Assembly: GCA_965246935.1 (NCBI GenBank)
Contig: CBDFGC010000006.1
Span: forward strand, 293,961-357,960
Direction: 5' to 3'
Length of the DNA: 64,000 bases
From: Chitinophagaceae bacterium
Lineage (GTDB): Bacteria > Bacteroidota > Bacteroidia > Chitinophagales > Chitinophagaceae
Part shown: piece after piece, positions 1-64,000 of the stretch
Numbering within the stretch: the stretch's first letter is position 1
Layout of the letters: each line of letters starts with the position of its first letter
Made by a program: the position numbers and the translations under genes
The notes under the pieces: generated by a model
Seen by the model: only the letters and a program-made list of their open reading frames with translations
Told to the model about the DNA's origin: nothing
The model's database searches: none

Positions 1-7
1 GGTTTTT

Positions 8-1324
8 ATGTCAGGATTTACCCTTGCCATTGCAGGCAGGCCCAATGTGGGCAAAAGCACTTTTTTTAACCGGCTACTGGAGCAGCGACAGGCAATTGTG
101 GATGATGAGAGCGGCGTAACCCGTGACCGGCAGTACGGCATCAGCGAATGGAATGGCAAATCGTTTAACGTAATTGATACCGGTGGTTTTGTGCCCGACA
201 GCCAGGATGTATTTGAAAAAGAAATTGCCATACAGGTAAAAATAGCTGTGGAAGAAGCAAATGCCGTTTTGTTTATCGTAGATGTAACGACCGGCATTAC
301 TGACCTGGATGAAGCAATGGCCGATATACTGAGGCGCAGCACCAAACCAGTTTTTTTAGCGGTAAATAAAGTAGATAACAGCCAGCGGCAATTGGATGCT
401 ACCGAATTTTACAGTATGGGCTTTGAGAATACATTTTTCATTTCGGCCATTAGCGGCAGCGGCAGCGGAGAGTTGCTGGATGCGATAGCTGTACTCATAA
501 CACCGGAGTCATCGGAAGATGTACATAGCAATGATGAGCTACCCAAATTTGCCATTATCGGCCAGCCCAATGTTGGCAAAAGCAGTCTGCTAAATGCACT
601 GATTGGCCAGGAACGCACCATTGTAAGCAATATAGCCGGCACCACCCGTGATGCCATTCATACGCATTACAAACTGTTTCAGAAGGAATTCATCCTGATC
701 GATACGGCCGGTATCCGGCGGAAAAATAAGGTAGAGGAAGACCTGGAGTTTTACTCCGTTATCCGGGCCATCAAAGCGCTGGATGATGCCGATGTGTGCC
801 TGTTGCTGCTGGATGCCGAAAAAGGAATTACTGCCCAGGACCTGAGCATTTTTAGCCTGGCGGTAAAAAAAGGAAAGGGCATTGTACTGATTATTAATAA
901 ATGGGATCTGATAGAAAAGCAAACCAATACAGCCCGTGATTTTGAAAAGACACTAAGGCAAAAGCTGGCACCATTCAATGATATTCCGATCCTGTTTGTT
1001 TCGGTGCTGGAAAAAACCCGCATCTTTAAAGTAATAGAAACGGCACTGGATGTATACGAAAACAAAAGTCGCAAAGTAACCACCTCACAACTAAATGAAG
1101 TGATGCTAAAAGCAATCGGAGGCAATATGCCCCCAATGGTACGCGGTAACCTGATCAAGATAAAGTATGTAACGCAGTTGCCTACCAAAGTGCCATCGTT
1201 TGCCTTTTTCTGCAACCACCCCGACGACATCAAAACGCCTTACAAAAACTATTTGGAAAACCAGTTGCGGCAAAACTTCAATTTTAGCGGGGTACCCATC
1301 CGGATTTATTTACGGGATAAATAA
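8..1324 (+). CDS. der: Ribosome-associated GTPase Der (EngA), two tandem GTP-binding domains
   Basis: Two G-domains with Walker A GRPNVGKSTFFN and GQPNVGKSSLLN, DTGG/DTAG, NKVD/NKWD motifs; C-terminal KH-like domain; 438 aa typical length. Confidence 0.92.
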   Translation: MSGFTLAIAGRPNVGKSTFFNRLLEQRQAIVDDESGVTRDRQYGISEWNGKSFNVIDTGGFVPDSQDVFEKEIAIQVKIAVEEANAVLFIVDVTTGITDLDEAMADILRRSTKPVFLAVNKVDNSQRQLDATEFYSMGFENTFFISAISGSGSGELLDAIAVLITPESSEDVHSNDELPKFAIIGQPNVGKSSLLNALIGQERTIVSNIAGTTRDAIHTHYKLFQKEFILIDTAGIRRKNKVEEDLEFYSVIRAIKALDDADVCLLLLDAEKGITAQDLSIFSLAVKKGKGIVLIINKWDLIEKQTNTARDFEKTLRQKLAPFNDIPILFVSVLEKTRIFKVIETALDVYENKSRKVTTSQLNEVMLKAIGGNMPPMVRGNLIKIKYVTQLPTKVPSFAFFCNHPDDIKTPYKNYLENQLRQNFNFSGVPIRIYLRDK

Positions 1325-1759
1325 CAATGGCAATTTGCAGCTTGATGTTACAATTTATAATCGCTAAGAAAATTTTGGCTGTATAAATAAAATCTGCAAC
1401 TTTACGCATTAACAAACCACTAACTGTTTAAATGAATAAAACGTATACACTTCTCTTTAAAGATTGTTGCTTTTAGCAATAGCACTTCCAAAATAACGTC
1501 CTGATCCTATCGATGCTTCTGAATACATTTCATTCTCCTAATAAGTGATCCTTGCTTACTGCATGCAACTGAATATACCATAGAGCATCAAATGCCGGCC
1601 ACTACCAGCACAAATATAAAATGCAGCCGGGTGCGGTCCTCAGGAAAAACAAGGTGCAGGTATCCTTTATACCTTACTGAACATCTCTCTCCTCACAAGC
1701 TAATTAATCATTTATCTTAATTACTACTGATTTTCCTTTTTTAACCAACCTCTTTTTTT

Positions 1760-4700
1760 ATGCAAAAAAGCTACATTTTAAAAAATCGTATCCGGACAAT
1801 GGTATTAGCAACAGCTATGCTCTTTTCCGGTATATGTGCAAAAGCCCAGTTTTTCACAGTTAATCAATGCTCCGGAACACCCTCAGCAGGTATTGGTTCC
1901 AGTTCGTATGGCCCACTATATAGTACGGCTTCAGCGAATTCTACCAACCGCACGGCTGTTATTTATCCTGCTACCCAGCTAACCGGTGTTTCCGGCAACC
2001 TGTTATCTGCTATTTATTATTACCGGTTTTCTGCAAACGGAGCCTTGACAGGATCTCCCAATTTTAAAATTTATCTGAAAGAAGTTACTAATACAGACTG
2101 GGGTGCAAACTTCGCATCGTGGGCTGATACCATTGCCTCTGCCACACTTGTATTCAATGGTAATCCGGCTCCGTACGTAGGTACTTCACTCGGCTGGAAG
2201 GGGTTTCCGCTTACAACCGGGTTTACGTACTCAGGCACAAAAAATCTGGCGGTATTAACGGAGTACACAAATGCAACTGCAAGTATTCCCATTACCTGGA
2301 CATATGAGTACACCAGCCCTTGTGTAAACACGAGCAACAGTAATACAACTAAATACTCAAATAATACAACAGGTATATTACCGGTTTCATTAAGTTCGTC
2401 TGATTATCGCCGGCCTTATACCGGATTTGATAACGCACTTAGCTGTTACCCGCCATATGGTGTTAGTGCAACCGTCACTAGTAATTCATCCCAATTATCA
2501 TGGGTTGCTCCATCTGCTGCGCCGGCAGCAGGCTATGAATATTATTACAATACTTCCGGCACAGAACCAACGGCAGCAACTGTGCCTACCGGTACAACTG
2601 CTGCTGGTGTTACTACCGCTTCAATAAATAGCCTAACTCCTGGTACTACCTATTACTATTGGGTTCGTTCTGCCTGTAGCGGATCTTCTAAAAGCGCCTG
2701 GATCGGTTCCTCATTTGTAACTTCGTTTGTTACGCCTGCAAATGATCTGATCTGCAATGCCACCCCGGTAACAGTAAGTACCGGAGCTGCGTGTGCAAAT
2801 GCACTTACCGGTCAAACAACCGGAGGCGCTACAGCCGGACCTGCAGCCTGTACTGGTTCGGGAGCTGATGATGACGTATGGTATTCGTTTGTAGCAAATA
2901 ATACCACGCAAATTATTAGTTTGATCAACCCTTCAGTAACACCTGCAGGAAGCAGTAACGACCGGGTACATCAAATTTATTCAAGTTCAGACAATACCTG
3001 TACCGGTACGCTTACCAGTATAACATGTTCTGATCCTGAAGCGAGTACAACTACAGGTCTTGTAGTAGGTAAAACTTATTTTGTACGGGTACATTCTTAC
3101 AGTACAGGTAACTATACCACTTTTGATATATGTATAAGTGCCCCGCTCCCGCCACCGGCAAATGATAATATTTGTGGTGCTATCGCTTTAAGTGTTAGTC
3201 CGGGAAATACCTGTACCACTATTCTTACCAACCAGTCTACACAAAGTGCAACACAATCTTTAGCCGGATGTGCAGGTACTGCTGATGAGGATGTATGGTA
3301 TTCATTTGTAGCTGCCAATGCAACTCAAAATATCACGCTCTCCAATTCAGGTATCGGAGTTACTGATAGAGTACACCAGGTTTTTTCAAGTTCAGATAAC
3401 ACCTGTACAGGTACATTAACCAGCCTGCTCTGCTCAGATCCCGAATCAAGTACATTAACCGGATTAACTGTTGGGAAGACCTATTTTTTAAGGGTTTATT
3501 CATATACAAGCACTGTTACAAGTTATACCACATTCGATATTTGCATCACCGGCCCTACCGCCCCTCCTGCAAATGATAATGCTTCCGGGGCTATTGCCTT
3601 AACAGTTGGTGCCGGTTGTACGGGCGCCCCTTACAACAATACAGGGGCAACGCTTAATACGGGTGAACCTTATCCCTCCTGCTCCGGAACGGCAAACTCA
3701 CCCGTATGGTTTAAATTTGTAGCCCCTGCAAGCGGTGCAGTACGTATTTCAACCGACCTTGGAACAGCGCCAACCTTTGTAGATTCAAAAGTCGGTTTAT
3801 TTTCAGCTACCGACCCTGCAAACTATTCTACCTTTTCTATTATTTCATGCGATGACGATGGTGGCAGTGCAATTGGCTCAGGGTTTTTATCAGTATTGTA
3901 TGCATCCGGACTTACTGCCGGAACCACGTACTATGTGGCGGTAGATAAATACGCCAGCTCTACTACAACCGGGACTTATTGTATAGCTGTAGATGAATTG
4001 GCTTCTGCAATGCTTGCTACAACCAATACCTGTAGCAGTACCTATCAAACACCTTCCAGCAATTCAAGCACAACCTATACAGGCTGGGTGCCTTTGCTGG
4101 ATGCTACAAGCCGCCTGGTTGCTCTCGTGAGAAATCCAGCTGGGGGTGATGCAGGTTTATATAGCAATAGTCAGAATGTAAACACCGGCGCCGTGCGCCA
4201 ATCTAACGGAACTTATTATTTGAACAGGAATTACCGTATTTCAAATACAACGGCTACCAATGTGAATGTTCAGTTGTTCTTCCTGAACTCAGAATTAACT
4301 GCACTTGCAACTGCCGACCCACTTGTTACGCTTGCTAATATTGGTGTAACACGCCAGAACAATGGCACTTCCACAACTTGCTATAATAACGTAGATTTAA
4401 GTGGCGGAGCATTAAGTTTCATACCGCAAACGGGTAACGGAACAGCCAATGGTGTCAACTGGATCAACTTCACTACGCCTGCCTTCTCTAACTTTTACCT
4501 CAACAGGGCCGGAACAGCACTTCCGATTTCGCTGCAATATCTGAAAGGAATCAGAGCAGGAACCGGCAATGCCCTGAACTGGAAGGTAAACTGTACTTCG
4601 GTAAGCATCACCATGGAACTGGAACGTTCTTCTGACAGCCGCAGCTTTAAAGCTATTACCAGTATCACGGCTACACAGGCACGTTGTGGCCAGCCATTCG

Positions 4701-5071
4701 ACTACACGGATGCCAGCCCACTGAAAGGAACCAATTACTACCGGCTGAAAATGATAGATGTAGATGGCAGAGTAACCTACTCTCCTATTGTTGCCATTAT
4801 TAATGGTACAAGCGGTGCCGAACTGGTAGGCATTTACCCAACCGTAGTACGGGATGAAGCATTTGTAAGTGTAGCAGCCAGCCGCAGCACTAAAATGCAG
4901 CTCAACATCACCGATATGAGTGGCAGAATTATTAAAACGATCAGTGAAACGGTAGCTAATGGCAGTTCACTGATAAGCATCAACACAGCTAATCTTTCTA
5001 CCGGTGTGTACAACATTACCGGTATGCTGGATGGTGTTCAAACAAAAACACTACGCTTTGTAAAACAGTAA
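1760..5071 (+). CDS. Large secreted repeat protein with Fn3 domain, three ~130-aa ANDN(I/A)xGAIAL repeat domains and C-terminal T9SS type A sorting domain
   Basis: N-terminal signal peptide; Fn3-like segment; threefold internal repeat (ANDLICNA.., ANDNICGAIAL.., ANDNASGAIAL..); C-terminus GIYPTVVRDEAFVSV...LRFVKQ resembles Por_Secre_tail. Confidence 0.7.
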   Translation: MQKSYILKNRIRTMVLATAMLFSGICAKAQFFTVNQCSGTPSAGIGSSSYGPLYSTASANSTNRTAVIYPATQLTGVSGNLLSAIYYYRFSANGALTGSPNFKIYLKEVTNTDWGANFASWADTIASATLVFNGNPAPYVGTSLGWKGFPLTTGFTYSGTKNLAVLTEYTNATASIPITWTYEYTSPCVNTSNSNTTKYSNNTTGILPVSLSSSDYRRPYTGFDNALSCYPPYGVSATVTSNSSQLSWVAPSAAPAAGYEYYYNTSGTEPTAATVPTGTTAAGVTTASINSLTPGTTYYYWVRSACSGSSKSAWIGSSFVTSFVTPANDLICNATPVTVSTGAACANALTGQTTGGATAGPAACTGSGADDDVWYSFVANNTTQIISLINPSVTPAGSSNDRVHQIYSSSDNTCTGTLTSITCSDPEASTTTGLVVGKTYFVRVHSYSTGNYTTFDICISAPLPPPANDNICGAIALSVSPGNTCTTILTNQSTQSATQSLAGCAGTADEDVWYSFVAANATQNITLSNSGIGVTDRVHQVFSSSDNTCTGTLTSLLCSDPESSTLTGLTVGKTYFLRVYSYTSTVTSYTTFDICITGPTAPPANDNASGAIALTVGAGCTGAPYNNTGATLNTGEPYPSCSGTANSPVWFKFVAPASGAVRISTDLGTAPTFVDSKVGLFSATDPANYSTFSIISCDDDGGSAIGSGFLSVLYASGLTAGTTYYVAVDKYASSTTTGTYCIAVDELASAMLATTNTCSSTYQTPSSNSSTTYTGWVPLLDATSRLVALVRNPAGGDAGLYSNSQNVNTGAVRQSNGTYYLNRNYRISNTTATNVNVQLFFLNSELTALATADPLVTLANIGVTRQNNGTSTTCYNNVDLSGGALSFIPQTGNGTANGVNWINFTTPAFSNFYLNRAGTALPISLQYLKGIRAGTGNALNWKVNCTSVSITMELERSSDSRSFKAITSITATQARCGQPFDYTDASPLKGTNYYRLKMIDVDGRVTYSPIVAIINGTSGAELVGIYPTVVRDEAFVSVAASRSTKMQLNITDMSGRIIKTISETVANGSSLISINTANLSTGVYNITGMLDGVQTKTLRFVKQ

Positions 5072-5098
5072 GCATGCTGTTTTAAGCACATACAAAAA

Positions 5099-5130
5099 GC
5101 CGTTTCTACCTCGTAGAGACGGCTTTTTTG
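5099..5130 (+). terminator. Rho-independent terminator after T9SS cargo gene
   Basis: gccgtttcta(cctcg)tagagacggc hairpin followed by TTTTTTG. Confidence 0.6.
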
Positions 5131-5342
5131 TAATTCAGAACACAGTATTCGGTTCTTTAGGACAAATACCCCTTTATATTAAATCAAAACAAAATAGGCA
5201 AATCGAATGCAGACTGCCAAAGTGGAGTCTACCACCCAATTTTATCCGGGTATAAAGGTTCGGCTTTGTAGCCTTTGGGTTCCCGGTTAAAGAACACAAC
5301 CTCCCAGACTAAACTTTTGGAACGCTTATACCTTTTCTAAAA

Positions 5343-5425
5343 GACGCCAGCATGGCGTCTCTACAAAATTGTATTATCCCATTCTTATCCCAATCATCCC
5401 ATCTTATCCCATTTTAAGACGATCT
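5343..5425. repeat. Dispersed ~80-bp repeat element: hairpin AGACGCCAgcaTGGCGTCT plus tatcccat tandem motifs (copy 1)
   Basis: Second copy in inverted orientation at 30200-30298 (gggataaat repeats + tagagacgccatgctggcgtct). Confidence 0.6.
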
Positions 5426-5507
5426 CACTTCAAACACACCTATCCATCCCTGCATTTATCCCTGTATTTTTGCGCCGCCTTTTTACTCCTCTTTAGTATT
5501 CACTAGT

Positions 5508-7181
5508 ATGCCCAAAGACAATTCCATTACATCCGTTCTTATTATCGGCAGTGGCCCCATTATTATTGGCCAGGCCTGCGAGTTTGATTACAGCGGTACC
5601 CAGGCGGCCCGCAGCCTGAAGGAAGAAGGCGTTCGGGTTACGCTTATCAACAGCAACCCCGCTACCATTATGACCGACCCCATGATGAGCGACAAAGTAT
5701 ATCTGCTGCCTTTAACCGTAGAAAGTATCGAGCAAATTTTAGAAGAAAATATGCAGCATTCTGAAAACCGGATTAATGCGGTATTGCCTACCATGGGTGG
5801 CCAGACCGCTCTGAACCTGTGTAAGGAAGCCGAGGAGCTTGGCATTTGGGAAAAGTATAACGTACGGCTGATTGGCGTGGATATAAAAGCCATTGATAAA
5901 GCCGAGGATCGGGAAAAATTCCGGCAGTGGATGATACAAATGAACATACCGGTATCCCAGGCACGTACCGCTAATAGTTGGCTGGAGGGTAAAGAGTTTG
6001 CACAGGAAATCGGGTTTCCGCTGGTAATCCGGCCCTCGTTTACACTGGGCGGTACCGGCGGCGGTTTTGTACACGATAAAAGCGAACTGGACGAAGCCTT
6101 GCACCGGGGCCTGGCCGCCAGCCCCATGCACGAGGTGCTGGTAGAAAAAGCAGTCATCGGCTGGAAGGAGTTTGAACTGGAACTATTGCGGGATTCCGCA
6201 GATAATGTGGCTATTATTTGCACCGTGGAAAATTTCGATCCTATGGGTATTCATACCGGCGACAGCATTACCGTAGCCCCGGCCATGACACTAAGCGATA
6301 CTGCATTCCAGCTAATGCGGGATACCGCCATCCGTATGATGCGGGAGTTGGGCCAGTTTGCCGGCGGTTGTAATGTGCAGTTTGCGCTAAACCCGGTTAC
6401 GGAAGAAATTATTGCGGTTGAAATTAACCCACGGGTAAGCCGCTCCTCTGCCTTGGCAAGCAAAGCCACAGGCTACCCCATTGCGAAGATTGCGGCTAAG
6501 CTGGCCATTGGTTATCATCTGGATGAACTGAAAAACCAGATTACCAAAACCACCAGCGCCTATTTTGAACCGGCGCTGGATTATGTTATTGTAAAAATGC
6601 CCCGCTGGAATTTTGATAAGTTTAAGGGTGCCAACGATACGTTGGGCCTGCAAATGAAAAGCGTGGGCGAAGTAATGGCTATTGGCCGCAGCTTTACCGA
6701 AGCTATTCAGAAAGCTTGTCAGAGTTTGGAAAATGAAGCTGTGGGCCTGGGTTATTATGGTAAAAGCATGATGTATAGCGGAGAATTAATTGAATACTTA
6801 AAAGTGCCGAAGTGGGACCGGGTATTCCGTATAAAAGATGCACTAATGCTGGGCGTAAGTATTAAAACCATTTGCGAAGCCACCCGCATCGACCGCTGGT
6901 TTATTTACCAGATAAGAGAGATTGTGCGTACGGAACAGGAGATTGCGAAATACAACGGCGATACATTGCCGGATGATTTGCTGATACAGGCTAAAAAACA
7001 GGGCTTTAGCGATGAGCAGATTTGCCGCATCATCAAAGACGGTACTACGGAAGATGAGCTATACGAACGCCGCAAAAAAATGGGCCTTACCCGTGTGTTC
7101 AAAATGGTGGATACCTGTGCGGCTGAGTTCGAAGCCAAGACACCTTATTTTTACAGTACGTTTGAAACGGAGGGAAGTTAG
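5508..7181 (+). CDS. carB: Carbamoyl-phosphate synthase large subunit, N-terminal half (ATP-grasp 1 + oligomerisation domain)
   Basis: IIGSGPIIIGQACEFDYSGTQA, NSNPATIMTD, VIRPSFTLGGTGGG, NPRVSRSSALASKATGYPIAK; ends ...VDTCAAEFEAKTPYFYSTFE at the position of the E. coli CarB interdomain linker. Confidence 0.9.
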   Translation: MPKDNSITSVLIIGSGPIIIGQACEFDYSGTQAARSLKEEGVRVTLINSNPATIMTDPMMSDKVYLLPLTVESIEQILEENMQHSENRINAVLPTMGGQTALNLCKEAEELGIWEKYNVRLIGVDIKAIDKAEDREKFRQWMIQMNIPVSQARTANSWLEGKEFAQEIGFPLVIRPSFTLGGTGGGFVHDKSELDEALHRGLAASPMHEVLVEKAVIGWKEFELELLRDSADNVAIICTVENFDPMGIHTGDSITVAPAMTLSDTAFQLMRDTAIRMMRELGQFAGGCNVQFALNPVTEEIIAVEINPRVSRSSALASKATGYPIAKIAAKLAIGYHLDELKNQITKTTSAYFEPALDYVIVKMPRWNFDKFKGANDTLGLQMKSVGEVMAIGRSFTEAIQKACQSLENEAVGLGYYGKSMMYSGELIEYLKVPKWDRVFRIKDALMLGVSIKTICEATRIDRWFIYQIREIVRTEQEIAKYNGDTLPDDLLIQAKKQGFSDEQICRIIKDGTTEDELYERRKKMGLTRVFKMVDTCAAEFEAKTPYFYSTFETEGS

Positions 7182-7304
7182 TTTTTTCACCACAAAGGAA
7201 TATAAGGAGCACATAGGTTCACATAGAAATACAACACATTAGAAAGAATTGTTAGAAAAGAGTAAAGCTCCGTTATAAAATAAACAGTTGTCAGCGGAAG
7301 TATT

Positions 7305-7778
7305 ATGAACCCTTCACCAAATAAAAAGTATCCATATCAGGTTTGGGGATCAACTCTAATTTCTACTCCAATTGTAATTTCCTTAATGAAGCTTATTAAA
7401 AACTATTCTTTATTTAGTCCAGAAAGTTTAGGATCTGAATTTATATTTATACTATTCATACTTTTTATTAGTGTAATAACTTCCTTACCAGCACTTTTTC
7501 TGTATAGATTTTCTTTTGCAAGATTTTCTCACCTCTCTATTTCATTTGTCCGGGTTAAATCCATTCTGTCCTTTACAGCTATCTGCTCTACTATATTGAC
7601 ATTCATTTTAGTTGATAAGATACTCATTGAATTGTGGAGAAAAGGATTAAGTTCCATAGAAATTACAATTGCCTACCCGGTTATCTATTCAATAACAATA
7701 GCAGTAACAGGTTACTATTTTAAACTCACTGATAGTGAGGAATGTTCCACCCGCACAACTTTAAACTTTAAACTTTGA
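7305..7778 (+). CDS. Hypothetical small multi-pass membrane protein, AT-rich, inserted between the two carB halves
   Basis: 157-aa ORF, 4-5 hydrophobic helices, markedly lower GC than flanking carB; no recognisable family. Confidence 0.4.
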   Translation: MNPSPNKKYPYQVWGSTLISTPIVISLMKLIKNYSLFSPESLGSEFIFILFILFISVITSLPALFLYRFSFARFSHLSISFVRVKSILSFTAICSTILTFILVDKILIELWRKGLSSIEITIAYPVIYSITIAVTGYYFKLTDSEECSTRTTLNFKL

Positions 7779-7800
7779 ACCTGAAACGGTTTTCTGAACA

Positions 7801-8982
7801 ATGAACCATAACGAATCCATCCCCTCCAACCGTAAAAAAATAATTGTACTTGGCAGCGGCCCGAACCGCATTGGCCAGGGCATTGAGTTCGACTATTGCT
7901 GTGTGCACGGCCTGCTGGCCATTAAGGAATGTGGCTACGAAGCCATCATGGTCAATTGCAACCCGGAGACGGTAAGTACCGATTTCGACATTGCCGATAA
8001 ACTGTATTTCGAACCCGTTTTTTGGGAACACCTCTGGGAAATTATTGAGCATGAAAAACCCGAAGGCGTCATCGTTCAACTGGGCGGGCAAACGGCACTG
8101 AAATTAGCCAGGCGGCTTCATGCAAAAGGTATTCGCATTATGGGCACCAGCTACGATAATATGGACATTGCCGAAGACCGTGGCCGCTTTAGCGATAAGC
8201 TGAAAGCTTTGGGCATTCCTTTTCCCCGTTATGCGACTGCCTATAATACCGACGATGCCATAGAAGCCGCACGGGAAGTAGGCTACCCGGTGCTGGTGCG
8301 GCCCAGCTATGTATTGGGCGGCCAGCGTATGCGCATTGTGCTGAATGATGAGGAACTGGAGAGCGGCGTATTGAGTTTACTAAAGCATTTACCCGGCAAT
8401 AAAATCCTGATCGATCATTTCCTCGACCGCTGCCAGGAAGCAGAAATTGACGCCATTTTTGATGGCGATGATTTTCATGTAATGGGCGTAATGGAGCATA
8501 TTGAACCGGCCGGTATTCATAGTGGCGACAGTAATGCCGTATTGCCAGCTTTTAATCTTACCCCGTTACTGGTTACGACTATGGAACACTATGCCGAAAA
8601 AATTGCCCGTGCATTAGAAATCCGTGGCCTTATCAATATTCAGTTTGCTATAAAAGACAATACCGTATTTGTAATTGAAGCTAACCCACGTGCCAGCCGC
8701 ACTACCCCGTTTATTGCCAAAGCTTACCAGATCCCTTACCTGAACGTTGCTACCAAAGTAATGCTGGGCGAAGCAAAACTGAAAGACTTTACATTCGAGA
8801 AAAAGATGCAGGGCTTCGCCATTAAGGAGCCGGTTTTCAGTTTCGATAAATTTCCGGGTGTAAATAAGGAATTAGGCCCTGAAATGAAAAGCACAGGTGA
8901 AGCTATCCGCTTTATCAAAGATCTGCGGGACCCCTACTTCAGACAATTATATAAGGAGCGCAGTATGCACCTCAGTAAATAA
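7801..8982 (+). CDS. carB: Carbamoyl-phosphate synthase large subunit, C-terminal half (ATP-grasp 2), lacking MGS-like allosteric domain
   Basis: KIIVLGSGPNRIGQGIEFDYCCVHG, MVNCNPETVSTDFD, VLVRPSYVLGGQRM, NPRASRTTPFIAKA; own ATG start; ends just before where allosteric domain begins in E. coli CarB. Confidence 0.9.
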   Translation: MNHNESIPSNRKKIIVLGSGPNRIGQGIEFDYCCVHGLLAIKECGYEAIMVNCNPETVSTDFDIADKLYFEPVFWEHLWEIIEHEKPEGVIVQLGGQTALKLARRLHAKGIRIMGTSYDNMDIAEDRGRFSDKLKALGIPFPRYATAYNTDDAIEAAREVGYPVLVRPSYVLGGQRMRIVLNDEELESGVLSLLKHLPGNKILIDHFLDRCQEAEIDAIFDGDDFHVMGVMEHIEPAGIHSGDSNAVLPAFNLTPLLVTTMEHYAEKIARALEIRGLINIQFAIKDNTVFVIEANPRASRTTPFIAKAYQIPYLNVATKVMLGEAKLKDFTFEKKMQGFAIKEPVFSFDKFPGVNKELGPEMKSTGEAIRFIKDLRDPYFRQLYKERSMHLSK

Positions 8983-9002
8983 GATTTATTTATTTCTATT
9001 AT

Positions 9003-9031
9003 CCTATGGCATATAGCCATGGGATTTTTTT
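9003..9031 (+). terminator. Rho-independent terminator after carB C-half
   Basis: tatggcatatagccat hairpin followed by T7. Confidence 0.55.
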
Positions 9032-9377
9032 GTTTATGATGCGAATATGGAATTGGAAACAGTAAAAAGACCATCTTTTGATTTCACTCTTGCATTTGGC
9101 CTTTTGATGCTGCAAAACTTTGGATAATGGTAATGATGCCCATAATGAGAAATTGTTGTGTAAAAGCACATTTAAAATACCTGATATAAAGGCAGAATTG
9201 ACCTGCCACCATTACAGTTGTAGAGAAATTCTCCTGCCATTTCCCGGCCCCTTTTTTGTTCCTTTTAACGTATGAGCCGGTTGAGGTTAATACATTCCAA
9301 AAAAGCGTTTTAACCTTTCTAAAAGGCACTTTTTTGGATACTTACAGCGTATATAAAGTAAATAAAAAAGGATAAAT

Positions 9378-10013
9378 ATGAAACAGATTAGAGCAATAAT
9401 AGTAGCCCTACCCATACTCCTCACCGCTTGTACCTCATCAAAACTCACCTCAAGTTGGAAAGATCCCGGAACGTCGAAAGAACTAAGCCGGTTTAAAAAT
9501 ATTCTGGTAGTAGGTATGCAGCCTAATAACCGTCAGTTGAAAGAACAAATGGAAAATTATCTGACAGAATATCTGAAAAAAGAAGGTATTAGTGCTAAAG
9601 CCTCTTTTGATGAATATGGTCCTAAAGCTTTTGCTGGTTTGAGTGAAGACGCTATCGCTGACCGCCTGAAATCGAAAGGTTATGATGGTGTTATCACTAT
9701 TGCATTACTTGATAAATCAAAAGAACAGGATTATGTACCTGGCCGTGTAAACTATACCCCAATTGGAACCTATTATAATAGGTTTGGCCGGTATTTTTCT
9801 ACCGTATACGATAGGGTATACACACCGGGCTATTATACTACCAATACTAATTATTTCTGGGAAACTAACTTGTACGATGCTAAGCAGGATAAGATAATCT
9901 ATTCTGCACAAAGTCAGAGTTTTAGCCCCAATAGTGTTTCTTCTATGGGTAAAGAACATGGAAAGCTGATTGTAAAAGATTTAGAAAAGAATGGTCTTCT
10001 CAGCAGCCGTTAA
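9378..10013 (+). CDS. Hypothetical lipoprotein
   Basis: Signal peptide with lipobox LLTAC; no catalytic motifs recognised. Confidence 0.6.
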   Translation: MKQIRAIIVALPILLTACTSSKLTSSWKDPGTSKELSRFKNILVVGMQPNNRQLKEQMENYLTEYLKKEGISAKASFDEYGPKAFAGLSEDAIADRLKSKGYDGVITIALLDKSKEQDYVPGRVNYTPIGTYYNRFGRYFSTVYDRVYTPGYYTTNTNYFWETNLYDAKQDKIIYSAQSQSFSPNSVSSMGKEHGKLIVKDLEKNGLLSSR

Positions 10014-10056
10014 AAATATTGTGAAGATGGTTTGAAGGTGTGAGGTTTAGGGTTAA

Positions 10057-10088
10057 GCCGTACCGGGTTTTCGGTGCGGCTTTTTTTA
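10057..10088 (+). terminator. Rho-independent terminator
   Basis: gccgtaccg(ggttttc)ggtgcggc + T7. Confidence 0.55.
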
Positions 10089-10388
10089 GCCATCATTTTA
10101 CCGGCACGACAGCCCTATTTCCAATGAACTAGTGTATGGAAACCTAACGAGATTAATCTATATAATAACACATGTAAACAGGTTATTGAAAATACCTGGC
10201 CGGCTGACACTGATCTGCTTATTGTCTTTGCGAAGCAGGGATCTTGTGCCTGTTTGAATCTGATATAATGCACCTCTGCCATCTTATATATTCCTGCCTG
10301 GCAGACCTTGGATAATATCCTTTTGCAAAATCACAGAATCCTGCATACGGGAACCTGTATTTAAAATCACAAATTACTTGTTAATACT

Positions 10389-13300
10389 GTGGCAATCATA
10401 AACTTAGATATTTTTGATGCCTCATATTCTATCATGCGTGCTTCTAATCTTCAGGTTTTTCAAACCAGTAACCCTGGCCGCTGGCAGCGCTTCCGGTGGG
10501 GTAGCCGGGCTTTTATAGCCATTTCATTTTTGTTTTTAGTAGTCCTCTGTATTGCGCTTTGGCGTAGCCACTACCCGGCAGTGCCATTAAAAGAGGAATT
10601 TAAAAAAGCTATTGTAGCAGCTAAACCTTTTTTACAGGAAACCAGGCTGTCAAAAGAATATAAAGGCTTTCGCCAATATATCAGCGAAAAAAAACCTTAT
10701 ACCCGGGAAAGCTTTACCCGTGTCAGCCACAGATTTAAGTCGCAGCCGTTGCCTGGAAGTATGATTGCTGATACCGGATGGACCCATTTTCCCTGCGGGA
10801 TCCGTTCTGCATTTTACGTAGCCTGGGATCCGCAATCCTATTTTTCTCTTAAACGGTGCATCAGCAAGGTAAACCTGGTGCTGCCCGAATGGTTTTTTAT
10901 AGATCCGGTAGCGGATACCGTTACCACCAAGATGGACCCCCGCGGTTTTGACCTGATGAAGCAAAGCGGTGTACGGATTATGCCGATGCTTAGCAACAAC
11001 TACGGCGGTACATTCAGACCCGAAGCTATTAGCCGCATTTTTAAAAATAGTGAAAAACGCCACCGGTTAATACAGGATGTGCTTAATGAATGTGTAAAAA
11101 ATAAGTTTGTAGGTGTAAATGTAGATTTGGAAGAAGTGCAGGAAGACGGCGACGAACCGATGATCCTTTTTATGAAAGAACTGAGCGAAGCTTTTCACGC
11201 AAAAGGGTTGCTGGTAACACAGGATGTTTCCCCGTTTAATACCGATTACAATTATAAAGCGCTCAGCGACTATACCGATTACCTGTTCCTGATGGCATAT
11301 GATGAGTATGCTAACGACAGCGACCCCGGCCCTATCAGCTCTCAAAAATGGATTGAAGCCGCTGTTGACCTGGTAGCCAAAGAGATTCCTTCCAATAAAA
11401 TTATTTTAGGCATTGCCGGCTATGGCTACGACTGGAGTGGTAAAGGCGATGCACAGGATGTTACTTATCAGCAGGCCCTGACCATTGCACGGGAAAGCGA
11501 AGCAGATTTTACATTTGACAACGACACCTATAACCTGCATTACGATTATGCCGACGACAGCAACCGGGTACACCAGGTTTATTTTACCGATGCTGCTACT
11601 AACTTCAATACCATGCGTTTTGCTACAGAATATGGGTTGGCTGGTACGGCCCTCTGGCGGCTGGGTAGTGAGGATAGCCGCCTCTGGGATTTTTATAACT
11701 TGGATATGCGGAAAGAGGCGCTGCAAAATTTTGATTTTAAAGAGTTTAACTCAGTAGAAAGCAGCAATGATGTTGACTATATTGGCGATGGTGAAGTGCT
11801 GGATGTAGTAAGTACGCCTAAGCAGGGGCATATTACCCCAACTATTGACACTTCGGAGATGCTGATAGCAGAAGAAAAATACGATTCCCTTCCCAGTATG
11901 TTCGTGGTAAAACGCTACGGCAAGGTAAAACCTAAGCAACTGCTGCTTACATTTGATGACGGGCCCGATGAAAGTTATACGCCGCAGGTATTGGATATTT
12001 TATCCCGTTATCATGTACCAGCCGCATTTTTTTTAGTGGGAATCAATGCAGAGAATAATCTGCCGCTGGTAAAACGAATTTACCGGGAGGGCTTTGAAAT
12101 TGGCAATCACACTTTTACCCATCCTAATATGGCAGAAGTAAGCAGTGTGCGGGCCAGGCTTGAAATGAAGTTAACCCGGCTGATTATTGAGTGCATTACC
12201 GGCCACAGCACCATTCTTTTCCGTGCACCTTTTAATGCCGATAGTGAACCGGAACTTGCAGAAGAAATTATACCAGTGGCCAATGCCCGGCTGGAAAACT
12301 ATTTAGATGTAGGGGAAAGCATTGATCCGGAAGACTGGCAGCCAGGTGTTAGTGCAGATACCATTTTTCAACGGGTAGTAACAGCTGTAGAAAACAGTAC
12401 GAAGGATACTGTGACTGGCCGCACAGGACGCACCATATTGCTGCATGATGCCGGTGGCGACGACCGTACCCAAACCATCAAAGCATTACCCCGTATTATT
12501 GAGTATTTTCAGAAACGGGGATATACCTTTATTACCATCTCCGAACTGCTTCATAAAAAGAAAGAAGAGCTGATGCCGGAAGTGCCAAAAGGCAGTGGCT
12601 ATAATATCATGCAGGTGAACCTGGTATTAGTAGAGATAGGTTATTGGGGCGGTCACTTTCTATTTGCCCTCTTTATTGTATTTATCATTTTGTCGTGTAT
12701 CCGGCTGGCAGGTATGGTGGTGCTTGCCGTAAAGCAAAGATTAAAATCGGCTGCTGCTTTGGTTGCTCTGCCGGCGAACAATAAGCATACTAAAGTTTCC
12801 ATTATTGTTCCGGCTTACAATGAGGAAGTGAATGCAGTTCATTCACTGGAAAATCTGCTACGGCAGGATTACCCGGCTTTCAATATTGTATTTGTAGACG
12901 ATGGCAGCAAAGACAGTACGTATGAAAAAGTAAAGAAAGCATTCAAAGGCCATCCTAAAGTGCAGGTATTTACTAAGCCGAATGGCGGTAAGGCATCGGC
13001 ACTTAATTTCGGTATTGCACAAACAGATGCTCCATATGTGGTGTGCATAGATGCAGATACGCAACTAAAACCGGATGCAGTAAGCCTGCTAATGCGGCAT
13101 TTTACCTCACCCCCTGCCTCCCGACCGGGGTCCGGGACAGGCTCTCTAAACGGGGTGGAGAGGGGTACCTCTTACGAACATGTATTACAAAATATAGCAG
13201 TGGGTTCAAAAGAATCAAATTTTCAAAACTATTTGGCAAGTTCAGGTAGCAATAACCCGAACTCCAAAATCAATCAGCGCAGGTTGAACAGCAGGAACCC

Positions 13301-14135
13301 ATTGGTGAATAACAATTTACTAAGCAACATAGAGGCACCCCTCTCTACAGGGAGAGGGGCAGGGGGTGAGGCTATTGTTGGTGCAGTAGCCGGTAACGTG
13401 AAAGTTGGCAATGCCCGTAACCTGCTTACCCGCTGGCAGGATCTTGAATACATCAGCAGCCAGAACTTCGACCGGCAGGCATTTGCTTATATCAATGCCA
13501 TTACAGTAGTACCGGGCGCTATTGGTGCATTTAGCAAACAGGCATTGGAAGATGCAGGTGGCTTTACAACTGACACGCTGGCGGAGGATTGTGACCTTAC
13601 GATTCGTATTTTAAAAGCAGGCTATGCAATTGAAAATGAAAATAGAGCCGTAGCCATGACGGAGGCGCCGGAAACCCTTAGTCAGTTTTTAAAACAACGT
13701 ACCCGCTGGAGTTTTGGTGTAATGCAAACCTTTTGGAAACACCGGGACACCCTCTTTAATAATAAATATGGCACACTTGGCTGGGTGGCCATGCCTAATA
13801 TTTTGTTGTTTCAATTTATCATTCCCTTCTTTTCACCGCTGGCCGATGTGTTCATGCTTATTGGAATTGCGAGTGGTAATGCAGCCCGTATTGGCAGGTA
13901 TTACCTCATTTTTATGCTGATAGATGCAGCCATTGCGTTTACCGCTTTTTGGTTTGAAAAGGAAGATTTTAAAAAACTCATCTGGCTGATACCGCAACGG
14001 CTGTGCTACCGCTGGATTATGTATGTGGTGCTGTTCCGCAGCTTAAAAAAAGCAATAAAAGGCGAACTACAGCATTGGGGTGTATTAAAACGCACTGGTA
14101 ATGTACAGATGAGAGACAAAGCAGTTCCGGTGTAA
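10389..14135 (+). CDS. Membrane-anchored tri-domain polysaccharide synthase: GH18-like domain + CE4 (NodB) polysaccharide deacetylase + processive family-2 glycosyltransferase (PgaC/NodC/chitin-synthase-like), with in-frame MITE insertion in GT2 domain
   Basis: N-terminal TM; GH18-like VGVNVDLEE; NodB motifs LLTFDDGPDESYT and HTFTHPNM; GT2 motifs VSIIVPAYNEE, FVDDGSKDST, DADTQL, LAEDCDLT (TED), QRTRW (QxxRW); C-terminal TM helices; 88-aa low-complexity insert between DAD and TED motifs. Confidence 0.8.
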   Translation: MAIINLDIFDASYSIMRASNLQVFQTSNPGRWQRFRWGSRAFIAISFLFLVVLCIALWRSHYPAVPLKEEFKKAIVAAKPFLQETRLSKEYKGFRQYISEKKPYTRESFTRVSHRFKSQPLPGSMIADTGWTHFPCGIRSAFYVAWDPQSYFSLKRCISKVNLVLPEWFFIDPVADTVTTKMDPRGFDLMKQSGVRIMPMLSNNYGGTFRPEAISRIFKNSEKRHRLIQDVLNECVKNKFVGVNVDLEEVQEDGDEPMILFMKELSEAFHAKGLLVTQDVSPFNTDYNYKALSDYTDYLFLMAYDEYANDSDPGPISSQKWIEAAVDLVAKEIPSNKIILGIAGYGYDWSGKGDAQDVTYQQALTIARESEADFTFDNDTYNLHYDYADDSNRVHQVYFTDAATNFNTMRFATEYGLAGTALWRLGSEDSRLWDFYNLDMRKEALQNFDFKEFNSVESSNDVDYIGDGEVLDVVSTPKQGHITPTIDTSEMLIAEEKYDSLPSMFVVKRYGKVKPKQLLLTFDDGPDESYTPQVLDILSRYHVPAAFFLVGINAENNLPLVKRIYREGFEIGNHTFTHPNMAEVSSVRARLEMKLTRLIIECITGHSTILFRAPFNADSEPELAEEIIPVANARLENYLDVGESIDPEDWQPGVSADTIFQRVVTAVENSTKDTVTGRTGRTILLHDAGGDDRTQTIKALPRIIEYFQKRGYTFITISELLHKKKEELMPEVPKGSGYNIMQVNLVLVEIGYWGGHFLFALFIVFIILSCIRLAGMVVLAVKQRLKSAAALVALPANNKHTKVSIIVPAYNEEVNAVHSLENLLRQDYPAFNIVFVDDGSKDSTYEKVKKAFKGHPKVQVFTKPNGGKASALNFGIAQTDAPYVVCIDADTQLKPDAVSLLMRHFTSPPASRPGSGTGSLNGVERGTSYEHVLQNIAVGSKESNFQNYLASSGSNNPNSKINQRRLNSRNPLVNNNLLSNIEAPLSTGRGAGGEAIVGAVAGNVKVGNARNLLTRWQDLEYISSQNFDRQAFAYINAITVVPGAIGAFSKQALEDAGGFTTDTLAEDCDLTIRILKAGYAIENENRAVAMTEAPETLSQFLKQRTRWSFGVMQTFWKHRDTLFNNKYGTLGWVAMPNILLFQFIIPFFSPLADVFMLIGIASGNAARIGRYYLIFMLIDAAIAFTAFWFEKEDFKKLIWLIPQRLCYRWIMYVVLFRSLKKAIKGELQHWGVLKRTGNVQMRDKAVPV
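13106..13371. mobile_element. MITE-like element (~264-266 bp) with perfect 14-bp terminal inverted repeats inserted in-frame in the GT2 domain
   Basis: TIR cctcaccccctgcc (13106-13119) / ggcagggggtgagg (13358-13371); internal modules shared with 30385-30432 and 43081-43137; no stop codons in host frame. Confidence 0.65.
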
Positions 14136-14249
14136 GGGCAATACCTGCATGATTGAAAATGGATAATGCTGTTTTGAAAAAGGTGGTTCGTTTTTGACCC
14201 GGTTTTAACCTTCATATTCACGGTTATAAAACAGGTAGGCGAAATTCAA

Positions 14250-14765
14250 ATGATAACCAAATTTACTAATATCATTGCCCTCATTTTGATGATTAGCTTA
14301 ACCAGTTGCTTGACCGGTGGAACACATGGCTCAATTAAATCGTACGAATATTTAACCGATAAGTACAATTTACAAAAAGCAATCGAGAAAGTAATTTCAA
14401 ACAGTTACAATATCAAGCGTGACACAACTAACAATTACATCATTGACAAAACCGACAATCGAAACGACACTATCAACAATAATTATTACAATGATGGAGA
14501 AAGGTATCTGACAATATATATAAACGATGAAAACGGCCTTAGTAACTATACCATTCAATATTCTGGGGACAAAACCTTTTGGGATACATCTAAAACTTCT
14601 TACTTATCAATAGCTTATGCTTTTGACAAAGACAGTAATGGTGGTAGTGAAGGCAATAGTGATATAAGTGGTGAATTAAAAAGGAGGTTACTAAAAACGT
14701 TTGAAAAAGAGTTGATTTTTAAAGTTGACATTGAACTTGGCCAACAACACCGAGACGTAAATTGA
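14250..14765 (+). CDS. Hypothetical Asn-rich lipoprotein, AT-rich
   Basis: Signal peptide + lipobox LTSC; low GC, N-rich composition. Confidence 0.5.
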   Translation: MITKFTNIIALILMISLTSCLTGGTHGSIKSYEYLTDKYNLQKAIEKVISNSYNIKRDTTNNYIIDKTDNRNDTINNNYYNDGERYLTIYINDENGLSNYTIQYSGDKTFWDTSKTSYLSIAYAFDKDSNGGSEGNSDISGELKRRLLKTFEKELIFKVDIELGQQHRDVN

Positions 14766-15152
14766 GATTCACCTAACTGGAGTTTGGCACTATGGGTCGG
14801 ACGAACATGGGCTGTAGTTCAGTATTTCTATCTTTAGTTCATGGGCGGGGCAGATGAGCCTTGATTTCCCCACATTGCCAAGCCCTGCATGGTAGCCAGG
14901 CTTTTAGTGCAGTTATTCCCAATCATTGCAAGGTTGATCTTCGTTGTTAAACAACTAAGTGCATACCACTTTCAGAAATACCCAACGGTTATTAGCATCA
15001 GGACTGGAAACTATTAACCTGCTCGTTATAACAAACGTTGGCAGCCCTTCCTCTTTTTTATTATTTTCGCAGGCTAACTACCTCTCTTTCATTTATGTAC
15101 ATAAGCATAGAGCGGACATATTTATTTATAGACCAATTAAACCAACAGATCA

Positions 15153-16760
15153 ATGGATTCAACCATCCTATACATTGTCATAGGTATTATTGCCCTGGCC
15201 GCCGGCTTTTTGCTGGGTAAACTGGTAACAAAACCCCAGGTTCAAAAAACGATTGATGATGCCCAAAGAAACCTTGAAGACGCACAAAGAACAAAACAGG
15301 ATGCCGATCAGCAGGCACAAAAAACAATAGCTGATGCCAAAACCACCGCCGAAAACCTGAAACAACAGCGTTTACTGGAAGCCAAAGAAAAATTTCTTCA
15401 ATTAAAATCTGAAAACGACAAAGAAGTATTTGAACGCAACAAAAAAGTAGCCGAAGCAGAAGGCCGCATTCGTAGCCAGGAACAAAACATCAACACCAAA
15501 GCGGCTAACCTGGATAAGCAACTAAAGGAAAACGAAGCCATTAAAGAAAACCTGAACCGGCAGACAGAAATTGTAAACCAGAAACGCACGGAACTCGAAA
15601 AACACCAGGAAGAACACATCCGCCGCCTGGAAAAAATTGCCGGTCTTACCAGTGAAGAAGCCCGCACCCAACTGGTAGAAAGTATGAAACAGGCTGCCCA
15701 TGCACAGGGCCTGGCATTGCAGCAGGAAATAATTGACGAAGCCAAAGGCAAAGCTAACAAGGAAGCCCGCAAGCTTATTATCCAAACCGTACAACGTACG
15801 GCTTCCGAGCAGGCTATCGAAAATGCCATTACCGTTTTTCAACTGGAAAGCGATGAAATAAAAGGCCAGATTATTGGCCGCGAAGGCCGCAATATCCGGG
15901 CTATTGAAGCAGCAACCGGGGTGGACCTGATTGTAGATGATACCCCGGAAGCGATTGTACTTTCCTCTTTCGATCCGTTGCGCCGTGAAATTGCCCGGCT
16001 GAGTTTACAGCGCCTGGTAAGCGATGGCCGCATCCACCCGGCCCGGATTGAAGAAGTAGTGGAAAAGACCCGTAAGCAGATAGAAGACCAGATTGCCGAA
16101 ATTGGCGAACGTACCGTTATTGAGTTAGGCATTCATGGCCTGCATAAAGACCTTATCCGCATTGTAGGCAAAATGCGGTTCCGCAGCAGCTACGGGCAAA
16201 ACCTGCTGATGCACAGCCGGGAAGTAGCCAATATGTGCGGTATTATGGCTAGTGAACTGGGTCTGAACCCCAAGCTGGCAAAAAGGGCCGGCCTGCTGCA
16301 CGACATTGGCAAAGTACCCGATGAAGAAACAGAACTCAGCCATGCACTGCTCGGCGCTAAACTGGCCGAAAAATATGGTGAGCATCCCAGTGTAATAAAC
16401 GCCATTGGCGCCCACCACGACGAAATGGAAATGCTTTTTGTAATCAGCCCCGTTATCCAGGCATGCGATAGTATCAGCGGTGCCAGGCCTGGTGCCAGGC
16501 GGGAAATTATGCAGCAGTACCTGCAACGCATAAAAGACCTTGAAAACCTGGCCATGACTTACCCCGGTGTGGAAAAAGCATATGCCATCCAGGCCGGGCG
16601 GGAATTGCGGGTAATCGTAGAGGCCGATAAAGTCGGCGATGGCGACAGTGATAAATTGAGCTTTGAAATAGCCCAGAAAATTCAAACTGATATGACCTAT
16701 CCGGGCCAGATTAAGGTAACCGTGATACGGGAAAAACGGGCTGTAAATATTGCCAGGTAA
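15153..16760 (+). CDS. rny: Ribonuclease Y
   Basis: N-terminal TM helix, long coiled-coil, KH domain ([11 protein letters not shown]), HD domain ([10 protein letters not shown]...LLHDIGK). Confidence 0.9.
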
Positions 16761-16832
16761 GGCCCCCACCACGAGCTTCGCTCCCATCGTACCGCTGCCC
16801 CCAACGGGGAGGCTTAAAAACCGAAGATTTAG

Positions 16833-16866
16833 GGTTGCCAACTTTTGGAAAGTTGGCAACCTTTTT
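16833..16866 (+). terminator. Rho-independent terminator after rny (first of tandem pair)
   Basis: ggttgccaactt(ttgg)aaagttggcaacc + TTTTT. Confidence 0.7.
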
Positions 16867-16898
16867 CACTGTAGCAACCTTTTAGTACTTGTTTAAAA

Positions 16899-16928
16899 GC
16901 GATTGAACAACTTCAATCGCTTTTTTAT
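16899..16928 (+). terminator. Second tandem rho-independent terminator
   Basis: gcgattgaa(caac)ttcaatcgc + T6. Confidence 0.65.
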
Positions 16929-16952
16929 TAAAGAGGTACTTTACTTTTAATC

Positions 16953-18032
16953 ATGATGAGACGGTACCTAACTTCTTTTATCAGCTTGCTACTTGTGTGT
17001 AGCACCGGCTTTGGCCAAACCAAATTACATCCGGGGTTTGATGCTAAAGAATATTTAATGCTCACAGATGTTTTCCATCTCCAGAATGATACGCTGCCCA
17101 ACCAGGCAGTGTTTAGCAATCTCAACGGTTTTGAGCATATTTATCAATCGCCGGAAGTGGGCCTCAAAAACAGGGTAGATGTGTGGGTAAGACCAGATAA
17201 GGTAGGGATTATTTGTATCCGCGGCACGGTCGGCCATGCGCAGTCCTGGCTCGAAAATTTTTATTCTGCCATGATCCCGGCTACCGGTTCCCTGCAAATA
17301 AATGACTCCACTACCTTTCCTTACCAGTTAAGCACTGCCGGTAGTAATGCCAATGTGCATGTTGGCTGGACGTTGGGGCTTAGCTATTTGGCACCGCTGG
17401 TGGTGGCACAGGTAAATGAGTTACATCATAAAGGTGTAAATGAATTTCTCATTTTTGGCCATAGCCAGGGTGGGGCGCTGGCTTTTTTGCTGCGCAGTTA
17501 TCTGCAATACACTTCTTTAGTACCGAAAGATATTTTTTATAAAACTTATGGTAGCGCTGCACCCAAGCCCGGCAATTTGTATTATGCCTACGATATTGAT
17601 TACCTTACCCGTGGCGGCTGGTGCCTGCGGGTGGTAAACTCCATGGACTGGGTACCGGAAACACCTTTTACCGTGCAGACAACGCAGGATATGAATGCAG
17701 CCAATCCATTTGGCAATATATCCGGAATGCTCAGCAGCCAAAAATGGTATGTACGCTGGTACCTGAATGGCATGTACCGTAAAATGAAACGGGCAGGGAA
17801 TAAAACCATGGAGCGCTACCAAAAATACCTGGGTAAAAAAATATACGGGCAGGTACATAAAGCATTGCCACAGTTTAAGCAGCCGGTGTATGCCAACAGC
17901 AATAATTATATGCCGGCAGGTACACCCGTTATACTCATGGCCGACAGCGCTTACAGGCAACAATTTATATTTACCGGCAAAAATATTTTCGTACACCATG
18001 TACTTACGCCCTACCGTTTTCTGGTGAATTAG
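16953..18032 (+). CDS. Secreted alpha/beta-hydrolase, class-3 lipase-like
   Basis: Signal peptide; nucleophile elbow GHSQGGALA. Confidence 0.6.
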   Translation: MMRRYLTSFISLLLVCSTGFGQTKLHPGFDAKEYLMLTDVFHLQNDTLPNQAVFSNLNGFEHIYQSPEVGLKNRVDVWVRPDKVGIICIRGTVGHAQSWLENFYSAMIPATGSLQINDSTTFPYQLSTAGSNANVHVGWTLGLSYLAPLVVAQVNELHHKGVNEFLIFGHSQGGALAFLLRSYLQYTSLVPKDIFYKTYGSAAPKPGNLYYAYDIDYLTRGGWCLRVVNSMDWVPETPFTVQTTQDMNAANPFGNISGMLSSQKWYVRWYLNGMYRKMKRAGNKTMERYQKYLGKKIYGQVHKALPQFKQPVYANSNNYMPAGTPVILMADSAYRQQFIFTGKNIFVHHVLTPYRFLVN

Positions 18033-18076
18033 GATTTATTTAAAACAGTAGTTTTTCTTCATTTATTCTATACCTA

Positions 18077-18712
18077 TTGCAAACTATCTTTCAGCAGTTT
18101 ATTGATGGATTGAAAGGAACTACCCTCCTTGAATTTATAGCAGTTGTTACAGGAATAGCAAGTGTTTTTTACAGCCGTAAAGAAAACATTCTGGTATATC
18201 CTGTTGGTATGGTCAGCACGATCATTTACGTCTATATTTCCATAAAAGGGCAGCTATTAGGTGAGGCTAGTGTAAACATGTATTATACTATCATGAGTAT
18301 ATATGGCTGGTGGTTATGGTCAAAACGTAACCGGCAACAGGAAAAGATATTGCATATTAGTAGTAGCAATGCAAAGCAGTGGACACAACAACTACTTTTT
18401 TTTGCAGCTTTTTACGTTATTATTTTTGCCGCACTTACTTACTTAAAAAGAGATTTTGCTCCGGGAGCTATTCCATGGGCCGATGCATTTGCAAGTGCTA
18501 CTGCCTATACCGGAATGTGGCTGATGGCTAAGAAAAAGCTTGAAAGCTGGTGGTGGTGGATTCTTACTAACATCGCTTCTGTTCCTTTATACTTTAGCAA
18601 GGGATATGTTTTCACCAGTTTTCAGTATCTGGTTTTATTAATATTAGCTGTATCAGGGCTAATAGAATGGAAAAGAAAAATTGGACTACAAAAAATGGTT
18701 TTAGCTGTTTAG
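18077..18712 (+). CDS. pnuC: Nicotinamide riboside transporter PnuC
   Basis: 211 aa, 7-8 TM, conserved PnuC N-terminal region and WW pairs; followed by NRK-type gene. Confidence 0.75.
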   Translation: MQTIFQQFIDGLKGTTLLEFIAVVTGIASVFYSRKENILVYPVGMVSTIIYVYISIKGQLLGEASVNMYYTIMSIYGWWLWSKRNRQQEKILHISSSNAKQWTQQLLFFAAFYVIIFAALTYLKRDFAPGAIPWADAFASATAYTGMWLMAKKKLESWWWWILTNIASVPLYFSKGYVFTSFQYLVLLILAVSGLIEWKRKIGLQKMVLAV

Positions 18713-18719
18713 CAGATAT

Positions 18720-19313
18720 ATGGATAAGGTAAAAAAAATAGTAGTGGTCGGGCCGGAATCGACCGGCAAAAGCACTTTGTGTACGCAATTAGCTGCACAT
18801 TACCAAACCATCTGGTGCCCGGAATATGCCCGGGAATATTTACTGAAAAATGGAACAGATTACACGTTCGACGATTTGCTAACCATCGCAAAAGGGCAGC
18901 TTCAATTAGAGGACAGTCAGCAGTCAGCAGTCAGCAGTTGGCAGAAAACAGAAAGCAGAGAGCGGTCAGCAGTTAGCAGTGGTCTGTCGTCCGTTGTCCG
19001 TCGTCTTCTTTTCATCGACACGGATATGTATGTAATGAAGGTGTGGTGCGAATTTGTTTTCGGCCAGTGCCACCTATGGATCTTAAATAAAATTGTGGAG
19101 CGAAAATATGATCTATACCTGCTTTGCAAACCGGATTTGCCGTGGGTAAAAGACGAATTGCGGGAGTACCCCGACCTACAAAGCCGGGAAAAACTATATC
19201 ATATTTATAAAGACATTTTAATAAACCAACCCGTGCCCTGGGCGGAAATTAGTGGCGGGTATGAAGATCGGCTACAAAAAGCAGTTTCCGCAACTGATCG
19301 TTTATTTTCCTGA
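18720..19313 (+). CDS. NadR-type nicotinamide riboside kinase domain protein (AAA-28 ATPase) carrying an in-frame ~66-bp simple-repeat insertion
   Basis: Walker A VVGPESTGKSTL; PEYAREY; LFIDTDMYVMKVWCEFVFG matches NadR NRK AFIDTDFITTQAFC; ~22 extra aa of repeat-derived SQQSAVSS...SAVSSGLSSVV. Confidence 0.65.
   Translation: MDKVKKIVVVGPESTGKSTLCTQLAAHYQTIWCPEYAREYLLKNGTDYTFDDLLTIAKGQLQLEDSQQSAVSSWQKTESRERSAVSSGLSSVVRRLLFIDTDMYVMKVWCEFVFGQCHLWILNKIVERKYDLYLLCKPDLPWVKDELREYPDLQSREKLYHIYKDILINQPVPWAEISGGYEDRLQKAVSATDRLFS
18911..19015. repeat. Intragenic simple/direct repeat block (cagtcagcag x3, gtcagcagttRgcag x2, cgtccgttgtccgtcgtc)
   Basis: Seen directly in sequence; lies inside the NRK ORF and preserves frame. 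Confidence 0.7.
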
Positions 19314-19463
19314 CCATTTTTCTAAAGCCTTTTTATCCAAGCTAACCCATCCTAATAGCTATACCCTGGTCTTTGTAATTTTTTTGTTTCTGTTTTATTT
19401 GTATTCATTGAGTCGTTGAGCCAATTTGCATATTTGCTAATTGTCACATTTGCATATTGGTTC

Positions 19464-20201
19464 TTATTTCATCAATGCCTGTATTTCCGGCAGCGGCTCT
19501 AAAAAACTCATTTGCTTTAATATTTTAGGGTAGCGGCCGGCCACCATTTTACTCATCGGTTTCACCGTCCATTCCTTTGGGTTGGGCAGGCAGGCGGCAA
19601 TCATTGCCGCTTCAGGACGGGTTAGGTTTTTGGCCGGTTTATTAAAATAATGTTGGGCAGCAGCTTCAACCCCAAAGATGCCATCTCCCATTTCAATCAC
19701 ATTCAGGTACAACTCCAGAATGCGGCGTTTGCTATATAATGTTTCTATCACAAACGTAAAATACAATTCCAGCCCTTTGCGGAAATAGCTGCCATGTTGC
19801 CACAGAAAAACGTTCTTTGCTGTTTGCTGGCTAATAGTGCTGGCGCCTCTTTGTTGCTTATGCGTTTTATTATATTCCCTGGCTTTTTCCATGCTTTTCC
19901 AATCTACCCCATCATGCTGCGGATAGCGCTGGTCCTCGCTGGCAATTACGGCCAGCCGTATGTTTGGGCTCATGTTATCCAGGCTTACATAATCTCTATG
20001 TAAGCCGTGGCCGGTGGTGGCGCTTACTAATTGGGTAATAGTAATGGGAGGGTTGAAAACCCAGCAAAATAAAATGTAAATCAGGTGTGCAATAAAAAGA
20101 TATAGAAAAGTGCGTTTTACAAAACGCCAGGCCTTGCCTCGTTTGGTTACTGCTTTACTGCGGTTCTTTTTAAAGGCCATGCTGCAAAATAAGGAATGCA
20201 C
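19464..20201 (-). CDS. mtgA: Monofunctional biosynthetic peptidoglycan transglycosylase (GT51)
   Basis: N-terminal TM; GT51 motifs RLAVIASEDQRYPQHDGVDW, GASTISQQTAKN, RILELYLNVIEMGDGIFGVEAAAQHYF. Confidence 0.85.
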   Translation of the reverse strand: MHSLFCSMAFKKNRSKAVTKRGKAWRFVKRTFLYLFIAHLIYILFCWVFNPPITITQLVSATTGHGLHRDYVSLDNMSPNIRLAVIASEDQRYPQHDGVDWKSMEKAREYNKTHKQQRGASTISQQTAKNVFLWQHGSYFRKGLELYFTFVIETLYSKRRILELYLNVIEMGDGIFGVEAAAQHYFNKPAKNLTRPEAAMIAACLPNPKEWTVKPMSKMVAGRYPKILKQMSFLEPLPEIQALMK

Positions 20202-20438
20202 AATTAAAAATACAGCTAATTTCCCAAACTTGCTTTATGGTCTTTGCTATTATCTCAATAATTCATACTTTGCCGTATTAATTGTAATTTTTTTGCAGGC
20301 AGGTACACGCTACCCATCCACCTTTACATACACCAGTTGATACTTCTTCCCAATTTTCAATTCGCCATTACTTTTTTTTGCGAGTAAAATTACCAAGCCC
20401 AAGGCTGGAAGGATTGGAATTTGTGTTTGTTGAATTAT

Positions 20439-20912
20439 CTAAAATAACCGGCAGAACCCAGGGCAAAATAACCGGAGCCACCGTTTATCTGCCACCGTTA
20501 GCAGGATACCCAGCACACCGGCTGCTTTCAGGGTAAAGGCACTGCCGCCCAGGTTAAAATTTTTATTACGAACCCAGGGCAAAATAACCGGAGCCTCCAT
20601 TTTTTCATACAGGGCAGTAACATGCCGGTAATGGGTAGTAAAATAAAAACGGCTAACCGTATCGATATACGAAGCCCCGTAGCCGGTGCCGGAAAGTTGC
20701 AGGGAATAACCCATCAGCCGCAATGAATCGTTGAATACATCTTTTATGAGGCACGTATAAGGCCCGGCACTATCTATTGCAGCGACTATGTATTGACCGG
20801 CAAACAGGCGCTGTACCGTTTTATTGTTTTTTTTCAATAATACAAAATCATGGCTTTGCGCCTGTGTGTAAATGGTGCTAATGAACAAACAGAAGAATAA
20901 GAAAGCTTTCAT
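20439..20912 (-). CDS. Hypothetical secreted protein
   Basis: Signal peptide; contains 25-bp direct repeat (20446-20475 / 20565-20592) near 3' end so true stop uncertain. Confidence 0.4.
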   Translation of the reverse strand: MKAFLFFCLFISTIYTQAQSHDFVLLKKNNKTVQRLFAGQYIVAAIDSAGPYTCLIKDVFNDSLRLMGYSLQLSGTGYGASYIDTVSRFYFTTHYRHVTALYEKMEAPVILPWVRNKNFNLGGSAFTLKAAGVLGILLTVADKRWLRLFCPGFCRLF

Positions 20913-21191
20913 ACTGCACCAAACCTAACAAGAATAGAAGGCTGGTTTTTATAAAAATTCGTTAAGGACGCAGGACGGCATCGCTTCTTCAGGATTTTAA
21001 AACGGTTGAGGTACCGGGCAGTCTGTCCCGAGACTTCGGGAATGCCATCTTTGATTTCGAAACTTGCTATTGATTTGTGACATTCCTGTTGTTTGGAAAT
21101 TAAATTCATGACCATTTGCAGGAACGTTATAAAGGTCGGCATTGCCCAAACTTCGTTTTAGTACAACAGTTCGCTTAGCGATGCCGACCTT

Positions 21192-21875
21192 TCAACCATG
21201 GTAATAATGCTCAATCAGTAACCCGCCAATGATGGCAATACCAAAACCGATGAAAATAAATGCGGATATGCGATTGATGATATGCAATGTTTTAGGTGTA
21301 AATTTTTCCCGCAGTTTACCGGCCAGCGCTACTTTTAATATATCGGTAAACAACACAACGGCCAGTGTAGTGCCAAATAAAATAATGCGGTCGTAAAAAG
21401 GAAGGTAAGCAAAGGAAGTACTCCAGGTAAGCCATAAAAAAATAGGACCCGGGTTCAGGATATTCATAAAATACCCCTGCACAAAGATTTTGTACAGGTC
21501 ATGCGGCACAAGGTGTATATGCTCCGGGTCGGCAGCAATATGTGCCAGCTCTTTTTGTGTAAATTTTATCTCCGTACGTCCCTTTTCAGGTGAGGGATCG
21601 CTTTTAAAAAATAAAGTGTAAAAACCGATGATCAACAACAAAATAGCACCGCCTATAGCAATGGCTACTTTGTACACCAGCAGCCTGCTTACAAATTCTG
21701 CAGCCAGATTGGCTACTACAATCATTGTAAGATCGCTAAAAGAAACACCTGCTATAAAGGTGTAACCGGCTCTGCGGCCATAATGCAGGCTGGTTTTAAT
21801 AATAGCAAATACAATAGGCCCTACGCTAATGGCAAGAAAAAGCCCCAGCCCCAAACCTTTTAATATTAAGTGCAT
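21192..21875 (-). CDS. LysE/RhtB-family amino-acid exporter
   Basis: 227 aa, 6 TM, LysE-type N-terminus. Confidence 0.6.
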   Translation of the reverse strand: MHLILKGLGLGLFLAISVGPIVFAIIKTSLHYGRRAGYTFIAGVSFSDLTMIVVANLAAEFVSRLLVYKVAIAIGGAILLLIIGFYTLFFKSDPSPEKGRTEIKFTQKELAHIAADPEHIHLVPHDLYKIFVQGYFMNILNPGPIFLWLTWSTSFAYLPFYDRIILFGTTLAVVLFTDILKVALAGKLREKFTPKTLHIINRISAFIFIGFGIAIIGGLLIEHYYHG

Positions 21876-22005
21876 GAAAAAAAATTAGTCGGCAGCCAGC
21901 ATAAAAAATGTAGGTGCCAATATTTTTAATAATCCTACAAGTATTAAATGATCTATCGTTTTACCCTGTTTTTTGCGCTATCGCTATCAGCAGTCGATAG
22001 ATGGC

Positions 22006-23577
22006 TCAAGGCATTTTGTATTTCTGATGACTATTGACCGCTACCTGCTGACTTGTTCCCAAAAATGCCAGCCAGTCATCCAGCATTTTACCCTTTAGTA
22101 CCCGTGGAAATTTGTGCTGGCCACCCATCTTTCCTTTGCTGGCCATAAAGTTCATAAATAGCTGTGGTGTCAGCACTTCAACTGTCATTTCTTTTAGTGC
22201 GTGTTGCCTTTCCACTGCGTAATCATCATTTAGTTCCTTTAGTTTTTCATCTATAAAAGCCTCTAATATTACCGCATTCACCATATCATTGGTGGCTACA
22301 TACCAGCGATGGCTAAATAACGTGCCGCAGGTAGTACCGGCTACCGTAAATTCCGGTATAGAAATATTAAAATGAGTTTGCGCCAGTTGAACAGCCTGGT
22401 TAATATTATCAATACTCAGGTGCTCGCCTACCAGGCTCAGAAAAGACTTGGTACGGCCCGTAATAATGATTTCGCATTTTTCTTTATCTACAAAACGGAT
22501 CGTATCTCCAATCAGGTAACGCCATGCCCCGGCAACGGTACTAATCAACAAAGCGTAATCTTTGCCTTCCTCCACCTCGTGCACCATCAGTGCTTTAGCA
22601 TCCGGCTTTATATTGCCATCAGCATCAAAGTTTTTTTCCGAGAATTCAATAAACTCATGGAAAATGTGGTTGTTAGTCACCAGTCGCATACTATCCACGC
22701 CCTGGTGGTGTTGATAAGCAATAAAACCTTCGCTGGCCAGATAGGTGTTGATATAAGTAAGGGGTTTTTCCAGGTATCGTTCAAATCCTTTTTTATAGGG
22801 TTCAAAAGCAACGCCCCCATGTACAAAAAAACTAAGATTGGGCCAGATGTCGTGGATGGTTTTGAGTTTGTACCGTTCAATAATCATTTCCATACAAAGC
22901 TGTGCCCAGGCCGGCACTCCCACCAGAAAGCTGATATCCCAGGAAGGAGCCTTCTCTACAATTTTTTCCAGTTTTTTTTGCCAGTTTTGCTGGCGGGCAA
23001 TTTTTTTGCCGGGCTTGTAAAACGGTTGAAACCAAAAGGGCTGCTTTTTAGCGGTGATACCACTTAAATCGCCGGCATAATAGCCTTTACCTTTTTGAAG
23101 GGTTGTGCTACCGCCAAGTGTAAGCCATCCCTTCGCTACATTACCAAACGGAATATGACTATAACCACGCAGGCTTAGTAATTGCCGCACCATAATTACT
23201 TTATTCCCCCGTATCAGATCATTCGTGATCGGAATATACTTACTGGCAGCCTCGCTGGTGCCGCTGCTAAGGGCAAAGTATTTTATTTTACCCGGCCAGC
23301 ATACATCCGGTATACCATCCAATGTTTTATGCCACCAGTTTTGGTAAATGCTACTGTAATCATGTATCGGAACCAGTTGCTGAAAACTTTTAGCCGGCTG
23401 CTTACTCAACAATATTTCATCGAAGCGGTATTGCTGTCCAAACTGGGTAAAGCGGGCCTTTCGCAGCAATTTTCGCAGCACTTTTAGCTGGCCGCGGGCA
23501 GGGCTTTGTACCGGCAGGTTAAGTGCTCTGGCAATTTGTCCGGGCAGTTTAATGTGGATCAACGCCATTGGCAGCAA
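22006..23577 (-). CDS. GH3-family (auxin-responsive promoter family) acyl-adenylate-forming enzyme
   Basis: ALSSGTSEAASKYIP (adenylation motif), length 523 aa and overall architecture of bacterial GH3 proteins. Confidence 0.7.
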   Translation of the reverse strand: MLPMALIHIKLPGQIARALNLPVQSPARGQLKVLRKLLRKARFTQFGQQYRFDEILLSKQPAKSFQQLVPIHDYSSIYQNWWHKTLDGIPDVCWPGKIKYFALSSGTSEAASKYIPITNDLIRGNKVIMVRQLLSLRGYSHIPFGNVAKGWLTLGGSTTLQKGKGYYAGDLSGITAKKQPFWFQPFYKPGKKIARQQNWQKKLEKIVEKAPSWDISFLVGVPAWAQLCMEMIIERYKLKTIHDIWPNLSFFVHGGVAFEPYKKGFERYLEKPLTYINTYLASEGFIAYQHHQGVDSMRLVTNNHIFHEFIEFSEKNFDADGNIKPDAKALMVHEVEEGKDYALLISTVAGAWRYLIGDTIRFVDKEKCEIIITGRTKSFLSLVGEHLSIDNINQAVQLAQTHFNISIPEFTVAGTTCGTLFSHRWYVATNDMVNAVILEAFIDEKLKELNDDYAVERQHALKEMTVEVLTPQLFMNFMASKGKMGGQHKFPRVLKGKMLDDWLAFLGTSQQVAVNSHQKYKMP

Positions 23578-23614
23578 TACATTTTTAAAAGGTTAGGGGA
23601 TGCAAAGTAAGTAT

Positions 23615-23820
23615 AGAAGAAGTTATGAGAGATAAGTTATGAGAGATGAATTGTAAACGAATAGTGATTGTTGCAAATTATGTGTAGAAGAAGAGATGAG
23701 AGATGAGTTATGAGAGATAAGTTATAAAGGGACAGCGATTATTGCAAATTATCCGCAAAGAATACAATTCAGCAACCCATGTCTTATCTCTCATATCTTA
23801 TCTCTCATAACTCATCTCTT
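23615..23820. repeat. Intergenic nested repeat cluster between divergent GH3 and tig genes (gttatgagagatRa tandem copies and their inverted copies; 30-bp ttgcaaattat direct repeat)
   Basis: Forward copies 23622-23649 and 23693-23725, inverted copies 23782-23817 (cttatctctcata...), direct repeat 23661-23694 / 23732-23762. Confidence 0.7.
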
Positions 23821-23947
23821 TTAATACGGATAAGAATCATATTTGCCCAAAGCCTCCCGGCTACTTACTTTTGCCGCCCGTTTTTATAAAAAGAAAATCA
23901 TACTGTGCAGGATCATTTATACTGCGTTATTAAAGTAAAAATCATTT

Positions 23948-25336
23948 ATGGCTACCATCACCAGAGAAAACATTGCGCCGCTCACCGATAAAATAACCGT
24001 CGCACTTGCGAAGGACGACTATTATCCGCAATTTGAAAAATCGCTGAAAACCTATGCCAAAAAGGCAAATCTGCAAGGATTCAGGCCAGGTCAGGTACCG
24101 CAGGGGCTTATCAAAAAAATGTATGGACAGGGTATATACCAGGAAGAAGTATTGAAGACGGTAGAAAAAGAAGTGAATGGCTACCTGACAGAGCAAAATC
24201 CTGAAATATTTGCACAACCGCTGCCCTCAGAAGATAATAGCCAGGCCATGCGTAAGCTGGACATGAACTACCCGGAAAACCTGAGCTTCAGTTTTGAAAT
24301 TGGATTAAAACCCAAAGTACAGGTACCCGATTTATCGCAGGCCACCATTAAGCGCCACCGGGTAATTGCAACAGAAGAAATGGTAAACCAGGAAATAGGG
24401 TATTATCAGGAAAAAGCTGGTGAACAAAAGGATATCGAAGTAATTGAAAATAATGAGAATTTTTTAACTGTTCATTTTAAAGAAACTGTTGCAGCGGTTG
24501 AAGAAGGTGCTGAACCGCAGGAAGGAATTGATAAAGAGGCAACGCTGTGGGTAAAAGATTTTAGCGAAGCCATGCGGCCGTCGCTGATGGGGCTTCAGAA
24601 AGAGGCCACTTTACAGGCCACCTTGCAGGAGGCTTTTTCCGAAGAAACCCTTAACTGGCTGCTTAAAAATTTAAAGCTGGACAATACCCAAACCGGCAAA
24701 CATTTTACGCTGACAGTTAAAGATATTAAACACACGGAAAAGCATCCGTTGAATGAGGCGTTATTTAATCAGGTGTTTCCGGGCCAGGACATAACTACCG
24801 AACAAAGTTTCCGGGCTGAAGTAACAAAATCAGTGGAAGCGTATTGGGACCAACAAGGCCGTGGACAGGTAGATGATAGCATTTACCATTATTTGTTAGA
24901 CCACACAACGATTGATTTACCGGAAGGCTTCCTGAAAAGGTGGATCCGGCAGGGTGGTGAAAAACCAAAAACCGAAGAGGAAGCCGAGCAATCCTGGCCT
25001 TCGTTCAAAAATTCACTCAAGTGGACGCTGATTTCGGATACACTACTCCGTGAAAATAATATTGACGTAGATGAGGAGGATGTAAGAGACCATGCCCGCC
25101 GGAAGGTAATGGGCTATATGGGTGGCATGGGTAATCCTGATACGATGCCATGGCTGGATAGCTATGTAGAAAAAATGGCCCAGGATAAAAAGTTTGTTGA
25201 TGAAGCCTATAATGAAATTGCTACTATCAAACTGTTTAACTATTTATCCGCACAGGTGCGGTTTGAGGACGAATGGCTGAGCAGGGAAGATTTTATTAAA
25301 CAACAGGAAGATCACCGGGAACATCACCATCATTAA
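23948..25336 (+). CDS. tig: Trigger factor
   Basis: Typical trigger-factor N-terminal ribosome-binding domain and PPIase region, 462 aa; tig precedes clpP as in most bacteria. Confidence 0.85.
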   Translation: MATITRENIAPLTDKITVALAKDDYYPQFEKSLKTYAKKANLQGFRPGQVPQGLIKKMYGQGIYQEEVLKTVEKEVNGYLTEQNPEIFAQPLPSEDNSQAMRKLDMNYPENLSFSFEIGLKPKVQVPDLSQATIKRHRVIATEEMVNQEIGYYQEKAGEQKDIEVIENNENFLTVHFKETVAAVEEGAEPQEGIDKEATLWVKDFSEAMRPSLMGLQKEATLQATLQEAFSEETLNWLLKNLKLDNTQTGKHFTLTVKDIKHTEKHPLNEALFNQVFPGQDITTEQSFRAEVTKSVEAYWDQQGRGQVDDSIYHYLLDHTTIDLPEGFLKRWIRQGGEKPKTEEEAEQSWPSFKNSLKWTLISDTLLRENNIDVDEEDVRDHARRKVMGYMGGMGNPDTMPWLDSYVEKMAQDKKFVDEAYNEIATIKLFNYLSAQVRFEDEWLSREDFIKQQEDHREHHHH

Positions 25337-25606
25337 AGGAAAAAAGGAAAAAGTAAAAAATAAAAACAGGTATTGGCGTAAATGTCAATGCCTTTTTTTA
25401 GTGAAAAATTAAAAATACCAACTGGTCGTTTACAATATTGATAAGTAACCAAAAAGTAAACACTTCCCGAACAGCTCTTTTTACTTTTTAATTTTACCTT
25501 TTTACTTACCCCGTCAAATTGGCTGTAAAAAAATTACTGCACGCAATTTGCCCAAACTACAGTTCGCTATATTGCGCAACACCTTCTTAACAAGAGGATT
25601 TTACCT

Positions 25607-26347
25607 ATGAATTTTGGAAAAGAATTTGAAAAATATGCGGTAAAGCACCGCGGCCTTAGCAGCAATACACTGCATGGCTATATGAACCATAGCTTACCGC
25701 AGGCCGCTGCTTTTATTCAGCCTGCAGGTATTGTTACTGATGTTACCAATCTAACCCCTAATATTATTGAAGAGCGGCCTATGAATGTAGCCGTTATGGA
25801 TGTGTATAGCCGGTTAATGATGGACCGCATCATATTTTTGGGTTATCCTATTTCCGACGAAGTAGCCAACATTGTAACCGCACAACTACTGTTTTTGGAC
25901 AGCACCGACCGGGTACGGGATATTCAGATGTACATCAACTGTCCTGGGGGCAGCGTGTATGCAGGCCTGGGAATGTACGATACCATGCAGTTTGTAACGC
26001 CGGATATTGCAACCATTTGTACAGGTATGGCTGCCAGTATGGGTTCGGTGCTAATGGCAGCGGGTGCTAAAAACAAGCGTTCGGCCTTAAAACACAGCCG
26101 CATTATGATACACCAGCCAAGTGGCGGTGCTATGGGGCAGGCCAGCGATATCGAGATCACTGTAAATGAAGTGCGTAAGCTAAAAAAAGAACTGTATGAT
26201 ATTCTGGCACAGCATACCGGCCAAACACCTGAGCAGATACATGAGGATAGTGACCGTGACAAATGGCTGACAGCTGAAGAAGCGAAAAGCTACGGCCTGG
26301 TAGACGAAGTACTGATCACCAATCCTCGGAAGAAAAAAGATTTTTAA
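25607..26347 (+). CDS. clpP: ATP-dependent Clp protease proteolytic subunit (ClpP1) with Bacteroidota-type N-terminal extension
   Basis: Catalytic triad context GMAASMGSVL (Ser), IMIHQPSGG (His), DRD (Asp); 246 aa. Confidence 0.9.
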   Translation: MNFGKEFEKYAVKHRGLSSNTLHGYMNHSLPQAAAFIQPAGIVTDVTNLTPNIIEERPMNVAVMDVYSRLMMDRIIFLGYPISDEVANIVTAQLLFLDSTDRVRDIQMYINCPGGSVYAGLGMYDTMQFVTPDIATICTGMAASMGSVLMAAGAKNKRSALKHSRIMIHQPSGGAMGQASDIEITVNEVRKLKKELYDILAQHTGQTPEQIHEDSDRDKWLTAEEAKSYGLVDEVLITNPRKKKDF

Positions 26348-26382
26348 AGAATGATACTCACCATTTACCTTAACGAAGTTGT

Positions 26383-26682
26383 ATGCAGACTAATTCAGTA
26401 TTAGCAACGGTTGTGGAAGAAGTGAAGGAAATTTCATTTGATGAAATGAAAAAACGGTATCCGGATGAATGGGTGGTAGTGGGAAACCCGGTGGTAGGAG
26501 AAAGAAATCTGAAGGTACTCTCAGGCATTCCTTTGGTGCATGGTAGAGATAAGAAGATTGTATGTTGGGAAGGCAGGAAAGCTCTTGACAAAGAACAGAT
26601 AGGGAGTTATAAAGTTATCTACACTGGCGATAGTGTTTTTCCTAAGCGGTTTATGACAGGCATATTCCACAGAATACAATGA
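26383..26682 (+). CDS. Hypothetical 99-aa protein translationally coupled (ATGA overlap) to downstream retropepsin-like protease
   Basis: Stop TGA overlaps start ATG of next ORF at 26679; no recognisable motif. Confidence 0.45.
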   Translation: MQTNSVLATVVEEVKEISFDEMKKRYPDEWVVVGNPVVGERNLKVLSGIPLVHGRDKKIVCWEGRKALDKEQIGSYKVIYTGDSVFPKRFMTGIFHRIQ

Positions 26683-27071
26683 AAATTACACCTTATACGG
26701 TTCCTAAAGGCATTAATGCTATCATTATTGAAGGATGGGCAAATGAAGAAGGCTTTCTAAATCTATTATTGGACACCGGCGCTTCACATACTTCTCTTGA
26801 TTCTAATGCTCTTGCTATAAGCAGCATTCAGCTTTCACAACCTGTAGATAAGGTGCTTGTAGAAACAGCCAATGGTGTTATATCTACTAACGTTTATTTG
26901 ATGGATTCGTTAGAATCATTAGGTATTTACAAATCTGCCTTCCCGGTACAAATTATAGATTTTATTGAACGGGGCATCACTTCAGAATACGATGGAATAA
27001 TAGGCCTTGATTTTTTAGCCGGTACGCATTTTTGCATTGACACCGTGCAGCAGCAAATCACTATTCAATAA
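26679..27071 (+). CDS. Retropepsin-like (clan AA) aspartic protease, single-domain
   Basis: Catalytic LLLDTGASHTSLD (DTGA) and C-terminal flap/dimer motif GIIGLDFL typical of retropepsins/DDI1-like proteases; 130 aa. Confidence 0.7.
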   Translation: MKITPYTVPKGINAIIIEGWANEEGFLNLLLDTGASHTSLDSNALAISSIQLSQPVDKVLVETANGVISTNVYLMDSLESLGIYKSAFPVQIIDFIERGITSEYDGIIGLDFLAGTHFCIDTVQQQITIQ

Positions 27072-27086
27072 TTACAAACAATATAT

Positions 27087-27707
27087 ATGTTTTATAACAA
27101 CATAAAAAGCGAAGAAGAGGAACCGGCAGAGGTTCCTGACCTGCCGGAGAACCCGATGGAGAAAATGGTATCGGGATGGCAGTTTGACAAAAAGTTTATT
27201 GAGCAACGCAAAGTATTTCTTTGGGGCGCTGTGGATGATAAAACGGCAAAGGACATTTCCAGCCGCCTGCTGTATTTAGATGCCATTGACCCTGGTAAAG
27301 AAATTACTTTTTACATTAACAGCCCAGGTGGCATTATTACCAGCGGCATGGTTATTTACGATACCATGAAGTTGATAACCAGCCCTGTTGCTACGGTGTG
27401 CATGGGCCTGGCCGCCAGCATGGGTAGTATATTGCTCAGTGGTGGCGAAAAAGGCAAACGCTATATCTACCCGCATGGCGAAGTAATGATACACCAGCCA
27501 AGCGGTGGCGCACGGGGTACCAGTGCCGATCTGGAGATTATGGCGGTACAAATAAAAAAAGCTAAAGAAATAGGCGCCAAAATCTTAGCAGACAACACCG
27601 GCCAGACCATTGAAAAAATCTACAAAGATTTTAACCGGGACTACTGGATGGATGCAAATGAAAGTATTGCCTACGGTATTGTAGATAAGGTGGTTGATAA
27701 GCTATAA
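27087..27707 (+). CDS. clpP: Second ClpP paralog (ClpP2), catalytic triad intact
   Basis: GLAASMGSILL, VMIHQPSGG, RDYWMD; 206 aa, lacks N-terminal extension of ClpP1. Confidence 0.88.
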   Translation: MFYNNIKSEEEEPAEVPDLPENPMEKMVSGWQFDKKFIEQRKVFLWGAVDDKTAKDISSRLLYLDAIDPGKEITFYINSPGGIITSGMVIYDTMKLITSPVATVCMGLAASMGSILLSGGEKGKRYIYPHGEVMIHQPSGGARGTSADLEIMAVQIKKAKEIGAKILADNTGQTIEKIYKDFNRDYWMDANESIAYGIVDKVVDKL

Positions 27708-27724
27708 CTCACTATTGTTGTGGA

Positions 27725-27757
27725 AAGCTCCGGCGCCGAAAAAGCCCGGAGCTTTTT
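27725..27757 (+). terminator. Rho-independent terminator after clpP2
   Basis: aagctccgg(cgccgaaaaagc)ccggagctt + T-run. Confidence 0.65.
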
Positions 27758-28252
27758 TTGACTTTTTTAGTGCTGAAAAAGTATAGTTCCGTTGTAAGAA
27801 GAAACTTTGTTAAATACAGGTTACGTAGAGGCAGTAAAAAAGAGGAATAATTAAGTACAATCAGGTTCTCTGGAAATTTCCTACCTTAGCTTTTTACAAA
27901 CCTTATTTAATCCAGTATTTTTAGATAAATAAAAGACGAATGCAGCCGAATATTTTCGTTATTATATCTTCTGTTCTCCTCAACCCTGTGAAAACCCTAT
28001 ATTGCCATATTAATACATTATTTTATAAAAGGGTGTTTTGCGAAGGCGAAAACAGAGAAATGTCATCCGCTACCATTCCTTCTTTTCTTTGTGCATACCC
28101 TCATACTACCAAACATCACTCAACTTTCTTTTTAGCTAAAGAACGTTAAAGAAACCATCATCGCCAACTTATTATTCTAATTTTGGCGTTTAAACTTAAC
28201 AAAAAGGTATTGTTGCACAGATGCAATAGCACCTGGCCTAGCAAATCTTACA

Positions 28253-29503
28253 ATGGCAAAGCAACCCCTCTTACAGTGTTCATTCTGCAACCGCACCCGC
28301 GACGAAGTGAAAATTTTGATTGCCGGACAAGATGATGTGCATATTTGTGAAAGCTGCGTAGACAGCGCACGGGAAATAATTGAGCAGGAGCTGCAGATTT
28401 TAAATGAGAAGTATAGTATTGGCAGCACTTTCAATAAAATGCACGTTAAAAAGCCAATGGAAATCAAGGCTTTTTTGGATCAGTACATTATCGGGCAGGA
28501 CGATGCCAAAAAGATATTATGTGTAGCCGTTTATAACCACTACAAGCGCCTGGGCCAGCGCCAGTTGCAGGATGAGGAGGTAGAAATTGAAAAGAGCAAT
28601 ATTATTCTGGTGGGTGAAACCGGCACAGGCAAAACCCTGTTGGCTAAAACCATCGCAAAAATGCTGAACGTACCTTTTGCAATTGTAGATGCCACCGTAT
28701 TTACCGAGGCTGGCTATGTGGGCGAGGATGTGGAAAGCATGCTAACCCGCCTGCTGCAAAACTGTGATTACAACGTGCAGGCTGCCGAGCGGGGCATTGT
28801 TTACATTGACGAAATTGACAAAATTGCCCGCAAGGGTGATAACCCCAGCATTACCCGTGATGTAAGCGGTGAAGGCGTACAGCAGGGGCTGCTGAAAATG
28901 CTGGAAGGTACCGAAGTGCTGGTGCCGCCGCAAGGTGGCCGCAAGCACCCGGAGCAAAAAATGATTAAGCTGAATACACAGAATATTTTATTTATAGCTG
29001 GTGGTGCTTTTGATGGGGTAGATAAAATTATTGCCCGCCGGGTAAACACAAACTCAATTGGTTTTAACGTAAATAAAGAGCTGCAGGAAACGCAAAAAAA
29101 GAACCTGTTGCAGTTCATCAATGCGCAGGATTTAAAATCGTTCGGACTAATACCGGAGTTGCTGGGACGCCTGCCGGTAATAACGCATCTGGATCCGCTG
29201 GATGCCGAAACCATGCGTAATATTCTTACTGTCCCTAAAAATAGCCTGGTAAAGCAATACACGAAGTTATTTGAACTGGAAGGCATTAAGCTTTCTTTTG
29301 AGGAAGAAGTATACAACTATATTGTAGGCAAGGCGATGGAATACAAGTTGGGCGCCCGTGGCCTGCGTAGTATATGCGAGCACATCCTTACCGATGCTAT
29401 GTATGAGCTACCTACCAACCGCCAGAAGCAATTTGTTGTAACCATGGATTATGCCCGCAAGCAACTGGATAATAGCAAGATTAGCATGCTGAAAGTGGCG
29501 TAG
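28253..29503 (+). CDS. clpX: ATP-dependent Clp protease ATP-binding subunit ClpX
   Basis: N-terminal zinc ribbon CSFCNR...CESC, Walker [14 protein letters not shown], Walker [11 protein letters not shown], 416 aa. Confidence 0.93.
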
Positions 29504-29718
29504 AGGAGTTTAAAGTTTAAGGTTCAAAGTTTAAAGTTCTGAACTTCAGGCATTGCTTAATTAATAACAGGCTTCAAACTGCACATATTGTCTTATAAAA
29601 TGATTTTTAAGTCAGTGATTTTAATAAATTATTTGAACGATATTGCTGAAAATCATCAGCAGTTAGTCTGATAATTAAATCACAAATCATAAATCATAAA
29701 TCATAAATCTTTAGCGCT

Positions 29719-30141
29719 ATGAACGAACTCATTCAAAAATTACAGCAACAAGCCGGCCTTACACCCGAGCAGGCCCAAAAGAGCCTGCAAACTATTAAGC
29801 AGTTTGTGGTTGAAAAGTTTCCGATGCTGGCAGGTGCGGTAGATAATATTTTTCCGGATGCACCCGCTGCCCCGGTACCCGCAGATAGTACGGCAGAAGT
29901 AACACCAGTGGACCCTACTTTGGTAAACACCGCAACTGCTACCTCTTATACGCCTCATGATACAGCCGCCGGATTACATGCTACCGCAGAACAAATGCAT
30001 ACCGATGCCGGCACACCTCCTCCCGAAAAAAGTTTTATGGATAAAATAAGCGATTTCATTCCCGGACAGGCCGGTGAAAAAATTGAAGAATTCGTCAAGA
30101 AAGCAGCCCATGAAGCAGACAATCTTTTTAAGAAACATTAG
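29719..30141 (+). CDS. Hypothetical protein
   Basis: 140-aa ORF preceded by aaatcat x4 heptamer repeats; no motif recognised. Confidence 0.4.
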   Translation: MNELIQKLQQQAGLTPEQAQKSLQTIKQFVVEKFPMLAGAVDNIFPDAPAAPVPADSTAEVTPVDPTLVNTATATSYTPHDTAAGLHATAEQMHTDAGTPPPEKSFMDKISDFIPGQAGEKIEEFVKKAAHEADNLFKKH

Positions 30142-30165
30142 CACCAGTCTTAAATAAAAAATTCA

Positions 30166-30197
30166 CCCCGTCACGGCTCAGCTGTGACGGGGTTTTC
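30166..30197 (+). terminator. Rho-independent terminator
   Basis: ccccgtcac(ggctcagct)gtgacgggg + TTTT. Confidence 0.7.
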
Positions 30198-30199
30198 AT

Positions 30200-30298
30200 T
30201 TACCGGGTACTGTCCTGAACTGGGATTTATGGGATGAATGGGATAAATACATGGGATAAATACAGATGTTGTAGAGACGCCATGCTGGCGTCTTACCT
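30200..30298. repeat. Second copy (inverted) of the gggataa/hairpin repeat element
   Basis: gggatttatgggatgaatgggataaatacatgggataaatac...tagagacgccatgctggcgtct matches reverse complement of 5343-5425. Confidence 0.6.
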
Positions 30299-30384
30299 GG
30301 CGGATCAAAATAAGAATTAATAAGAGATAAAATTATATGTTGTCTGGTGTAATACCGCAACTGCCAATAAACAATCAGCAAAAC

Positions 30385-30432
30385 TTCACAGAGGCACCCC
30401 TTCTCCACCTGTGGAGAAGGGGAAGGGGGTTG
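30385..30432. repeat. Solo palindromic module related to the right end of the 13106-13371 MITE
   Basis: gaggcaccccttctccacctgtggagaaggggaagggggttgagg vs gaggcacccctctctacagggagaggggcagggggtgagg. Confidence 0.6.
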
Positions 30433-30435
30433 AGG

Positions 30436-31857
30436 TTAATTCCTTTCCCAAACCCCCGTTACAAATTTCTCTACAGCCCGCCGTACACCTCGGCCCGTGC
30501 TATTATGGTTATTTACCATAATGGAAAAAAGCAGCAGCTTCTTACTTTTACAAATTAAATAACCGCTTAATGCAACCTGCCCGCTGAGGGTACCGGTTTT
30601 AGCAAAAATATTTGAACCTAATTTCTGGTAATAACTGGTTAGCGTACCGGTATTTCCTTTGGGTAAAATATTGTGGATGCGATCTAACCCAAATTCGTTT
30701 TTTATTTTCAGCAGTAGTGTAACAATATCCTGTGGGGTAAACTGGTTGTACCGGCTGAGGCCGCTACCATCCACCCAAACGGGTTTTTGCGGCAGGTCTT
30801 TTAAATCATTTTTTAATAAGGTATCAATGATATCTTCATCATTCATGTAACCTAATTTTTCATTGCTTACCATTAATAAACTTTGCTCCGCAAAAAAATT
30901 ATCGCTGCGGTGCATCATGGGTTTTAGAAGAGAGTCGGTTGGTTGAGAGTGTATGGTGTGAGTAATTAGATGATTGGGAATTCTACTGTATAAGCTGTTA
31001 CCACTAAGCCATCCTGATTTAATATTATGAATTTCATAATCTTTATTTAAAATATTAACGGCTGTATTAGCGCCATCTGTAACGAATGGGATTTCTTCTG
31101 TAGAAAAAGTAATATTGCTCTCATCGTAACTCAGCGATAACTCATTGCTTATCCTTCCTCTTTTAATTGAGAAATGTAACAAGGCTTTTTTTCTTTCAAC
31201 ACTATCCCGCATTTTGTAAGCAGCAACAACGGATGAGGGAAGAATAAAATAATTGCTTATGCCTGAACCAAAATAAGAAGGTGTAACTATCCATTTCAAA
31301 TTTGCCGAATGGCTTTCACTTCCGATTGTATAGCTATTTAGTTTAAACTTTACCGTATTTCCCTGAATAGGAAAAGGGCTACGCTCAGCCATATAATCGC
31401 TATTGTAATCATCCCATGACCAGCCCATTCCTAAAGCACTGTCTTTCCAGTTGCCCCAGGATAAATTGATTGCTGCCTTTTGGTTTTTTAAAAATTCTAA
31501 AACGGGCTGTTTAGGGAAATCCGGGTGTAAAAAAGTAGGGTCACCGGTTGCAAAAATGTTAATGGCTGTATCACTAAATTGTTGGTACTGCAATCCTACC
31601 AAACTATCTCCCAAATACTTCATCGCCGCATAGCAGGTAAATAATTTCGTATTACTCGCAGGCACAAAATATTTATTACCCTGATAATTGTAAACATATT
31701 TGTTAGCAACAGGATCATAAATACTAATGCCAACATGTGCCCCAGCTAAAGCCGTATCAGTTAACATTGCCTGCTGCGATTTTGCAAAATAGCGGCCAGG
31801 CGAGCAGGAAGTCATACCGGCTGCTGCAACAGCAATAAGAAAGAGAATTTTTTGCAT
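30436..31857 (-). CDS. dacB: D-alanyl-D-alanine carboxypeptidase/endopeptidase, PBP4 (peptidase S13)
   Basis: Lipoprotein signal; active-site SNTK (PASNTKLFT); PBP4 family length 473 aa. Confidence 0.8.
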   Translation of the reverse strand: MQKILFLIAVAAAGMTSCSPGRYFAKSQQAMLTDTALAGAHVGISIYDPVANKYVYNYQGNKYFVPASNTKLFTCYAAMKYLGDSLVGLQYQQFSDTAINIFATGDPTFLHPDFPKQPVLEFLKNQKAAINLSWGNWKDSALGMGWSWDDYNSDYMAERSPFPIQGNTVKFKLNSYTIGSESHSANLKWIVTPSYFGSGISNYFILPSSVVAAYKMRDSVERKKALLHFSIKRGRISNELSLSYDESNITFSTEEIPFVTDGANTAVNILNKDYEIHNIKSGWLSGNSLYSRIPNHLITHTIHSQPTDSLLKPMMHRSDNFFAEQSLLMVSNEKLGYMNDEDIIDTLLKNDLKDLPQKPVWVDGSGLSRYNQFTPQDIVTLLLKIKNEFGLDRIHNILPKGNTGTLTSYYQKLGSNIFAKTGTLSGQVALSGYLICKSKKLLLFSIMVNNHNSTGRGVRRAVEKFVTGVWERN

Positions 31858-31934
31858 AAAAAGAAAACCTGCAAATCTTACGAAAATAGCTCGTAAAACA
31901 TTGCAGGCCTTTAAAAGTCGTTAATGGAAGCAAT

Positions 31935-32336
31935 CTATTCCAACCCTTCAACACCGGCTTTTGCCACTTTATTATCATCATCCACAGTACTGCCGCTTAC
32001 GCCAATAGCGCCAATAACTGTACCCGCAGAATCTTTCAAGGGGATACCACCCGGAAAACTGATTAACCCGTTGTTAGAAACTTCAATACCGTAAAGTGGT
32101 TCGCCAGGTTGCGATAGCTTGCCCAGATCGCCGGTAGGCATATCAAAATAGCGGGCCGTTTTTGCTTTTTTAATAGCAATATCTACCGATCCCAGCCAGG
32201 CGCCTTCCTTTCGGGCAAAAGCCATCAGGTGGCCACCGCCACATACTACTGCCACGTTCATCTTTAGCTTCATGTCTTCTGCTTTGGCCAGTGCTGCTTT
32301 TACCACAGCCTGTGCCTGTTCTAATGTAATGCTCAT
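31935..32336 (-). CDS. GlcG/HbpS-like (DUF336) haem-binding family protein
   Basis: 133 aa; GGGHLMAFARKEG...IAIKKAKTA, GAIGVSGSTVDDD motifs. Confidence 0.65.
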   Translation of the reverse strand: MSITLEQAQAVVKAALAKAEDMKLKMNVAVVCGGGHLMAFARKEGAWLGSVDIAIKKAKTARYFDMPTGDLGKLSQPGEPLYGIEVSNNGLISFPGGIPLKDSAGTVIGAIGVSGSTVDDDNKVAKAGVEGLE

Positions 32337-32553
32337 TTGTTTTTATTTTTCTAATGATGGAAAGCAACAGCCGTTGCAATTATTATTCCTTAACTCTTAT
32401 TTTCTTATTCTTAATTCTATGCTGTTAACAGGAAGTGCCGCCAAAACGATAAAAGTATTTTTGAAGATAAAAAACAGCCCCGCTTTTTAGCAGGGCTGTT
32501 TTTTTATATAGCATGTAGAAAGCAATGTTGGTTCATTCTACATTTGGCAGTAT

Positions 32554-34719
32554 ATGCAGGGGAAACAATTACGAAAATTAGAAGCCGAGCTGTGGCGGGC
32601 TGCCGACCAGCTTCGGGCCAACAGTAAACTAACTGCTTCAGAATATTCAATGCCTGTGCTGGGGCTTATCTTTTTACGGCATGCTTTCAACCGGTTTAAG
32701 AAAGTAAAGGTTGATATTGAAAAGGATTTGCCTACGCACCCGCAACGTGGTAAACGGGCGTTGACCAAGAAAGACTTTGAAGAAAAAAACAGTTTGTTTT
32801 TGCCCGAAACGGCACAGTTCGATTACCTGGTGGCCCTACCGGAAAATACCGATATTGGTGAGGCAATTGATGCCGCCATGAAGGCTATTGAAGAAGCGTA
32901 CGATAACCTGAAAGGCGTACTGCCAAAGAACTTTTCCATTTTTAGCAAAGACCTGCTGCGGGAACTGCTTCGCATTTTTAATAAGGAAGTATTGCAAAAG
33001 GCCGAAGGTGATTTGTTTGGAAAGATTTACGAATACTTCCTCAACAAATTTGCCATGACCGGCGCACAGGAAGGCGGTGAATTTTTTACGCCCATGAGCC
33101 TGGTGCAAACCATTGTAAATGTAATAGAGCCCGACCATGGCATTGTGCTGGACCCCGCCTGCGGCAGTGCCGGTATGTTTGTGCAAACCGGCTATTTCAT
33201 TGAGAGCGAAGGCTTGCGGCCCGCTGAAAAAGTAACCTTTTACGGACAGGAAAAAGCCGAACAAAATACCCGGCTGGCCAAAATGAATATGGCCGTGCAT
33301 GGGCTGGAAGGCAATATACAGGAAGGCAATACTTTTTACGAAGACAAGCACAACCTGGCCGGCAGTGCCGACTTTGTAATGGCTAATCCGCCATTTAATG
33401 TGGATGGCGTGGACAAAGGCAAAGATGCTGTAAAGAAAGATCCCCGCCTGATGCTGGATGGCAAAGTAGCCCTGCCTAAAAATGACAATGCTAACTATCT
33501 GTGGATTCAGTATTTCTACAATTACCTGAAGCCAACCGGAAGGGCCGGGTTTGTAATGGCCAGCAGCGCCTCCGATGCGGGGCATAGTGAACGGGACATT
33601 CGGGAAAAACTGGTATGCACCGGTGCGGTAGATGTAATGATGGCGGTGGGCAATAACTTTTTCTATACCCGTAGCCTTCCCTGCACGTTGTGGTTTTATG
33701 ATAGGGGAAAGGAAAGTCTGAACCAGGATTTACAGGATGATAGAATGAGCAGGATAACGATAGCAAATAAGCAAAATCCTGGCTATCAGGCCATTCATGA
33801 AAATCCTGGTTCAGACAATTTTCGCAGCAAAGACACCGTGCTGATGCTGGATGCCCGCAAAATATACCGGAAGGTAACCAGCAAGGTAAACGATTTTAGC
33901 CCGGAGCAATTGCAAAACCTGATTTGCATTGTAGGCCTGTACCGGGGCGAAAATGAAAAATTTGCTACTACTGTAAAAAACTATTTACAGAAAGCATCCG
34001 ATGCTGCTTTTGCTGCGGTAGATGTTGTGGAACAATGGCAGCAAACAGTACAGCGCATTATTGGCAATGAGAAGATAAAAACCATTAGCGAAACACTATA
34101 CGAAAGCTTAAACAACCTGGAAGGCTACGAACCTGTGCAGCAGTTGCAAAAAGATTTTATAGATGCTGTAAAGAATAAGGCAACCACCGCAGGTTACGGT
34201 TCTACCTCCTCCGCTTTTGGGGGAGGTTGGGTGGGAGCCACCCTCCGTAAGCCATTGGATAAATTAGTAAAAATCCTGCTGGATACCGTTGCTGCTGCCC
34301 AGCGGAATGATGGCCTGAATAAGCTGCCGGCCTGGAAGGCGCTGAACCTGAAAGAAGAACTGGATACCCTGCGCAACCTGCAACAGCAACTAAGCGGAAA
34401 TGTAGAGGAAGAAGAGCCTGGCCTGCTGCATGAGATAGAGTATTATTACAAGCAAGCACACTGGCTTACCAGCCGTTTCCCGGATGGCGTGTATGCCGAT
34501 GTGGAAGGCTTGTGCAAAGTGGTAACGCAAGCCGAAATAGCAACCAAAGACTGGAGCCTGAGCCCCGGCCGTTATGTGGGCGTAGATGCCGCAACGGATG
34601 ACGGCATTGATTACGAAGAACGCCTGGCCGAAATACACATTGAGTTGGAAAGCCTGAACGAAGAAGCCATTACTTTAGCAAATTTGATAAGCGAAAATTA
34701 TAAGGAGTTGGTGGTATGA
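32554..34719 (+). CDS. hsdM: Type I restriction-modification system methyltransferase subunit HsdM (long form, 721 aa)
   Basis: HsdM N-domain, AdoMet motif LDPACGSAGMF, catalytic NPPF (MANPPFNV), C-terminal DWSLSPGRYVG; overlaps hsdS start by 4 nt. Confidence 0.88.
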   Translation: MQGKQLRKLEAELWRAADQLRANSKLTASEYSMPVLGLIFLRHAFNRFKKVKVDIEKDLPTHPQRGKRALTKKDFEEKNSLFLPETAQFDYLVALPENTDIGEAIDAAMKAIEEAYDNLKGVLPKNFSIFSKDLLRELLRIFNKEVLQKAEGDLFGKIYEYFLNKFAMTGAQEGGEFFTPMSLVQTIVNVIEPDHGIVLDPACGSAGMFVQTGYFIESEGLRPAEKVTFYGQEKAEQNTRLAKMNMAVHGLEGNIQEGNTFYEDKHNLAGSADFVMANPPFNVDGVDKGKDAVKKDPRLMLDGKVALPKNDNANYLWIQYFYNYLKPTGRAGFVMASSASDAGHSERDIREKLVCTGAVDVMMAVGNNFFYTRSLPCTLWFYDRGKESLNQDLQDDRMSRITIANKQNPGYQAIHENPGSDNFRSKDTVLMLDARKIYRKVTSKVNDFSPEQLQNLICIVGLYRGENEKFATTVKNYLQKASDAAFAAVDVVEQWQQTVQRIIGNEKIKTISETLYESLNNLEGYEPVQQLQKDFIDAVKNKATTAGYGSTSSAFGGGWVGATLRKPLDKLVKILLDTVAAAQRNDGLNKLPAWKALNLKEELDTLRNLQQQLSGNVEEEEPGLLHEIEYYYKQAHWLTSRFPDGVYADVEGLCKVVTQAEIATKDWSLSPGRYVGVDAATDDGIDYEERLAEIHIELESLNEEAITLANLISENYKELVV

Positions 34720-35912
34720 AATCCAAGGTTTATAAAATAGATGACATTAAAGCTCAAGGAAAGTACAATTTAGTGGGAGGGCCATTTGGGTCAGACTTAG
34801 TATCAAAAGATTATGTCGAGGCTGGAGTTCCAGTTCTCCGTGGTACAAACCTTCCTTTTGACAAAAAGTTTTCTCATGATGATTTGGTATTTGTTTCAAA
34901 TGAAAAGGCTAAAAAATTGAAAGCAAATATTGCGTTTCCTAGGGATATAGTTTTTACACAAAGAGGAACGCTTGGTCAGATCGGCATAATACCAACGGGA
35001 TTCTATGACGAATATGTTGTTTCCCAAAGTCAAATGAAGTTGACAGTTAATGAACAGTTGGCTGTACCTGAATTTGTTTATTATTATTTTAGTTCACAGA
35101 AAGGTAGAAATAGTATAAAGGCACATTCAATTACTTCAGGTGTACCTCATATCAATTTGACCATTTTAAAGAATTTGAAAATATTACTTCCTTTAATTCC
35201 AGTACAACAAAAAATCGTTTCAATTTTATCGGCTTATGATGATTTGATAGAAAATAACTTGAAGCGGATAAAACTGCTGGAGGAGTCCATTAATCTTAAT
35301 TACAATTTATTAAACTCTAAAGAAGATAAATATTGGAGTATTATTAAATTAAATTCTTTGATAGACATTATATCTGGTTATCCTTTTAAGAGCAATTATT
35401 ATAATGAAAATGGCAGGTATAAGATTGTTACGATCAAGAATGTTCAGGATGGATTTTTTATTTCTGAAGCAACAGATAAGATTGATGACATTCCTATAAA
35501 TATGAGTAAAAAAATATTTCTGAATACAGGGGATATAATAATGTCATTAACTGGAAATGTTGGAAGAGTATGTCTTGTCTTTGGTGATCATTATGTTTTA
35601 AATCAACGGGTGATAAAGCTTTCGGTAAAATTGGATACTGATAAAGGATTCACTTATGCGTTGTTACGGGATAAAAAAATGCAAACTACTTTAGAAAATT
35701 TATCAAGTGGTACAGCACAACAAAATTTAAGTCCCGTTAAAATGGGAGAGTTGTTTATTAAGTATCCAACTGCTATCCTGAGAAAAGAATTTAATCAAAT
35801 AACCCTCCCAATGATTGATTTAATTTGTAAGATCAATCAACAAAACACCAAACTCCGTGAAGCCCGTGATATTTTATTGCCAAGGCTAATGAGTGGGGAA
35901 ATAGAAGTATGA
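34716..35912 (+). CDS. hsdS: Type I R-M specificity subunit HsdS (two TRDs)
   Basis: Two target-recognition domains separated by conserved helical spacer; AT-rich as typical for TRDs; coupled to hsdM. Confidence 0.8.
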   Translation: MKSKVYKIDDIKAQGKYNLVGGPFGSDLVSKDYVEAGVPVLRGTNLPFDKKFSHDDLVFVSNEKAKKLKANIAFPRDIVFTQRGTLGQIGIIPTGFYDEYVVSQSQMKLTVNEQLAVPEFVYYYFSSQKGRNSIKAHSITSGVPHINLTILKNLKILLPLIPVQQKIVSILSAYDDLIENNLKRIKLLEESINLNYNLLNSKEDKYWSIIKLNSLIDIISGYPFKSNYYNENGRYKIVTIKNVQDGFFISEATDKIDDIPINMSKKIFLNTGDIIMSLTGNVGRVCLVFGDHYVLNQRVIKLSVKLDTDKGFTYALLRDKKMQTTLENLSSGTAQQNLSPVKMGELFIKYPTAILRKEFNQITLPMIDLICKINQQNTKLREARDILLPRLMSGEIEV

Positions 35913-35920
35913 TGTATTAT

Positions 35921-36023
35921 GTGCCGTAGGTACAACCTGTTTGTAGAAAATCAATTGCCATCCAACGTATTGTGCCACGTAGTGGCTACCTGTTAAATCC
36001 TGTGTACACGCTACAACTAACCC
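35921..36023. repeat. REP-like palindromic elements (variant gccgtaggtacaacctgtttgtag + canonical gccacgtagtggctacctgtt)
   Basis: Core palindrome GCCACGTAGTGGC; same family as arrays flanking the RAYT gene. Confidence 0.7.
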
Positions 36024-36062
36024 GTTGAAAAAATACAAACCGCTTTTATAAAAAACGAAAAC

Positions 36063-36476
36063 ATGTTTGACGAAACCAACAAATACAAAACAAACGACCA
36101 TTTCTTTTACATGCCGGGCAGCAGCTTGCCGGAAGTAAGCAAAGCGGTTCCTGCACTACCCGGTGTGTATTATATTATCCGGCTTGCCCGTGGCCATGTA
36201 GATCTTGTTTTTATTGGTAAATCCGGCGCAGGTGCCCAGCTAGGCAATTTAAAAGAAACAATTAGCCGGGGCCTTATCAGCGGCATATCAACCAAAGCCT
36301 CCCAAAGCTTCATACATCGGAAAATGATTGCCGAAAAAATAGATGGGCTTGACATTTACTGGTTTGTAACCATAGATGGCAAAAACAACGATTTACCCGA
36401 ATATGCCGAAGCATTATTAAAACAACGGGTGTACAATACGTATGGCAGGCTACCGCCGTGGAATGCAGAAGTGTAG
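36063..36476 (+). CDS. Hypothetical protein with possible GIY-YIG-like motif
   Basis: PGVYYIIR...LVFIGKSGAG loosely fits GIY-(x10)-YIG spacing; weak. Confidence 0.35.
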   Translation: MFDETNKYKTNDHFFYMPGSSLPEVSKAVPALPGVYYIIRLARGHVDLVFIGKSGAGAQLGNLKETISRGLISGISTKASQSFIHRKMIAEKIDGLDIYWFVTIDGKNNDLPEYAEALLKQRVYNTYGRLPPWNAEV

Positions 36477-36656
36477 ACATGCTATCCTATCTGTCGTTCG
36501 TTCCTAACCGTTTGTAAACAAATGATTACCATCCCCATTCTACAAGCAGGTTGTACCTACGGCACAAAAAACCCATGCACCCATAAAATCTATACAATCT
36601 GCCTCAGTGTAACACTCTGTTTTCAATAAAATAACATCTATCACTCAACACCATTT

Positions 36657-36850
36657 GCCCCGGCGGCTATCTATTTGTAGCATCAGCCGCAGTAATCTCC
36701 TTACGTAATCTGCCACGCAGTGGCTACCTGTTTGTAGCAGAAAACAATGTGATGAATCCACATCATCTGCCACGTAGTGGCTACCTGTTTGTAGCATCAG
36801 CCGTATTAATCTTCTTACGTAATCTGCCACGTAGTGGCTACCTGTTTGTA
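36657..36850 (+). repeat. REP array (4 units, + orientation) immediately upstream of RAYT gene
   Basis: ctgccacgtagtggctacctgtttgtagca x4 with two alternating ~27-bp linkers. Confidence 0.85.
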
Positions 36851-37006
36851 AATAGGCAAATTCCCTTCAATATTTTTTTGCACCTTCGGGATTATCCGTT
36901 TGTATTAAAATGAAAAATGGAATGAGATTTATTTCCTGTCCGGAAAAGATGATATTTTCATACATCGTATGACGTTGCTACCCATTTAACCCATTAAAAA
37001 ATATCA

Positions 37007-37474
37007 ATGGCTAACACTTATACGCAACTTCACGTCCATTTTGTATTCGCTGTAAAATATAGGGCAGCAATAATCGAAGATGGCTGGCGTGAAGAATTGC
37101 ATAAATACATTACCGGTACCGTTCAAAACAATGACCACAAAATGCTGTGTATCAATTCTGTTTCCGATCACCTGCACCTGTTTATTGGTTTCGATACCAA
37201 ACAATCTATTATGGAATTAATGCGGCAGGTGAAAGGCGATAGCGCTGAGTGGGTCAATGACAAACGGTTTACCAAAAGAAAATTTCAATGGCAGGATGGA
37301 TATGGAGCTTTCAGCAATAGCCATTCGCAGATTGATGCAGTTGTAAAATACATTATCCGCCAAAAAGAACATCACCAAAAGAAAACTTTTAGAGAGGAAT
37401 ACCTGAAGATGCTGAAAGATTATGGCGTTGAATATGATGAAAAATATGTTTTTCATGATTTGTTAGATGGATGA
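37007..37474 (+). CDS. IS200/IS605-family HUH Y1 transposase, REP-associated tyrosine transposase (RAYT)-like
   Basis: HVHFVFAVKYR (first His/His region), HuH motif DHLHLFI, catalytic Tyr in VKYIIRQKEHH (cf. IS200 YIRNQ..HH); 155 aa; flanked by inverted REP arrays. Confidence 0.8.
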   Translation: MANTYTQLHVHFVFAVKYRAAIIEDGWREELHKYITGTVQNNDHKMLCINSVSDHLHLFIGFDTKQSIMELMRQVKGDSAEWVNDKRFTKRKFQWQDGYGAFSNSHSQIDAVVKYIIRQKEHHQKKTFREEYLKMLKDYGVEYDEKYVFHDLLDG

Positions 37475-37500
37475 TGATCAACGAAAAACCATGCGCAAAT

Positions 37501-38150
37501 GCTACAAACAGGTAGCCACTACGTGGCAGATTACCTAAGAAGATCAATACGGCTGATGCTACAAACAGGTAGCCCCGCCGGGGCATAATGGTATGGATTC
37601 ATCACATTGTTTTCTGCTACAAACAGATAGCCACTACATGGCAGATTACGTAAGAAGATTAATACGGCTGATGCTACAAACAGGTAGCCACTACGTGGCA
37701 TAATGGTGTGGATTCATCACATTGTTTTCTGCTACAAACAGATAGCCACTACATGGCATAATGGTGTGGATTCATCACATTGTTTTCTGCTACAAACAGG
37801 TAGCCACTACGTGGCAGATTACCTAAGAAGATCAATACGGCTGATGCTACAAACAGATAGCCACTACGTGGCATAATGGTATGGATTCATCACATTGTTT
37901 TCTGCTACAAACAGGTAGCCCCGCCGGGGCAGATTACGGAAGAAGATTAATACGGCTGATGCTACAAACAGGTAGCCACTACGTGGCAGATGATGTAGAT
38001 TCATCACATTTTTTTTGCTACAAACAGGTAGCCCCGCCGGGGCAGATTACGTAAGAAGATCAATGCAGATGATGCTACCACAAACAGGTAGCCACTACAT
38101 GGCAGATGATGGAAGACGATCAATGCAGGTGATGCCTACCTGTTTGTAAC
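37501..38150 (-). repeat. REP tandem array (~11-12 units, 57-58-bp period, minus orientation) downstream of RAYT; CRISPR-like in appearance
   Basis: gctacaaacaggtagccactacgtggcag repeated with two alternating linker types (attacctaagaagatcaatacggctgat / ataatggtatggattcatcacattgttttct); variants with ccccgccgggg core. Confidence 0.85.
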
Positions 38151-38270
38151 AACTAAATAAGGTAATTAATATCCCAGGCATTTGTATATTTACCTATAAG
38201 CTGTTTCGTTTTTTAACCTGTTCAATGTCAAATAGCGATAAAGTAAGATCGTATTAGCCAAATGTGCTGT

Positions 38271-38340
38271 AAGCACTACCTGTTTGTAGAAAATGACAGC
38301 AATTAAATTGTTTTATGCCACGTAGTGGCTACCTGTTTAC
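38271..38340. repeat. REP half-site plus full REP copy
   Basis: cactacctgtttgtag ... gccacgtagtggctacctgttta. Confidence 0.6.
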
Positions 38341-38392
38341 CCCTTAGTTACGTTTACCAGCAAAAGATTATTAAAATACTAAACAGCCTCCT

Positions 38393-38683
38393 ATGCTAAA
38401 AACATGTGAAGTGAAATTGTATCAGGAATTATTGGATGAAACACCGGAAGAAGTTGAAACCTTCATTCGGCTATATGCTGATTTGCAATTAAAGATTAGC
38501 CGCATTGTGGAACAGAAAGGTATTACCAAAGAAACATTACTACAAGTCGAAGCCATGCAAACGCAGGAAACGAGGAAATGGCTAAAGGGTGAACATGATT
38601 TCTCTTTATGCTGTTTATCCAAACTGTCAGTTGAGTTAGAAGAGCCGTTGTTGGAAGTGCCATCTTTAAAAACTGAGCGGTAG
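38393..38683 (+). CDS. Hypothetical 96-aa protein upstream of hsdR
   Basis: ORF only. Confidence 0.3.
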   Translation: MLKTCEVKLYQELLDETPEEVETFIRLYADLQLKISRIVEQKGITKETLLQVEAMQTQETRKWLKGEHDFSLCCLSKLSVELEEPLLEVPSLKTER

Positions 38684-38724
38684 TTGATACGAATTTATAG
38701 GCACCCCTATATAAATTTCACACC

Positions 38725-41700
38725 ATGCCCTACGAATACTCCGAAGACAAACTGGTTGAGCAAACTGCTATGGATTTGTTCTTCCACCGGCTGGGCTGGG
38801 ATAGAAATTATGCTTTCAATAAAGAAACCTTTGGCGAAGGCAGTTCACTGGGCCGGCATAGCAAATCGGAGGTGGTACTGAAGCCCGTTTTTATGGAACG
38901 GCTACAGGCTTTCAATCCCGGCCTGCCGCAAAAAGCTTACGACGAAGCCTGGGCAAAACTGACAGAAGAAAGCGCCGTAAAATCAGGGGATGAAATCAAT
39001 TTTGAAAAATACCAGTTACTCAGAGACGGCATTCCAGTTGACTTCATTAACCAAAAAGGGGAACCTGTAAAAAATAAAATACTGCGGGTGTTCGATTTTG
39101 AGCAGCCCGACAACAACAAGTTTGTAGCCGTTCAGCAACTATGGATACAAGGGCGGAGCAACCGGGAGCGGCGGCCTGATATTATTGGTTTTGTGAATGG
39201 GATTCCCCTGCTGTTTATTGAACTGAAAGCCGCCCATCGCAAACTGGAAAATGCCTACAACGAAAATTTTTCCGATTATAAAGATGTAATTCCATCGCTT
39301 TTTTATTACAACGCATTTGTGATCCTGAGCAATGGCATCGAAAGCCGCATTGGCAGCGTTACCGGCAGGTACCAGCACTTCCACGAATGGAAACGTATTA
39401 CCGAGGAAGACAACGGCATTGTAGCGTTGGACCGCATCATTGTAGGCGTTTGCGAAAAGCACCGCTTTTTAGACCTGTTCGAAAATTTTATCCTGTTCGA
39501 TACTTCGCTGGGGAAAGTAATGAAACTCATTGCCCGCAACCACCAGTTTATCGGTGTCAATAAAGCCATCGAAAATATCCGGCAAAAAAAGGATATGTAT
39601 GCACATGGCAGCATCAGCCGGGAGGAAAAGCAGCGCCTGGGTGTATTCTGGCACACGCAGGGCAGCGGCAAGAGTTACTCCATGGTTTTCTTTTGCCAGA
39701 AAATTCACCGCACATTTAAGGGCAGCCATACCTTTTTTAATTGTTACCGACCGCAACGAACTGGATACGCAGATATATGGTACATTCAGCGGTGTTGGTG
39801 CCGTGCCGCAGATAAAAGCCGGTGCCAAGGAATCACTAAAAGCGGGCAGCGGCAAGCATTTAAAAGAGTTACTCAGTTCGGAGCATCGCTACCTGTTTAC
39901 CCTCATTCATAAGTTCAACTTTGCAGAAGAGATTACGAGGCGGGATAATATCATTGTTATTTCCGACGAAGCCCACCGCACCCAGGGCGGCAGCCTGGCC
40001 ATGAATCTGCGAAACGCTTTGCCCAATGCTTCCTTCATCGGCTTTACAGGTACGCCATTGTTTAAAGACGACGAATTAACGAGACGCATTTTCGGGGATT
40101 ACGTAAGCCGGTACGATTTCAAACGCAGTGTGGATGATGGTGCTACCGTACCGCTGTATTACGAAAACAGGGGCGAATATTTAGGATTAAAGAATCCGGC
40201 TATCAATCAACAGATACGGGCCATCATTGATGCTGAAACAGAAGACCTGGATAGTGACCAGCGCAGCAGCATCGAAAAATTGTTTGCCAGAGAATACCCT
40301 ATTCTTACCTCCCGAAAGCGACTTGATACTATTGCCAAAGATGTGGTATGGCATTTTTGCAACCGGGGGTATAAAGGCAAAGCCATGTTTGTGGCGCTGG
40401 ATAAACTAACAGCCGTTAAAATGTACGACGGGATTATCCAACACTGGAATAATTACATAGCCCAAACAGAAAAAGAAATAGCCAAAGGCAAATATGGCGA
40501 CCAGGAACTACTGGCAAAAAGCCGGGAACTGGTATGGATAAAAGCAACGGAAATATGTGTGGTAGTAAGCAGCGAGCAAAATGAAATACAGAAGTTCCGC
40601 AAATGGGATCTGGACATTGAGCCACACCGGGAAAAGATGAACACCCAAGATTTGGAAACCCGGTTTAAAGATGAAGCTGATCCCTTCCGGCTGGTAATTG
40701 TTTGTGCCATGTGGATCACCGGTTTTGATGTGCCTACGCTTTCTACCTTATACCTTGATAAGCCGCTGAAATCCCACACGCTGATGCAGGCCATTGCAAG
40801 GGCCAACCGCATCAGCGAAGGCAAAAATAACGGGCTGATTGTGGACTATATTGAAACCTATACTGCCCTGCTGGATGCACTGGCCATTTACGGTTCCAAC
40901 GGGGAGGACGGTGATGGTACAACGCCTGAACTACCGGTAAAGCCGAAGGAAGAACTGATCCGGCAACTGGAAGAAGCGATTACGGCAACAGAACATTTTT
41001 TACAGGATGAAGTAAGTTTCAATCTAACGGAACTGGTAAATGCCACTGCACTGCAAAAGCTGGCTGCACTGGAAAAAGGCATCAATGCCATATATACCAA
41101 CGACGAAACCAAACGTAAGTTTCAAATATTGGGAAGAGCAGTTTTTAAGAAATACAAAGCCCTGCAGCCGGATAAAGTGCTAAACCAATACGCTCCCTAA
41201 GAAGAATGCAATCGATGTAATCTACACCGCAATTGAAGGCAATATCGAGAGTGCTGATGTATCGGAGATCATGAAAAAGATTCAGACAGTTGTGGATGAA
41301 TCTATTGAAACGATGGCATCCGAGCAACCATCACAGGATGAGGGCAAAATCATTGACCTGAGCGGATTGAATTTTGAGTTGCTTGAAAAGTACTTCTCAA
41401 AGCTGCAACACAAAAACATAGCCGTTCAGTCGCTGAAGGATATGGTGGAAAAAAGATTGAAAAAGATGCTTGAACGCAACCCACTGACTATTGATTATTA
41501 CAAGCGTTACCAGGAAATTATTGATGCCTATAATCTTGGTAAAGATGAAGCGGTGATTAAGGAAACTTTCCGCAAACTGATAGAACTGATAAATGATTAT
41601 TCAGCCGAAGAAGCAGATACAAAAAGAGAAGGTCTGACGGATGAGCAAAAAGCGATATTCGATATTTTACGGCATGGCAAAGAACTGGCAGAAAAAGAAA

Positions 41701-41951
41701 AGAATGCCATCAAAGAAATTGCTATCGATTTGTTGGCAGCGTTGAAAAAAGAGAAACTAAAAGTGGAGCAATGGTCTGATAAATCGGCTACAGCGGCGGC
41801 CGTTTTTAAAACAGTAAACGACACCTTGTTTGAAGCATTGCCCTATCCTACTTACCATACTAATGATATTGACCTGAAAACAAACCTGGTGTACAACCAT
41901 CTGAAAAAGCAATACTATGGTGGCGGGCAAAGTATTTATGGCTCGTATTGA
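38725..41951 (+). pseudogene. hsdR: Type I restriction enzyme R subunit HsdR, disrupted by two single-base homopolymer frameshifts (near 39733-39738 and 41195-41197)
   Basis: HsdR_N nuclease domain (IIGFVNGIPLLFIELK), helicase motif I GSGKSYSMVFF, motif Ia-II FLIVTDRNELD / VISDEAHRTQ in +1 frame, C-terminal DUF3387-like KKNAIDVIY...VVDESIE in third frame; three ORFs 38725-39912, 39530-41200, 41271-41951 jointly ~1075 aa. Confidence 0.8.
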
Positions 41952-42017
41952 GCTACATCGTTATATATCTTTATCCTGCCGTTACCGGTTGTCTGACATT
42001 CACTTAAAAATATAAGT

Positions 42018-42296
42018 ATGGACTATCCGAATTCAAAATCATCACAGCCCTTGATTGCTCATGATGAATTGCAATTTGCGTTCATGTTGATTGAGCGGGG
42101 GATTGATGCGTCGGAAGCGCATAGCCGCAACCGTTCAATACTTTGGGACAAAGGATTGCCATTTTACACAATCCTGATTGATAAAAAAAACATCAGCCAT
42201 AAGGAATATTCTAATGGTACCCGGCAACTTGTTAGCCGCCATATAAATGAAGATGGCAGTATTACTGATGAATTAATTGAAGAGCTTACCAGCTAA
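42018..42296 (+). CDS. Hypothetical protein
   Basis: 92-aa ORF, AT-rich. Confidence 0.3.
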   Translation: MDYPNSKSSQPLIAHDELQFAFMLIERGIDASEAHSRNRSILWDKGLPFYTILIDKKNISHKEYSNGTRQLVSRHINEDGSITDELIEELTS

Positions 42297-42397
42297 AAAA
42301 ATCTGTTTGCAACCACGCTTTATTCTCATCACCGCACTACAAGTAAGCGCCGGACTCTGTCCGGTGCTGGCAGGTTACTTATTTTCCATCCTGACGA

Positions 42398-42667
42398 ATG
42401 CTCAAATTAAGTAACGTGTGGACACAGGACAGAGTCCTGCGCCTATTAAGTGAAGAGACAGTACCCGAAAACTTTACCATCATCATTCCGGATGATGACC
42501 GGAAAGGCTGGCGGAAATTAGTACAAGACGCAGCGGTTAGAAAGGAACATATCATTTTAGAAAGCCCCTGGAACAGTGAAACTAGTACAGAGATAATTTA
42601 TTCCCGTAAACGGGAAGGTTATAACTTAATCATGTACCAGCTATATTTAAACAGCCCGGATGAGTAA
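42398..42667 (+). CDS. Hypothetical protein
   Basis: 89-aa ORF. Confidence 0.3.
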   Translation: MLKLSNVWTQDRVLRLLSEETVPENFTIIIPDDDRKGWRKLVQDAAVRKEHIILESPWNSETSTEIIYSRKREGYNLIMYQLYLNSPDE

Positions 42668-42816
42668 TGAAAAAGAGTTTTACAACGGAATGACATTATT
42701 GAAAGGCAATTAGATAAAGACATGGTAAAAAATAATTTCAATATCAATTTATTCGACGACAGTTGCTCCAAACCTCCCTTTAGGGCAATGTCCTTAATTT
42801 AAGAATTGTAGTAGCT

Positions 42817-43408
42817 ATGCGCCGTAGGTGCAACCTGTTTGTAGCAAACAGACATCATTGACGTTGGTGGCTGCCACGTAGTGGCTACCTGATCAGAGAA
42901 GGGGGTAGCCACTACGTGGCAATGATTCCCTTTTTCGTTTTGTTTTCTACAAACAGAAAGCCCCGATGGGGCTTATCTTAATGACATTGGCTTAAAGGGG
43001 GCTAACGGTTCACCTTCACATTTGATGCCTACTCCAGGATTTACGCATTTGTCTATTGTTTTGGTGGCACAAATCAAGTTCCCCCTTTAGAGTCTGTCCC
43101 GGACCCCAGCCGGTTGGTTAGGGGCAACCAACCCCGGATAAAAACATCCTGTAACTGAAGAAGTTAGACAACTTTACTTAGTAAAGTGGTCAAAATAACT
43201 TGTACAATAGAAGCGTGATATTACCCCAGCCTTAGCAAACAAAGAGGCAAAGGGAATCATTGCCACGTAGTGGCTACCCCTTCTCTGATCAGGTAGCCAC
43301 TACGTGGCATGCACCAACATCAATGATTTCTGTCTTCTACAAACAGGTTGCACCTACGGCGCATAACTGATACATTAATCCTTATCTTAATGACATTGCC
43401 CTAAAGGG
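42817..43408. repeat. Composite REP-containing inverted-repeat structure: ~120-bp arms (42817-42960 vs 43243-43364) each containing a REP inverted pair, flanking a ~280-bp centre with further hairpins; flanked by ~40-bp direct repeats at 42711-42750 and 43570-43609
   Basis: Reverse complement of 42817-42960 matches 43245-43364 almost base-for-base; cttatcttaatgacattgSc.taaagggg direct copies at 42971-43000 and 43381-43408; module ccccctttagagtctgtcccggacccc shared with MITE at 13106. Confidence 0.7.
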
Positions 43409-43531
43409 GAACTCGTTTTTACCTGAAAAATTAGTGGCAACTATGAGTATTTTGAAGTTCCTATGACAGTTTGAAAGTGTCCAAAAGCCCCCTTTAGGAG
43501 GGTTTGGGGGCAACCAGGTCAGATTGATGAA

Positions 43532-43843
43532 ATGTTCAGGTTATTTCGACAGCTTTACTTAGATAAAGACATGGTAAAAAATAATATTAATTTCAATTTC
43601 AGAAACATGTTTCAACATTTCTATTATTTTGATTTTGCTTACTTCATCAACAATTCAACAGACGAAAAAGGATTGAAAGTTGCATTTGCCAAAGGCACAC
43701 TCATTTATCTGAAAAGGAATGATGATCAGTTCTTACATGCATTTAAAGACATCGCTTTTAGTCGTGGATACATGAATATAGTAGCCGAACAAATCATAAG
43801 TGCAAATCAAGATTCGAGCACCCATTATTCAACTGGCCGATAA
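43532..43843 (+). CDS. Hypothetical protein; N-terminal coding region duplicated at 42722-42800
   Basis: 103-aa ORF; MVKNNINFNF.. start duplicated upstream as truncated copy. Confidence 0.3.
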   Translation: MFRLFRQLYLDKDMVKNNINFNFRNMFQHFYYFDFAYFINNSTDEKGLKVAFAKGTLIYLKRNDDQFLHAFKDIAFSRGYMNIVAEQIISANQDSSTHYSTGR

Positions 43844-43892
43844 TTTAGTTAATCCTTCCTATAATTTGATAATAACTAATTATACCTGAGCA

Positions 43893-45770
43893 CTACCCCA
43901 CAGCCTTACCTCCATCTGAACCTTTTTTACTAACACTTTCCTTACTAATAACGCCCTCATTTTCCTTTTTCAAATTCTTAAACAGTTCATTGCCCATCAG
44001 CGCTGATAGCATGCCGCCTTCATTTTCGCCGGCGCCATTTACCAGTATCTCCGGTACAATCTTTACTTTGTTCTCCGCCAGGTAACGAACAATCTGCACC
44101 TGTGCGTATTCCTTCATACCCATCGCTTCCGTTTTCTTCCGGGTTACTTCTGCTTCGGCATTACCTACCGCTAATATTTTTCCGGCATCTGCCTGGCCGG
44201 TTACGCTGGTCACTTCCGCATCGGCTTTTGCATTAATGGTTTTCGATTCGCTATCGCCTTTTGCTTCTTCAATTTTTGCAGCAGCGAGGTTCTTTTTTAT
44301 TTCTACCTGCTGATGGCTTGTTACCACTTCCGGCTGCATATTGGCCAGCGCTTTGGCACTCTCAAACTGTTTACGGGTATCCTGTGCCAGCTTCTGCGTA
44401 TCGTAGGTAATGGTTTCCTGCTCGGCCAGTTTACGGTCGGTCAGTGTTTTCATCAATTCGGCAGGCGGGGTAATGTCGCCTATTAAAGTATCCACCGCTT
44501 TTACGTTGTATTCATCCAGTGTTTTTTTGATATGTTCTTTGGCTTCGTTTTGCCGGGTAGTACGGTTCTTTAAAAAATCGATCACATCACTTTTTTGGGC
44601 GGAGTTACGGAAGTAATTTCCAATGGTGGGTTCCAGCACCTGCGATACCAGGTTGGTCATGGTGCCAAACCGGGCAATCACTTTCGGCGCATCAACGCTG
44701 GGCACATGGATGATCTGTGACACGTCTAAATTAAACGTAAACCCGTCGGATGACCGTACAGTAATGGTGCTCAGGTTTTTATCCAGTTGGTGGGCTTCAC
44801 TACGCTGGTTGGCCCAGTTAAGCACCAGGTTGGTGGTAGGAACAATTTCAATGGTATGTGTATAGGTGTTAATGGCATACTTACCCGGATCCAGTGCTAC
44901 GTTCCAAACACCCCGTTGCCCCTTTTTTACAATATTGCCATGCTCAAATTCAATGCCGCTGGTATCCTGCCCAATGGCGCCCACAAAGGAGTTCACCACG
45001 CCTACGTAGCCGATAGGTATATGCAGCATATCCACCTGGTCTACCGAAGCAAACCACGGGTTCAGGTAGTAGGAACCTGCCAGGATTACATCTTCCTGCC
45101 GTCCTTTCTGACCGCCGCCAGAAAGAAACTTTACCGGGTCCTGGTAGTTTTTATGGTCGGCAACCGATTTTCCGGCAATTTCATCATGGTCCAGTGGCTC
45201 ACCGTCATGCGTGGTAATGATGCCCACTTTGTTTTCGGAAACATGCGTTACCGGTTTTAATTCCACTTCAAATAAAAAGGTATTGATACGGTAACTACCC
45301 GGCGTTAGGTAAGCAGCCTGCGGGCCTTTTTGTCCCCGGTTGATCAAAAACTTTTCAGCATCCTGAAATTTATCGCACTCTACCGGCAAAGCAAGGATAC
45401 GGCCGGGGTTCAGCGGTTCGCCATCGTTGGCTTTCATCAAACCCAGGTTGCCTTCCGGTACCACGGTGAAAGGCTGCATTTTAATGGAATACTGCCACGG
45501 CCAATATCCCCAATACAGCCCCGGCGCCAGTGTTTGTGCCTGCATACCTGCCTCGCCGTTGGTAGCCAAAATCCGGTTGTTCTTCATTTCCCGGTTGCTG
45601 CCAACCAGCACAAAGTTTTTGATGACCAGGCCAATCCGGTCATCCGGCACAATTACCATCCCAAAGAAAAAGCGGAGTATTAATTTATAGAGTAAAATAG
45701 CAAGAAGTACCGGTATAATCCACCAGTATTGCAAAAGGGTTGGGTTCATAATGTATAAAATGCGTTGCAA
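43893..45770 (-). CDS. Flotillin-like SPFH/band-7 family protein (YqiK/FloA-like)
   Basis: N-terminal TM, SPFH domain, long C-terminal Ala/Glu/Lys-rich coiled-coil (EAKGDSESKTINAKADAEV...), 625 aa. Confidence 0.7.
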   Translation of the reverse strand: MQRILYIMNPTLLQYWWIIPVLLAILLYKLILRFFFGMVIVPDDRIGLVIKNFVLVGSNREMKNNRILATNGEAGMQAQTLAPGLYWGYWPWQYSIKMQPFTVVPEGNLGLMKANDGEPLNPGRILALPVECDKFQDAEKFLINRGQKGPQAAYLTPGSYRINTFLFEVELKPVTHVSENKVGIITTHDGEPLDHDEIAGKSVADHKNYQDPVKFLSGGGQKGRQEDVILAGSYYLNPWFASVDQVDMLHIPIGYVGVVNSFVGAIGQDTSGIEFEHGNIVKKGQRGVWNVALDPGKYAINTYTHTIEIVPTTNLVLNWANQRSEAHQLDKNLSTITVRSSDGFTFNLDVSQIIHVPSVDAPKVIARFGTMTNLVSQVLEPTIGNYFRNSAQKSDVIDFLKNRTTRQNEAKEHIKKTLDEYNVKAVDTLIGDITPPAELMKTLTDRKLAEQETITYDTQKLAQDTRKQFESAKALANMQPEVVTSHQQVEIKKNLAAAKIEEAKGDSESKTINAKADAEVTSVTGQADAGKILAVGNAEAEVTRKKTEAMGMKEYAQVQIVRYLAENKVKIVPEILVNGAGENEGGMLSALMGNELFKNLKKENEGVISKESVSKKGSDGGKAVG

Positions 45771-46152
45771 TTAAGTGCAGGCAATTGATTCGCAAGGTAT
45801 TATAGTTTTTATACTTGTTTATAAATGAAAGAGTATTTCAATTTCTATAGTGGATATTTCATGAACTACATTGAGAAATTATTTACATGCTCATAGTGGC
45901 TCGTGAAGACATGAACCACTGCATTAAAAAGAAGTAATCTTTTATCTTCAACCAATTATCAATCAGTTTTTTACTAAACTGTAATCAGGTATGAAGGCAA
46001 AGGAAATGTTTGTTTGACCAGAAATCCCGGACGTCCGGGATCTTAATGATAAGAAAATAAAACCAATCCTATCCCATTGCCTATCCCGGAATTACCGGAT
46101 TTGCCATCTTATATTTACCTGACGTTCCGGCGAAAAGGGAGCTATTTAAAAT

Positions 46153-47895
46153 GTGAAGGCCATGCTCACTTTAAAAAATTTTGACCAGCAGATTACCGGT
46201 GCTATCCTGCAGCGGGGAAGGCAATACTTCAATGATGGAAGCGTAACCTATATTGAAGAAACAGGCGATGATACCTGGACGGCGGAGGTAGAAGGCTCCG
46301 ACACGTACGAGGTAGAAGTAACGCTGAAAAAAGACAATGAAATAAAGGATTACGATTGCAGTTGCCCTTACGACGGTGGTATTTGCAAACACCTGATAGC
46401 CGTGTTTTTTACCCTGCGGGAAAAGCTGGCAGCCGAAGGCAACAGGCAAAAAGAAAAAGCCGCTAAAAAAGATGTTTTCGGGCGCCTGCTGGCTGCTGTT
46501 ACAGCAGAGGAATACCGGCAGTTTGTGCAACGATATGCTGCCAAAAACCGGCAGTTCAAAACGGATTTTGAGCTTTACTTTTCCGATAAGGACAACCAGA
46601 TAGACGTAGAGGCTAAATATAAAAGCCTGGTCGATAAACTGGTTCGCATGTATACGGATCATGGCTATGTAGGTTACGGGGCGGCCTCCGGATTGGCAAG
46701 GGAGGTGAATAAACTACTTGACACCGGCACTGACCATATTTCCAAAAACAAATTCAGGGATGCATTTGCACTGGCAAAAACTGTAATGCGGCAGCTTATT
46801 GATATCATCGGGGATGCCGACGATTCGAATGGGGAAATCGGCGATGCCATAGATAGTTCCATTGATTTGCTGGATGAGATTGCCGATGCGGGCAACGCTA
46901 CCTCCGACATGAAAGGGCAGGTTTTTGCTTTTATAGAAAGAGAACTCGCCGACAAGAGTTATAATGATTACGGGGATTTTGGAGACCGTTTACTCGATGT
47001 ATTTCAGGCATTGGCTATTACATTACAAAAGGAAGAGGTCTATCTCCGTTTTATGGACCGGGGCACAGGTGGTGATGATTACCTCAGGGAGCCGTACCAA
47101 AAAAGAAAAATTGCTTTTTTACGGAAGACCGGTAAAAAGGCGGAAGCCGAAAAACTGGTACAACAAAATATGGACATTGTAGAAATCCGGGAGGCAGAAG
47201 TAGAGAAAGCTATCAGAAAAAAGGATTTTACCGCTGCAAAAAAACTGATTGGTGAAGGCATCCGCATCGCAGAAAAAAAGAAGCACCCGGGTACGGTGGA
47301 TGGCTGGAAAAAGGAACTGCTTCGGATAGCTGAACTACAAAAAGATACACCGGCCATCCGTGAATATGCAAGGTACTTTGCTTTAGATAAGGGGTTTTCT
47401 CCAGAACACTTTCGCAAATGGAAAAAGACATTTCCTGCTTCGGAGTGGCCAACTGTTATAGAAGATTATGTATCCGGTACTACCCGGAAAATTAAAAAGG
47501 AAAGCAGTAGTAAGAACCCGAACTGGTGGTCAGCACAATCGCTGCCGGATACGCTTGCCCCTTTGTACATTGAAGAAAAATATTGGGATCGGCTGCTGGT
47601 ACTGGTACAGCAGGAAAACAAACTCAATATAACGCTGCGGTATCATCCCTACCTGGTTCAATATTATCCTGATGAATTGCTGGCGCTTTATCTTCCGTTA
47701 CTGGAAACTTATGGGTTAAAAACAAGCACCCGGAGCGAATATGCCGACCTGGTAAGTAAGATGAAAATGGTTGTAAAGGGTATTCCAAAAGGAAAGGAAG
47801 CCGTATTGTCCTTAGCCCGGCGGCTGAGGGATCGGTTTTCCTTACAGCCCCGCCGCCCCGCCATGATAGAAGAACTGAACAAGATTTTGAAATAG
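46153..47895 (+). CDS. SWIM zinc-finger domain protein
   Basis: CSCPYDGGICKHLIAVFF = CxCx(n)CxH SWIM motif; 580 aa. Confidence 0.6.
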   Translation: MKAMLTLKNFDQQITGAILQRGRQYFNDGSVTYIEETGDDTWTAEVEGSDTYEVEVTLKKDNEIKDYDCSCPYDGGICKHLIAVFFTLREKLAAEGNRQKEKAAKKDVFGRLLAAVTAEEYRQFVQRYAAKNRQFKTDFELYFSDKDNQIDVEAKYKSLVDKLVRMYTDHGYVGYGAASGLAREVNKLLDTGTDHISKNKFRDAFALAKTVMRQLIDIIGDADDSNGEIGDAIDSSIDLLDEIADAGNATSDMKGQVFAFIERELADKSYNDYGDFGDRLLDVFQALAITLQKEEVYLRFMDRGTGGDDYLREPYQKRKIAFLRKTGKKAEAEKLVQQNMDIVEIREAEVEKAIRKKDFTAAKKLIGEGIRIAEKKKHPGTVDGWKKELLRIAELQKDTPAIREYARYFALDKGFSPEHFRKWKKTFPASEWPTVIEDYVSGTTRKIKKESSSKNPNWWSAQSLPDTLAPLYIEEKYWDRLLVLVQQENKLNITLRYHPYLVQYYPDELLALYLPLLETYGLKTSTRSEYADLVSKMKMVVKGIPKGKEAVLSLARRLRDRFSLQPRRPAMIEELNKILK

Positions 47896-47906
47896 CATTA
47901 AGGTAA

Positions 47907-48142
47907 GTGAAGTTGTCAAAATAAGTTCAGCAAACAGCCTTTATGCTCCATCGGAGCATTTGGTGAGTAGAAGATGATTAGGCGGCTCGTATTAGCGTTC
48001 CATCGGAACGCATGGTGCGGATGGTAGCACCAAACGTTCCGATGGAACGTTGAAAGCTTTTAGGTTGAATTGCTGCTACCCACCAAATCTTCCTACGGGA
48101 GAAACATCACTTGAATTGCTGAACTTATTTTGACAACTTCAC
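47907..48142. mobile_element. MITE-like 236-bp element with perfect 27-bp terminal inverted repeats and internal palindromes
   Basis: gtgaagttgtcaaaataagttcagcaa (47907-47933) / ttgctgaacttattttgacaacttcac (48116-48142); inner palindromes gcgttccatcggaacgc and acgttccgatggaacgt; TIR tip resembles ISAzo13-like IS TIR (aaataagttSaRcaaa). Confidence 0.6.
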
Positions 48143-48144
48143 TA

Positions 48145-48190
48145 AAGGACGGCATCGCTTCAGGCGATGCCGTCCTTACAATTATTTTTT
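48145..48190. terminator. Bidirectional rho-independent terminator between convergent SWIM gene and gltD
   Basis: aaggacggcatcgc(ttcag)gcgatgccgtcctt followed by attatttttt. Confidence 0.75.
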
Positions 48191-48195
48191 AATAC

Positions 48196-49686
48196 TTACA
48201 TTCCCACCCAAACTCTTTCTGCCAGGTTATCATCCTTACTTTCCAGCAGTGATGGCCGGTTCATCAGAAACTCATCCACTTTACGGGCACATTCGCGGCC
48301 CTCGCTGATAGCCCATACCACCAGGCTCTGCCCACGGCGCATATCGCCTGCGGCAAACACTTTGGGTATAGAAGTCTGGTAGCTTTTTTCTGCTGCTTTT
48401 ACATTGCCACGGACATCTTTTTCAATACCCAGGCTGTTAATCATCCCCTCATGTTGCGGACGCAAAAAGCCCATGGCCAGCAGCACTAAATCACAGGGTA
48501 TTTCCCGTTCACTGCCGGCCACTTCTATAAAGTGTGCTGGTTTTCCATCCTGGCCGCTCACCCATTCTACATCGTTTAACCGTAATGCCTTTAATTCACC
48601 CTGCCCGTTGCCTATAAATTCTTTGGTATTCATGGCCCAATGGCGGTAAGCCCCTTCTTCGTGGCTGCTGGTGGTTTTCAGCAGCATCGGGTATAACGGC
48701 CAGGGCATTACATCTGTACGGCTATCCGGTGGTTTGCTTAATAGTTCCAGTTGCGTAACACTTAGGGCGCCCTGCCGGTTGCTGGTACCTACACAATCAC
48801 TGCCGGTATCGCCGCCGCCAATAACTACCACATGCTTGCCGGTAGCAGAAATCCGTTCCGCAATTGCATCCGCTACGCCTCCCACTTCCTTGTTTTGTTG
48901 TTTTAAAAAATCCATGGCGAAATGAATTCCCTTTAATGTCCTGCCGGGTTTTTCCAGATCACGGGGAATGGTACTTCCCCCTGCCAGTACAATGGAATGA
49001 TAGTCCCGCAACAGGTCGTTCATCTTAATGTCCACACCGATGTTGGTATTGCAAATAAAACGGATGCCGCTTTCCTCCATTAGTTTCAGGCGGCGGTCGA
49101 TCACCCATTTTTCCAGTTTAAAATCGGGGATGCCGTAGCGTAGCAAACCACCCGGTTTATCGTCCCGTTCGTACACCGTTACCTGGTGGCCGGCACTGTT
49201 TAGTTGTGCTGCTGCTGCCAGGCCCGCCGGGCCACTGCCAATTACAGCTACTTTTTTACCCGTACGTACGGCAGGTTGCTTCGCCTGTACATAGCCTTCT
49301 TTAAAAGCAATTTCGATAATATGCTTTTCAATTTCCTCAATGGTTACCGGAGGCTGGTTAATGCCCAGTACACAGGCACTTTCGCAGGGGGCCGGACAAA
49401 TGCGCCCCGTAAATTCCGGGAAATTGTTCGTAGCCGAAAGAATGCGGTAAGCCTCCAGCCAGTCCTGCTGATAGACAGCATCATTAAACTCCGGAATTAC
49501 ATTACCCAGCGGACAGCCGCTATGGCAAAAAGGCACCCCGCAATCCATACAGCGGGCACTTTGTTTATTCAGTTCATCATCCGAAAACAGGAACTGAAAT
49601 TCCTTATAATCGTGCAGCCGTTCCTGCACGGGCCGTTTGGCGGGCATATGCCGTTCAAATTCTAAAAAGCCGGTTGGTTTTGCCAT
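48196..49686 (-). CDS. gltD: Glutamate synthase small-subunit-like NADPH-dependent oxidoreductase (GltD family), no adjacent gltB
   Basis: Fe-S cysteine cluster CMDCGVPFCHSGCPLGN, FAD/NAD Rossmann motifs VAVIGSGPAGLAAA and VVVIGGGDTGSDC; 496 aa. Confidence 0.8.
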   Translation of the reverse strand: MAKPTGFLEFERHMPAKRPVQERLHDYKEFQFLFSDDELNKQSARCMDCGVPFCHSGCPLGNVIPEFNDAVYQQDWLEAYRILSATNNFPEFTGRICPAPCESACVLGINQPPVTIEEIEKHIIEIAFKEGYVQAKQPAVRTGKKVAVIGSGPAGLAAAAQLNSAGHQVTVYERDDKPGGLLRYGIPDFKLEKWVIDRRLKLMEESGIRFICNTNIGVDIKMNDLLRDYHSIVLAGGSTIPRDLEKPGRTLKGIHFAMDFLKQQNKEVGGVADAIAERISATGKHVVVIGGGDTGSDCVGTSNRQGALSVTQLELLSKPPDSRTDVMPWPLYPMLLKTTSSHEEGAYRHWAMNTKEFIGNGQGELKALRLNDVEWVSGQDGKPAHFIEVAGSEREIPCDLVLLAMGFLRPQHEGMINSLGIEKDVRGNVKAAEKSYQTSIPKVFAAGDMRRGQSLVVWAISEGRECARKVDEFLMNRPSLLESKDDNLAERVWVGM

Positions 49687-49793
49687 ATTGTGAGTTTCGT
49701 GAATCGTGAATCGTCAATGAAAACCGTGAATGATCAATAATGTGTTTTAAACCTTGAACTTTAAACCTATATCTCAGGAATGCAGCAAAGTAA

Positions 49794-50186
49794 TTAGATA
49801 GCATGTAATTTTTCCAATAAAATCTCGTTGCCCGATTTATCAAAATAAGTACAGGTCATTTTTTGGAAGTCAACCGTCCACTTGTAAACGCCTGTTTCGG
49901 CAGCATGTTGGCAAAATGTGGCGTAATCGGTTTCTCCCTGCTGGTGAATTTTTAAGTAATGCCTGAATGTTGGCTCATCCGTTTCTGGTGCTATTGTTAA
50001 CAGCGGTCCATTGCTTTCAGAAGCAGCATTAAAATCATTTTCACCGAAATATACCTGCTGCCCGTTACTCAAATACGTATCATATTTTTTTACGCCTAAT
50101 TGTATCAGGTCCTGCACATACGCCGGAAAGTCCGCCCCGCTTTTCACTTTTGTATGGGCTTCTTTTATCTGTTTGATCGTAAACAT
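49794..50186 (-). CDS. Hypothetical protein, possibly DUF1398 family
   Basis: 130 aa; IKEAHTKVKSGADFPAYVQDLIQLGVKKYDTYLSNGQQVYFG resembles DUF1398 N-terminus from memory. Confidence 0.35.
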   Translation of the reverse strand: MFTIKQIKEAHTKVKSGADFPAYVQDLIQLGVKKYDTYLSNGQQVYFGENDFNAASESNGPLLTIAPETDEPTFRHYLKIHQQGETDYATFCQHAAETGVYKWTVDFQKMTCTYFDKSGNEILLEKLHAI

Positions 50187-50265
50187 CGCTACTGTTTATA
50201 CGGGTGAACAATTTGTGTAAAGGATAGTACGAAGTATACAAATGTGGTTTGGCATGAAAGTCAGT

Positions 50266-50751
50266 TTACACAAATAAGCCCCATTCATCTTCATACTCAT
50301 CTTTCTGAAAAGTACTTACCCATTGCCGGAACAATAGCCGGAATTTATCCATTGCCTGCCGGATTACCTGCTGGTGGCGCTCATCCGCCATATCGGTCAT
50401 TACGGCAAAGCCTATTTGCTCCATGAGTTGCGTGCAATTTACCCGTATAATGGCTGCGTTTTCCATTTTAATAACATAGAGCGTATCACCGGCAGCGCTC
50501 ATGATTTTAGCGCCTACGATCATGAGGTTTTCGTACATCAGCCGCTTGGTAGAATCTTCATCATTCATCAGGGCATTATCCGTTAATGAATCGGCAATGG
50601 CAATGCCTAAGTCAAACACTTCCCGCCACTGCTGATACAGGGCTTTGGCAGCCTCAATAGCCGGGCGTGTTTTCCATTCCTCGCCATCATCGGCCAGGCG
50701 CAACAGCCTTTCATTCCACTCAGGCAAATAGCTCAGTTTATTCAAATCCAT
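50266..50751 (-). CDS. Hypothetical protein
   Basis: 161-aa ORF, acidic. Confidence 0.35.
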   Translation of the reverse strand: MDLNKLSYLPEWNERLLRLADDGEEWKTRPAIEAAKALYQQWREVFDLGIAIADSLTDNALMNDEDSTKRLMYENLMIVGAKIMSAAGDTLYVIKMENAAIIRVNCTQLMEQIGFAVMTDMADERHQQVIRQAMDKFRLLFRQWVSTFQKDEYEDEWGLFV

Positions 50752-51253
50752 ATAAGCAGACGCTGGTTGGTATTATAAAAGAATGAAGATAACCAATCTA
50801 TTTATAGAATGGATACGAACGGGATGATAACAGGAACGTCAGAATGATTGAACATTGCCGGTATAGTTGTTAGAGCAAGCAAGGCCCATCCATCGTATAC
50901 ATGCAAAAACGCTTTTGTCATGAACGTAACAACAGTGCTTGATACCAAATTCAAACAGGCAATCGCTGCCATACCTTCATGCGTTAATCAAAAGTATCCA
51001 AAGTAAGGGTGCAGGCAGCGCTGTTGGATAAGTTGCGGGTTGCCCTTTACGTTTCTCCCGTTCTGCAATGAGCTTTGGTTTTAGTTTTGCCGGGCGGTAA
51101 TAATTTGTTGGCCGCTTAGCCCTTCTTCATCCGGCTTAATGATCTGAAAGAAGCGGAAGCCTTAGGCTCCCCGGTCTTTGAAGCACATAGCTTATACTTT
51201 TATCCTGGCTAAGTAACTTACAATGACACGCTATAAATTATCTTAGTAAATGA

Positions 51254-52537
51254 AAATAAATAAGTTGAACAAAAAGCAGTATAAATTTGGGATAAAAACC
51301 AGAGATGATAAGCCCCTATAATCATCAAATAGAAGAGCTAATGCGTCTTCATTATAATCGGCTGTCAGAAAGGGAAAAGCGTTGGTATGCGGCTGTTGAA
51401 GCATCTAAATTAGGCTGGGGCGGTACGACTTACATCAGCCACCTGTTACAACTCAGCCGTACTACAGTCACGGTTGCCAAAAAGGAAATGCAGGCTGGCT
51501 TACTACAACCCCAAGTGCCAACAGCAGGCAGGCAGCGAAAAACAGGCGGCGGGCGAAAAAAAAAGTACAGAAAAGCTGGCTGATGCCACCTTACAGTTGA
51601 TCATTTTACTTCAAAGCCTCAAAGCCGGTAGCCCCACCGATGCAACTGTTTACTGGATAAGCCTCAGGCCCCGGCAAGTAGCACAACTCTTTGAAGCACA
51701 GCATCAGTTTAAAATAAGCCATAGTTTTGTAAAGCGGGTACTCAAAGAACAGGGGTATGGCTATCGAAAACAGTCCAAACAATTAGCCACTGGCAGCTAC
51801 AGCCGTCGCAATGAGCAGTTTGAAATCATTTGTGCGATGGTATTGGTAATGAGCCTGCAAAGCCCTGTGCTCAGCATGGATTGCAAGAAAAAAGAGCGGT
51901 TAGGTAATTTATACAGAGGGGGCAAATGCTACAGCACCAAAGCTATGAAAGTATATGACCACGATTATGAGCATTTATCAGAAGGCAAAGTCATTCCTCA
52001 TGGAATTTATGATATGCAGGCCAATAAAGGCTATATCTCTATCGGGGGCAGCAGCGAAACAGCAGATTTTGTAATAGACAACCTGCTATGGTGGTGGTGG
52101 GAACATGGTATTCATCGCTACCCGGATGCAAAGAACATCCTGTTGTTCTGCGATGCAGGAGGTGCCAATAGCTATCGCCATCATGCCTTTAAGTACCAGC
52201 TACAGCTCTTTGCCAAGGAAACAGGCTTATCTGTTATTGTATGTCACTATCCGCCTTACTGTTCTAAATGGAACCCGATAGAACATCGCCTGTTCTGTCA
52301 GGTGCATAAAGCGATGGAAGGTGTTGTTTTTACCGATTATCAAACTGTTCAACAATGTATCGGGCAGACCGCTACTCAAACAGGCTTAACAGTGGCGGTA
52401 AGGCTCAACCTTCAGCAATACACAACAGGCAGGAAGATAGATAAAGAACTTATTGATCAAAACCGAATAACCTTTCATCCCCTCATTCCGGAACTCAACT
52501 ATAGAATCTATCCATGATTTGTTCAACTTATTTATTT
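51254..52537 (+). mobile_element. ISAzo13-family insertion sequence (~1.28 kb) with 20-bp perfect terminal inverted repeats
   Basis: TIR aaataaataagttgaacaaa at 51254-51273 and its reverse complement at 52518-52537; encodes DDE transposase with DCKKKERLGN motif. Confidence 0.75.
51305..52517 (+). CDS. ISAzo13-family DDE transposase, two overlapping frames joined by frameshift in A9 tract (51556-51564)
   Basis: N-terminal HTH ORF ends ...TGGGRKKKYRKAG*; downstream frame continues ...EKKSTEKLADATLQLI; LSMDCKKKERLGNLYRGG, DAGGANS, CHYPPYCSKWNPIEHRLF typical of family. Confidence 0.7.
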
Positions 52538-54592
52538 CGCTTTACTTATCAGCATAACCATTCCTTTTTTGAAAATTTTCTTACCGGTATAATCTTTCCC
52601 CTGTACCATGTATAGGTATGCTCCTGTCAATAATTCGCCGGAACTGATAGCGCCATTCCAACCCTTATTTACTTCCGAAGTGGTAAATACAGCCTGCCCA
52701 TAGCGGTTGTAAACAGTAAAATAATCCAGCTTTGTTATCCCTATTAAAATGGGTTTCAGCACATCGTTTTTTCCATCGCCGTTTGGCGTAAAGCCTGTAG
52801 GTACTAAAATAGCAGGACCACTTTTGAATACAGTTATTTTTACATCATCCGTGGCAGCGCAACCTTCTTTTGTGGTAGCGGTTAGTGTAAAAGCGACGAT
52901 GTCCGGAGCAGCCACGTTAAAGGTAGCTACCGGGTTTTGAATGGTACCATTATTTAAAAAAGAAGTGGGTTGCCAGCTATATTGTAAGGTAGCGGTATTG
53001 CCCGGGCTGCTGCCATTTAATTGCAAAGGCTGCCCGATAATGGCAAACGTGTCGTTGCCGGCAAAGGTGATAAACTTTTGTATCACTTTTATTGTAACGG
53101 TATCGCTTACTGTTTTAGGACAATAAAATGTATCTCTTACAGATAAGATATAACTGGTGGTATTTACCGGCGTGGCAACCGGGTTTAAAATTGTGTTGTT
53201 TGATAAAGCGGTGACCGGGCTCCAGTTGAAATAAGAAGCGTTAATTACCCCATTCAGCCTAATGCTGTTACCAACACAAATAGCGGTATCGGCACTGGCT
53301 TTTACTGTAGGATAAGGGGAGGCATGCACAATTATTGTAGCACTGTCTGTGCACAGGCCCAATGTTCCGGTTACAGAATACACCGTGTTTTGCATTACAG
53401 GCAATGCTTTCGGATTTTTTACATAATAATTACTTAGTGTATTACCGCCGCCGCTTTCTTTCCATACATAGTTCACCGCATCACTAATGGGATTCAGGAT
53501 AGTGTTGTCGGTCATGCACACGGCTGTATCTGTTACCAGTTTTACAGAAATGCTATTGAAGATTTTAATGGTTGCCGTGGCAGAATCTATAAAGCCGTTA
53601 TCACCGGTGATGTTGAGCTTTAGCGTATAGGTGCCAACACCGGGATAGGTGTACGTTGGCATGGCAAGATGAGAGGTATCGGCATTCGTAGTGAGATCAC
53701 CAAAATCCCAGCGGTATGTCGTAATGGCCGGGCAGGTTGGTTGCTCCGCCTTAAAGTTGAACGTAAAGATTTTGCAATTGCTGTAGAGCGGTTTTAACAG
53801 CGGTTTTACGAAAGGGCAACTGGTTACTTTAATCTGGGATTCTTTTTTGGCCGTGTTTAGCAGAACACCGTTACGCCATTCGCTGGCATATACGGCAATG
53901 GTATATCCGCCGGGCTTATCAGGCGCTGTGCCGGTAAGCGTACCGGTAACAGGGTCAATGCTGAAAACCCCGGTACCCAGGGGGTCGGTACCGCTATACT
54001 GCGCCCAGTATTGCACAGGGATATTCGGAGGAGAAGTACCCGGATCTCTTACGCCGTCAACGGCATTACCAATGCTGTAAGAAATAGAATCACCATCCGG
54101 GTCGGTAGCAGTAAATGGAAAAGAAAAGGACGTATTCCGGCAAACGGTCATCGTATCATTAATACTGAATTGCAGGCTTTTATTTCTATGGTAATCAATG
54201 CCATTCATGAATCCGGGAATAGTCGTTGTAAATAATATCCCCGAATTTGCCGGATCGTAGATACTCACAATACTGGTATCTCTTGTAAAAAGGGATGCGG
54301 CAATTAAATAACCATGCGGATTATCAGGCAAGGTGATAGATCCGCCCACGGCAATCATTTTATACGCATTATTTAAAGCTGTAGCATTAGTACAAGGCGG
54401 AAACCGGTTGGAGGTGAAAAAATTATAAATTGTATCTACTGTGGTAGCACTACGTACAGGCGTCCCGTTTACAGCATCGTAGGCGTAAAAAGTAATTGAG
54501 CGGTAGTTGCCATTGGTAACGGCTTTCCATATCGTTACATAATAAATATTCGTGTGGTCATCGTTATTTGGATACAAAAACTCACATTCCAT
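52532..54592 (-). CDS. Secreted protein with T9SS type B (CHU_C / gliding-motility-associated) C-terminal sorting domain
   Basis: C-terminus FTPNGDGKNDVLKP...FTVYNRYGQAVFTTSE...GWNGAISSGELLTGAYLYMV is the classical CHU_C domain; 686 aa. Confidence 0.75.
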   Translation of the reverse strand: MECEFLYPNNDDHTNIYYVTIWKAVTNGNYRSITFYAYDAVNGTPVRSATTVDTIYNFFTSNRFPPCTNATALNNAYKMIAVGGSITLPDNPHGYLIAASLFTRDTSIVSIYDPANSGILFTTTIPGFMNGIDYHRNKSLQFSINDTMTVCRNTSFSFPFTATDPDGDSISYSIGNAVDGVRDPGTSPPNIPVQYWAQYSGTDPLGTGVFSIDPVTGTLTGTAPDKPGGYTIAVYASEWRNGVLLNTAKKESQIKVTSCPFVKPLLKPLYSNCKIFTFNFKAEQPTCPAITTYRWDFGDLTTNADTSHLAMPTYTYPGVGTYTLKLNITGDNGFIDSATATIKIFNSISVKLVTDTAVCMTDNTILNPISDAVNYVWKESGGGNTLSNYYVKNPKALPVMQNTVYSVTGTLGLCTDSATIIVHASPYPTVKASADTAICVGNSIRLNGVINASYFNWSPVTALSNNTILNPVATPVNTTSYILSVRDTFYCPKTVSDTVTIKVIQKFITFAGNDTFAIIGQPLQLNGSSPGNTATLQYSWQPTSFLNNGTIQNPVATFNVAAPDIVAFTLTATTKEGCAATDDVKITVFKSGPAILVPTGFTPNGDGKNDVLKPILIGITKLDYFTVYNRYGQAVFTTSEVNKGWNGAISSGELLTGAYLYMVQGKDYTGKKIFKKGMVMLISKAK

Positions 54593-54977
54593 CCAGCCCC
54601 CCTTTAGTTGTTGAGCAAAGCCTGTAGCAGTAACTAATAATGATAGTAATATAGAAAACGGCCCTTTCAGAAAGATGAATTATTTACACTGGTTTGTAAT
54701 ACGGATTTCCTGCTTCTGATTGCAGGCCTGCTTATATAATACAACCGGGCGGCTCAGCAGGGTTACAGACTGTAAAGATATATCCCGGCTGCTCCTGGAA
54801 AATGTTTACCGGTGTCCGTAAATTAATACGCACGGTTTGCCATGCAGATGATGCGGGGCGAAAATTAGTAGGGGAAAATCATCCATCCCTTTGCGCCCTT
54901 TATCCATTTTACAGCATTTACTGTTAGCTCAATTTCGCTTAGTCAAATATTGACACTAACAACTCAAATTTTACAAC

Positions 54978-55523
54978 ATGAAATCATTTACGGTTCCGGA
55001 CAGAGAATCTGTATCGCCGGCTAACCAGGTTAATTTTGATGCCCTGAAAAAAGCATTGGGCATGGTTCCTAACCTCTATGCCACTATCGCACTTTCCGAC
55101 AATGGACTAAGCCGTTACCTTGCTTATCAAAGTGCGCCCACTTCTTTAAGCAATAAAGAAAAAGAAGCGGTAAACCTGGTAGTGAGCCAGGTAAACGGAT
55201 GCGTGTATTGCCAGAGTGCACATACGGTGCTGGGCAAAATGAATGGCTTTTTGGATGATGAAATTTTATCCATCCGTTCCGGCCAAAGCAGCAACCCTAC
55301 ATTGAATGCATTGGTGGCGTTGGCAAAGGACATTACTAAAAACAAAGGAAGGGTTTCCGAAAGCATACTGGATGGTTTTTATAATGCGGGATATACTGAT
55401 GGCAACCTGGTAGATTTGATTTTACAGATAAGCGATAAGATTGCTATGAACTACCTGCATAACCTTACCCAAATTCCGGTTGACTTTCCGATGGCACAAC
55501 CACTTGAAGCGGTAGCAGCCTGA
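54978..55523 (+). CDS. Carboxymuconolactone decarboxylase / AhpD-like family protein
   Basis: CVYCQSAHT (CxxC..H AhpD core motif). Confidence 0.7.
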   Translation: MKSFTVPDRESVSPANQVNFDALKKALGMVPNLYATIALSDNGLSRYLAYQSAPTSLSNKEKEAVNLVVSQVNGCVYCQSAHTVLGKMNGFLDDEILSIRSGQSSNPTLNALVALAKDITKNKGRVSESILDGFYNAGYTDGNLVDLILQISDKIAMNYLHNLTQIPVDFPMAQPLEAVAA

Positions 55524-55704
55524 GTTAAATGATCCGGGTACATTCAGATTGTTTTATAAGGATATGGTAGAAAGGGAGATGCGAAAAGCGCCGGAGACAT
55601 AGGAGATAAAAGGTAAATAGTACAGCATCGTATTTAATAAAATGCTCCGGCGCTTTTGTTATTTAAACAAGAGATAGCTTGCAAATTGAAAAACTTTTTT
55701 ACGT

Positions 55705-56118
55705 ATGGAAATGAAATATCCGCTGCCTCCCTTTACGATGGAAACTGCGCTGCAAAAGGTACAGATGGCTGAAGATGCCTGGAATACAAAAGACCCCGAA
55801 AAGGTTTGCCTTGCTTATACGATAGATACGGAATGGCGTAACCGCACTGAATTCTTACATGGCCGTGAAGAAGTAAAAGCTTTTTTAGTGCGTAAGTGGC
55901 AAAAGGAATTAAACTATAAGCTGAAAAAAGAATTGTGGGGTTTTCGTGAAAACCGCATGGCGGTTAGGTTCGAATACGAATGGCATAATGAGAACGGTCA
56001 GTGGTTTCGTAGTTATGGCAATGAGTTGTGGGAGTTTGATGAGGCCGGGTTGATGCGAAAACGATTTGCCAGTATTAATGATTTGCCGATAATGGAAAGC
56101 GAAAGAACACTACAATAG
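55705..56118 (+). CDS. DUF1348 (SnoaL-like fold) family protein
   Basis: 137 aa, conserved W/E-rich pattern EWRNRTEF...[25 protein letters not shown]. Confidence 0.55.
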
Positions 56119-56133
56119 TAATACTATAAACAA

Positions 56134-57006
56134 ATGAATTCATCTGCGCTAACGCTGGTAAATCCGGAAAATGGTAACCTGGCTTTTAAGATTTTTTCTT
56201 TCGACGATAACAGCCATTTTGATCATTTGCAGCGGCTGAATTATTATTCCATTTTACTAATAAAAGAAGGTGAAGGAAAGCTGAGAGCCGATTTTGCAGA
56301 ATATGATTTTGCAAAAAATAATTTACTGGCCTTTGCACCCTACCAGCCATTTATGCTGATGGCAGATGCTTCATTAAAAGGGCAGGCTATTCATTTTCAT
56401 CCCGATTTTTTTTGCATCCATTATCACGAAAAAGAAGTGGCTTGTAATGGTGTTTTATTCAATGCCATTTACGATCCGCCGCTGCTCCCGTTACAGGCAT
56501 CCGAGGTATATAATCTTAGCCTGATCATCGGACAGATGCAGGTGGAAATGCAAAAACCTGAGCTGGCGCAATATGAACTACTGGTTTCCTTATTGAAGAT
56601 TTTTTTAATTCATGCATCCCGGTTTAAGGCGGCGGGCCAACCGGCAAAACAGGTGCTATTACCTGCGCAACCCTTCATATTGCAACAATTGAAAGATGCC
56701 ATTGAAGAACATTATAAAACAAAACATTCTGCGGGAGCGTATTCCTCGCTGCTCAATATATCGCCAAAGGCATTGGCAAAAATCACCAAATCACATTTTA
56801 ATAAAACACTTACACACCTCATCTCCGAACGCATTGTAATAGAAGCAAAACGGGAACTTTATTTAACATCAAAAACGGTGAAGGAAATTGCCTATCAGTT
56901 AGGCTTTGACGACGAATATTATTTCAGCCGCTTCTTTCGCAATAATGCTGATGTATCGCCGCAACTGTTTCGGGAAACAGTTGGTTTTGCAAGAGCCGAG
57001 GTATAA
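56134..57006 (+). CDS. AraC-family transcriptional regulator
   Basis: C-terminal tandem HTH: IAYQLGFDDEYYFSRFFRNNADVSPQLFR. Confidence 0.8.
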   Translation: MNSSALTLVNPENGNLAFKIFSFDDNSHFDHLQRLNYYSILLIKEGEGKLRADFAEYDFAKNNLLAFAPYQPFMLMADASLKGQAIHFHPDFFCIHYHEKEVACNGVLFNAIYDPPLLPLQASEVYNLSLIIGQMQVEMQKPELAQYELLVSLLKIFLIHASRFKAAGQPAKQVLLPAQPFILQQLKDAIEEHYKTKHSAGAYSSLLNISPKALAKITKSHFNKTLTHLISERIVIEAKRELYLTSKTVKEIAYQLGFDDEYYFSRFFRNNADVSPQLFRETVGFARAEV

Positions 57007-57141
57007 ATTAATTTAATTTTTATAAAGTCTCAAAGTGGCTATTCATAATTCTATCAGTTCCACTTATCTGATCTATTGTATTTGCGTATTGCTTATTGTC
57101 TGTTCCATCCCCTAATTTCAACTGTTATTGAACATTGCTAA

Positions 57142-57888
57142 CTATTTGTATTCGCTTCGCTGATCCTTTATAAACTTCCACATTACATCAAAGCTTGCCT
57201 GCTTCAGGCTGGCAGCGGTATGGCCCTGTACAGGTATAGCCGGTAGAATATAAATGCGTAAAAAAGTAGGCCTGAAATAAAATTTTTTGTGCGGTGGCAG
57301 TGCTGTGGCCGTACCAAAAAGGCAAACCGGAATTACGTCCTTTTTTGCATCAATTGCCAACCGGAAGGCGCCATCGTAAAAGGATTTGAGGGGTTGCCCG
57401 GTACGGTTGCGGGTACCTTCGGGATACAGCACCATGTGCAGGCCGGTCTTCAGCACCTGCCGCATGGCCTCGTAACTGCGGCGGCGGCTGGCATCGCTGT
57501 CCCTATCCACCAGTACCGATCCACGGGTATAAATCCAGCCGAACAGGGGTGTTTTAGCCATCGAACGTTTGGCGATGGTCTTATTGCCACCGGGTAAAAA
57601 AGGAGTCAACAGTGGCACATCCATCAGGGAGCTATGGTTGGCAACCACCACATAATTTTTCCCTTTCTTAAAATTCTCTTTTCCGTAAAACCGGAAGGGG
57701 CAGCCGGCAAGGTTCAAAAAAACGATCATCCATACCTGCGTAATAATGCCGAAAAGGCGTACGCCCGCAGGCTCGGGTATAAAGTAGGTTATTAATATCG
57801 GAATAATAATTACCAGCATGGTAATCACAAAAATCAGAATGGCCCATACGGCCCAGATAGCACCCAATATATTTTTCAGCACTTTCAT
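57142..57888 (-). CDS. plsC: 1-acyl-sn-glycerol-3-phosphate acyltransferase
   Basis: HxxxxD-type motif NHSSLMDVPLL and PEGTRNRTG; N-terminal TM. Confidence 0.8.
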   Translation of the reverse strand: MKVLKNILGAIWAVWAILIFVITMLVIIIPILITYFIPEPAGVRLFGIITQVWMIVFLNLAGCPFRFYGKENFKKGKNYVVVANHSSLMDVPLLTPFLPGGNKTIAKRSMAKTPLFGWIYTRGSVLVDRDSDASRRRSYEAMRQVLKTGLHMVLYPEGTRNRTGQPLKSFYDGAFRLAIDAKKDVIPVCLFGTATALPPHKKFYFRPTFLRIYILPAIPVQGHTAASLKQASFDVMWKFIKDQRSEYK

Positions 57889-58044
57889 GCCGCCAAATTA
57901 AAACAATAGCAATAAACACTGAGTAATATGCAACTGGCAATGTGCAATTGGCAGAATACAATTGGCCGTTGATATTTTGAAAACTGCCATTTATGTCGAT
58001 CCATTCCTGATTGCTTATTGCAGGTTGCCCATTGCCCATTTGCT

Positions 58045-58716
58045 TTACAGCTTCCAGTCTATCGGGTCTTCGCCATATTTGGCTAATGCTTCATTTGTTT
58101 TACTAAAATGTTTACAGCCAAAAAAACCATGGATGGCACTGTAGGGCGATGGATGTGCTGCTTTTAAAACGGTATGTTTGGTTTCATCAATCAATGCCTG
58201 CTTGGCATGGGCAAATTTGCCCCATAGCAAAAACACTACTCCTTTTTTCTGTTCCGAAATAGTGCTGATAACGGTATCGGTAAACTGGTGCCAGCCAATA
58301 TTGGCGTGGCTGTTGGCTTCGGCAGCCCGTACGGTTAGGGCAGCGTTTAACAATAATACACCCTGTTCGGCCCAGGGCGTCAGGTTACCGGTAGCAGGTA
58401 TTGGTACGCCCACATCATCACTCAATTCCTTAAAAATATTGACCAGCGATGGCGGTGGTGTTTTACCATCCGGTACGGAAAAACTCAACCCCATAGCCTG
58501 CCCTTTTCCGTGGTACGGATCCTGGCCCAGTAACACCACTTTTACTTTATCAAAAGGGGTGGTATTAAAAGCATTAAATATTTGTGAACCGGGCGGATAA
58601 ATGGTTTTACCGGCCGTCTTTTCCGTTTTCAGGTGCATGATGATCTGCAGGAAATACGGTTTGGTAAATTCATTTTTGAGATGCTGTTTCCAGCTTTCTT
58701 CTATTTGCACATCCAT
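58045..58716 (-). CDS. ung: Uracil-DNA glycosylase (family 1)
   Basis: GQDPYHGKGQAMGLSFSV, HPSPYSA motifs; likely start MDVQIEESWK (ORF-track N-terminal extension ignored). Confidence 0.88.
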   Translation of the reverse strand: MDVQIEESWKQHLKNEFTKPYFLQIIMHLKTEKTAGKTIYPPGSQIFNAFNTTPFDKVKVVLLGQDPYHGKGQAMGLSFSVPDGKTPPPSLVNIFKELSDDVGVPIPATGNLTPWAEQGVLLLNAALTVRAAEANSHANIGWHQFTDTVISTISEQKKGVVFLLWGKFAHAKQALIDETKHTVLKAAHPSPYSAIHGFFGCKHFSKTNEALAKYGEDPIDWKL

Positions 58717-58830
58717 ACGGCAGGCATTTATGATGAGTTGAAAATAAAATACATTTACGAAGAAAATTGGTTGAGGAAAAATGTAATTTATCTGCAACCT
58801 GATTTTTAAATAACAAAACTGGACTACTAC

Positions 58831-58863
58831 ATGCAAAAGTTTTCAAAATGAAAACTTTTGCAT
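58831..58863. promoter_or_regulatory. Perfect 15-bp-arm palindrome (probable HigA operator) overlapping a Bacteroidota-type -7 box TAggTTTG just upstream of higB
   Basis: atgcaaaagttttca-aaa-tgaaaacttttgcat; TAGGTTTG at 58863-58870, ATG at 58876. Confidence 0.6.
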
Positions 58864-58875
58864 AGGTTTGTAAAT

Positions 58876-59211
58876 ATGAAAGTCATTGTAAAAAGAGTCA
58901 TTCTATTTTATACTGACAAATATCCACAAGCCCAAACAGCTTTATTAGTTTGGTATAGTGAGTTTCTGAAAATGGAATTTCAAAATTTCAATGAGTTAAA
59001 AGCGGTATATGGAAATGCAAGTATTGTAGCTAACAACCGGGTTATTTTCAATATTAAAGGAAATGATTACAGGCTGATTGTTTCAATAAACTTTAAACAA
59101 TCGGCAGCTTATGTAATTTGGTTTGGTACGCATAAAGAGTACGGCAGAATCAATGCTGAAATTATAAAGTCTGACACTGACATTTTACATTACAAAACAA
59201 AAGAGCTATGA
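58876..59211 (+). CDS. higB: HigB-family type II toxin (RelE/ParE superfamily)
   Basis: ~110 aa; FNIKGNDYRLIV...WFGTHKEYGRI matches HigB_toxin family; 4-nt overlap with downstream HTH antitoxin. Confidence 0.7.
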   Translation: MKVIVKRVILFYTDKYPQAQTALLVWYSEFLKMEFQNFNELKAVYGNASIVANNRVIFNIKGNDYRLIVSINFKQSAAYVIWFGTHKEYGRINAEIIKSDTDILHYKTKEL

Positions 59212-59564
59212 ATTGGAAAGTGATAAAAACAGAAGCTGAATATCAGGAAGCCATAAAAAGGACAATAGCTATTTTTCATGCAGAAGAAGACACCCAAGAA
59301 GAAGATGAGTTAGCCCTGTTGATATTACTGGTAAATGACTATGAAAATAAACATATTCATCTACCTCAGATTGACCCATTGGAGGTTATTAAATTAAAGA
59401 TGGAAGAACGTGGCCTCAAAGCAAAGGATTTGGAACCTATTATAGGAAGCAAAGGGCATGTTTCCTCCATCCTTTCCGGTAGACGTGAGATAACATTAAA
59501 AATGGCTCAAAAATTGAGGATTTTTTTTCAGTTGCCTGCTGAAATATTCTTACCTGCAGCTTAG
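59208..59564 (+). CDS. higA: HigA-family antitoxin (XRE-type HTH)
   Basis: C-terminal HTH GSKGHVSSILSGRREITLKMAQKL; toxin-first higBA order. Confidence 0.7.
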   Translation: MNWKVIKTEAEYQEAIKRTIAIFHAEEDTQEEDELALLILLVNDYENKHIHLPQIDPLEVIKLKMEERGLKAKDLEPIIGSKGHVSSILSGRREITLKMAQKLRIFFQLPAEIFLPAA

Positions 59565-59671
59565 GGTTGTGCGTAATTTTATAGACACCTGATGCTGTTT
59601 AGTATTTTAACACTTGTTGGAAAATAGATAAAAAATATTAAAGTATCGATTTTGTGTGCTGCAGGCACATT

Positions 59672-59907
59672 CTGTTTGTAGGCATATGGGTGATTAGGTG
59701 TTTTATGCCACGTAGTGGCTATCTGTTTAGCCACCGTGTACCTGACTTGACAGCGTTTGTTTAAAAGCTAAACAACTTCCTGATGTATTATTTCAAACAA
59801 CACTTGTTCCTTTACTTTAAAGTGATCAAACAGGTAGCCACTACGTGGCATGATGGCGTTTTTAAAGCCTTCATTGTTACAAACAGCTTGTACCTACAAC
59901 ACAATAG
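59672..59907. repeat. REP cluster: inverted REP pair (59706-59729 +, 59827-59850 -) plus degenerate copies
   Basis: gccacgtagtggctatctgtttag ... caaacaggtagccactacgtggca ... acaaacagcttgtacctacaac. Confidence 0.7.
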
Positions 59908-59979
59908 GCCATTGCATCTTGTTAGTAAAGCCCGGCGTACCTGTATTGTTAAAATACTAAATAGCTTCACCTGACTAAT

Positions 59980-60648
59980 ATGACACTTGACGAAGTAAGG
60001 GAGAAATTAGTATCTAAGAAATCTACAGACAGATTAAGGGCGACAAAGAAGATATCTAAAGAAAAAATTGCTGGCCTTGCCGACGAACTTTTTCTTGCCT
60101 ATGAAAAAGAAAGACGAGACCCCAGGACATGGGAACCACAGTCCGAAATGATAAAGGCTTTAGGTTTACTCAACCACAAACCAGCATTTAAATATATAGA
60201 AGAAATCGTCAGAAAAAATGTTCCGCATGACATGATTACAGGAAATGCTTCAATTGCATTTGTTCAACTAAAACGTAATTCTATATTTGACGCACAACCA
60301 GTATTAGAACTCTTAAGTTTTGGTAGCATATCAGTTATTTGTGGAGCATTACAGGCTCTTGCTGTCGACAAAATGTTGCCACCGAAAAATGAGATGGAAG
60401 AAATCTTAAAAATCAGCAGGGACGTCAACAAGCATAAAGACAGAATTGGACTTGAATACGGGCTTATGGATCCGAGAATATATTTAGCAATAGCTTGTGC
60501 AGGGTGGGACAAGATATTATGTGAAGGTTTTTTAAATTATTGCATCGAAACTGCATACGACATTAATAGGTTTGGCAAGCCAGTAGAAGACAATTACCTC
60601 ATTGCCATTTGTAAAAAATCTTTAACTGGAAAATATACCAGCTTTTAA
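59980..60648 (+). CDS. Hypothetical AT-rich protein (possibly alpha-helical repeat)
   Basis: 222-aa ORF, low GC, adjacent to REP cluster. Confidence 0.35.
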   Translation: MTLDEVREKLVSKKSTDRLRATKKISKEKIAGLADELFLAYEKERRDPRTWEPQSEMIKALGLLNHKPAFKYIEEIVRKNVPHDMITGNASIAFVQLKRNSIFDAQPVLELLSFGSISVICGALQALAVDKMLPPKNEMEEILKISRDVNKHKDRIGLEYGLMDPRIYLAIACAGWDKILCEGFLNYCIETAYDINRFGKPVEDNYLIAICKKSLTGKYTSF

Positions 60649-60817
60649 GACAGATACCCAATTACGCACAGCACGGCATTGGCATTGGGCGGTGGACACT
60701 TTGCGGCAGGTTGCGTTTGTCACTAAGCCGCCAATGCCAATGCTGAACCGTTATACGTTGCTGAATCTACTATTTCTTTTACCCAGTAAATAACATGATG
60801 AATGGGAAATTAGCTTT

Positions 60818-63800
60818 TTAAGGCTTCACTTCCACCTCTAACCCATCATTCCAATGCTTATGTTCCGGTGTGTAATACAAATACACATTGCTTGCTTTTC
60901 CTTTGTAGGTGCCGGCAATTTCTGCTTTCAGATCCAGGTTTATTTTTTTGGTTTCACCGGCTGCAAATCCCATCCAGTACAGCACTAAGTAATTGTCGAA
61001 AATTTCATAATAAGCCACCGCATTTTTCTCCATTATTTCCTTTAGCTGCCAGGGCTGCACCGATAAGCCGGCCGGGATACCGATTTTGGCAATAGCCATT
61101 GGTTGCAGTATGTCTTTTGTGTTGGTAACTGCAATTTCCATCCGTACTGTTTCTCCCACTTTGGTTTGTGAACCCGAAAGCGAAGTTTGCAGCTTTAATT
61201 CAGCTTTTGCACTATTTGGCGGTGTAAACGTATGATAAGCAACTTCCATATTATAGGGGATCGTTTCTTTATCGTTACCGTAGTTTACAGTAAAAGTATT
61301 AGACCCATCCTGTATGTTATTGCCGGCATTATCCGGTATGATAGCCTGTTGGTTAAGGGCAAATTGCACCTGTGTATGTTGGGCCGCTTTGCTTGTTAAT
61401 CTGGAATAGGCAACTACCGCATTCAGTGCCAGCACCGTACCCTGCGTAGAGCCATAACCGTAATAGGATTTTTCCGATAAAATTTTCGAAATCACCTGTG
61501 CCATTACGCCAACCTCCGGCGCCTTTTCCCTGGCCAGTGCAAGCGCATACAACGATAGTGCCTCCACCCGTAAAGATGCATCTCTTGAATTTACCACACT
61601 GGTTTCTGAAGAGAAGCCCCGTTTCTGATAATTATCTTTTAACAGGCCCATCAGCAGTGCAAAATCTTTTTCGTTGTGCATATTACTGGCAGCTAACGCC
61701 ATCATTGCCATTTGATAACCATCTTTACTGGCAATAGCTCTGCGAACGGCTGTGTCATACTCCAATTGTATTTCGCTGCCTATGCCAGCCTGCGTTAGTG
61801 AATAAACAATATAGGTGTTGGCAATGCGGTTAGGCACGGAGGCAAATCGGTCGTAGCCACCTGATGCCTGCATAAAACCACCTTTGCCATCGCGGCGGCT
61901 CAACAAAAATGCTTTGGTACGGGCAAGCATCTTTTTATCTACCGGAATAAATTCCTGCATATCCGTGAATTCCAGTAATCCATAAGCAGTAAGTGCTTCA
62001 TGCGGCGGGGTATGTCCAAACCATTCAAAACCGTCTTTAGCTGTTTCAAAACCAATTAAGCGTTTGTACCCTGCCTCAATATAGCTCAGCGCTTTTTTCT
62101 CAATTTCCGGATTCGATTTGCCGCTTTCCCGCAGGTATTTCAACACATATATATTTGGATACGTACTGGACGATGTTTGCTCAAAACAGCCATACGGTTC
62201 CCGCAACATGCTTTCTATTCCATCCAGCAATTGCCCTTCTAAATTACTGAATAGTTTAAGGCTGGTATGCAAACTTCCGGGAATCATTTTGTTAATAGCA
62301 AAGGGATGTTGCGCTGATGTATTGCCGGAAAATGTTTCTATCACCGGGAAGCCCTTGCTAACCGCCACAAAGGGCAGCGAAAGCGTTTCCTTTCCAAACT
62401 GGCTGCTTACTATAAAACGGATATCTCCTTGTGCAGGAGCGGTAGCTTCTACCTGAATTAATACCTGCATGGATGTGTTGGGTTCTACACGGATCGTATT
62501 ATTAAATTCCCCGGTTTTTACATCTTGCGGAAGCTGCAGGTTCAATGAAATAAGTAGCGTTTCAGCCCTGTTGTTTTTAATAACCAATGGCAGCAATGCC
62601 TTATCTCCAACCGTTACATAAGGTGGAATTTTTGCATCTATATTTAACGGGCTTTGCACGGCATAGGTAAATTCTGTTCTGCCCACTTTACCATTGTAGC
62701 CAATGCCTTCGGCTATTGCCCGGAAAGTAGTACTGGCATCCGAATTATAGAATTCAACAGAGGCTATTCCATCTTTGCCGGTTTGCACAACCGGGTTCCA
62801 GTAAATGGTTTCCCTGAAATCATTTCGTTCTGTTGTTTCTGTGGTGGTATAAACCGGTGCATAAAATTTCCGGGCAATGGCATACATGGTTCCGCCTGCA
62901 TAATAAGGCTGGGAAGCGTAGCGGTATTTTTTATTCAGGTTAATATGTATTTTTTCATTTCTACCCGGTTTTGACTGAATAATAATAACGCCGTTTGCTG
63001 CAACGCTTCCGTAAATAGCCGTAGCACTTGCATCTTTTAAAACGGTAATATTATCAATATCATTAGGGTTCATATTGAAGCCGAATTTTTCCATTGGCAC
63101 CCCATCCATCACAATCAGTGGCCGGGCGGCGCCGGATAAGGAAGCTGCACCTCTGATCCTGAACTGTTCCCGGTTTCCGGGGTTTGCGTTTGGCATTACC
63201 TGCAGCCCGGCTATCCGGCCATTCAGCAGCACTTCCATATTGTTAGCCGCAACAAGGTCCTGAGCATTTATCCGGATTACAGATCCGGTAATGGATTTCT
63301 TTCGCTGGGCTCCAAACCCAATCACCACTACTTCTTCCAGATTTGCATTTGCAGGTTGTAGCAGTAGGGCCCCTTCCTTTTTCAATAAGTTATCGCCCTT
63401 ATCTGCTGCTTTAGGCAGATTTACATTTATAAATTGCCTGTTAATTACCGCCGGTATTATTTCGCCATTTGCGGCAAATTGCTTAGCCCCTGTTGAAGGC
63501 AGCGCATTATAGGCCATACCATTTTGCAAACTGTTAATTATTATTTTTCCTTTTCCTTGCTTTGCCCTTGCAATTACCTGATAGTTTCTTCCCGGCAGCA
63601 GGTCAGAAAAAAGGAATCTGCCATCAGCGCCTGTTGTGGTTTCGATGGCTTTGCTTCCACCGGATGCATCTACCAGATACACCGTAGCCTGCACCGGCCT
63701 TTTCTGGTCATTTACAACAATACCGCTTAGTATATCGGGCTGATCGGGCATAAACCGCAGTTTACCTGCCTGTTGCACATATTCAATATAATCAAAATAC

Positions 63801-64000
63801 CGGTAACCATGGGTCAGCATTAGAAGATCCAATGCAGGTATGGCTTTGGGTTCATCTTTTTTAAAATAAAATTGTGGCTCTTCTATTTTCCCTTTCAATT
63901 CGCTGCTCAGCAACAGCCACGATAGTATATGATCCTGCTTATTATCGGCAAACGACCATAGCTTATCGTCTATTACCGATACCGATAAATTGGAGGGTAA
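60818..64000 (-). CDS. Alpha-2-macroglobulin family protein with CarbopepD-regulatory-like and TonB-plug-like N-terminal domains (5' end beyond window)
   Basis: Thioester-region motif PYGCFEQTSSSTYPN (CxEQ), MG domains, plug-like VVVIGFGAQRKKSITGSV / ITVLKDASATAIYGS; reading frame stays open to window edge. Confidence 0.7.
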   Translation of the reverse strand, partial: LPSNLSVSVIDDKLWSFADNKQDHILSWLLLSSELKGKIEEPQFYFKKDEPKAIPALDLLMLTHGYRYFDYIEYVQQAGKLRFMPDQPDILSGIVVNDQKRPVQATVYLVDASGGSKAIETTTGADGRFLFSDLLPGRNYQVIARAKQGKGKIIINSLQNGMAYNALPSTGAKQFAANGEIIPAVINRQFINVNLPKAADKGDNLLKKEGALLLQPANANLEEVVVIGFGAQRKKSITGSVIRINAQDLVAANNMEVLLNGRIAGLQVMPNANPGNREQFRIRGAASLSGAARPLIVMDGVPMEKFGFNMNPNDIDNITVLKDASATAIYGSVAANGVIIIQSKPGRNEKIHINLNKKYRYASQPYYAGGTMYAIARKFYAPVYTTTETTERNDFRETIYWNPVVQTGKDGIASVEFYNSDASTTFRAIAEGIGYNGKVGRTEFTYAVQSPLNIDAKIPPYVTVGDKALLPLVIKNNRAETLLISLNLQLPQDVKTGEFNNTIRVEPNTSMQVLIQVEATAPAQGDIRFIVSSQFGKETLSLPFVAVSKGFPVIETFSGNTSAQHPFAINKMIPGSLHTSLKLFSNLEGQLLDGIESMLREPYGCFEQTSSSTYPNIYVLKYLRESGKSNPEIEKKALSYIEAGYKRLIGFETAKDGFEWFGHTPPHEALTAYGLLEFTDMQEFIPVDKKMLARTKAFLLSRRDGKGGFMQASGGYDRFASVPNRIANTYIVYSLTQAGIGSEIQLEYDTAVRRAIASKDGYQMAMMALAASNMHNEKDFALLMGLLKDNYQKRGFSSETSVVNSRDASLRVEALSLYALALAREKAPEVGVMAQVISKILSEKSYYGYGSTQGTVLALNAVVAYSRLTSKAAQHTQVQFALNQQAIIPDNAGNNIQDGSNTFTVNYGNDKETIPYNMEVAYHTFTPPNSAKAELKLQTSLSGSQTKVGETVRMEIAVTNTKDILQPMAIAKIGIPAGLSVQPWQLKEIMEKNAVAYYEIFDNYLVLYWMGFAAGETKKINLDLKAEIAGTYKGKASNVYLYYTPEHKHWNDGLEVEVKP

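Follow-up and report, generated by a model that had tools for sequence, protein, structure and literature searches.

An in-frame hairpin-ended insertion in a processive glycosyltransferase, probably a nuclease-less miniature of a DUF559 endonuclease element

Principal finding

Within the 64-kb stretch of DNA analysed here (the window), a 267-nt segment at 13105-13371 (+) interrupts the GT2 catalytic domain of a polysaccharide synthase while keeping its reading frame. We propose, with a probability of roughly two in three, that this segment is a non-autonomous miniature of a mobile-element family, namely a deletion derivative of elements encoding a DUF559 nuclease, which has itself become nuclease-less and is tolerated as a disordered loop of the GT2 domain. 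Elements of this family would be bounded by GC-rich hairpin arms, each about 45 nt long and inverted relative to the other, and the ORF of a full-size member, which contains no stop codon, would be translated through both arms within the host protein. Of the parental element, the window copy would have retained the two arms and the two subterminal linker-coding regions, with orientation and frame unchanged, and lost the endonuclease core; with a frame so derived from the parent, exactly one of its six frames would be open and the GT2 would not be truncated. The open frame looks like an inheritance from the ORF of the DUF559 element and not like luck.

The host protein

The host gene (10389-14135, +, from the ORF list) encodes a 1248-aa protein uniting a GH18-like domain, a CE4 polysaccharide deacetylase and a membrane-integrated processive GT2 of the PgaC/NodC/HAS type. 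Pfam matches these at residues 206-426 (GH18), 512-616 (Polysacc_deac_1) and 804-910 plus 997-1158 (GT2). Membrane-integrated processive GT2 enzymes were defined by a GT-A fold bearing D, DxD, (T/A)ED and QxxRW motifs together with a C-terminal TM bundle, and the host sequence displays DDGS, DAD, AED and QRTRW. An AF2 model of the host GT2 (pTM 0.76) retrieved hyaluronan synthase, the cellulose synthase BcsA and chitin synthases as its top Foldseek matches. The best NCBIfam match is PgaC_IcaA, in two stretches, at 179 bits against the 422-bit equivalog cut-off of TIGR03937 (PgaC/IcaA poly-beta-1,6-GlcNAc synthase), which it does not reach; on these profiles and motifs we class the host as a PgaC/NodC-like processive GT2, short of a demonstrated PgaC. 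An exact record look-up with the window protein returned no identical entry.

The element lies between the CIDADT and VGAVAGN motifs, and the Pfam and NCBIfam GT2/PgaC profile matches break exactly there. The sequence-only reading had recognised an element of about 264 bp with 88 codons at 13106-13371, between the DAD motif and VGAVAGN, TED and QRTRW. The element and its placement are real; its start is one base earlier, it spans 89 codons, and the supposed TED is AED (LAEDCD, 13581-13589). That the insert introduces neither stop nor frame change was also borne out, the host frame being open throughout 10389-14135.

Anatomy of the element

The element is bounded by the terminal inverted repeats (TIRs) CCTCACCCCCTGCC (13105-13118) and GGCAGGGGGTGAGG (13358-13371), whose claimed perfection over 14 positions is exact (14/14). 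At up to two mismatches the TIR has no further matches in the 64-kb window (expected number 0.22), and at least two occurred in 0 of 100 shuffles. Beyond the TIRs the inverted repeat goes on less perfectly, forming arms about 41-68 nt long. The internal palindromic modules noticed earlier correspond to two inner inverted repeats, one at 13155-13172 / 13331-13348 (18 nt, 89%) and one at 13198-13207 / 13295-13304, by virtue of which the whole element folds as a single long hairpin (DNA MFE -48.9 kcal/mol, z = -5.9, equalled by none of 200 shuffles). Its ends are GC-rich (69%) and its core AT-rich (36%), the window standing at 43%. Only the host frame among the six is free of stops, and it reads TSPPAS...GRGAGGE, with the protein junctions HF|TSPP and GGEA|IVG; the DNA flanks are ...CATTTTA on the left and CTATTGTT... 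on the right.

The left arm (13105-13179, +) is degraded: behind its TIR comes a nested 23-nt hairpin module (13119-13141), followed by a weakened hairpin, CTCTC..GAGAG, and then GGGGTACCTCT. It overlaps a left subterminal region (13144-13209, +) that includes TTACAAAATATAGC and encodes LNGVERGTSYEHVLQNIAVGS. The AT-rich core (13210-13312, +) gives way to the right subterminal region plus right arm (13313-13371, +; ..AATAAACAA..TTACGG|AGAGGCACCCC..). The right arm proper (13324-13371, -), CCTCACCCCCTGCCCCTCTC-loop-GAGAGGGGTGCCTCT, is close to the family consensus described below. The module nested in the left arm has a 19-nt match with one mismatch at 43089-43107 (-), in an intergenic GC-rich hairpin region (blastn-short E 0.013).

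A target-site duplication was found neither at the window copy nor at the related loci L007 and L017. Of eight elements examined, four have direct repeats of 4-5 nt no more than 3 nt from their ends, where 6% per element would be expected by chance; the offsets are inconsistent, and at the siblings these repeats are no more than suggestive.

The arm family and its dispersed copies

Each end of the element is a hairpin arm of about 45 nt belonging to a dispersed family with the consensus CCTCACCCCC-NN-CCCCTCTC-loop-GAGAGGGG-TGCCTCT. A covariance model of the arm (R1), built with alignment A3 from arms of unrelated contigs, scored the right arm at 62.7 bits (E about 2e-13) and the left at 21.2 bits (E 0.0015-0.003), the 23-nt insertion being evident in the arm alignment. 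Since the left arm is degraded (21 bits versus 63 for the right) and carries this nested insertion, the window copy is not a pristine new insertion.

Elsewhere in the window, the second copy of the right-end module that had been placed at 30385-30432 proved to be a solo arm at 30383-30435 (-; R1 47.4 bits, E about 1e-9), which is intergenic and adjoins the 3' end of an S13 peptidase gene (30436-31857, minus strand). The window contains no second full-length copy. A GC-rich hairpin in HsdM (34208-34254) was rejected as a family member at 5 bits with R1.

Scanning metagenomes with the arm pattern gave 11 loci, six of them clear family members in contigs of 40-46% GC with R1 scores of 60-68 bits; the search for further copies of the ends proposed by the sequence-only reading was thus productive outside the window as well. 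These occur as solo arms, one of them in frame (L007, 539-580), and as inverted pairs around AT-rich cores. The latter include miniature siblings with the architecture of the window element: L012 (348 nt), L016 (296 nt), two copies at L009 (174 and 135 nt) and L015 (180 nt). The L012, L016 and 174-nt L009 copies have stops in six of six frames and are therefore intergenic and MITE-like. A genome scan with the TIR pair recovered three arm pairs with unrelated interiors, in MAGs of Planctomycetaceae, Acidobacteria and Anaerolineae. Neither the arm pattern nor the TIR pair matched any of the viral contigs scanned, a metagenome scan with the exact inner arms was equally empty, and no paper was retrieved when the literature was searched for 20- and 21-mers of the arm.

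These dispersed copies bear on the idea that the segment is merely a lineage-specific linker, which grew in place by slippage or duplication within a variable loop and whose palindromy is incidental. Its low-complexity composition and the varying length of this loop in the family would suit such an origin. Against it, a model derived from unrelated contigs recognises the right arm at 62.7 bits, an identical 22-mer, CCTCACCCCCTGCCCCTCTCCC, is present in MAGs of three other phyla, the perfect TIR exceeds chance, and no tandem structure was seen in the element. We rejected tandem slippage, consider local growth of the linker highly improbable, and infer that the segment arrived by insertion.

Full-size relatives encoding a DUF559 endonuclease

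A full-size relative of the element resides in a 1060-aa LeuRS ORF (L007), where arms at 1348-1398 (+) and 1903-1955 (-) surround, without a break in the frame, a domain matching DUF559 (PF04480, E 2.5e-35). An arm-flanked DUF559 is found at the same leuS site in a 90-kb contig (L017), arms surround DUF559 inside chorismate synthase (AroC) at L024, and at L019 inverted arms of about 65 nt enclose a DUF559 that reads into IspF. Full-size members measure about 0.55-0.6 kb and hold a single DUF559 ORF, a Vsr-like PD-(D/E)xK endonuclease with a domain of about 110 aa. Among the best 120 DUF559 homologs, 54 share the reading frame of a host protein, which is IspF, Gmk, RNase H, HolC, AroC or LeuRS. 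On either side of a DUF559 gene that stands alone (L021) there are direct repeats of other hairpins and no arms of this type, and tblastn found no DUF559 gene in the 64-kb window.

The window element aligns with the L007 element on both sides. On the left, blastn gives 78.8% identity over 66 nt (E 1.5e-10; alignment A5) and BLASTP 14 of 21 identical residues in the same frame; on the right, 76.6% over 64 nt (E 7.5e-8), the encoded peptides PLVNNNLLSNIEAPLST and PIVTNKQTSGEAPLAT being similar in BLASTP. The right region is homologous to L012 and L016 as well (alignment A6). Arms and subterminal regions are common to the window element and the DUF559 inserts of L007, L017 and L024, and the similarity to L007 reaches 18-37 nt inward of both arms, collinearly and in the same frame. 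The core stands in place of the DUF559 domain of L007. As its central 100 nt have no relative in any collection searched, the case for a deletion derivative is drawn from the two flanks, and the direction could have been the reverse, with a MITE having captured a DUF559 gene.

Could the 267 nt never have been one mobile unit, and represent two independent solo arms that landed, inverted, at the edges of an older long low-complexity loop? Solo arms do exist, both intergenic and in frame, the core is without a homolog, and the ortholog loops span 24 to 71 aa, several of them with GC-rich hairpins at their edges. We nevertheless regard such a composite as unlikely, given the collinear similarity to L007 inward of both arms, the further internal inverted repeat that lets the full unit fold as one hairpin (z = -5.9), the similar-sized siblings of the same architecture, and the fact that no ortholog has an arm-free loop of comparable length.

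If the window copy is a nuclease-less derivative, DUF559 would supply the mobilising nuclease in trans, though DUF559 is not known to mobilise any element. A literature search found no description of a link between in-frame MITEs and DUF559, and among the matches listed from the DUF559 literature no title concerned in-frame or arm-bounded elements.

Insertion site and predicted structure

As the sequence-only reading had anticipated, the insert is absent from about 100 orthologs. In about 98 of these with both motifs, the distance from DAD to GAVAGN is mostly 24-33 aa and reaches 37-71 in 16; a value of 111 is found solely in the window protein. Excising 13105-13371 in silico yields HF-T-I-VGAVAGN, a loop 2 aa shorter than that of any ortholog, so that either the boundaries or the history of the insertion are not perfectly clean. 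In the DNA of two orthologs with long loops (L001 and L002) GC-rich hairpins stand at both loop edges; their R1 matches are non-significant (E 0.2-1.3) and we rejected them as arm-family members. The 90-aa insert peptide had no match among 5.8e9 clusters and nothing significant among 1.84e9 representatives, where the one marginal match is probably a low-complexity one.

The predicted structure likewise agrees with the earlier suggestion of a surface loop. In the AF2 model the GT2 core has pLDDT above 90, whereas insert residues 127-204 fall below 50 and lack secondary structure; the insert is located between helix 110-119 and strand 210-219 (model numbering). The model thus predicts a GT2 fold of high confidence except for the insert, which forms a disordered loop where orthologs vary in length; this would be the loop between the helix following DxD and the next beta-strand. 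Most likely, therefore, on this model, the 89 residues are translated as a tolerated surface loop rich in Pro, Gly, Ser and Asn, and the enzyme carrying them is presumably still active.

An insertion of 89 residues only 20 residues past the catalytic DxD might instead have inactivated the GT2, leaving a gene on its way to becoming a pseudogene whose open frame survives for now. We think this improbable: the 1248-codon ORF is intact with every signature motif present, no other loop of the domain accepts extra residues in orthologs as this one does (0-47 of them), the modelled GT2 fold stays confident while the insert protrudes from it, and related elements occupy in-frame positions in essential genes whose function must be retained, leuS among them. 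Less probable still is the opposite outcome, in which the loop has gained a function, such as regulation or protein-protein contact within a synthase/deacetylase/GH18 machine, and is kept by selection. Several ortholog lineages independently hold extended loops at this site and the insert is open in frame; against this, its peptide is conserved in no other protein and is predicted to be disordered. Tolerance of a nuclease-less insert remains our preferred account of its place in the protein.

Comparison with known elements

In size the element resembles MITEs (under about 600 bp, without a transposase ORF): it has 267 nt, only the host frame open and neither DUF559 nor any other domain. The perfect 14/14 TIRs are also those of a MITE, as are ends shared with a larger protein-coding element, here the DUF559 inserts of L007, L017 and L024. 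As to dispersed copies within one genome, the 64-kb window has one extra solo arm and no second full copy; the siblings come from other metagenome contigs. The MITE label of the sequence-only reading holds to this extent, and rather than an anonymous MITE we would call the element a derivative of a DUF559-endonuclease element that has no nuclease.

In-frame MITEs are already known. Rickettsia palindromic elements (RPEs; Ogata et al. 2000/2002) are, as PMC10969869 summarises them, palindromic repeats in frame within protein-coding genes. Like the window element, they are short palindromes in frame in unrelated genes, adding peptides where the host fold allows, a likeness in behaviour only; they differ in sequence family and phylum (Bacteroidota-like here), and the arms described here also bound a DUF559 ORF and occur intergenically and solo. 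We know of no nuclease-carrying full-size partner of RPEs.

Other bacterial MITEs with in-frame copies are ERIC, Coxiella QMITE1 and the Anabaena MITEs (PMC10969869, PMC5896051). They share with the window element small size, TIRs, a strong hairpin, lack of a transposase, dispersal and occasional ORF fusions, but the candidate autonomous partner here is a unit of about 0.6 kb with a lone PD-(D/E)xK ORF read through from the host gene, and not a DDE-type IS. The REP/REPIN elements mobilised by RAYT transposases (PMC3733652) likewise comprise hairpin modules of about 40 nt, single or as inverted doublets; unlike them, the present arms are found inside genes, have longer AT-rich spacers and lack a terminal GTAG/CGTC tag, the A3 consensus ending in CCTCACCCC and TGCCTCT. 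REP/REPIN membership was rejected for want of this terminal tag, and no RAYT was seen among the window ORFs examined.

EDxHD/Vsr-like homing endonucleases of inteins and introns, such as I-Bth0305I (Taylor et al. 2011, cited in PMC3424549 and PMC9403480), are a further comparison. The full-size relatives resemble such systems in having a selfish nuclease of the Vsr/DUF559 clan in frame in conserved housekeeping genes, with one leuS site occupied in two contigs, but differ in their many host genes, their TIR arms, a nuclease-less window copy, and the absence of a Hint/splicing domain (Pfam) or intron (Rfam). For an intein we looked for a Hint splicing domain, a nucleophile at both junctions and a C-terminal HN. 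The junctions HF|TSPP and GGEA|IVG, the predicted disorder of the 89 aa and the lack of a Pfam Hint match in the host protein led us to reject it; the L007 insert likewise has no Pfam Hint domain. A group I/II intron or other known RNA was rejected since Rfam gave nothing at E <= 1 for 12900-13600 and nothing at gathering score for the whole window. With neither a splicing domain nor an intron, the insert should stay in the mature protein.

The double-hairpin elements of fungal mtDNA are comparable GC-rich palindromic modules. So are the mobile GC clusters of yeast mitochondria (PMC4478555). Both resemble the present arms as GC-rich palindromes in an AT-richer genome that are at times tolerated in coding sequence, but they are organellar and unrelated in sequence. 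To our knowledge, neither is associated with DUF559.

Implications

If our reading is correct, this is a concrete and checkable case in which the catalytic domain of a processive polysaccharide synthase has gained an 89-residue loop from a mobile element and kept its fold, and it would extend protein-loop accretion through selfish DNA beyond Rickettsia. It would also provide an in-frame MITE that would otherwise be anonymous with a candidate for its autonomous partner, a DUF559/Vsr-like endonuclease translated in frame within essential genes (leuS, aroC, holC, ispF, gmk). As no such candidate is known for RPE-type elements, its presence here opens the question of mobilisation to experiment.

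More tentatively, and at somewhat less than even odds, the arms and the DUF559 ORF may together represent a minimal selfish element of about 0.6 kb, of a class not yet described, that lives within open reading frames and dispenses with splicing. Its nuclease, lacking a stop, would be translated with the host or read into the host N-terminus, and the arms, rich in Pro, Gly and Ser once translated, would serve as linkers that shield the fold of the host. Derivatives without the nuclease and solo arms might then supply bacterial enzymes quite generally with new disordered loops, and the class would account for the widespread DUF559 "fusion proteins" of Bacteroidota annotations (with IspF, Gmk, RNase H, HolC, AroC and LeuRS). 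Such elements would also explain a class of unusual domain architectures in Bacteroidota genomes and gene starts that were called wrongly there, and the identical 22-mer points to a hairpin core common to MAGs of other phyla.

An inverted-repeat element within the reading frame of a glycosyltransferase gene

The forward-strand ORF at 10389-14135 encodes a 1248-residue protein combining GH18-like, polysaccharide deacetylase and GT2 domains. Its best NCBIfam model is PgaC/IcaA, with a score of 179 bits against an equivalog cut-off of 422, and the structural matches of the AlphaFold model of its GT2 part (pTM 0.76) are hyaluronan, cellulose and chitin synthases. Hence, the label of a PgaC/NodC-like processive GT2, which the sequence-only reading had applied, is a fair description by likeness, and the enzyme is best treated as a candidate of this type; one of the motifs listed in that reading, TED, is AED in the actual protein. 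Within this gene lies an element of 267 nt or 89 codons (13105-13371) with perfect 14-nt terminal inverted repeats (TIRs; CCTCACCCCCTGCC / GGCAGGGGGTGAGG), whose end had been correctly placed by the earlier reading and whose start lies one base before the position 13106 given there. With up to 2 mismatches allowed, the TIR matches only these two sites in the 64 kb (expected 0.22; two or more matches in 0 of 100 shuffles). An inner inverted repeat of 18 nt (13155-13172 with 13331-13348, 89% complementary) and a third (13198-13207 with 13295-13304) are nested within the TIRs, so that the entire 267 nt folds as a single long hairpin, with a minimum free energy of -48.9 kcal/mol for the DNA versus -28.5 +/- 3.5 for shuffles (z = -5.9). 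This bears out the internal palindromes that had been proposed together with the TIRs. The ends of the element are GC-rich (69%) in comparison to its core (36%) and the window (43%). Only one of its six frames is free of stops, a state reached by shuffled sequences in 1-2% of cases, and the 1248-codon ORF passes through it intact, as had been claimed. Its age signals are mixed, the TIR being perfect but the left arm showing degradation and a nested insertion. An intein was rejected as the element lacks a Hint domain and splice residues, as was an intron. REP/REPIN elements were likewise rejected, because the GTAG/CGTC tag that distinguishes them is missing from the element. A search of Rfam recovered no family matching it.

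In the numbering of the GT2 segment, alignments of the host to Pfam, NCBIfam and PDB sequences are all interrupted between residues ~119 and ~209. In a collection that lacks the window protein itself, we examined the best 120 homologs of the GT2 host, which are proteins from Chitinophagaceae-type MAGs at most ~74-78% identical to it, and measured the distance between the DAD and GAVAGN motifs in the 98 that have both. This distance is 24-33 residues in 82 homologs and 37-71 residues in the other 16; none reaches the 111 residues found in the window protein alone, and the insert is thus missing from the orthologs, as the sequence-only reading had anticipated. In a neighbor-joining tree of the flanking conserved sequence the long loops are spread over at least 4 lineages, which implies that the DAD-GAVAGN loop is the length-tolerant spot of the GT2 domain. 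In two long-loop orthologs (L001, L002) the loop DNA displays GC-rich hairpins at both edges with an AT-richer core between them. These hairpins gave no significant match to the covariance model R1 of the element arms described below; they are suggestive of older events of a similar general kind and are not counted here as evidence. AlphaFold, using a 71-sequence alignment, modeled the GT2 fold confidently, the core being mostly at pLDDT above 90, and placed insert residues 127-204 (GT2 segment numbering) at pLDDT below 50 without secondary structure, in a loop extruded between the helix 110-119, just past the DxD, and the strand 210-219 (VGAVAGNVKV). A tolerated large loop was one of the two alternatives offered in the earlier reading. 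The host protein retains every catalytic motif along with its full frame, and the insert is most likely a tolerated, disordered surface loop.

The arm family and its miniature members

Each end of the element is formed by a GC-rich hairpin of ~45 nt (the arm). The right end (13324-13371) has AGAGGCACCCCT...GGGG.AGGGGGT in common with a solo arm at 30383-30435, an intergenic site adjoining the 3' end of an S13 peptidase gene, where a further copy had been suspected at 30385-30432. A metagenome pattern scan for the arm detected 11 loci, including 6 clear relatives (L006, L007, L009, L012, L015, L016; 40-46% GC). The consensus of the aligned arms is CCTCACCCCC-NN-CCCCTCTC-loop-GAGAGGGG-TGCCTCTCCG, in which the loop is variable and the stem extensions compensate. 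The covariance model R1, built from 11 aligned arms, scores external arms at 60-68 bits, the right arm in the window at 62.7 bits, the solo arm at 47.4 bits and the left arm, due to its degradation, at 21.2 bits. Nested in the left arm is a 23-nt hairpin module TCCCGACCGGGGTCCGGGACAGG (13119-13141), which recurs in part (18 of 19 nt) at 43089-43107, within an intergenic GC-rich hairpin region (43090-43137), and may represent a third small repeat family.

The family also includes miniature copies with inverted arms and AT-rich cores, namely those of 348 nt in L012, 296 nt in L016 (with a core 71% identical to that of L012), 174 and 135 nt in L009 and 180 nt in L015. The L012, L016 and 174-nt L009 elements have stops in all six frames and are accordingly ordinary intergenic MITE-like copies. 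Direct repeats of 4-5 nt within 3 nt of the ends, putative target-site duplications, were found in 4 of 8 elements against a null of ~6% per element, with inconsistent offsets; the same search found none at the ends of the window element. When a genome collection was scanned for the exact TIR pair, three pairs of arms were recovered, in MAGs of Planctomycetaceae, Acidobacteria and Anaerolineae. One 22-mer, CCTCACCCCCTGCCCCTCTCCC, is identical in all three and occurs there as inverted pairs spaced ~250 nt, with more copies in between (L003 251-532, L004 2790-3045, L005 576-832), indicating that the hairpin core is very widely distributed.

Arm-bounded in-frame elements encoding a DUF559 nuclease

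The metagenome contig Ga0193753_10009145 (L007) encodes a LeuRS ORF of 1060 residues (93-3275), in which ~610 nt lie between one arm at 1348-1398(+) and another at 1903-1955(-). This insert has no stop in the LeuRS frame and specifies an endonuclease of ~205 residues with a complete DUF559 domain (PF04480, E 2.5e-35); a separate solo arm lies in frame at 539-580 of the same ORF. In a 90-kb contig (L017) a DUF559 with flanking arms occupies this same site of leuS, which is also occupied in the proteins P0121 and P0122. In L017 leuS is called as four consecutive ORFs (2472-5827; 201, 284, 341 and 230 residues), which could be due to further interruptions or assembly frameshifts. Comparable architectures are seen in chorismate synthase (L024; DUF559 between inverted arms, the left arm at 28.8 bits, E 4e-6) and in IspF (L019), where inverted arms of ~65 nt surround a DUF559 ORF reading through into IspF. 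Of the 120 proteins most similar to the L007 insert, 54 have a length of at least 230 residues, that is with DUF559 in frame with a host protein, the hosts including IspF (dozens), guanylate kinase, RNase H, HolC (DNA pol III chi, internal), AroC (internal) and a second LeuRS site. The junction peptides look like translated arms (e.g. TPLPSGGAGGG, GAPLSFGEGMGVR, SPSPLERELEGEV), and some short free-standing DUF559 proteins start or finish with peptides of this type. Most of the hosted cases (among P0123-P0226; loci L018, L019, L023, L024) are N-terminal read-throughs annotated as fusion proteins; many are from Prevotella/Segatella-type genomes, and the cluster of P0182 has 202 members. A free-standing DUF559 gene of 137 residues in the Chitinophagales MAG JAIBAZ010000005.1 (L021) is flanked by direct repeats of ~90 nt (2880-2975, 3375-3465), each holding two hairpins (ttccctaaagggaa, ctcccttcagggag) unlike the inverted arms; hence, the link of DUF559 to this arm family is not universal.

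Proposed origin of the window element

At both ends, the collinearity of the window element and the L007 insert continues inward past the arms. Its positions 40-105 match L007 1363-1428 (78.8% over 66 nt, E 1.5e-10, including the 14-mer TTACAAAATATAGC) and 209-267 match 1892-1955 (76.6% over 64 nt, E 7.5e-8) at the DNA level. The left peptide LNGVERGTSYEHVLQNIAVGS corresponds in the same frame to LHGVERGASPQDVLQNIAGGA of L007 (14 of 21 identical), and the right peptide PLVNNNLLSNIEAPLST, again in the same frame, to PIVTNKQTSGEAPLAT. Between them ~150 DUF559-bearing residues of L007 give way to ~30 residues in the window element, for which protein-collection searches recovered no relatives. The element is a member of the family defined by the arms, and has subterminal sequence and frame in common with the DUF559 in-frame inserts. 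The original interpretation of the insert as a MITE is supported and sharpened. Its single stop-free frame would be accounted for as the frame of an L007-type parental ORF, kept in the parental orientation. We propose that the autonomous form comprises the arms and the DUF559 unit, and that the copy in the window arose from it by deletion and was mobilized in trans; the reverse direction, wherein a MITE captured a nuclease gene, is also conceivable. Within the PD-(D/E)xK nucleases, DUF559 falls in the Vsr/DUF559/DUF2726 clade, which also includes the homing endonuclease I-Bth0305I (PMC3424549; PMC9403480). This makes a nuclease-driven spread plausible, and it might proceed through homing-type repair or cut-and-paste at the hairpin ends. 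Selection suffices to filter for in-frame copies where the host gene is essential, and a stop-less nuclease ORF would make in-frame survival likely rather than rare.

In-frame palindromic MITEs are already established, with Rickettsia RPEs, ERIC, Coxiella QMITE1 and Anabaena MITEs as examples (PMC10969869), and the insert as first stated therefore adds one more, in a Bacteroidota-type genome. Within the searchable literature the 20- and 21-mers of the arm occur in no paper, and among 22 of the 25 papers that mention DUF559 none has a title concerned with in-frame or arm-bounded elements. Provisionally, the demonstrable link to a read-through element that carries a nuclease between arms and the breadth of DUF559 in-frame architectures go beyond the descriptions we found.

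Other small repeats in the window

The HsdM ORF (32554-34719; 721 residues) harbors a second TIR-bounded element of another family, in frame at 33716-33816. Its 22-nt TIRs (GTCTGAACCAGGATTTACAGGA / TCATGAAAATCCTGGTTCAGAC) are 91% complementary with a perfect core of 14 nt, and it adds ~33 residues (LNQDLQDDRMSRITIANKQNPGYQAIHENPGSDN) with no counterpart in the aligned PDB HsdM 3khk. The solved HsdM structures contain nothing equivalent to residues ~413-651 of this HsdM. The same ORF contains a GC-rich hairpin at 34208-34254 (cctccgcttttgggggaggttgggtggga, translated in frame as STSSAFGGGWVGATL), whose R1 score of 5 bits places it outside the arm family. An end related to that of the HsdM element occurs at 30215-30228, and the intergenic region 30200-30440, between two convergent genes, stacks three repeat types: a CTGAACYRGGATTT-family end, the hairpin gtagagacgccatgctggcgtcttac and the solo arm.

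Follow-up and report, generated by a model that had tools for sequence, protein, structure and literature searches.

A probable REPtron-like system built on an IS200-like Y1 HUH enzyme and direct hairpin doublets in Bacteroidota

The Locus

In the 64-kb stretch of Chitinophagaceae DNA analyzed here (the window), a gene for a Y1 HUH enzyme is bracketed by two arrays of a short hairpin repeat. The features are collected in Table 1. The locus is surrounded by a Type I restriction-modification (R-M) system. The initial annotation had placed it between hsdS and hsdR, and Pfam agrees, identifying hsdM and hsdS before it and hsdR after it. The hsdR gene is broken by two frameshifts, and an intact 1076-aa HsdR homologue aligns to the region in frames 1, 2 and 3 by tblastn. 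The R-M placement looks incidental, because homologues of the Y1 gene occupy unrelated contexts that differ between genera. The nearest relative retrieved at the R-M locus has no units and carries other cargo between hsdS and hsdR; its HsdM is only 75% identical, which makes it too distant for defining insertion ends.

The repeat units were located by a covariance model of the unit, which finds 32 of them with E ≤ 0.05 in the 64-kb window. At that threshold, there are none elsewhere in the window than at the sites in the table.

Table 1. Genes and repeat units around the Y1 locus (positions in the window; bit scores are from the covariance model of the unit)
Feature	Position	Strand	Description
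hsdM	32554..34719	+	Type I R-M; Pfam N6_Mtase/HsdM_N
hsdS	34716..35912	+	Type I R-M; Pfam Methylase_S
Doublet	35918..35994	+	Full unit gtgccGTAggtac+AACCTGTTTGTAG, 25-nt spacer, short-tailed unit GCCACGTAGTGGC+TACCTGTT; 44 and 23.7 bits
ORF, 137 aa	36063..36476	+	From the ORF list; flanked by the doublet at 35918 (+) and the unit at 36537 (-)
Single full unit	36537..36568	-	Inverted partner of the 35918 unit; 37.9 bits
Upstream array, 4 units	36654..36854	+	Starts 36654, 36709, 36766, 36823; 20-45 bits
Y1 HUH enzyme gene	37007..37474	+	155 aa; predicted IS200-like TnpAY1 of the "subclass 1.2" type; Pfam and NCBIfam matches, motifs
Downstream array, 11 units	37499..38106	-	34-46 bits
Degenerate unit	38122..38152	+	Outer end of the downstream array; 16.5 bits, E 0.03
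Doublet	38261..38338	+	Full unit gtgctGTAagcac+TACCTGTTTGTAG, then short-tailed unit GCCACGTAGTGGC+TACCTGTTT; 41.2 and 25.6 bits
hsdR	38725..41951	+	Three reading frames, two frameshifts; Pfam, tblastn
Inverted pair of doublets	42816..42975	.	Order + + - -; covariance model
Partial inverted copy of the 42816 cluster	43262..43365	.	Short-tailed +, short-tailed -, full -; covariance model
Inverted pair of doublets	59653..59905	.	Order + + ... - -, about 95 nt apart; 23-28 bits

The Y1 Enzyme

The product of the Y1 gene had been read from its motifs as an HUH Y1 transposase, and database searches bear this out. It matches Y1_Tnp in Pfam (E 7.6e-27, 94 bits against a cutoff of 23) and passes the NCBIfam model for IS200/IS605 transposases, NF033573, with 73.9 bits (cutoff 55). 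The catalytic motifs are all intact, and across 25 homologues they are invariant or nearly so: the HuH motif H55-L-H57 (in a DHLH that begins at residue 54), W95-Q96 and Y115-IIR-Q119-KE-H122-H123. In these homologues, Q119, H122 and H123 are at least 90% conserved. The C-terminal tail (TFxEEY...YD..Y.F) is conserved too, and the middle residue of HuH, L in the window, may be V, I, L, T or A. The protein has the HUH motif, the catalytic tyrosine, the glutamine four residues later and the scores above curated cutoffs by which an IS200/IS605 TnpA is recognized. A profile of the family matches the ISDra2, IS608 and Sulfolobus TnpA structures at E 4e-13 to 6e-9.

The enzyme had also been called RAYT-like, and this does not hold. 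Class 2 of the TnpAY1 proteins (RAYT or TnpA-REP) is defined by the catalytic motif Y-x3-N-P (PMC6006769); the window enzyme lacks it and has Y-x3-Q-x2-HH instead. It gives no match to the NCBIfam RAYT model NF047646 (REP_Tyr_transpos), on which E. coli RayT scores 179 bits, and BLASTP finds no meaningful similarity to E. coli RayT (E=2). The RayT structure 4ER8 is matched neither by the single sequence nor by the family profile, even at E ≤ 1.

Judged by motifs, length and tail, the enzyme is predicted to be an IS200-like TnpAY1 of subclass 1.2. That subclass is characterized by Y-x3-Q-x2-HH, WQ, DH[IV]H, a length of ~148 aa, a specific C-terminal domain and a range in Bacteroidetes and Cyanobacteria (PMC6006769). 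Shared with it are YI..Q.EHH, WQ, ~150 aa, the C-terminal tail, the Bacteroidetes range and an apparently low copy number; the HuH differs in being DHLH, where the subclass has DH[IV]H. By tblastn, the Y1 gene occurs once in the 64-kb window, and no tnpB-sized ORF adjoins it in the window ORF list. Named relatives come from Chitinophagaceae, Mucilaginibacter, Runella, Niabella and Bacteroidales, and the homologues diverge by 10-30% between genera. In Mucilaginibacter, a partial duplicate of the 3' end of the gene is also present.

The Hairpin Unit

The unit consists of a 5-bp stem with a C-G closing pair around a GTA loop (giving a CGTAG loop region) and a single-stranded 3' tail of the form [T/A/G]ACCTGTTTGTAG. 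The sequence of the stem is free, and the loop and the 12-nt 3' tail are conserved across orders. The 14-mer CTACCTGTTTGTAG, allowing up to 2 mismatches, occurs 23 times in the window, where 0.24 occurrences are expected and none of 100 shuffles reaches the count. The stem varies among the window copies with compensatory changes. The same was seen in 89 metagenome matches selected by loop and tail only. In these, 86.7% of stem cells are paired (63.7% in shuffles), double-sided stem changes number 92 against 23.7±3.7 (0/500 shuffles), and control stems slid along the sequence pair at 38-49%. Viral contigs, used as a noise control, gave 45 pattern matches, and not one of the 45 had a 5/5 stem. 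There are 24 different kinds of stem arms in 74 units; of these units, 44 have A..G and 24 have T..T at the positions next to the stem. The base 3' of the stem is G in 51, T in 27 and A in 8 of the 89 units. A single hairpin folds weakly (-4.4 kcal/mol, z -1.4), and Rfam has no match for the unit at gathering thresholds.

The initial annotation described a palindromic core with a GTAG loop reminiscent of the GT[A/G]G signature of enterobacterial REPs. The core GCCACGTAGTGGC and its GTA loop are confirmed, but the likeness to enterobacterial REPs is not upheld: the stem is 5 bp, and the conserved GTAG is elsewhere. The GTAG that is conserved family-wide is found on the 3' side of the hairpin, 10-13 nt away, instead of 0-2 nt to its 5' side. 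Since the base at the foot of the stem is G in most family members, the complementary strand reads GTCG there, and a GTAG at the foot is found only in the T subtype.

Arrays and Doublets

The oppositely oriented arrays that had been noted around the gene are recovered by the covariance model as four units on the forward strand and eleven on the reverse. In both, the tails point toward the Y1 gene. The upstream array has a 57-bp period and spacers in the order A, B, A; the downstream array has a period of 56-60 bp, and divergence is greatest in its distal units. TRF detects two periods, 57 and 115 bp, the latter at 90-93% matches. There are just two kinds of array spacers, A and B. They alternate, are each reused 6 times, and appear as inverted copies on the two sides of the gene. 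Because the downstream spacers alternate and form a 115-bp super-unit, that array is a tandem array of doublets.

Copies dispersed beyond the arrays had been proposed as well, and they stand at 35.9, 36.5, 38.3, 42.8-43.4 and 59.7-59.9 kb, all between ORFs. In a dispersed doublet, the first unit has a full tail and a variable stem; the second has a short tail, and its stem recurs within each locus or locus group examined. The two units are direct and 52-58 nt apart, a spacing fixed in length and not in sequence; same-strand spacing as a whole is quantised at 50-58 nt. Doublets are found singly, as inverted pairs, or as tandem arrays, and doublets or arrays with their tails directed at the Y1 gene bracket it. 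As single-stranded DNA, the inverted pair at 42.8 kb folds into a long REPIN-like hairpin (-44.4 kcal/mol, z -8.0). The neighbors of the cluster at 59.7 kb are a HigB/HigA pair and an ORF of no assigned family. The units flanking the 137-aa ORF share one stem variant, and their geometry matches that around the Y1 gene. Neither this ORF (ORF137) nor ORF96 has a family in Pfam, NCBIfam or PHROGs.

Recurrence across Bacteroidota

Units adjoin Y1 homologues in Chitinophagaceae, Mucilaginibacter, Runella and Bacteroidales-like contigs, metagenome contigs among them. In 10 of 11 loci (the window and 10 others, from several Bacteroidota orders), the downstream unit closest to the Y1 gene is in inverted orientation to it, and in all 9 of the loci having upstream units, the nearest of these is co-oriented with it. 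Inverted bracketing is seen in the window and in L002, L056, L094, L097, L112, L116 and L119. L001 and L003 have units on the downstream side only, and L090 is the exception, with the inverted geometry broken downstream of the gene. Arrays with two alternating unit/spacer types are found in the window, L112, L089 and L090. The subtype of the unit tracks the enzyme clade, the enzymes of G-type loci being 43-52% identical to that of the window and those of T-type loci 60-90%.

The repeat also occurs in intergenic DNA well away from the gene, in keeping with the dispersed copies of the annotation. There are three further places in the window, 2 clusters being beyond the neighborhood of the gene, and among the 80 unit-bearing metagenome loci listed, a Y1 homologue (43-66% identity) is present in 8, and the other 72 have no tnpA-like gene. 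With ~90% of the listed loci lacking the gene, the repeat is dispersed. Away from the gene, 13 unit clusters were counted in 340 kb, or ~3-4 per 100 kb of the samples available. Only 6 of 179 units (~3%) fall inside long open frames, though such frames make up 76% of the DNA. A scan of a genome collection with the 21-mer GCCACGTAGTGGCTACCTGTT gave one match, in a Parafilimonas MAG, where there are intergenic inverted doublets and no tnpA.

Of 72,556 plasmids, 2 carry a Y1 homologue, and both are non-mobilizable replicons of ~600 kb. A Bernardetia replicon of ~600 kb has two variant units beside tnpA and none other in the 74 kb scanned, so expansion of the repeat is not universal. When metagenome loci were compared for presence and absence of units, the only large indel, between L057 and L129, proved uninformative on unit mobility, as it is bounded by a different repeat of ~100 nt and carries MNT/HEPN-like and ATPase genes.

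Comparison with Known Systems

To our knowledge, nearly all work on the biology of REP/RAYT systems has dealt with Proteobacteria and class-2 enzymes. What the window shares with a REPtron, such as those of E. coli RayT and the Pseudomonas REPINs, is a Y1 gene of apparently low copy number bracketed by inverted short palindromic repeats, intergenic dispersed repeats that in the samples available outnumber the gene and form clusters, arrays and inverted pairs foldable into long hairpins, and a gene that is absent from mobilizable plasmids. The enzyme differs in belonging to the IS200-like branch, with Y-x3-Q-x2-HH and no NP. The repeats also differ. A REP stem is GC-rich and at least 7 bp, whereas the unit here has 5 bp and a stem that is free even within one genome. 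Classical REPs have GT[AG]G 0-2 nt 5' of the stem, and no GT[AG]G is conserved at the 5' foot here. Classical REPs are species-specific, whereas this loop and tail are conserved across orders. Finally, the basic unit here is a direct doublet, and within an array the units all run the same way instead of alternating in orientation.

The closest proteins by sequence are those of IS200/IS605 elements (IS608, ISDra2), in which the enzyme reads a subterminal hairpin and nearby single-stranded bases. In IS608, cleavage at the right end falls ~10 nt to the 3' side of the hairpin foot, a distance similar to the length of the tail here (8-13 nt), and the two direct hairpins of a doublet resemble a left end plus a right end. 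However, IS200/IS605 elements have direct end hairpins, near-identical copies and often tnpB, whereas here the flanks are inverted and there is no tnpB. In the samples available, and unlike in those elements, the repeats far outnumber the gene, and there is no sign of multiple identical copies. Some precedent exists in TnpAY1 subclass 2.6 and in class 3 with "atypical secondary structures", where Y1 genes have weak non-GTAG flanking hairpins with extra genomic copies (PMC6006769). Subclass 2.6 is also found in Bacteroidetes, but its proteins differ (NH[LIV]H, YIH[QN]NP, about 179 aa), as do those of class 3 (Y-x4-Q) (PMC6006769).

Subclass 1.2 itself is scored "no" for REP in Table 1 of the survey of Quentin et al. 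2018 (PMC6006769). To be picked up by the automated REP search of that survey, a fully paired stem of 7-20 bp had to have GT[AG]G 0-2 nt to its 5' side (PMC6006769). The 5-bp hairpins here fail the rule of at least 7 bp. In the survey, subclass 1.2 has "no IS properties", and its members number about 1.7 per genome and share 36% identity with one another (PMC6006769). For "RAYT-like IS200 Group 3", which is probably the same clade, Bertels et al. 2017 (PMC5581495) found neither duplicates nor plasmid copies and noted flanking 16-mers in abundance, without duplication. In the literature searched for subclass 1.2, we found no description of the repeat structure, the doublets or the arrays. A search by the unit motif returned unrelated primer sequences only, and in the supplements of PMC6006769 neither a motif nor a taxon matches.

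Interpretation

We consider it probable that the lone Y1 HUH gene and its cognate non-autonomous hairpin repeats form a REPtron-like system on an IS200-like enzyme. Inverted bracketing, dispersal and recurrence in 10 other loci suggest that it works like a REPtron. Thus, the REPtron reading of the initial annotation survives in its inverted gene-repeat architecture and in the dispersal, and not in the RAYT enzyme or the canonical REP. The strict form of that reading, a canonical class-2 RAYT with canonical GTAG-REPs, would account for the inverted architecture, and in the major local variant the complementary strand does have a GTAG abutting the hairpin foot (GTAG-CCAC-TAC-GTGG). Nevertheless, we regard it as very improbable; it is contradicted at the level of membership by the missing Y-x3-NP, NF047646 match and RayT similarity, and the foot base, being mostly G, gives GTCG beside stems of 5 bp and not at least 7. 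Still less credible is a CRISPR array. The 57-bp period can be divided into a 28-nt repeat and 29-30-nt spacers, and these lengths and the palindromic repeat are similar to those of CRISPR, but just two spacer sequences, used 6 times each, alternating and inverted on both sides of the gene, contradict it. The same repeat also forms isolated doublets elsewhere, and the neighbors examined are R-M genes, small unassigned ORFs and a HigB/HigA pair.

Two further explanations deserve more weight. An ordinary selfish IS200/IS605 insertion sequence, with the units as its ends and MITE-like derivatives and the gene still transposing with them, seems to us unlikely, although it is the reading to which the NCBIfam equivalog cutoff, the closest solved relatives (ISDra2, IS608 and Sulfolobus TnpA), the direct hairpins of the doublet, placed like a left end plus a right end, and the partial 3'-end duplicate in Mucilaginibacter would all lend themselves. 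Opposed to it are flanking hairpins that are inverted and not direct in 10 of 11 loci, the single gene copy in 64 kb, homologues 10-30% different between genera rather than near-identical mobile copies, and the absence of homologues from mobilizable plasmids. The survey figures on copy number and identity, with "no IS properties", point the same way (PMC6006769), as does the lack of duplicates and plasmid copies in Group 3, insofar as that group is the same clade (PMC5581495). It would be more surprising again if the units served the host in regulation or structure (as RNA motifs, terminators or protein-binding sites), independently of the enzyme, with the gene merely tending to land nearby. 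Their nearly exclusive intergenic position (6 of 179 in long frames) and the conservation of loop and tail across orders, as for a host-factor site, would fit. However, the gene is within a few kb in 8 of the 80 listed loci with a fixed geometry around it, the unit subtype follows the enzyme clade, inverted pairs place the units on both strands, and Rfam gives no match. Stems of 5 bp without a T-run would be poor terminators. Moreover, a hairpin with a single-stranded flank is the known type of Y1 HUH substrate, its recognition being established for IS608/ISDra2 and TnpA-REP.

Under the REPtron-like reading, the Y1 enzyme would bind the hairpin on single-stranded DNA, for example at a replication fork, on the model of IS608/ISDra2 TnpA and E. 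coli TnpA-REP, and would read the loop and tail of the unit. Y115 would cleave next to the hairpin, with H55, H57 and Q119 as the metal site, and the DNA would then be rejoined. Doublet-sized pieces may be excised in this way and reinserted, either beside an existing unit, making a tandem array grow, or elsewhere, seeding new intergenic copies. A doublet spacing fixed in length and not in sequence would suit a dimer of the IS200 type that holds two hairpins, the first of them acting like a left end and the other like a right end. From the quantised spacing and the alternating arrays, we infer that the doublet is the unit of amplification. Probably, the Y1 gene does not itself move as an IS.

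A broader proposal, to which we give about an even chance, is that the subclass-1.2 Y1 enzymes are a separate domesticated or very long-lived lineage with its own REPIN-like system across Bacteroidota, in which the logic of classical REPs would be reversed, with the CGTAG loop and the 12-nt tail nearly fixed across the orders sampled and the stem free in sequence, and in which the replicating unit would be a direct two-hairpin doublet handled by a dimeric enzyme. The orders named for this lineage are Chitinophagales, Sphingobacteriales, Cytophagales and Bacteroidales. If true, it would place the transition from IS to REPtron inside the IS200 branch itself and explain the REP-less score of the subclass in the 2018 survey. 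A genome arrangement of the REP type on an IS200-like enzyme, in another phylum than Proteobacteria, is relevant to the question of how often Y1 transposases have been domesticated, once or several times.

There are practical consequences as well. With a near-invariant loop and 12-nt tail as well-defined recognition elements, in vitro mapping of cleavage should be straightforward, and the enzyme could yield a new sequence-specific HUH tag. REP searches that demand stems of at least 7 bp miss the 5-bp units, and automated CRISPR finders might call the arrays because of their CRISPR-like repeat and spacer lengths. Short-read assemblies are probably broken by the arrays as well, given that these genes mostly come on contigs of only ~1 kb.

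Repeat Units and the Y1 Gene

The locus is best read as a REPtron-like system built on an IS200-like enzyme; it has an unusual repeat architecture and is widespread in Bacteroidota. The initial annotation had placed a HUH Y1 transposase between hsdS and hsdR, flanked by a 4-unit array in the plus orientation and an array of about 11 units in the minus orientation, with copies elsewhere in the window. All of these features were recovered (see the table of features). The catalytic residues H55/H57 and Y115 are intact. A covariance model of the repeat unit (R1), built from 147 units, finds 32 units in the window at E ≤ 0.05, and the rest of the 64 kb holds no further units at that threshold. A 14-mer core occurs 23 times in the window versus 0.24 expected, and every unit lies between ORFs.

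Features of the repeat locus and its surroundings, in window coordinates
Feature	Position	Strand	Evidence or remarks
Y1 HUH enzyme gene, 155 aa	37007-37474	+	Pfam Y1_Tnp E 7.6e-27; NCBIfam IS200/IS605 equivalog 73.9 bits, cutoff 55
Upstream array, 4 units	36654-36854	+	R1
Downstream array, 11 units	37499-38106	-	R1
Degenerate unit	38122		R1
Dispersed units	35918-35994, 36537-36568, 38261-38338		R1
Dispersed units	42816-42975, 43262-43365, 59653-59905		R1
137-aa ORF	36063-36476		between + doublet (35918) and inverted unit (36537), same stem variant
hsdM, hsdS			upstream of Y1 gene
hsdR	38725-41951		downstream of Y1 gene; 38725-39738 frame 1, 39638-41197 frame 2, 41196-41948 frame 3

The Enzyme Family

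By its sequence, the Y1 protein classifies as IS200-like and not as a member of the RAYT family. Its catalytic motifs (H55-L-H57, W95-Q96 and Y115-x3-Q119-x2-H122-H123) are complete and vary little or not at all among 25 homologues. A 25-sequence family profile matches ISDra2 (4e-13), IS608 (8e-10) and Sulfolobus TnpA (5e-9), and leaves the RayT structure 4ER8 unmatched at E ≤ 1. The class-2 signature Y-x3-NP is absent, there is no match to the NCBIfam RAYT model NF047646, where E. coli RayT scores 179 bits, and BLASTP against E. coli RayT gives E = 2. Canonical RAYT membership is contradicted by these results. The earlier description of the locus as a REPtron stands for its organization, with inverted flanking units, but not for its family assignment. 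The JGI annotation of some homologues reads "REP element-mobilizing transposase RayT".

The protein agrees with "subclass 1.2" of Quentin et al. 2018 (PMC6006769) in the Y and WQ motifs, in length and in the C-terminal tail. The authors describe this subclass as related to IS200, low in copy number, confined to Bacteroidetes and Cyanobacteria, and "not sharing IS properties". The REP column of their Table 1 reads "no" for this subclass. Their automated REP search looked for a fully paired 7-20 bp stem with GT[AG]G at 0-2 nt on its 5' side, so the 5-bp hairpins found here fail that filter. [quoted passage not shown] 2017 (PMC5581495) lacks duplicates and plasmid copies and has abundant flanking 16-mers; it is probably the same clade, and that study gives no structure for the repeat. 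In the literature searched, we found no published description of the unit motif or its arrays.

Hairpin and Tail

The unit consists of a 5-bp hairpin with a 3-nt loop (usually GTA) and a C-G closing pair; on its 3' side comes a tail, [T/A/G]ACCTGTTTGTAG, which is single-stranded. The stem is free in sequence, and the window by itself has the variants gccac/gtggc, gcccc/ggggc, gtgcc/ggtac, gtgct/agcac, gcgcc/ggtgc and gtgct/ggcac. To keep the scoring of stem pairing free of circularity, metagenome sequences were selected with GTA-N6-ACCTGTTTGTAG-MA, which leaves the stem undefined. Among 89 distinct sequences, 86.7% of stem cells are paired versus 63.7% in shuffles, and double-sided stem changes number 92 versus 23.7 ± 3.7 (0 of 500 shuffles); slid-register controls pair at just 38-49%. 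At least four of the five pairs form in 74 of the 89, with 24 different stem arms. A similar pattern gave 45 matches in viral contigs, none of them with a full stem. The bases flanking the stem are linked, being A..G in 44 of 74 units and T..T in 24.

The stem of the palindrome reported initially co-varies, which supports a role for it as structure only. Taken singly, a hairpin has little stability (-4.4 kcal/mol, z -1.4); the long hairpin formed by an inverted cluster reaches -44.4 kcal/mol (z -8.0).

Doublets, Arrays and Dispersal

Dispersed units form doublets, in which a full-tailed unit with a variable stem is followed 52-58 nt on by a second unit on the same strand, its tail shortened after about TACC to TACCTGTT(T). 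The short-tailed stem recurs inside each locus or locus group examined, as GCCAC/GTGGC in the window, GCTCC/GGAGC in G-type contigs (A-stem-GACC...) and GCCCC/GGGGC in other T-type contigs (T-stem-TACC...). The doublet spacer is constant in length and not in sequence. Doublets stand singly, in inverted pairs (+ + - - or - - + +) or in tandem, and the spacing of same-strand units in metagenome loci is quantized at 50-58 nt. Both arrays around the Y1 gene are tandem doublets. Their spacers have one of two sequences, A or B, in alternation, so that the super-unit measures 115 bp (TRF, 90-93% matches). These spacers are confined to the two arrays, where they appear on both flanks of the gene as inverted copies. 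Arrays in three unrelated contigs (L112, L089 and L090) show the same two-type alternation.

Beyond the cluster by which each was retrieved, 340 kb of metagenome loci hold 13 extra clusters (~3.8 per 100 kb), and the window has 2 in its 64 kb outside the Y1-gene neighborhood. By extrapolation rather than count, a genome of several Mb would hold ~100-300 clusters. Stop-free stretches of at least 150 codons make up 76% of the DNA but contain only 6 of 179 units. Plasmids are nearly free of the Y1 protein: there are 2 matches in 72,556 records, both to ~600-kb non-mobilizable replicons. The ~600-kb replicon of Bernardetia carries housekeeping genes, including dapF, radA and uvrA.

Association of Gene and Repeat Across Bacteroidota

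Bacteroidota metagenomes commonly contain homologues at 70-90% identity, and the sources with names are Chitinophagaceae, Agriterribacter, Mucilaginibacter, Runella and Niabella; a sister clade at 43-52% is labelled "Bacteroidales bacterium". Units lie beside homologues in Mucilaginibacter ginsenosidivorax, in Runella (three upstream units, 57-bp period) and in one metagenome contig. Among the 80 listed metagenome loci retrieved by the repeat alone, a homologue is present in 8 and absent from 72. Eleven gene-bearing loci were compared: in 10, the first unit downstream has the opposite orientation to the gene, and in all 9 that have upstream units the closest of these is co-oriented with it, so the tails point at the gene. 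L090 breaks this geometry on the downstream side. The unit subtype tracks the enzyme clade: G-type units accompany enzymes at 43-52% identity, and T-type units those at 60-90%.

The Bernardetia sp. homologue (NZ_CP147018.1, locus L175, 52% identity) has two adjoining units with a diverged tail, AATATTTGTAG. They lie upstream of the gene (L175 19780-19975), are inverted, and read GTTGC-AGN-GCAAC followed by an AT-rich tail, [A/G]CAATATTTGTAG. There are no further units in 74 kb, so repeat expansion is not universal. A second tblastn place for the gene is present in this record. In M. ginsenosidivorax CP042437.1 (locus L001, 5468-6200), the DNA downstream of the homologous gene carries a segmental duplication, in which the last ~110 nt of the gene and the following inverted doublet are repeated ~430 bp further. 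Most contigs with homologous genes are merely 0.6-3 kb long, which would fit flanking arrays breaking short-read assemblies.

Alternatives and Proposed Mechanism

The locus might be a plain IS200 element with MITE-like derivatives. We consider this unlikely, given that the flanking units are inverted, the gene is single-copy within the 64-kb window, homologues are divergent between genera, and the published statistics are low-copy. That the repeats are independent of the enzyme is less probable still, being hard to reconcile with the recurrent geometry around the gene and with a unit subtype that follows the enzyme clade. A CRISPR array is contradicted by spacer redundancy, there being only two alternating spacers, inverted across the gene.

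If the enzyme works like IS608/ISDra2 TnpA and like E. coli TnpA-REP, the REPtron-like system that we favor would begin with its binding to a hairpin on single-stranded DNA, where both loop and tail would be read. The enzyme would cleave nearby via Y115, with H55, H57 and Q119 as the putative metal site, and the DNA would then be rejoined. Conservation 3' of the hairpin foot extends ~8-9 nt in short-tailed units and 13 nt in full-tailed ones, a reach similar to that of the right-end cleavage site of IS608, which lies ~10 nt away. A dimer that grips two hairpins at once, in the way IS200-type TnpA does with a left and a right end, would be in keeping with a doublet spacing fixed in length and free in sequence. 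The alternating tandem arrays could arise when a doublet reinserts beside an existing unit.

The Surrounding Region

The restriction-modification setting looks incidental, because homologues adjoin unrelated genes and because a related R-M operon (L173) has other cargo between hsdS and hsdR and no units. That gap (L173 11260-11800) holds a different tandem repeat of ~129 bp in at least 4 copies, with PDDEXK_3 and Fic/RhuM genes after it, so cargo appears to land there recurrently. The hsdR pieces of the window lie in three frames, and an intact 1076-aa homologue spans all three at 78-82% identity; hsdR therefore has two frameshifts and is either a pseudogene or the product of assembly error.

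The 137-aa ORF has no Pfam, NCBIfam or PHROGs match. The units around it are arranged like those around the Y1 gene, giving the ORF the look of cargo within a repeat pair, and by eye its "GVYYI...VFIGKSG" recalls the GIY-YIG motif. At 42960-43260, ~300 bp without an ORF of at least 60 aa lie between partially inverted copies of one repeat cluster, with the linker TGATCAGAGAAGGG at one end and its reverse complement at the other. Directly upstream of the 59.65-kb cluster, 58858-59564 encodes a toxin-antitoxin pair in which a HigB-like toxin (Pfam HigB_toxin, E 2e-27) is accompanied by an HTH antitoxin. Unrelated tandem repeats at 23601-23819 (71-bp period, 2.1 copies) contain 14-bp sub-repeats, AGAGATAAGTTATG, with an inverted copy at 23778-23819. 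Finally, a 2.4-kb segment of metagenome locus L129 (1764-4216) is absent from the orthologous contig L057 (~2560-2657). It contains a nucleotidyltransferase-like ORF and another small ORF, which by eye resemble a toxin-antitoxin pair of the MNT/HEPN kind, together with a pair of hairpin units and an ATPase-like ORF, and its edges are direct copies of another ~100-nt repeat.

Follow-up and report, generated by a model that had tools for sequence, protein, structure and literature searches.

A CRISPR-like repeat array in a Chitinophagaceae genome is probably one arm of a REPtron centred on an IS200-like Y1 transposase gene

An array of short, partly palindromic repeats with near-constant spacing lies in a 64 kb stretch of Chitinophagaceae DNA (the whole stretch analysed, here called the window). 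The locus raises the question of whether this is a CRISPR array or a REP array that mimics one and, if the latter, which enzyme the repeats belong to. The array and the unit that closes it are as follows.

37501..38107, plus strand: downstream REP array of 11 head-to-tail full REPs, each scoring 37–48 bits with covariance model R1
38120..38150, minus strand: inverted degenerate REP closing the downstream array (model score 27.1 bits, E = 6e-8)

The 28 nt unit GCTACAAACAGGTAGCCACTACGTGGCA is present in 11 direct copies with 0–4 mismatches apiece, which start at 37501, 37558, 37616, 37673, 37731, 37789, 37846, 37904, 37961, 38017 and 38077. It reads as (G)CTAC-AAACAG-GTAG, followed by a hairpin (5 bp stem, 3 nt loop) and then CA; GTAG is found in all units except three, which have ATAG, and the hairpin is GCCAC-TAC-GTGGC or a variant of it. 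Successive units start 56–60 nt apart, and Tandem Repeats Finder also detects a longer, higher-order periodicity at 115 nt (93 % matches), 173 nt and 288 nt. The 28 bp repeat with 57–58 bp periodicity and the true unit of ~115 bp described in the initial annotation are thus both borne out. Only one indel breaks the repeat register, a 3 nt insertion directly 3′ of CTAC (GCTAC-CAC-AAACAG, 38073–38087).

The linkers between units measure 28–32 nt and fall into two classes, with 90–100 % identity within a class and 43–59 % between classes. Class A comprises the linkers of units 1, 3, 6, 8 and, roughly, 10, and class B those of units 2, 4, 5, 7 and, roughly, 9; along the array they run A B A B B A B A B′ A′ and end in a divergent tail. 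The two linker classes proposed earlier therefore stand, but their strict alternation does not: two B linkers are adjacent at 37701–37788, and the final three linkers are divergent or hybrid. Chance would not be expected to produce either A or B (no occurrence in 100 shuffles), and neither was found anywhere outside this array and its upstream counterpart, a restriction that indicates local amplification.

Regular 28 nt repeats with spacers of ~29 nt are what a CRISPR array looks like, and the repeat length, palindromy, spacer length and number of units all lie within the default range of CRISPR finders. Other features speak against an orphan or degenerate CRISPR array. Just two spacer classes are present, each repeated, and unique spacers are absent. 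Pfam scans of all ORFs ≥130 aa across the 64 kb window found no cas domains, the array has no match to Rfam CRISPR-DR families, and the linkers have no exact matches to viral contigs. The repeat is also dispersed as singles and doublets in both orientations at no fewer than five further intergenic sites of the window and occurs in many other genomes too, and the array has an inverted counterpart beyond a transposase gene. The CRISPR reading was rejected on the lack of cas genes, the two spacers and the lack of Rfam CRISPR-DR or phage matches, and its probability is close to nil; a REP array mimicking a CRISPR, as the initial annotation had it, is supported.

The gene between the two arrays, a link missed by that annotation, explains both of them. 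The features around it are listed below.

37007..37474, plus strand: gene for a RAYT-like Y1/HUH tyrosine transposase of 155 aa, between the inverted arrays
36653..36852, minus strand: upstream REP array, four units of which the outermost is degenerate, joined by linkers in the order A, B-like, A
36959..36983, minus strand: possible decayed short REP, GGGTAG by a displaced 5 bp hairpin (weak candidate)

The order in the window is thus four minus units, the gene and 11 plus units, so that the gene is flanked by inverted cognate REPs. The upstream and downstream arrays contain inverted repeats of 83–110 nt that are 88–98 % complementary, and the claim that the linkers recur upstream in reverse complement holds. 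The candidate at 36959..36983 was missed by the covariance model and was read by comparison with 14 related loci; related loci carry a gene-proximal short REP at the matching position, and the gene-proximal short REPs are decayed in the window.

The 155 aa protein matches Pfam Y1_Tnp (E = 7.6e-27) and passes the NCBIfam IS200/IS605 equivalog model NF033573 (73.9 bits, cutoff 55). Its sequence and fold matches in the PDB are IS608, ISDra2 and TnpA_REP, with the IS608 and ISDra2 TnpA structures as top fold matches; TnpA_REP structure 4ER8 gave no sequence match at E ≤ 0.01 and ranked 30th in the fold search. The HuH motif is at D54-H55-L56-H57, followed by W95-Q96 and by Y115 within YIIRQKEHH, and these residues, together with Q119 and H122-H123, are invariant in an alignment of 22 homologues. 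The Y---NP motif of class 2 TnpA_REP, to which E. coli YafM is related, was not found in the protein, the tyrosine motif being YIIRQKEHH. Judged from motifs alone, by the Y---Q--HH signature, the transposase probably belongs to TnpAY1 subclass 1.2, with which it shares DHxH, WQ, a length of ~150 aa, a conserved C-terminal tail of ~30 aa, a Bacteroidetes host and, seemingly, low copy number and non-IS behaviour. Members of that subclass occur in Bacteroidetes or Cyanobacteria (PMC6006769).

There is one copy of the gene within the 64 kb window. Homologues are named as Mucilaginibacter, Runella, Niabella and Chitinophagaceae, and are ~70 % identical across three Bacteroidota classes, a housekeeping-like degree of conservation. 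Neighbouring genes are shared by 4 of 4 pairs at ≥95 % identity, by 12 of 32 pairs at 85–95 % and by 3 of 370 pairs below 85 %; neighbours common only to close relatives fit a stably resident gene. The contigs bearing the gene are mostly just 1–3 kb long.

Two forms of the repeat recur around the gene. The full REP (F) consists of a T-rich run, CTAC-AAA-NN-G-GTAG, a 5 bp stem, a 3–4 nt loop and CA, and the short form (s) is GGGTAG with the hairpin alone; the last G of GTAG is also the first stem base of the hairpin. Their arrangement was followed in 80 metagenomic loci chosen by protein alone, a set that includes near-duplicates from the same organisms. The flanks of the gene are stereotyped across these loci. 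The upstream REP nearest the gene (within 200 nt) is on the minus strand in 56/75 loci and on the plus strand in 0/75, and the nearest downstream REP is on the plus strand in 47/74 and on the minus strand in 0/74; the strict detector found no REP in 19/75 upstream and 27/74 downstream flanks. The covariance model gave 375 matches in related loci. REP density is 2.1 per kb up to a distance of 1 kb from the gene, and farther away it is 0.044 per kb. At more than 1 kb from the gene the density is near the shuffle background in most related loci, and strong dispersal may be lineage-specific. Several MAGs carry multiple REP loci per genome. The 5′ module of the REP was found in Mucilaginibacter, Runella, Chitinophagaceae, Flavipsychrobacter, Ferruginibacter and Foetidibacter, and in the second REP outward from the gene its letters are conserved at 80 % (C), 91 % (T), 86 % (A), 83 % (C) and 74–94 % (AAA).

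Head-to-tail arrays are not peculiar to the window. Direct runs of at least four REPs occur in 11 other loci, with periods mostly of 47–65 nt and a longest run of 14 copies; some runs in other loci have larger gaps, up to ~120 nt. Gene-less loci carry quartets of the form −F −s +s +F (L012, L023 and L028; signs give the strand), and the opposite quartet layout is found in L024, L027, L030, L046 and L047. Remnants of the transposase gene, which would mark the REP quartets as deletion derivatives, were sought inside them, and a duplicated ORF 3′ end was seen in one lineage only (L055 and L074, detected in L074), in which the last ~39 nt of the ORF are repeated downstream together with s and F REPs.

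Outside the arrays that flank the gene, the covariance model finds ~17 REP copies in the 64 kb window, in five intergenic clusters on both strands. The clusters and their parts are listed below.

35917..35994, minus strand: REP doublet (full and short) directly past the hsdS stop codon (40.6 and 26 bits)
36489..36569, both orientations: weak minus REP and full plus REP past orf137 (10.3 and 30.4 bits)
38260..38338, minus strand: REP doublet (full and short) upstream of orf96 (40.7 and 31.3 bits)
42815..42976, both orientations: REPIN-like quartet −F −s +s +F, the REPtron layout with 12 nt replacing the gene
43258..43366, both orientations: REP cluster −s +s +F, inverted partner of the cluster at 42815–42976
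59652..59906, both orientations: REPIN-like quartet −F −s, ~95 nt spacer, +s +F, intergenic, found with the covariance model

REPs also sit intergenically among the genes of one type I R-M operon, with the hsdR operon downstream.

The hairpin itself varies within the array. Copies at 37558, 37904 and 38017 have GCCCC-GCC-GGGGC instead of GCCAC-TAC-GTGGC, a change at four positions that amounts to one compensated base pair and two loop bases and that keeps the same fold (−5.2 vs −4.5 kcal/mol, as DNA); the degenerate copy at 36653–36681 has the GCC loop and the 3′ arm of this variant too. Because it is unchanged in three copies (plus the degenerate fourth), the variant is one propagated REP subtype. 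The initial annotation was right that the alternative palindrome keeps the hairpin, but the array does not hold several independent compensations. Evidence of selection on structure comes instead from a wider set of 74 distinct REPs, which were chosen by their 5′ module alone from the protein-selected loci and the window. Stem cells are paired in 93.2 % of cases against 77.3 % in shuffles, and both sides have changed in 45 stem cells against 6.9; the observed covariation was reached by 0/500 shuffles, and slid controls gave 28–46 %. Stem pairs 16/26 and 18/24 each occur as CG, UA, GC and AU. Such strong covariation across independent copies places the hairpin under structural constraint, in agreement with the selection on structure first suggested for this locus. 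Taken one at a time, the hairpins have little stability (−3.6 to −5.2 kcal/mol; z-scores no stronger than −1 to −2), and the structural argument is built on covariation because the thermodynamic significance of single hairpins is marginal.

GTAG is conserved at ≥90 % across the 74 copies. CTAC and GTAG were also considered as a second helix and this was set aside: 83.5 % of cells pair, yet covariation is not demonstrable, as both sides are conserved and served for sequence selection. From the alignment, CTAC/GTAG is best described as conserved sequence, not proven structure.

With a probability of about 0.8, the array constitutes one arm, the downstream one, of a REPtron, in which an IS200-like Y1 gene is bracketed by inverted cognate REPs; the transposase gene, with its one copy in the window, would then be single-copy and domesticated. 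Alternatively, the gene could be that of an autonomous insertion sequence of the IS200/IS605 family whose left- and right-end hairpins have been locally duplicated. The equivalog match and the nearest solved structures, IS608 and ISDra2 TnpA, favour this, the repeated ORF 3′ end and REPs of the L055/L074 lineage hint at past duplication of a unit, and the REP quartets resemble gene-deleted derivatives. As in the ends of IS608 and ISDra2, the hairpin has a 4 nt guide at its 5′ foot and a complementary tetranucleotide nearby. IS200/IS605 ends are in direct orientation, and a single strand is active. The flanking hairpins described here are, by contrast, inverted in all loci where they were detected, a single guide (GTAG) and site (CTAC) would serve both sides, and the gene does not lie within a left-end/right-end pair on one strand. 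Further points against an autonomous element are the single gene copy in the window, the neighbouring genes kept by close relatives, the housekeeping-like conservation of homologues and the Y---Q--HH signature of subclass 1.2, whose members are described as low in copy number and lacking IS properties (PMC6006769). An autonomous element is accordingly improbable.

A mainly regulatory role at the RNA level, in which the array would end transcripts, stabilise mRNA or insulate the downstream hsdR operon from the transposase gene, is about equally unlikely. The REPs are intergenic and on the transcribed strand inside one type I R-M operon, a few terminator-like matches occur on the minus strand, and E. 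coli REPs act in such ways according to literature cited in PMC3733652. The hairpins are, however, small and of low stability, and no T-runs come after them on the plus strand; REPs lie in both orientations, and regulation leaves unexplained both the orientation rule relative to the transposase and the non-hairpin CTACAAA module. The promoter scan was of sigma-70 type, with Bacteroidota promoters outside its coverage. A stronger challenge, and a credible minority view, is that the array, its REPs being cognate to the transposase, grew solely by slippage or unequal homologous recombination, with no catalytic part played by the enzyme. Slippage or unequal crossing-over alone can account for array growth; the 115, 173 and 288 nt periods and the B-B adjacency are what block duplication typically leaves behind, the linkers occur at this locus alone, and linkers common to both arms suggest gene conversion. 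Against recombination as the sole process, head-to-tail arrays with unrelated linkers recur independently in at least 11 other loci, arrays preferentially adjoin the gene, and the 3 nt insertion 3′ of CTAC fits imprecise joining, although the last is a single anecdote. Enzymatic and recombinational growth are compatible and not mutually exclusive.

For the REPtron reading the following course of events is proposed. The ancestral layout would have been −F −s, gene, +s +F. The F unit would then have been amplified locally as an F-A-F-B doublet (~115 bp), giving 11 copies downstream and 4 upstream, and the same REPs would have spread across the genome in doublets and in REPIN-like palindromic quartets. 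The enzyme may bind GTAG and the hairpin on single-stranded DNA, and may cleave and rejoin at the conserved CTAC, 6 nt 5′ of the GTAG that it exactly complements. Cleavage at CTAC would be analogous to guide pairing in IS608 and ISDra2 and to cutting inside CTAC by E. coli TnpA_REP, which occurs at C|T (PMC3333891). If the enzyme acts in this way, each unit would offer the enzyme a place to bind as well as a valid target. Units, once excised, could re-insert beside existing ones, or strand transfer could join neighbouring CTAC sites, and either process would produce head-to-tail arrays of fixed period. Unequal recombination would afterwards have duplicated blocks of 115, 173 and 288 nt and shaped the present order.

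Similarities to the REPtron as described (Nunvar 2010; Ton-Hoang 2012, PMC3333891) are a single Y1/HUH gene between inverted sets of hairpin repeats, GTAG 5′ at the foot of the stem, dispersal of the same repeats in intergenic DNA, as seen in the window, and a gene that seemingly is not IS-like. The enzyme, by contrast, is of class 1 (IS200-like, Y---Q--HH), whereas that of the REPtron is a class 2 TnpA_REP (Y---NP); the stems are only 5 bp long and are accompanied by an additional conserved CTAC-AAA module; and the 5′ module is conserved across classes of the phylum, whereas REPtron repeats are species-specific. The repeats also form head-to-tail doublets and arrays. BIMEs of E. coli have REPs that switch orientation from one to the next, with defined linkers between them. 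Here the 11 downstream units all lie on the plus strand and the 4 upstream units all on the minus strand, so that the earlier description of a REP-type array is apt but its label ‘BIME-like’ is loose; the existence of two linker types is shared with BIME-2, and nothing else is.

REPINs (Bertels & Rainey 2011) likewise consist of inverted REPs with a short spacer and are dispersed, as are the clusters at 42815–42976 and 59652–59906 and in L012, L023 and L028. Each arm is here a two-hairpin doublet (short and full), unlike in REPINs, and quartets facing inward and outward both occur. A GTAG that ends a short stem-loop, compensatory stem variants that set subfamilies, and clusters made of dimers reiterated in tandem with flanking DNA are all features of the GTAG-tagged REP superfamily (Di Nocera 2013, PMC3733652). 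That survey found GTAG-REPs in Proteobacteria, Cyanobacteria, Chloroflexi and PVC, not Bacteroidetes; its stems are mostly of 6–13 bp, and head-to-tail dimers, the rule here, were ‘absent or under-represented’ there (PMC3733652).

For the transposase subclass, Quentin et al. (2018) tabled subclass 1.2 as without REPs and list none in Table S1, and their detector needed stems of 7–20 bp (PMC6006769); the locus described here differs from that entry in having clear cognate REPs in REPtron layout. Abundant 16-mers at the flanks were reported for IS200 Group 3 of Bertels (2017, PMC5581495), a candidate counterpart of subclass 1.2. The RepRanger paper of 2025 and the Chryseobacterium RayT paper contain no description of such a system, and Nunvar (2010) does not mention Bacteroidetes taxa. 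The REPtron is a known kind of element; such repeats were previously undescribed for this transposase subclass and for Bacteroidota.

In practical terms, repeat finders will call arrays of this family CRISPRs in Bacteroidota genomes and MAGs. The arrays also break short-read assemblies, in which the gene-bearing contigs are short, as noted above. The range of GTAG-REPs is extended to Bacteroidota, and a Y1 subclass listed as REP-less by the main phylogenomic survey is now tied to a clear, conserved REP family. An IS200-like enzyme with a GTAG guide and its CTAC complement at fixed distance makes a simple test case for how REPs spread and cluster, and for the origin of REP/RAYT systems from IS200/IS605. 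More tentatively, and with considerable doubt, enzymes of subclass 1.2, until now seen as REP-less orphans near IS200, may run a phylum-wide REP system in Bacteroidota by CTAC-GTAG self-targeting, a repeat design that would favour neighbouring insertion and thereby head-to-tail, CRISPR-like arrays. If this is true, subclass 1.2 would mark either a stage that is still IS200-like or a second, separate path by which domestication gave rise to REP/RAYT systems.

The direct repeats at 37501–38107 are read here as the REP array of a REPtron and not as a CRISPR array, with a probability of about 0.9. REPs are short GTAG-tagged hairpin repeats, and a REPtron is a Y1 transposase gene bracketed by inverted sets of its cognate REPs. 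The elements concerned are listed below, with F and s denoting full and short REPs; the dispersed REPs were located with a purpose-built covariance model, the E-values of which are rough.

35917–35994: REP doublet, −F −s
36063–36476: orf137, small unknown ORF
36489–36569: REP pair
36653–36852, − strand: upstream array, 4 units
37007–37474: Y1 transposase ORF, 155 aa, Pfam Y1_Tnp E = 7.6e-27
37501–38107, + strand: downstream array
38120–38150: degenerate inverted REP unit, opposite to the array units, closing the downstream array
38260–38338: REP doublet, −F −s
38393–38683: orf96, small unknown ORF
42815–42976: palindromic REP quartet, −F −s +s +F
43258–43366: REP cluster, −s +s +F, grouped with the palindromic quartets
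59652–59906: palindromic REP quartet, −F −s, ~95 nt, +s +F

In the downstream array a 28-nt unit, GCTACAAACAGGTAGCCACTACGTGGCA, is present 11 times in direct orientation, with 0–4 mismatches per copy and a start-to-start distance of 56–60 nt. Its 10 internal linkers (28–32 nt) fall into two classes: A, GATTACCTAAGAAGATCAATACGGCTGAT, at units 1, 3, 6 and 8 and, in diverged form, at unit 10, and B, TAATGGTATGGATTCATCACATTGTTTTCT, at units 2, 4, 5 and 7 and, in diverged form, at unit 9. Linkers of one class are 90–100 % identical, whereas A and B share 43–59 %. The initial annotation had described two strictly alternating linkers; the two classes stand, but the strict alternation does not, the order being A B A B B A B A B′ A′. 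The true unit of ~115 bp proposed there is recovered by Tandem Repeats Finder as a 115 nt period (93 % matches), together with periods of 173 and 288 nt. The same linkers do recur reverse-complemented upstream, where the opposite-strand array carries A, a B-like linker and A; the two arrays form inverted repeats of 83–110 nt that are 88–98 % complementary. Linkers A and B are absent from the rest of the window, and the downstream array is a local amplification of a doublet with linkers unique to the locus.

The resemblance to CRISPR is mimicry, as had been suspected. No unique spacers are present, only two spacer sequences, neither of which is matched exactly by any entry of the viral contig collection. 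There was no Rfam match at gathering thresholds, and Pfam scans of all ORFs in the 64 kb window that reach 130 aa found no Cas domain. Additionally, the repeat is present on both strands at several further intergenic sites of the window. On these grounds the CRISPR reading is rejected.

The enzyme between the arrays is intact and conserved. The 155-aa protein scores 73.9 bits against the NCBIfam IS200/IS605 transposase model (cutoff 55), and its nearest solved proteins by sequence are the TnpA of ISDra2, IS608 and Sulfolobus. These also came first in a fold search with the AlphaFold model (pLDDT 78; E about 2e-7), while E. coli TnpA_REP (4er8) ranked 30th (E = 2e-4) yet gave the best rmsd. Invariant in the transposase and 21 homologues are the HuH motif (D54-H55-x-H57), W95-Q96, the catalytic Y115, Q119 and H122-H123. 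The window contains a single copy of the gene.

The whole REPtron is located within a type I restriction–modification operon, in the order hsdM (32554–34719), hsdS (34716–35912), orf137, REPtron, orf96 and hsdR (from 38725), such that hsdR is parted from hsdM and hsdS by the REPtron and the two small ORFs. The hsdR region consists of three ORFs (38725–39912, 39530–41200 and 41271–41951) bearing successive parts of the HSDR_N, SWI2_SNF2, T1R_D3 and T1RH-like_C domains, and is probably a pseudogene or affected by sequencing frameshifts.

Structural constraint on the hairpin was assessed in 74 distinct REP copies, from loci selected by protein and from the window, picked solely by the 5′ module CTACAAACAGGTAG with at most 1 mismatch; these also underlie the covariance model, in which the first stem pair includes the last G of GTAG. 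Stem positions pair in 93.2 % of cells (77.3 % in shuffles), 45 cells are altered on both stem sides (6.9 in shuffles), and none of 500 shuffles matched the observed covariation. Pairing drops to 28–46 % when the 3′ arm is slid, and single stem pairs are seen as CG, UA, GC and AU. Most of 12 further copies with 4–5 nt loops or a 1-nt deletion, excluded for ungapped alignment, pair too. Within the downstream array GCCCC-GCC-GGGGC replaces GCCAC-TAC-GTGGC in 3 units, and both fold as DNA into the same 5-bp hairpin (−5.2 and −4.5 kcal/mol, respectively), so that the alternative palindrome indeed keeps the structure, and structural constraint on the stem is borne out by the wider set of copies. 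CTAC/GTAG complementarity is conserved too, and is read as conserved sequence.

The sequence 5′ of GTAG was surveyed unconditioned, in REPs detected by GTAG and stem. Counting outward from the gene, the second REP has there C (80 %), T (91 %), A (86 %), C (83 %) and AAA (74–94 %), then two variable bases and G (91 %), with a T-rich run in front; the CTAC-AAA...GGTAG module is constrained in sequence. The base 3′ of the stem is A in 97–99 % of copies. The base composition 5′ of GTAG separates two forms:

Full REP (F): T-rich run, CTAC-AAA-NN-G-GTAG, hairpin, CA
Short REP (s): GGGTAG, hairpin, CA

The quartets have the REPtron layout with a short spacer instead of the gene, and are in this respect REPIN-like. 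The gene-proximal short REPs are decayed in the window. Within 42710–43599 lies a composite palindrome (arms 42776–42949 and 43233–43408, 88–91 % complementary, 283-nt centre) with REP clusters inside, bordered by a 41-nt direct repeat (42710–42750 and 43559–43599, 93 % identical); a second repeat, CTTATCTTAATGACATTGsCyTAAAGGGG, has copies at 42972 and 43381 and an inverted one at 42776. The segment is possibly a nested mobile element whose target duplication is long. A DDE transposase of the ISAZ013 family at 51474–52517 (Pfam E = 9e-89) is part of a separate mobile element. Elsewhere, carbamoyl-phosphate synthase large-chain-like ORFs (5508–7181 and 7801–8982) flank a 157-aa ORF (7305–7778) with no Pfam match, the large-chain gene being either split or interrupted. 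At 25607–27707, two ClpP paralogues with a retroviral-type aspartyl-protease-like ORF between them (26679–27071) lie upstream of clpX, and the intergenic region upstream of the trigger factor gene holds AT-rich tandem repeats (23601–23819; periods 71 and 14 nt; unit ATGAGAGATAAGTT).

Scanning one genome per species with GCTACAAACAGGTAGCC-N7-GGCA gave 49 loci from three Bacteroidota classes (Mucilaginibacter, Runella, Chitinophagaceae, Flavipsychrobacter, Ferruginibacter and Foetidibacter), the seven free bases including CC..GG, GC..GC, TC..GA, CT..AG and AC..GT variants. Just one record lies outside Bacteroidota (L015, CAIKYO010000383.1): a single exact REP match on a contig of 2.1 kb that was assigned to ‘uncultured Burkholderiales’, probably through a binning error. 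A transposase homologue is present in 5 of the 49 loci; loci without the gene often carry the same quartets, facing either way.

In 80 metagenomic loci selected by protein only and searched with a strict REP detector (25 matches in 420 kb of shuffled sequence), the orientation of the nearest REP about the gene is fixed wherever one was detected; some of these loci are near-duplicates that share an organism, so their counts are only partly independent. In the 200 nt upstream of the start, the closest REP lies on the minus strand in 56 of 75 loci and never on the plus strand; in the 200 nt downstream of the stop, it lies on the plus strand in 47 of 74 and never on the minus strand. Median gene–REP gaps are 45 nt upstream and 9 nt downstream, and the most frequent layout is −F −s / gene / +s +F. 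The covariance model matched 375 times in these loci, the flanks of which are visibly stereotyped. There are 2.1 REPs per kb up to 1 kb from the gene and 0.044 per kb farther out. Most contigs with close transposase homologues are only about 1–3 kb, consistent with flanking REP arrays breaking short-read assemblies. In two loci, L055 (~4830–4950) and L074 (4813–4851), the last ~39 nt of the transposase ORF and the s and F REPs recur downstream of the gene. This is a partial tandem duplication or else what remains of another gene copy, and it hints that quartets can arise through gene deletion.

Runs of 4 or more direct REPs are seen in 11 other loci, mostly with periods of 47–65 nt and in one case with 14 copies, and several have a two-unit higher-order period (e.g. 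80+51 or 50+65 nt); the F-A-F-B order of the window is thus the local case of a general habit. In the complete genome of Mucilaginibacter ginsenosidivorax, +s +F and more REPs over 1.1 kb come after the gene.

TnpA of IS608 and ISDra2 acts on single-stranded DNA and finds its cleavage tetranucleotide by base pairing to a guide at the hairpin's 5′ foot. E. coli TnpA_REP requires GTAG and the hairpin and cleaves between C and T, also within CTAC, the complement of GTAG (PMC3333891). By analogy, the enzyme of the window would bind GTAG and hairpin on single-stranded DNA and cleave and rejoin at the CTAC 6 nt upstream of GTAG, so that each full REP would hold a site for binding together with a valid target. 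Units that are excised could re-insert beside existing ones, or strand transfer could join neighbours, giving head-to-tail arrays of fixed period; unequal recombination afterwards would produce the 115, 173 and 288 nt blocks and the B-B adjacency. Alternatively, the array may have grown by recombination alone with the enzyme not involved. The sole register-breaking indel of the downstream array, a 3-nt insertion directly 3′ of CTAC (GCTAC-CAC-AAACAG, 38073–38087), is a small hint of joining at CTAC, and enzyme-catalysed growth there is a tentative proposal, held at somewhat less than an even chance.

Y1 transposases fall into class 1 (IS200-like), class 2 (TnpA_REP) and class 3 in the scheme of Quentin et al. 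2018 (PMC6006769). Subclass 1.2 there, of Bacteroidetes and Cyanobacteria, has the motifs DH[IV]H, WQ and YIKNQKEHH (signature Y---Q--HH), averages 148 aa, and shows a C-terminal tail specific to it and low copy number; the window protein (DHLH, WQ, YIIRQKEHH, 155 aa) fits it by motifs. In that work the REP column for subclass 1.2 reads ‘No’ and the subclass is missing from the table of manually found REPs; the search required fully paired basal stems of 7–20 nt, so 5-bp stems would escape it. Di Nocera et al. 2013 (PMC3733652) reported GTAG-REPs in Proteobacteria, Cyanobacteria, Chloroflexi and PVC, with none in Bacteroidetes and head-to-tail dimers rare. Full-text literature searches returned no later account of this REP/subclass 1.2 system. 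Novelty is tempered by ‘RAYT-like IS200 Group 3’ of Bertels et al. 2017 (PMC5581495), without duplicates, off plasmids and flanked by abundant 16-mers, which may be the same lineage.

The locus as a whole is explained by a REPtron on an IS200-like transposase, of subclass 1.2 by its motifs, in a Bacteroidota genome. In most related loci REPs cluster near the gene and are rare more than 1 kb away, and heavy REP dispersal may be particular to some lineages, that of the window included. Neighbouring genes are common to 4 of 4 locus pairs with transposases at least 95 % identical, to 12 of 32 pairs at 85–95 % identity and to 3 of 370 below, which is easier to reconcile with a resident gene passed on vertically than with a hopping IS.
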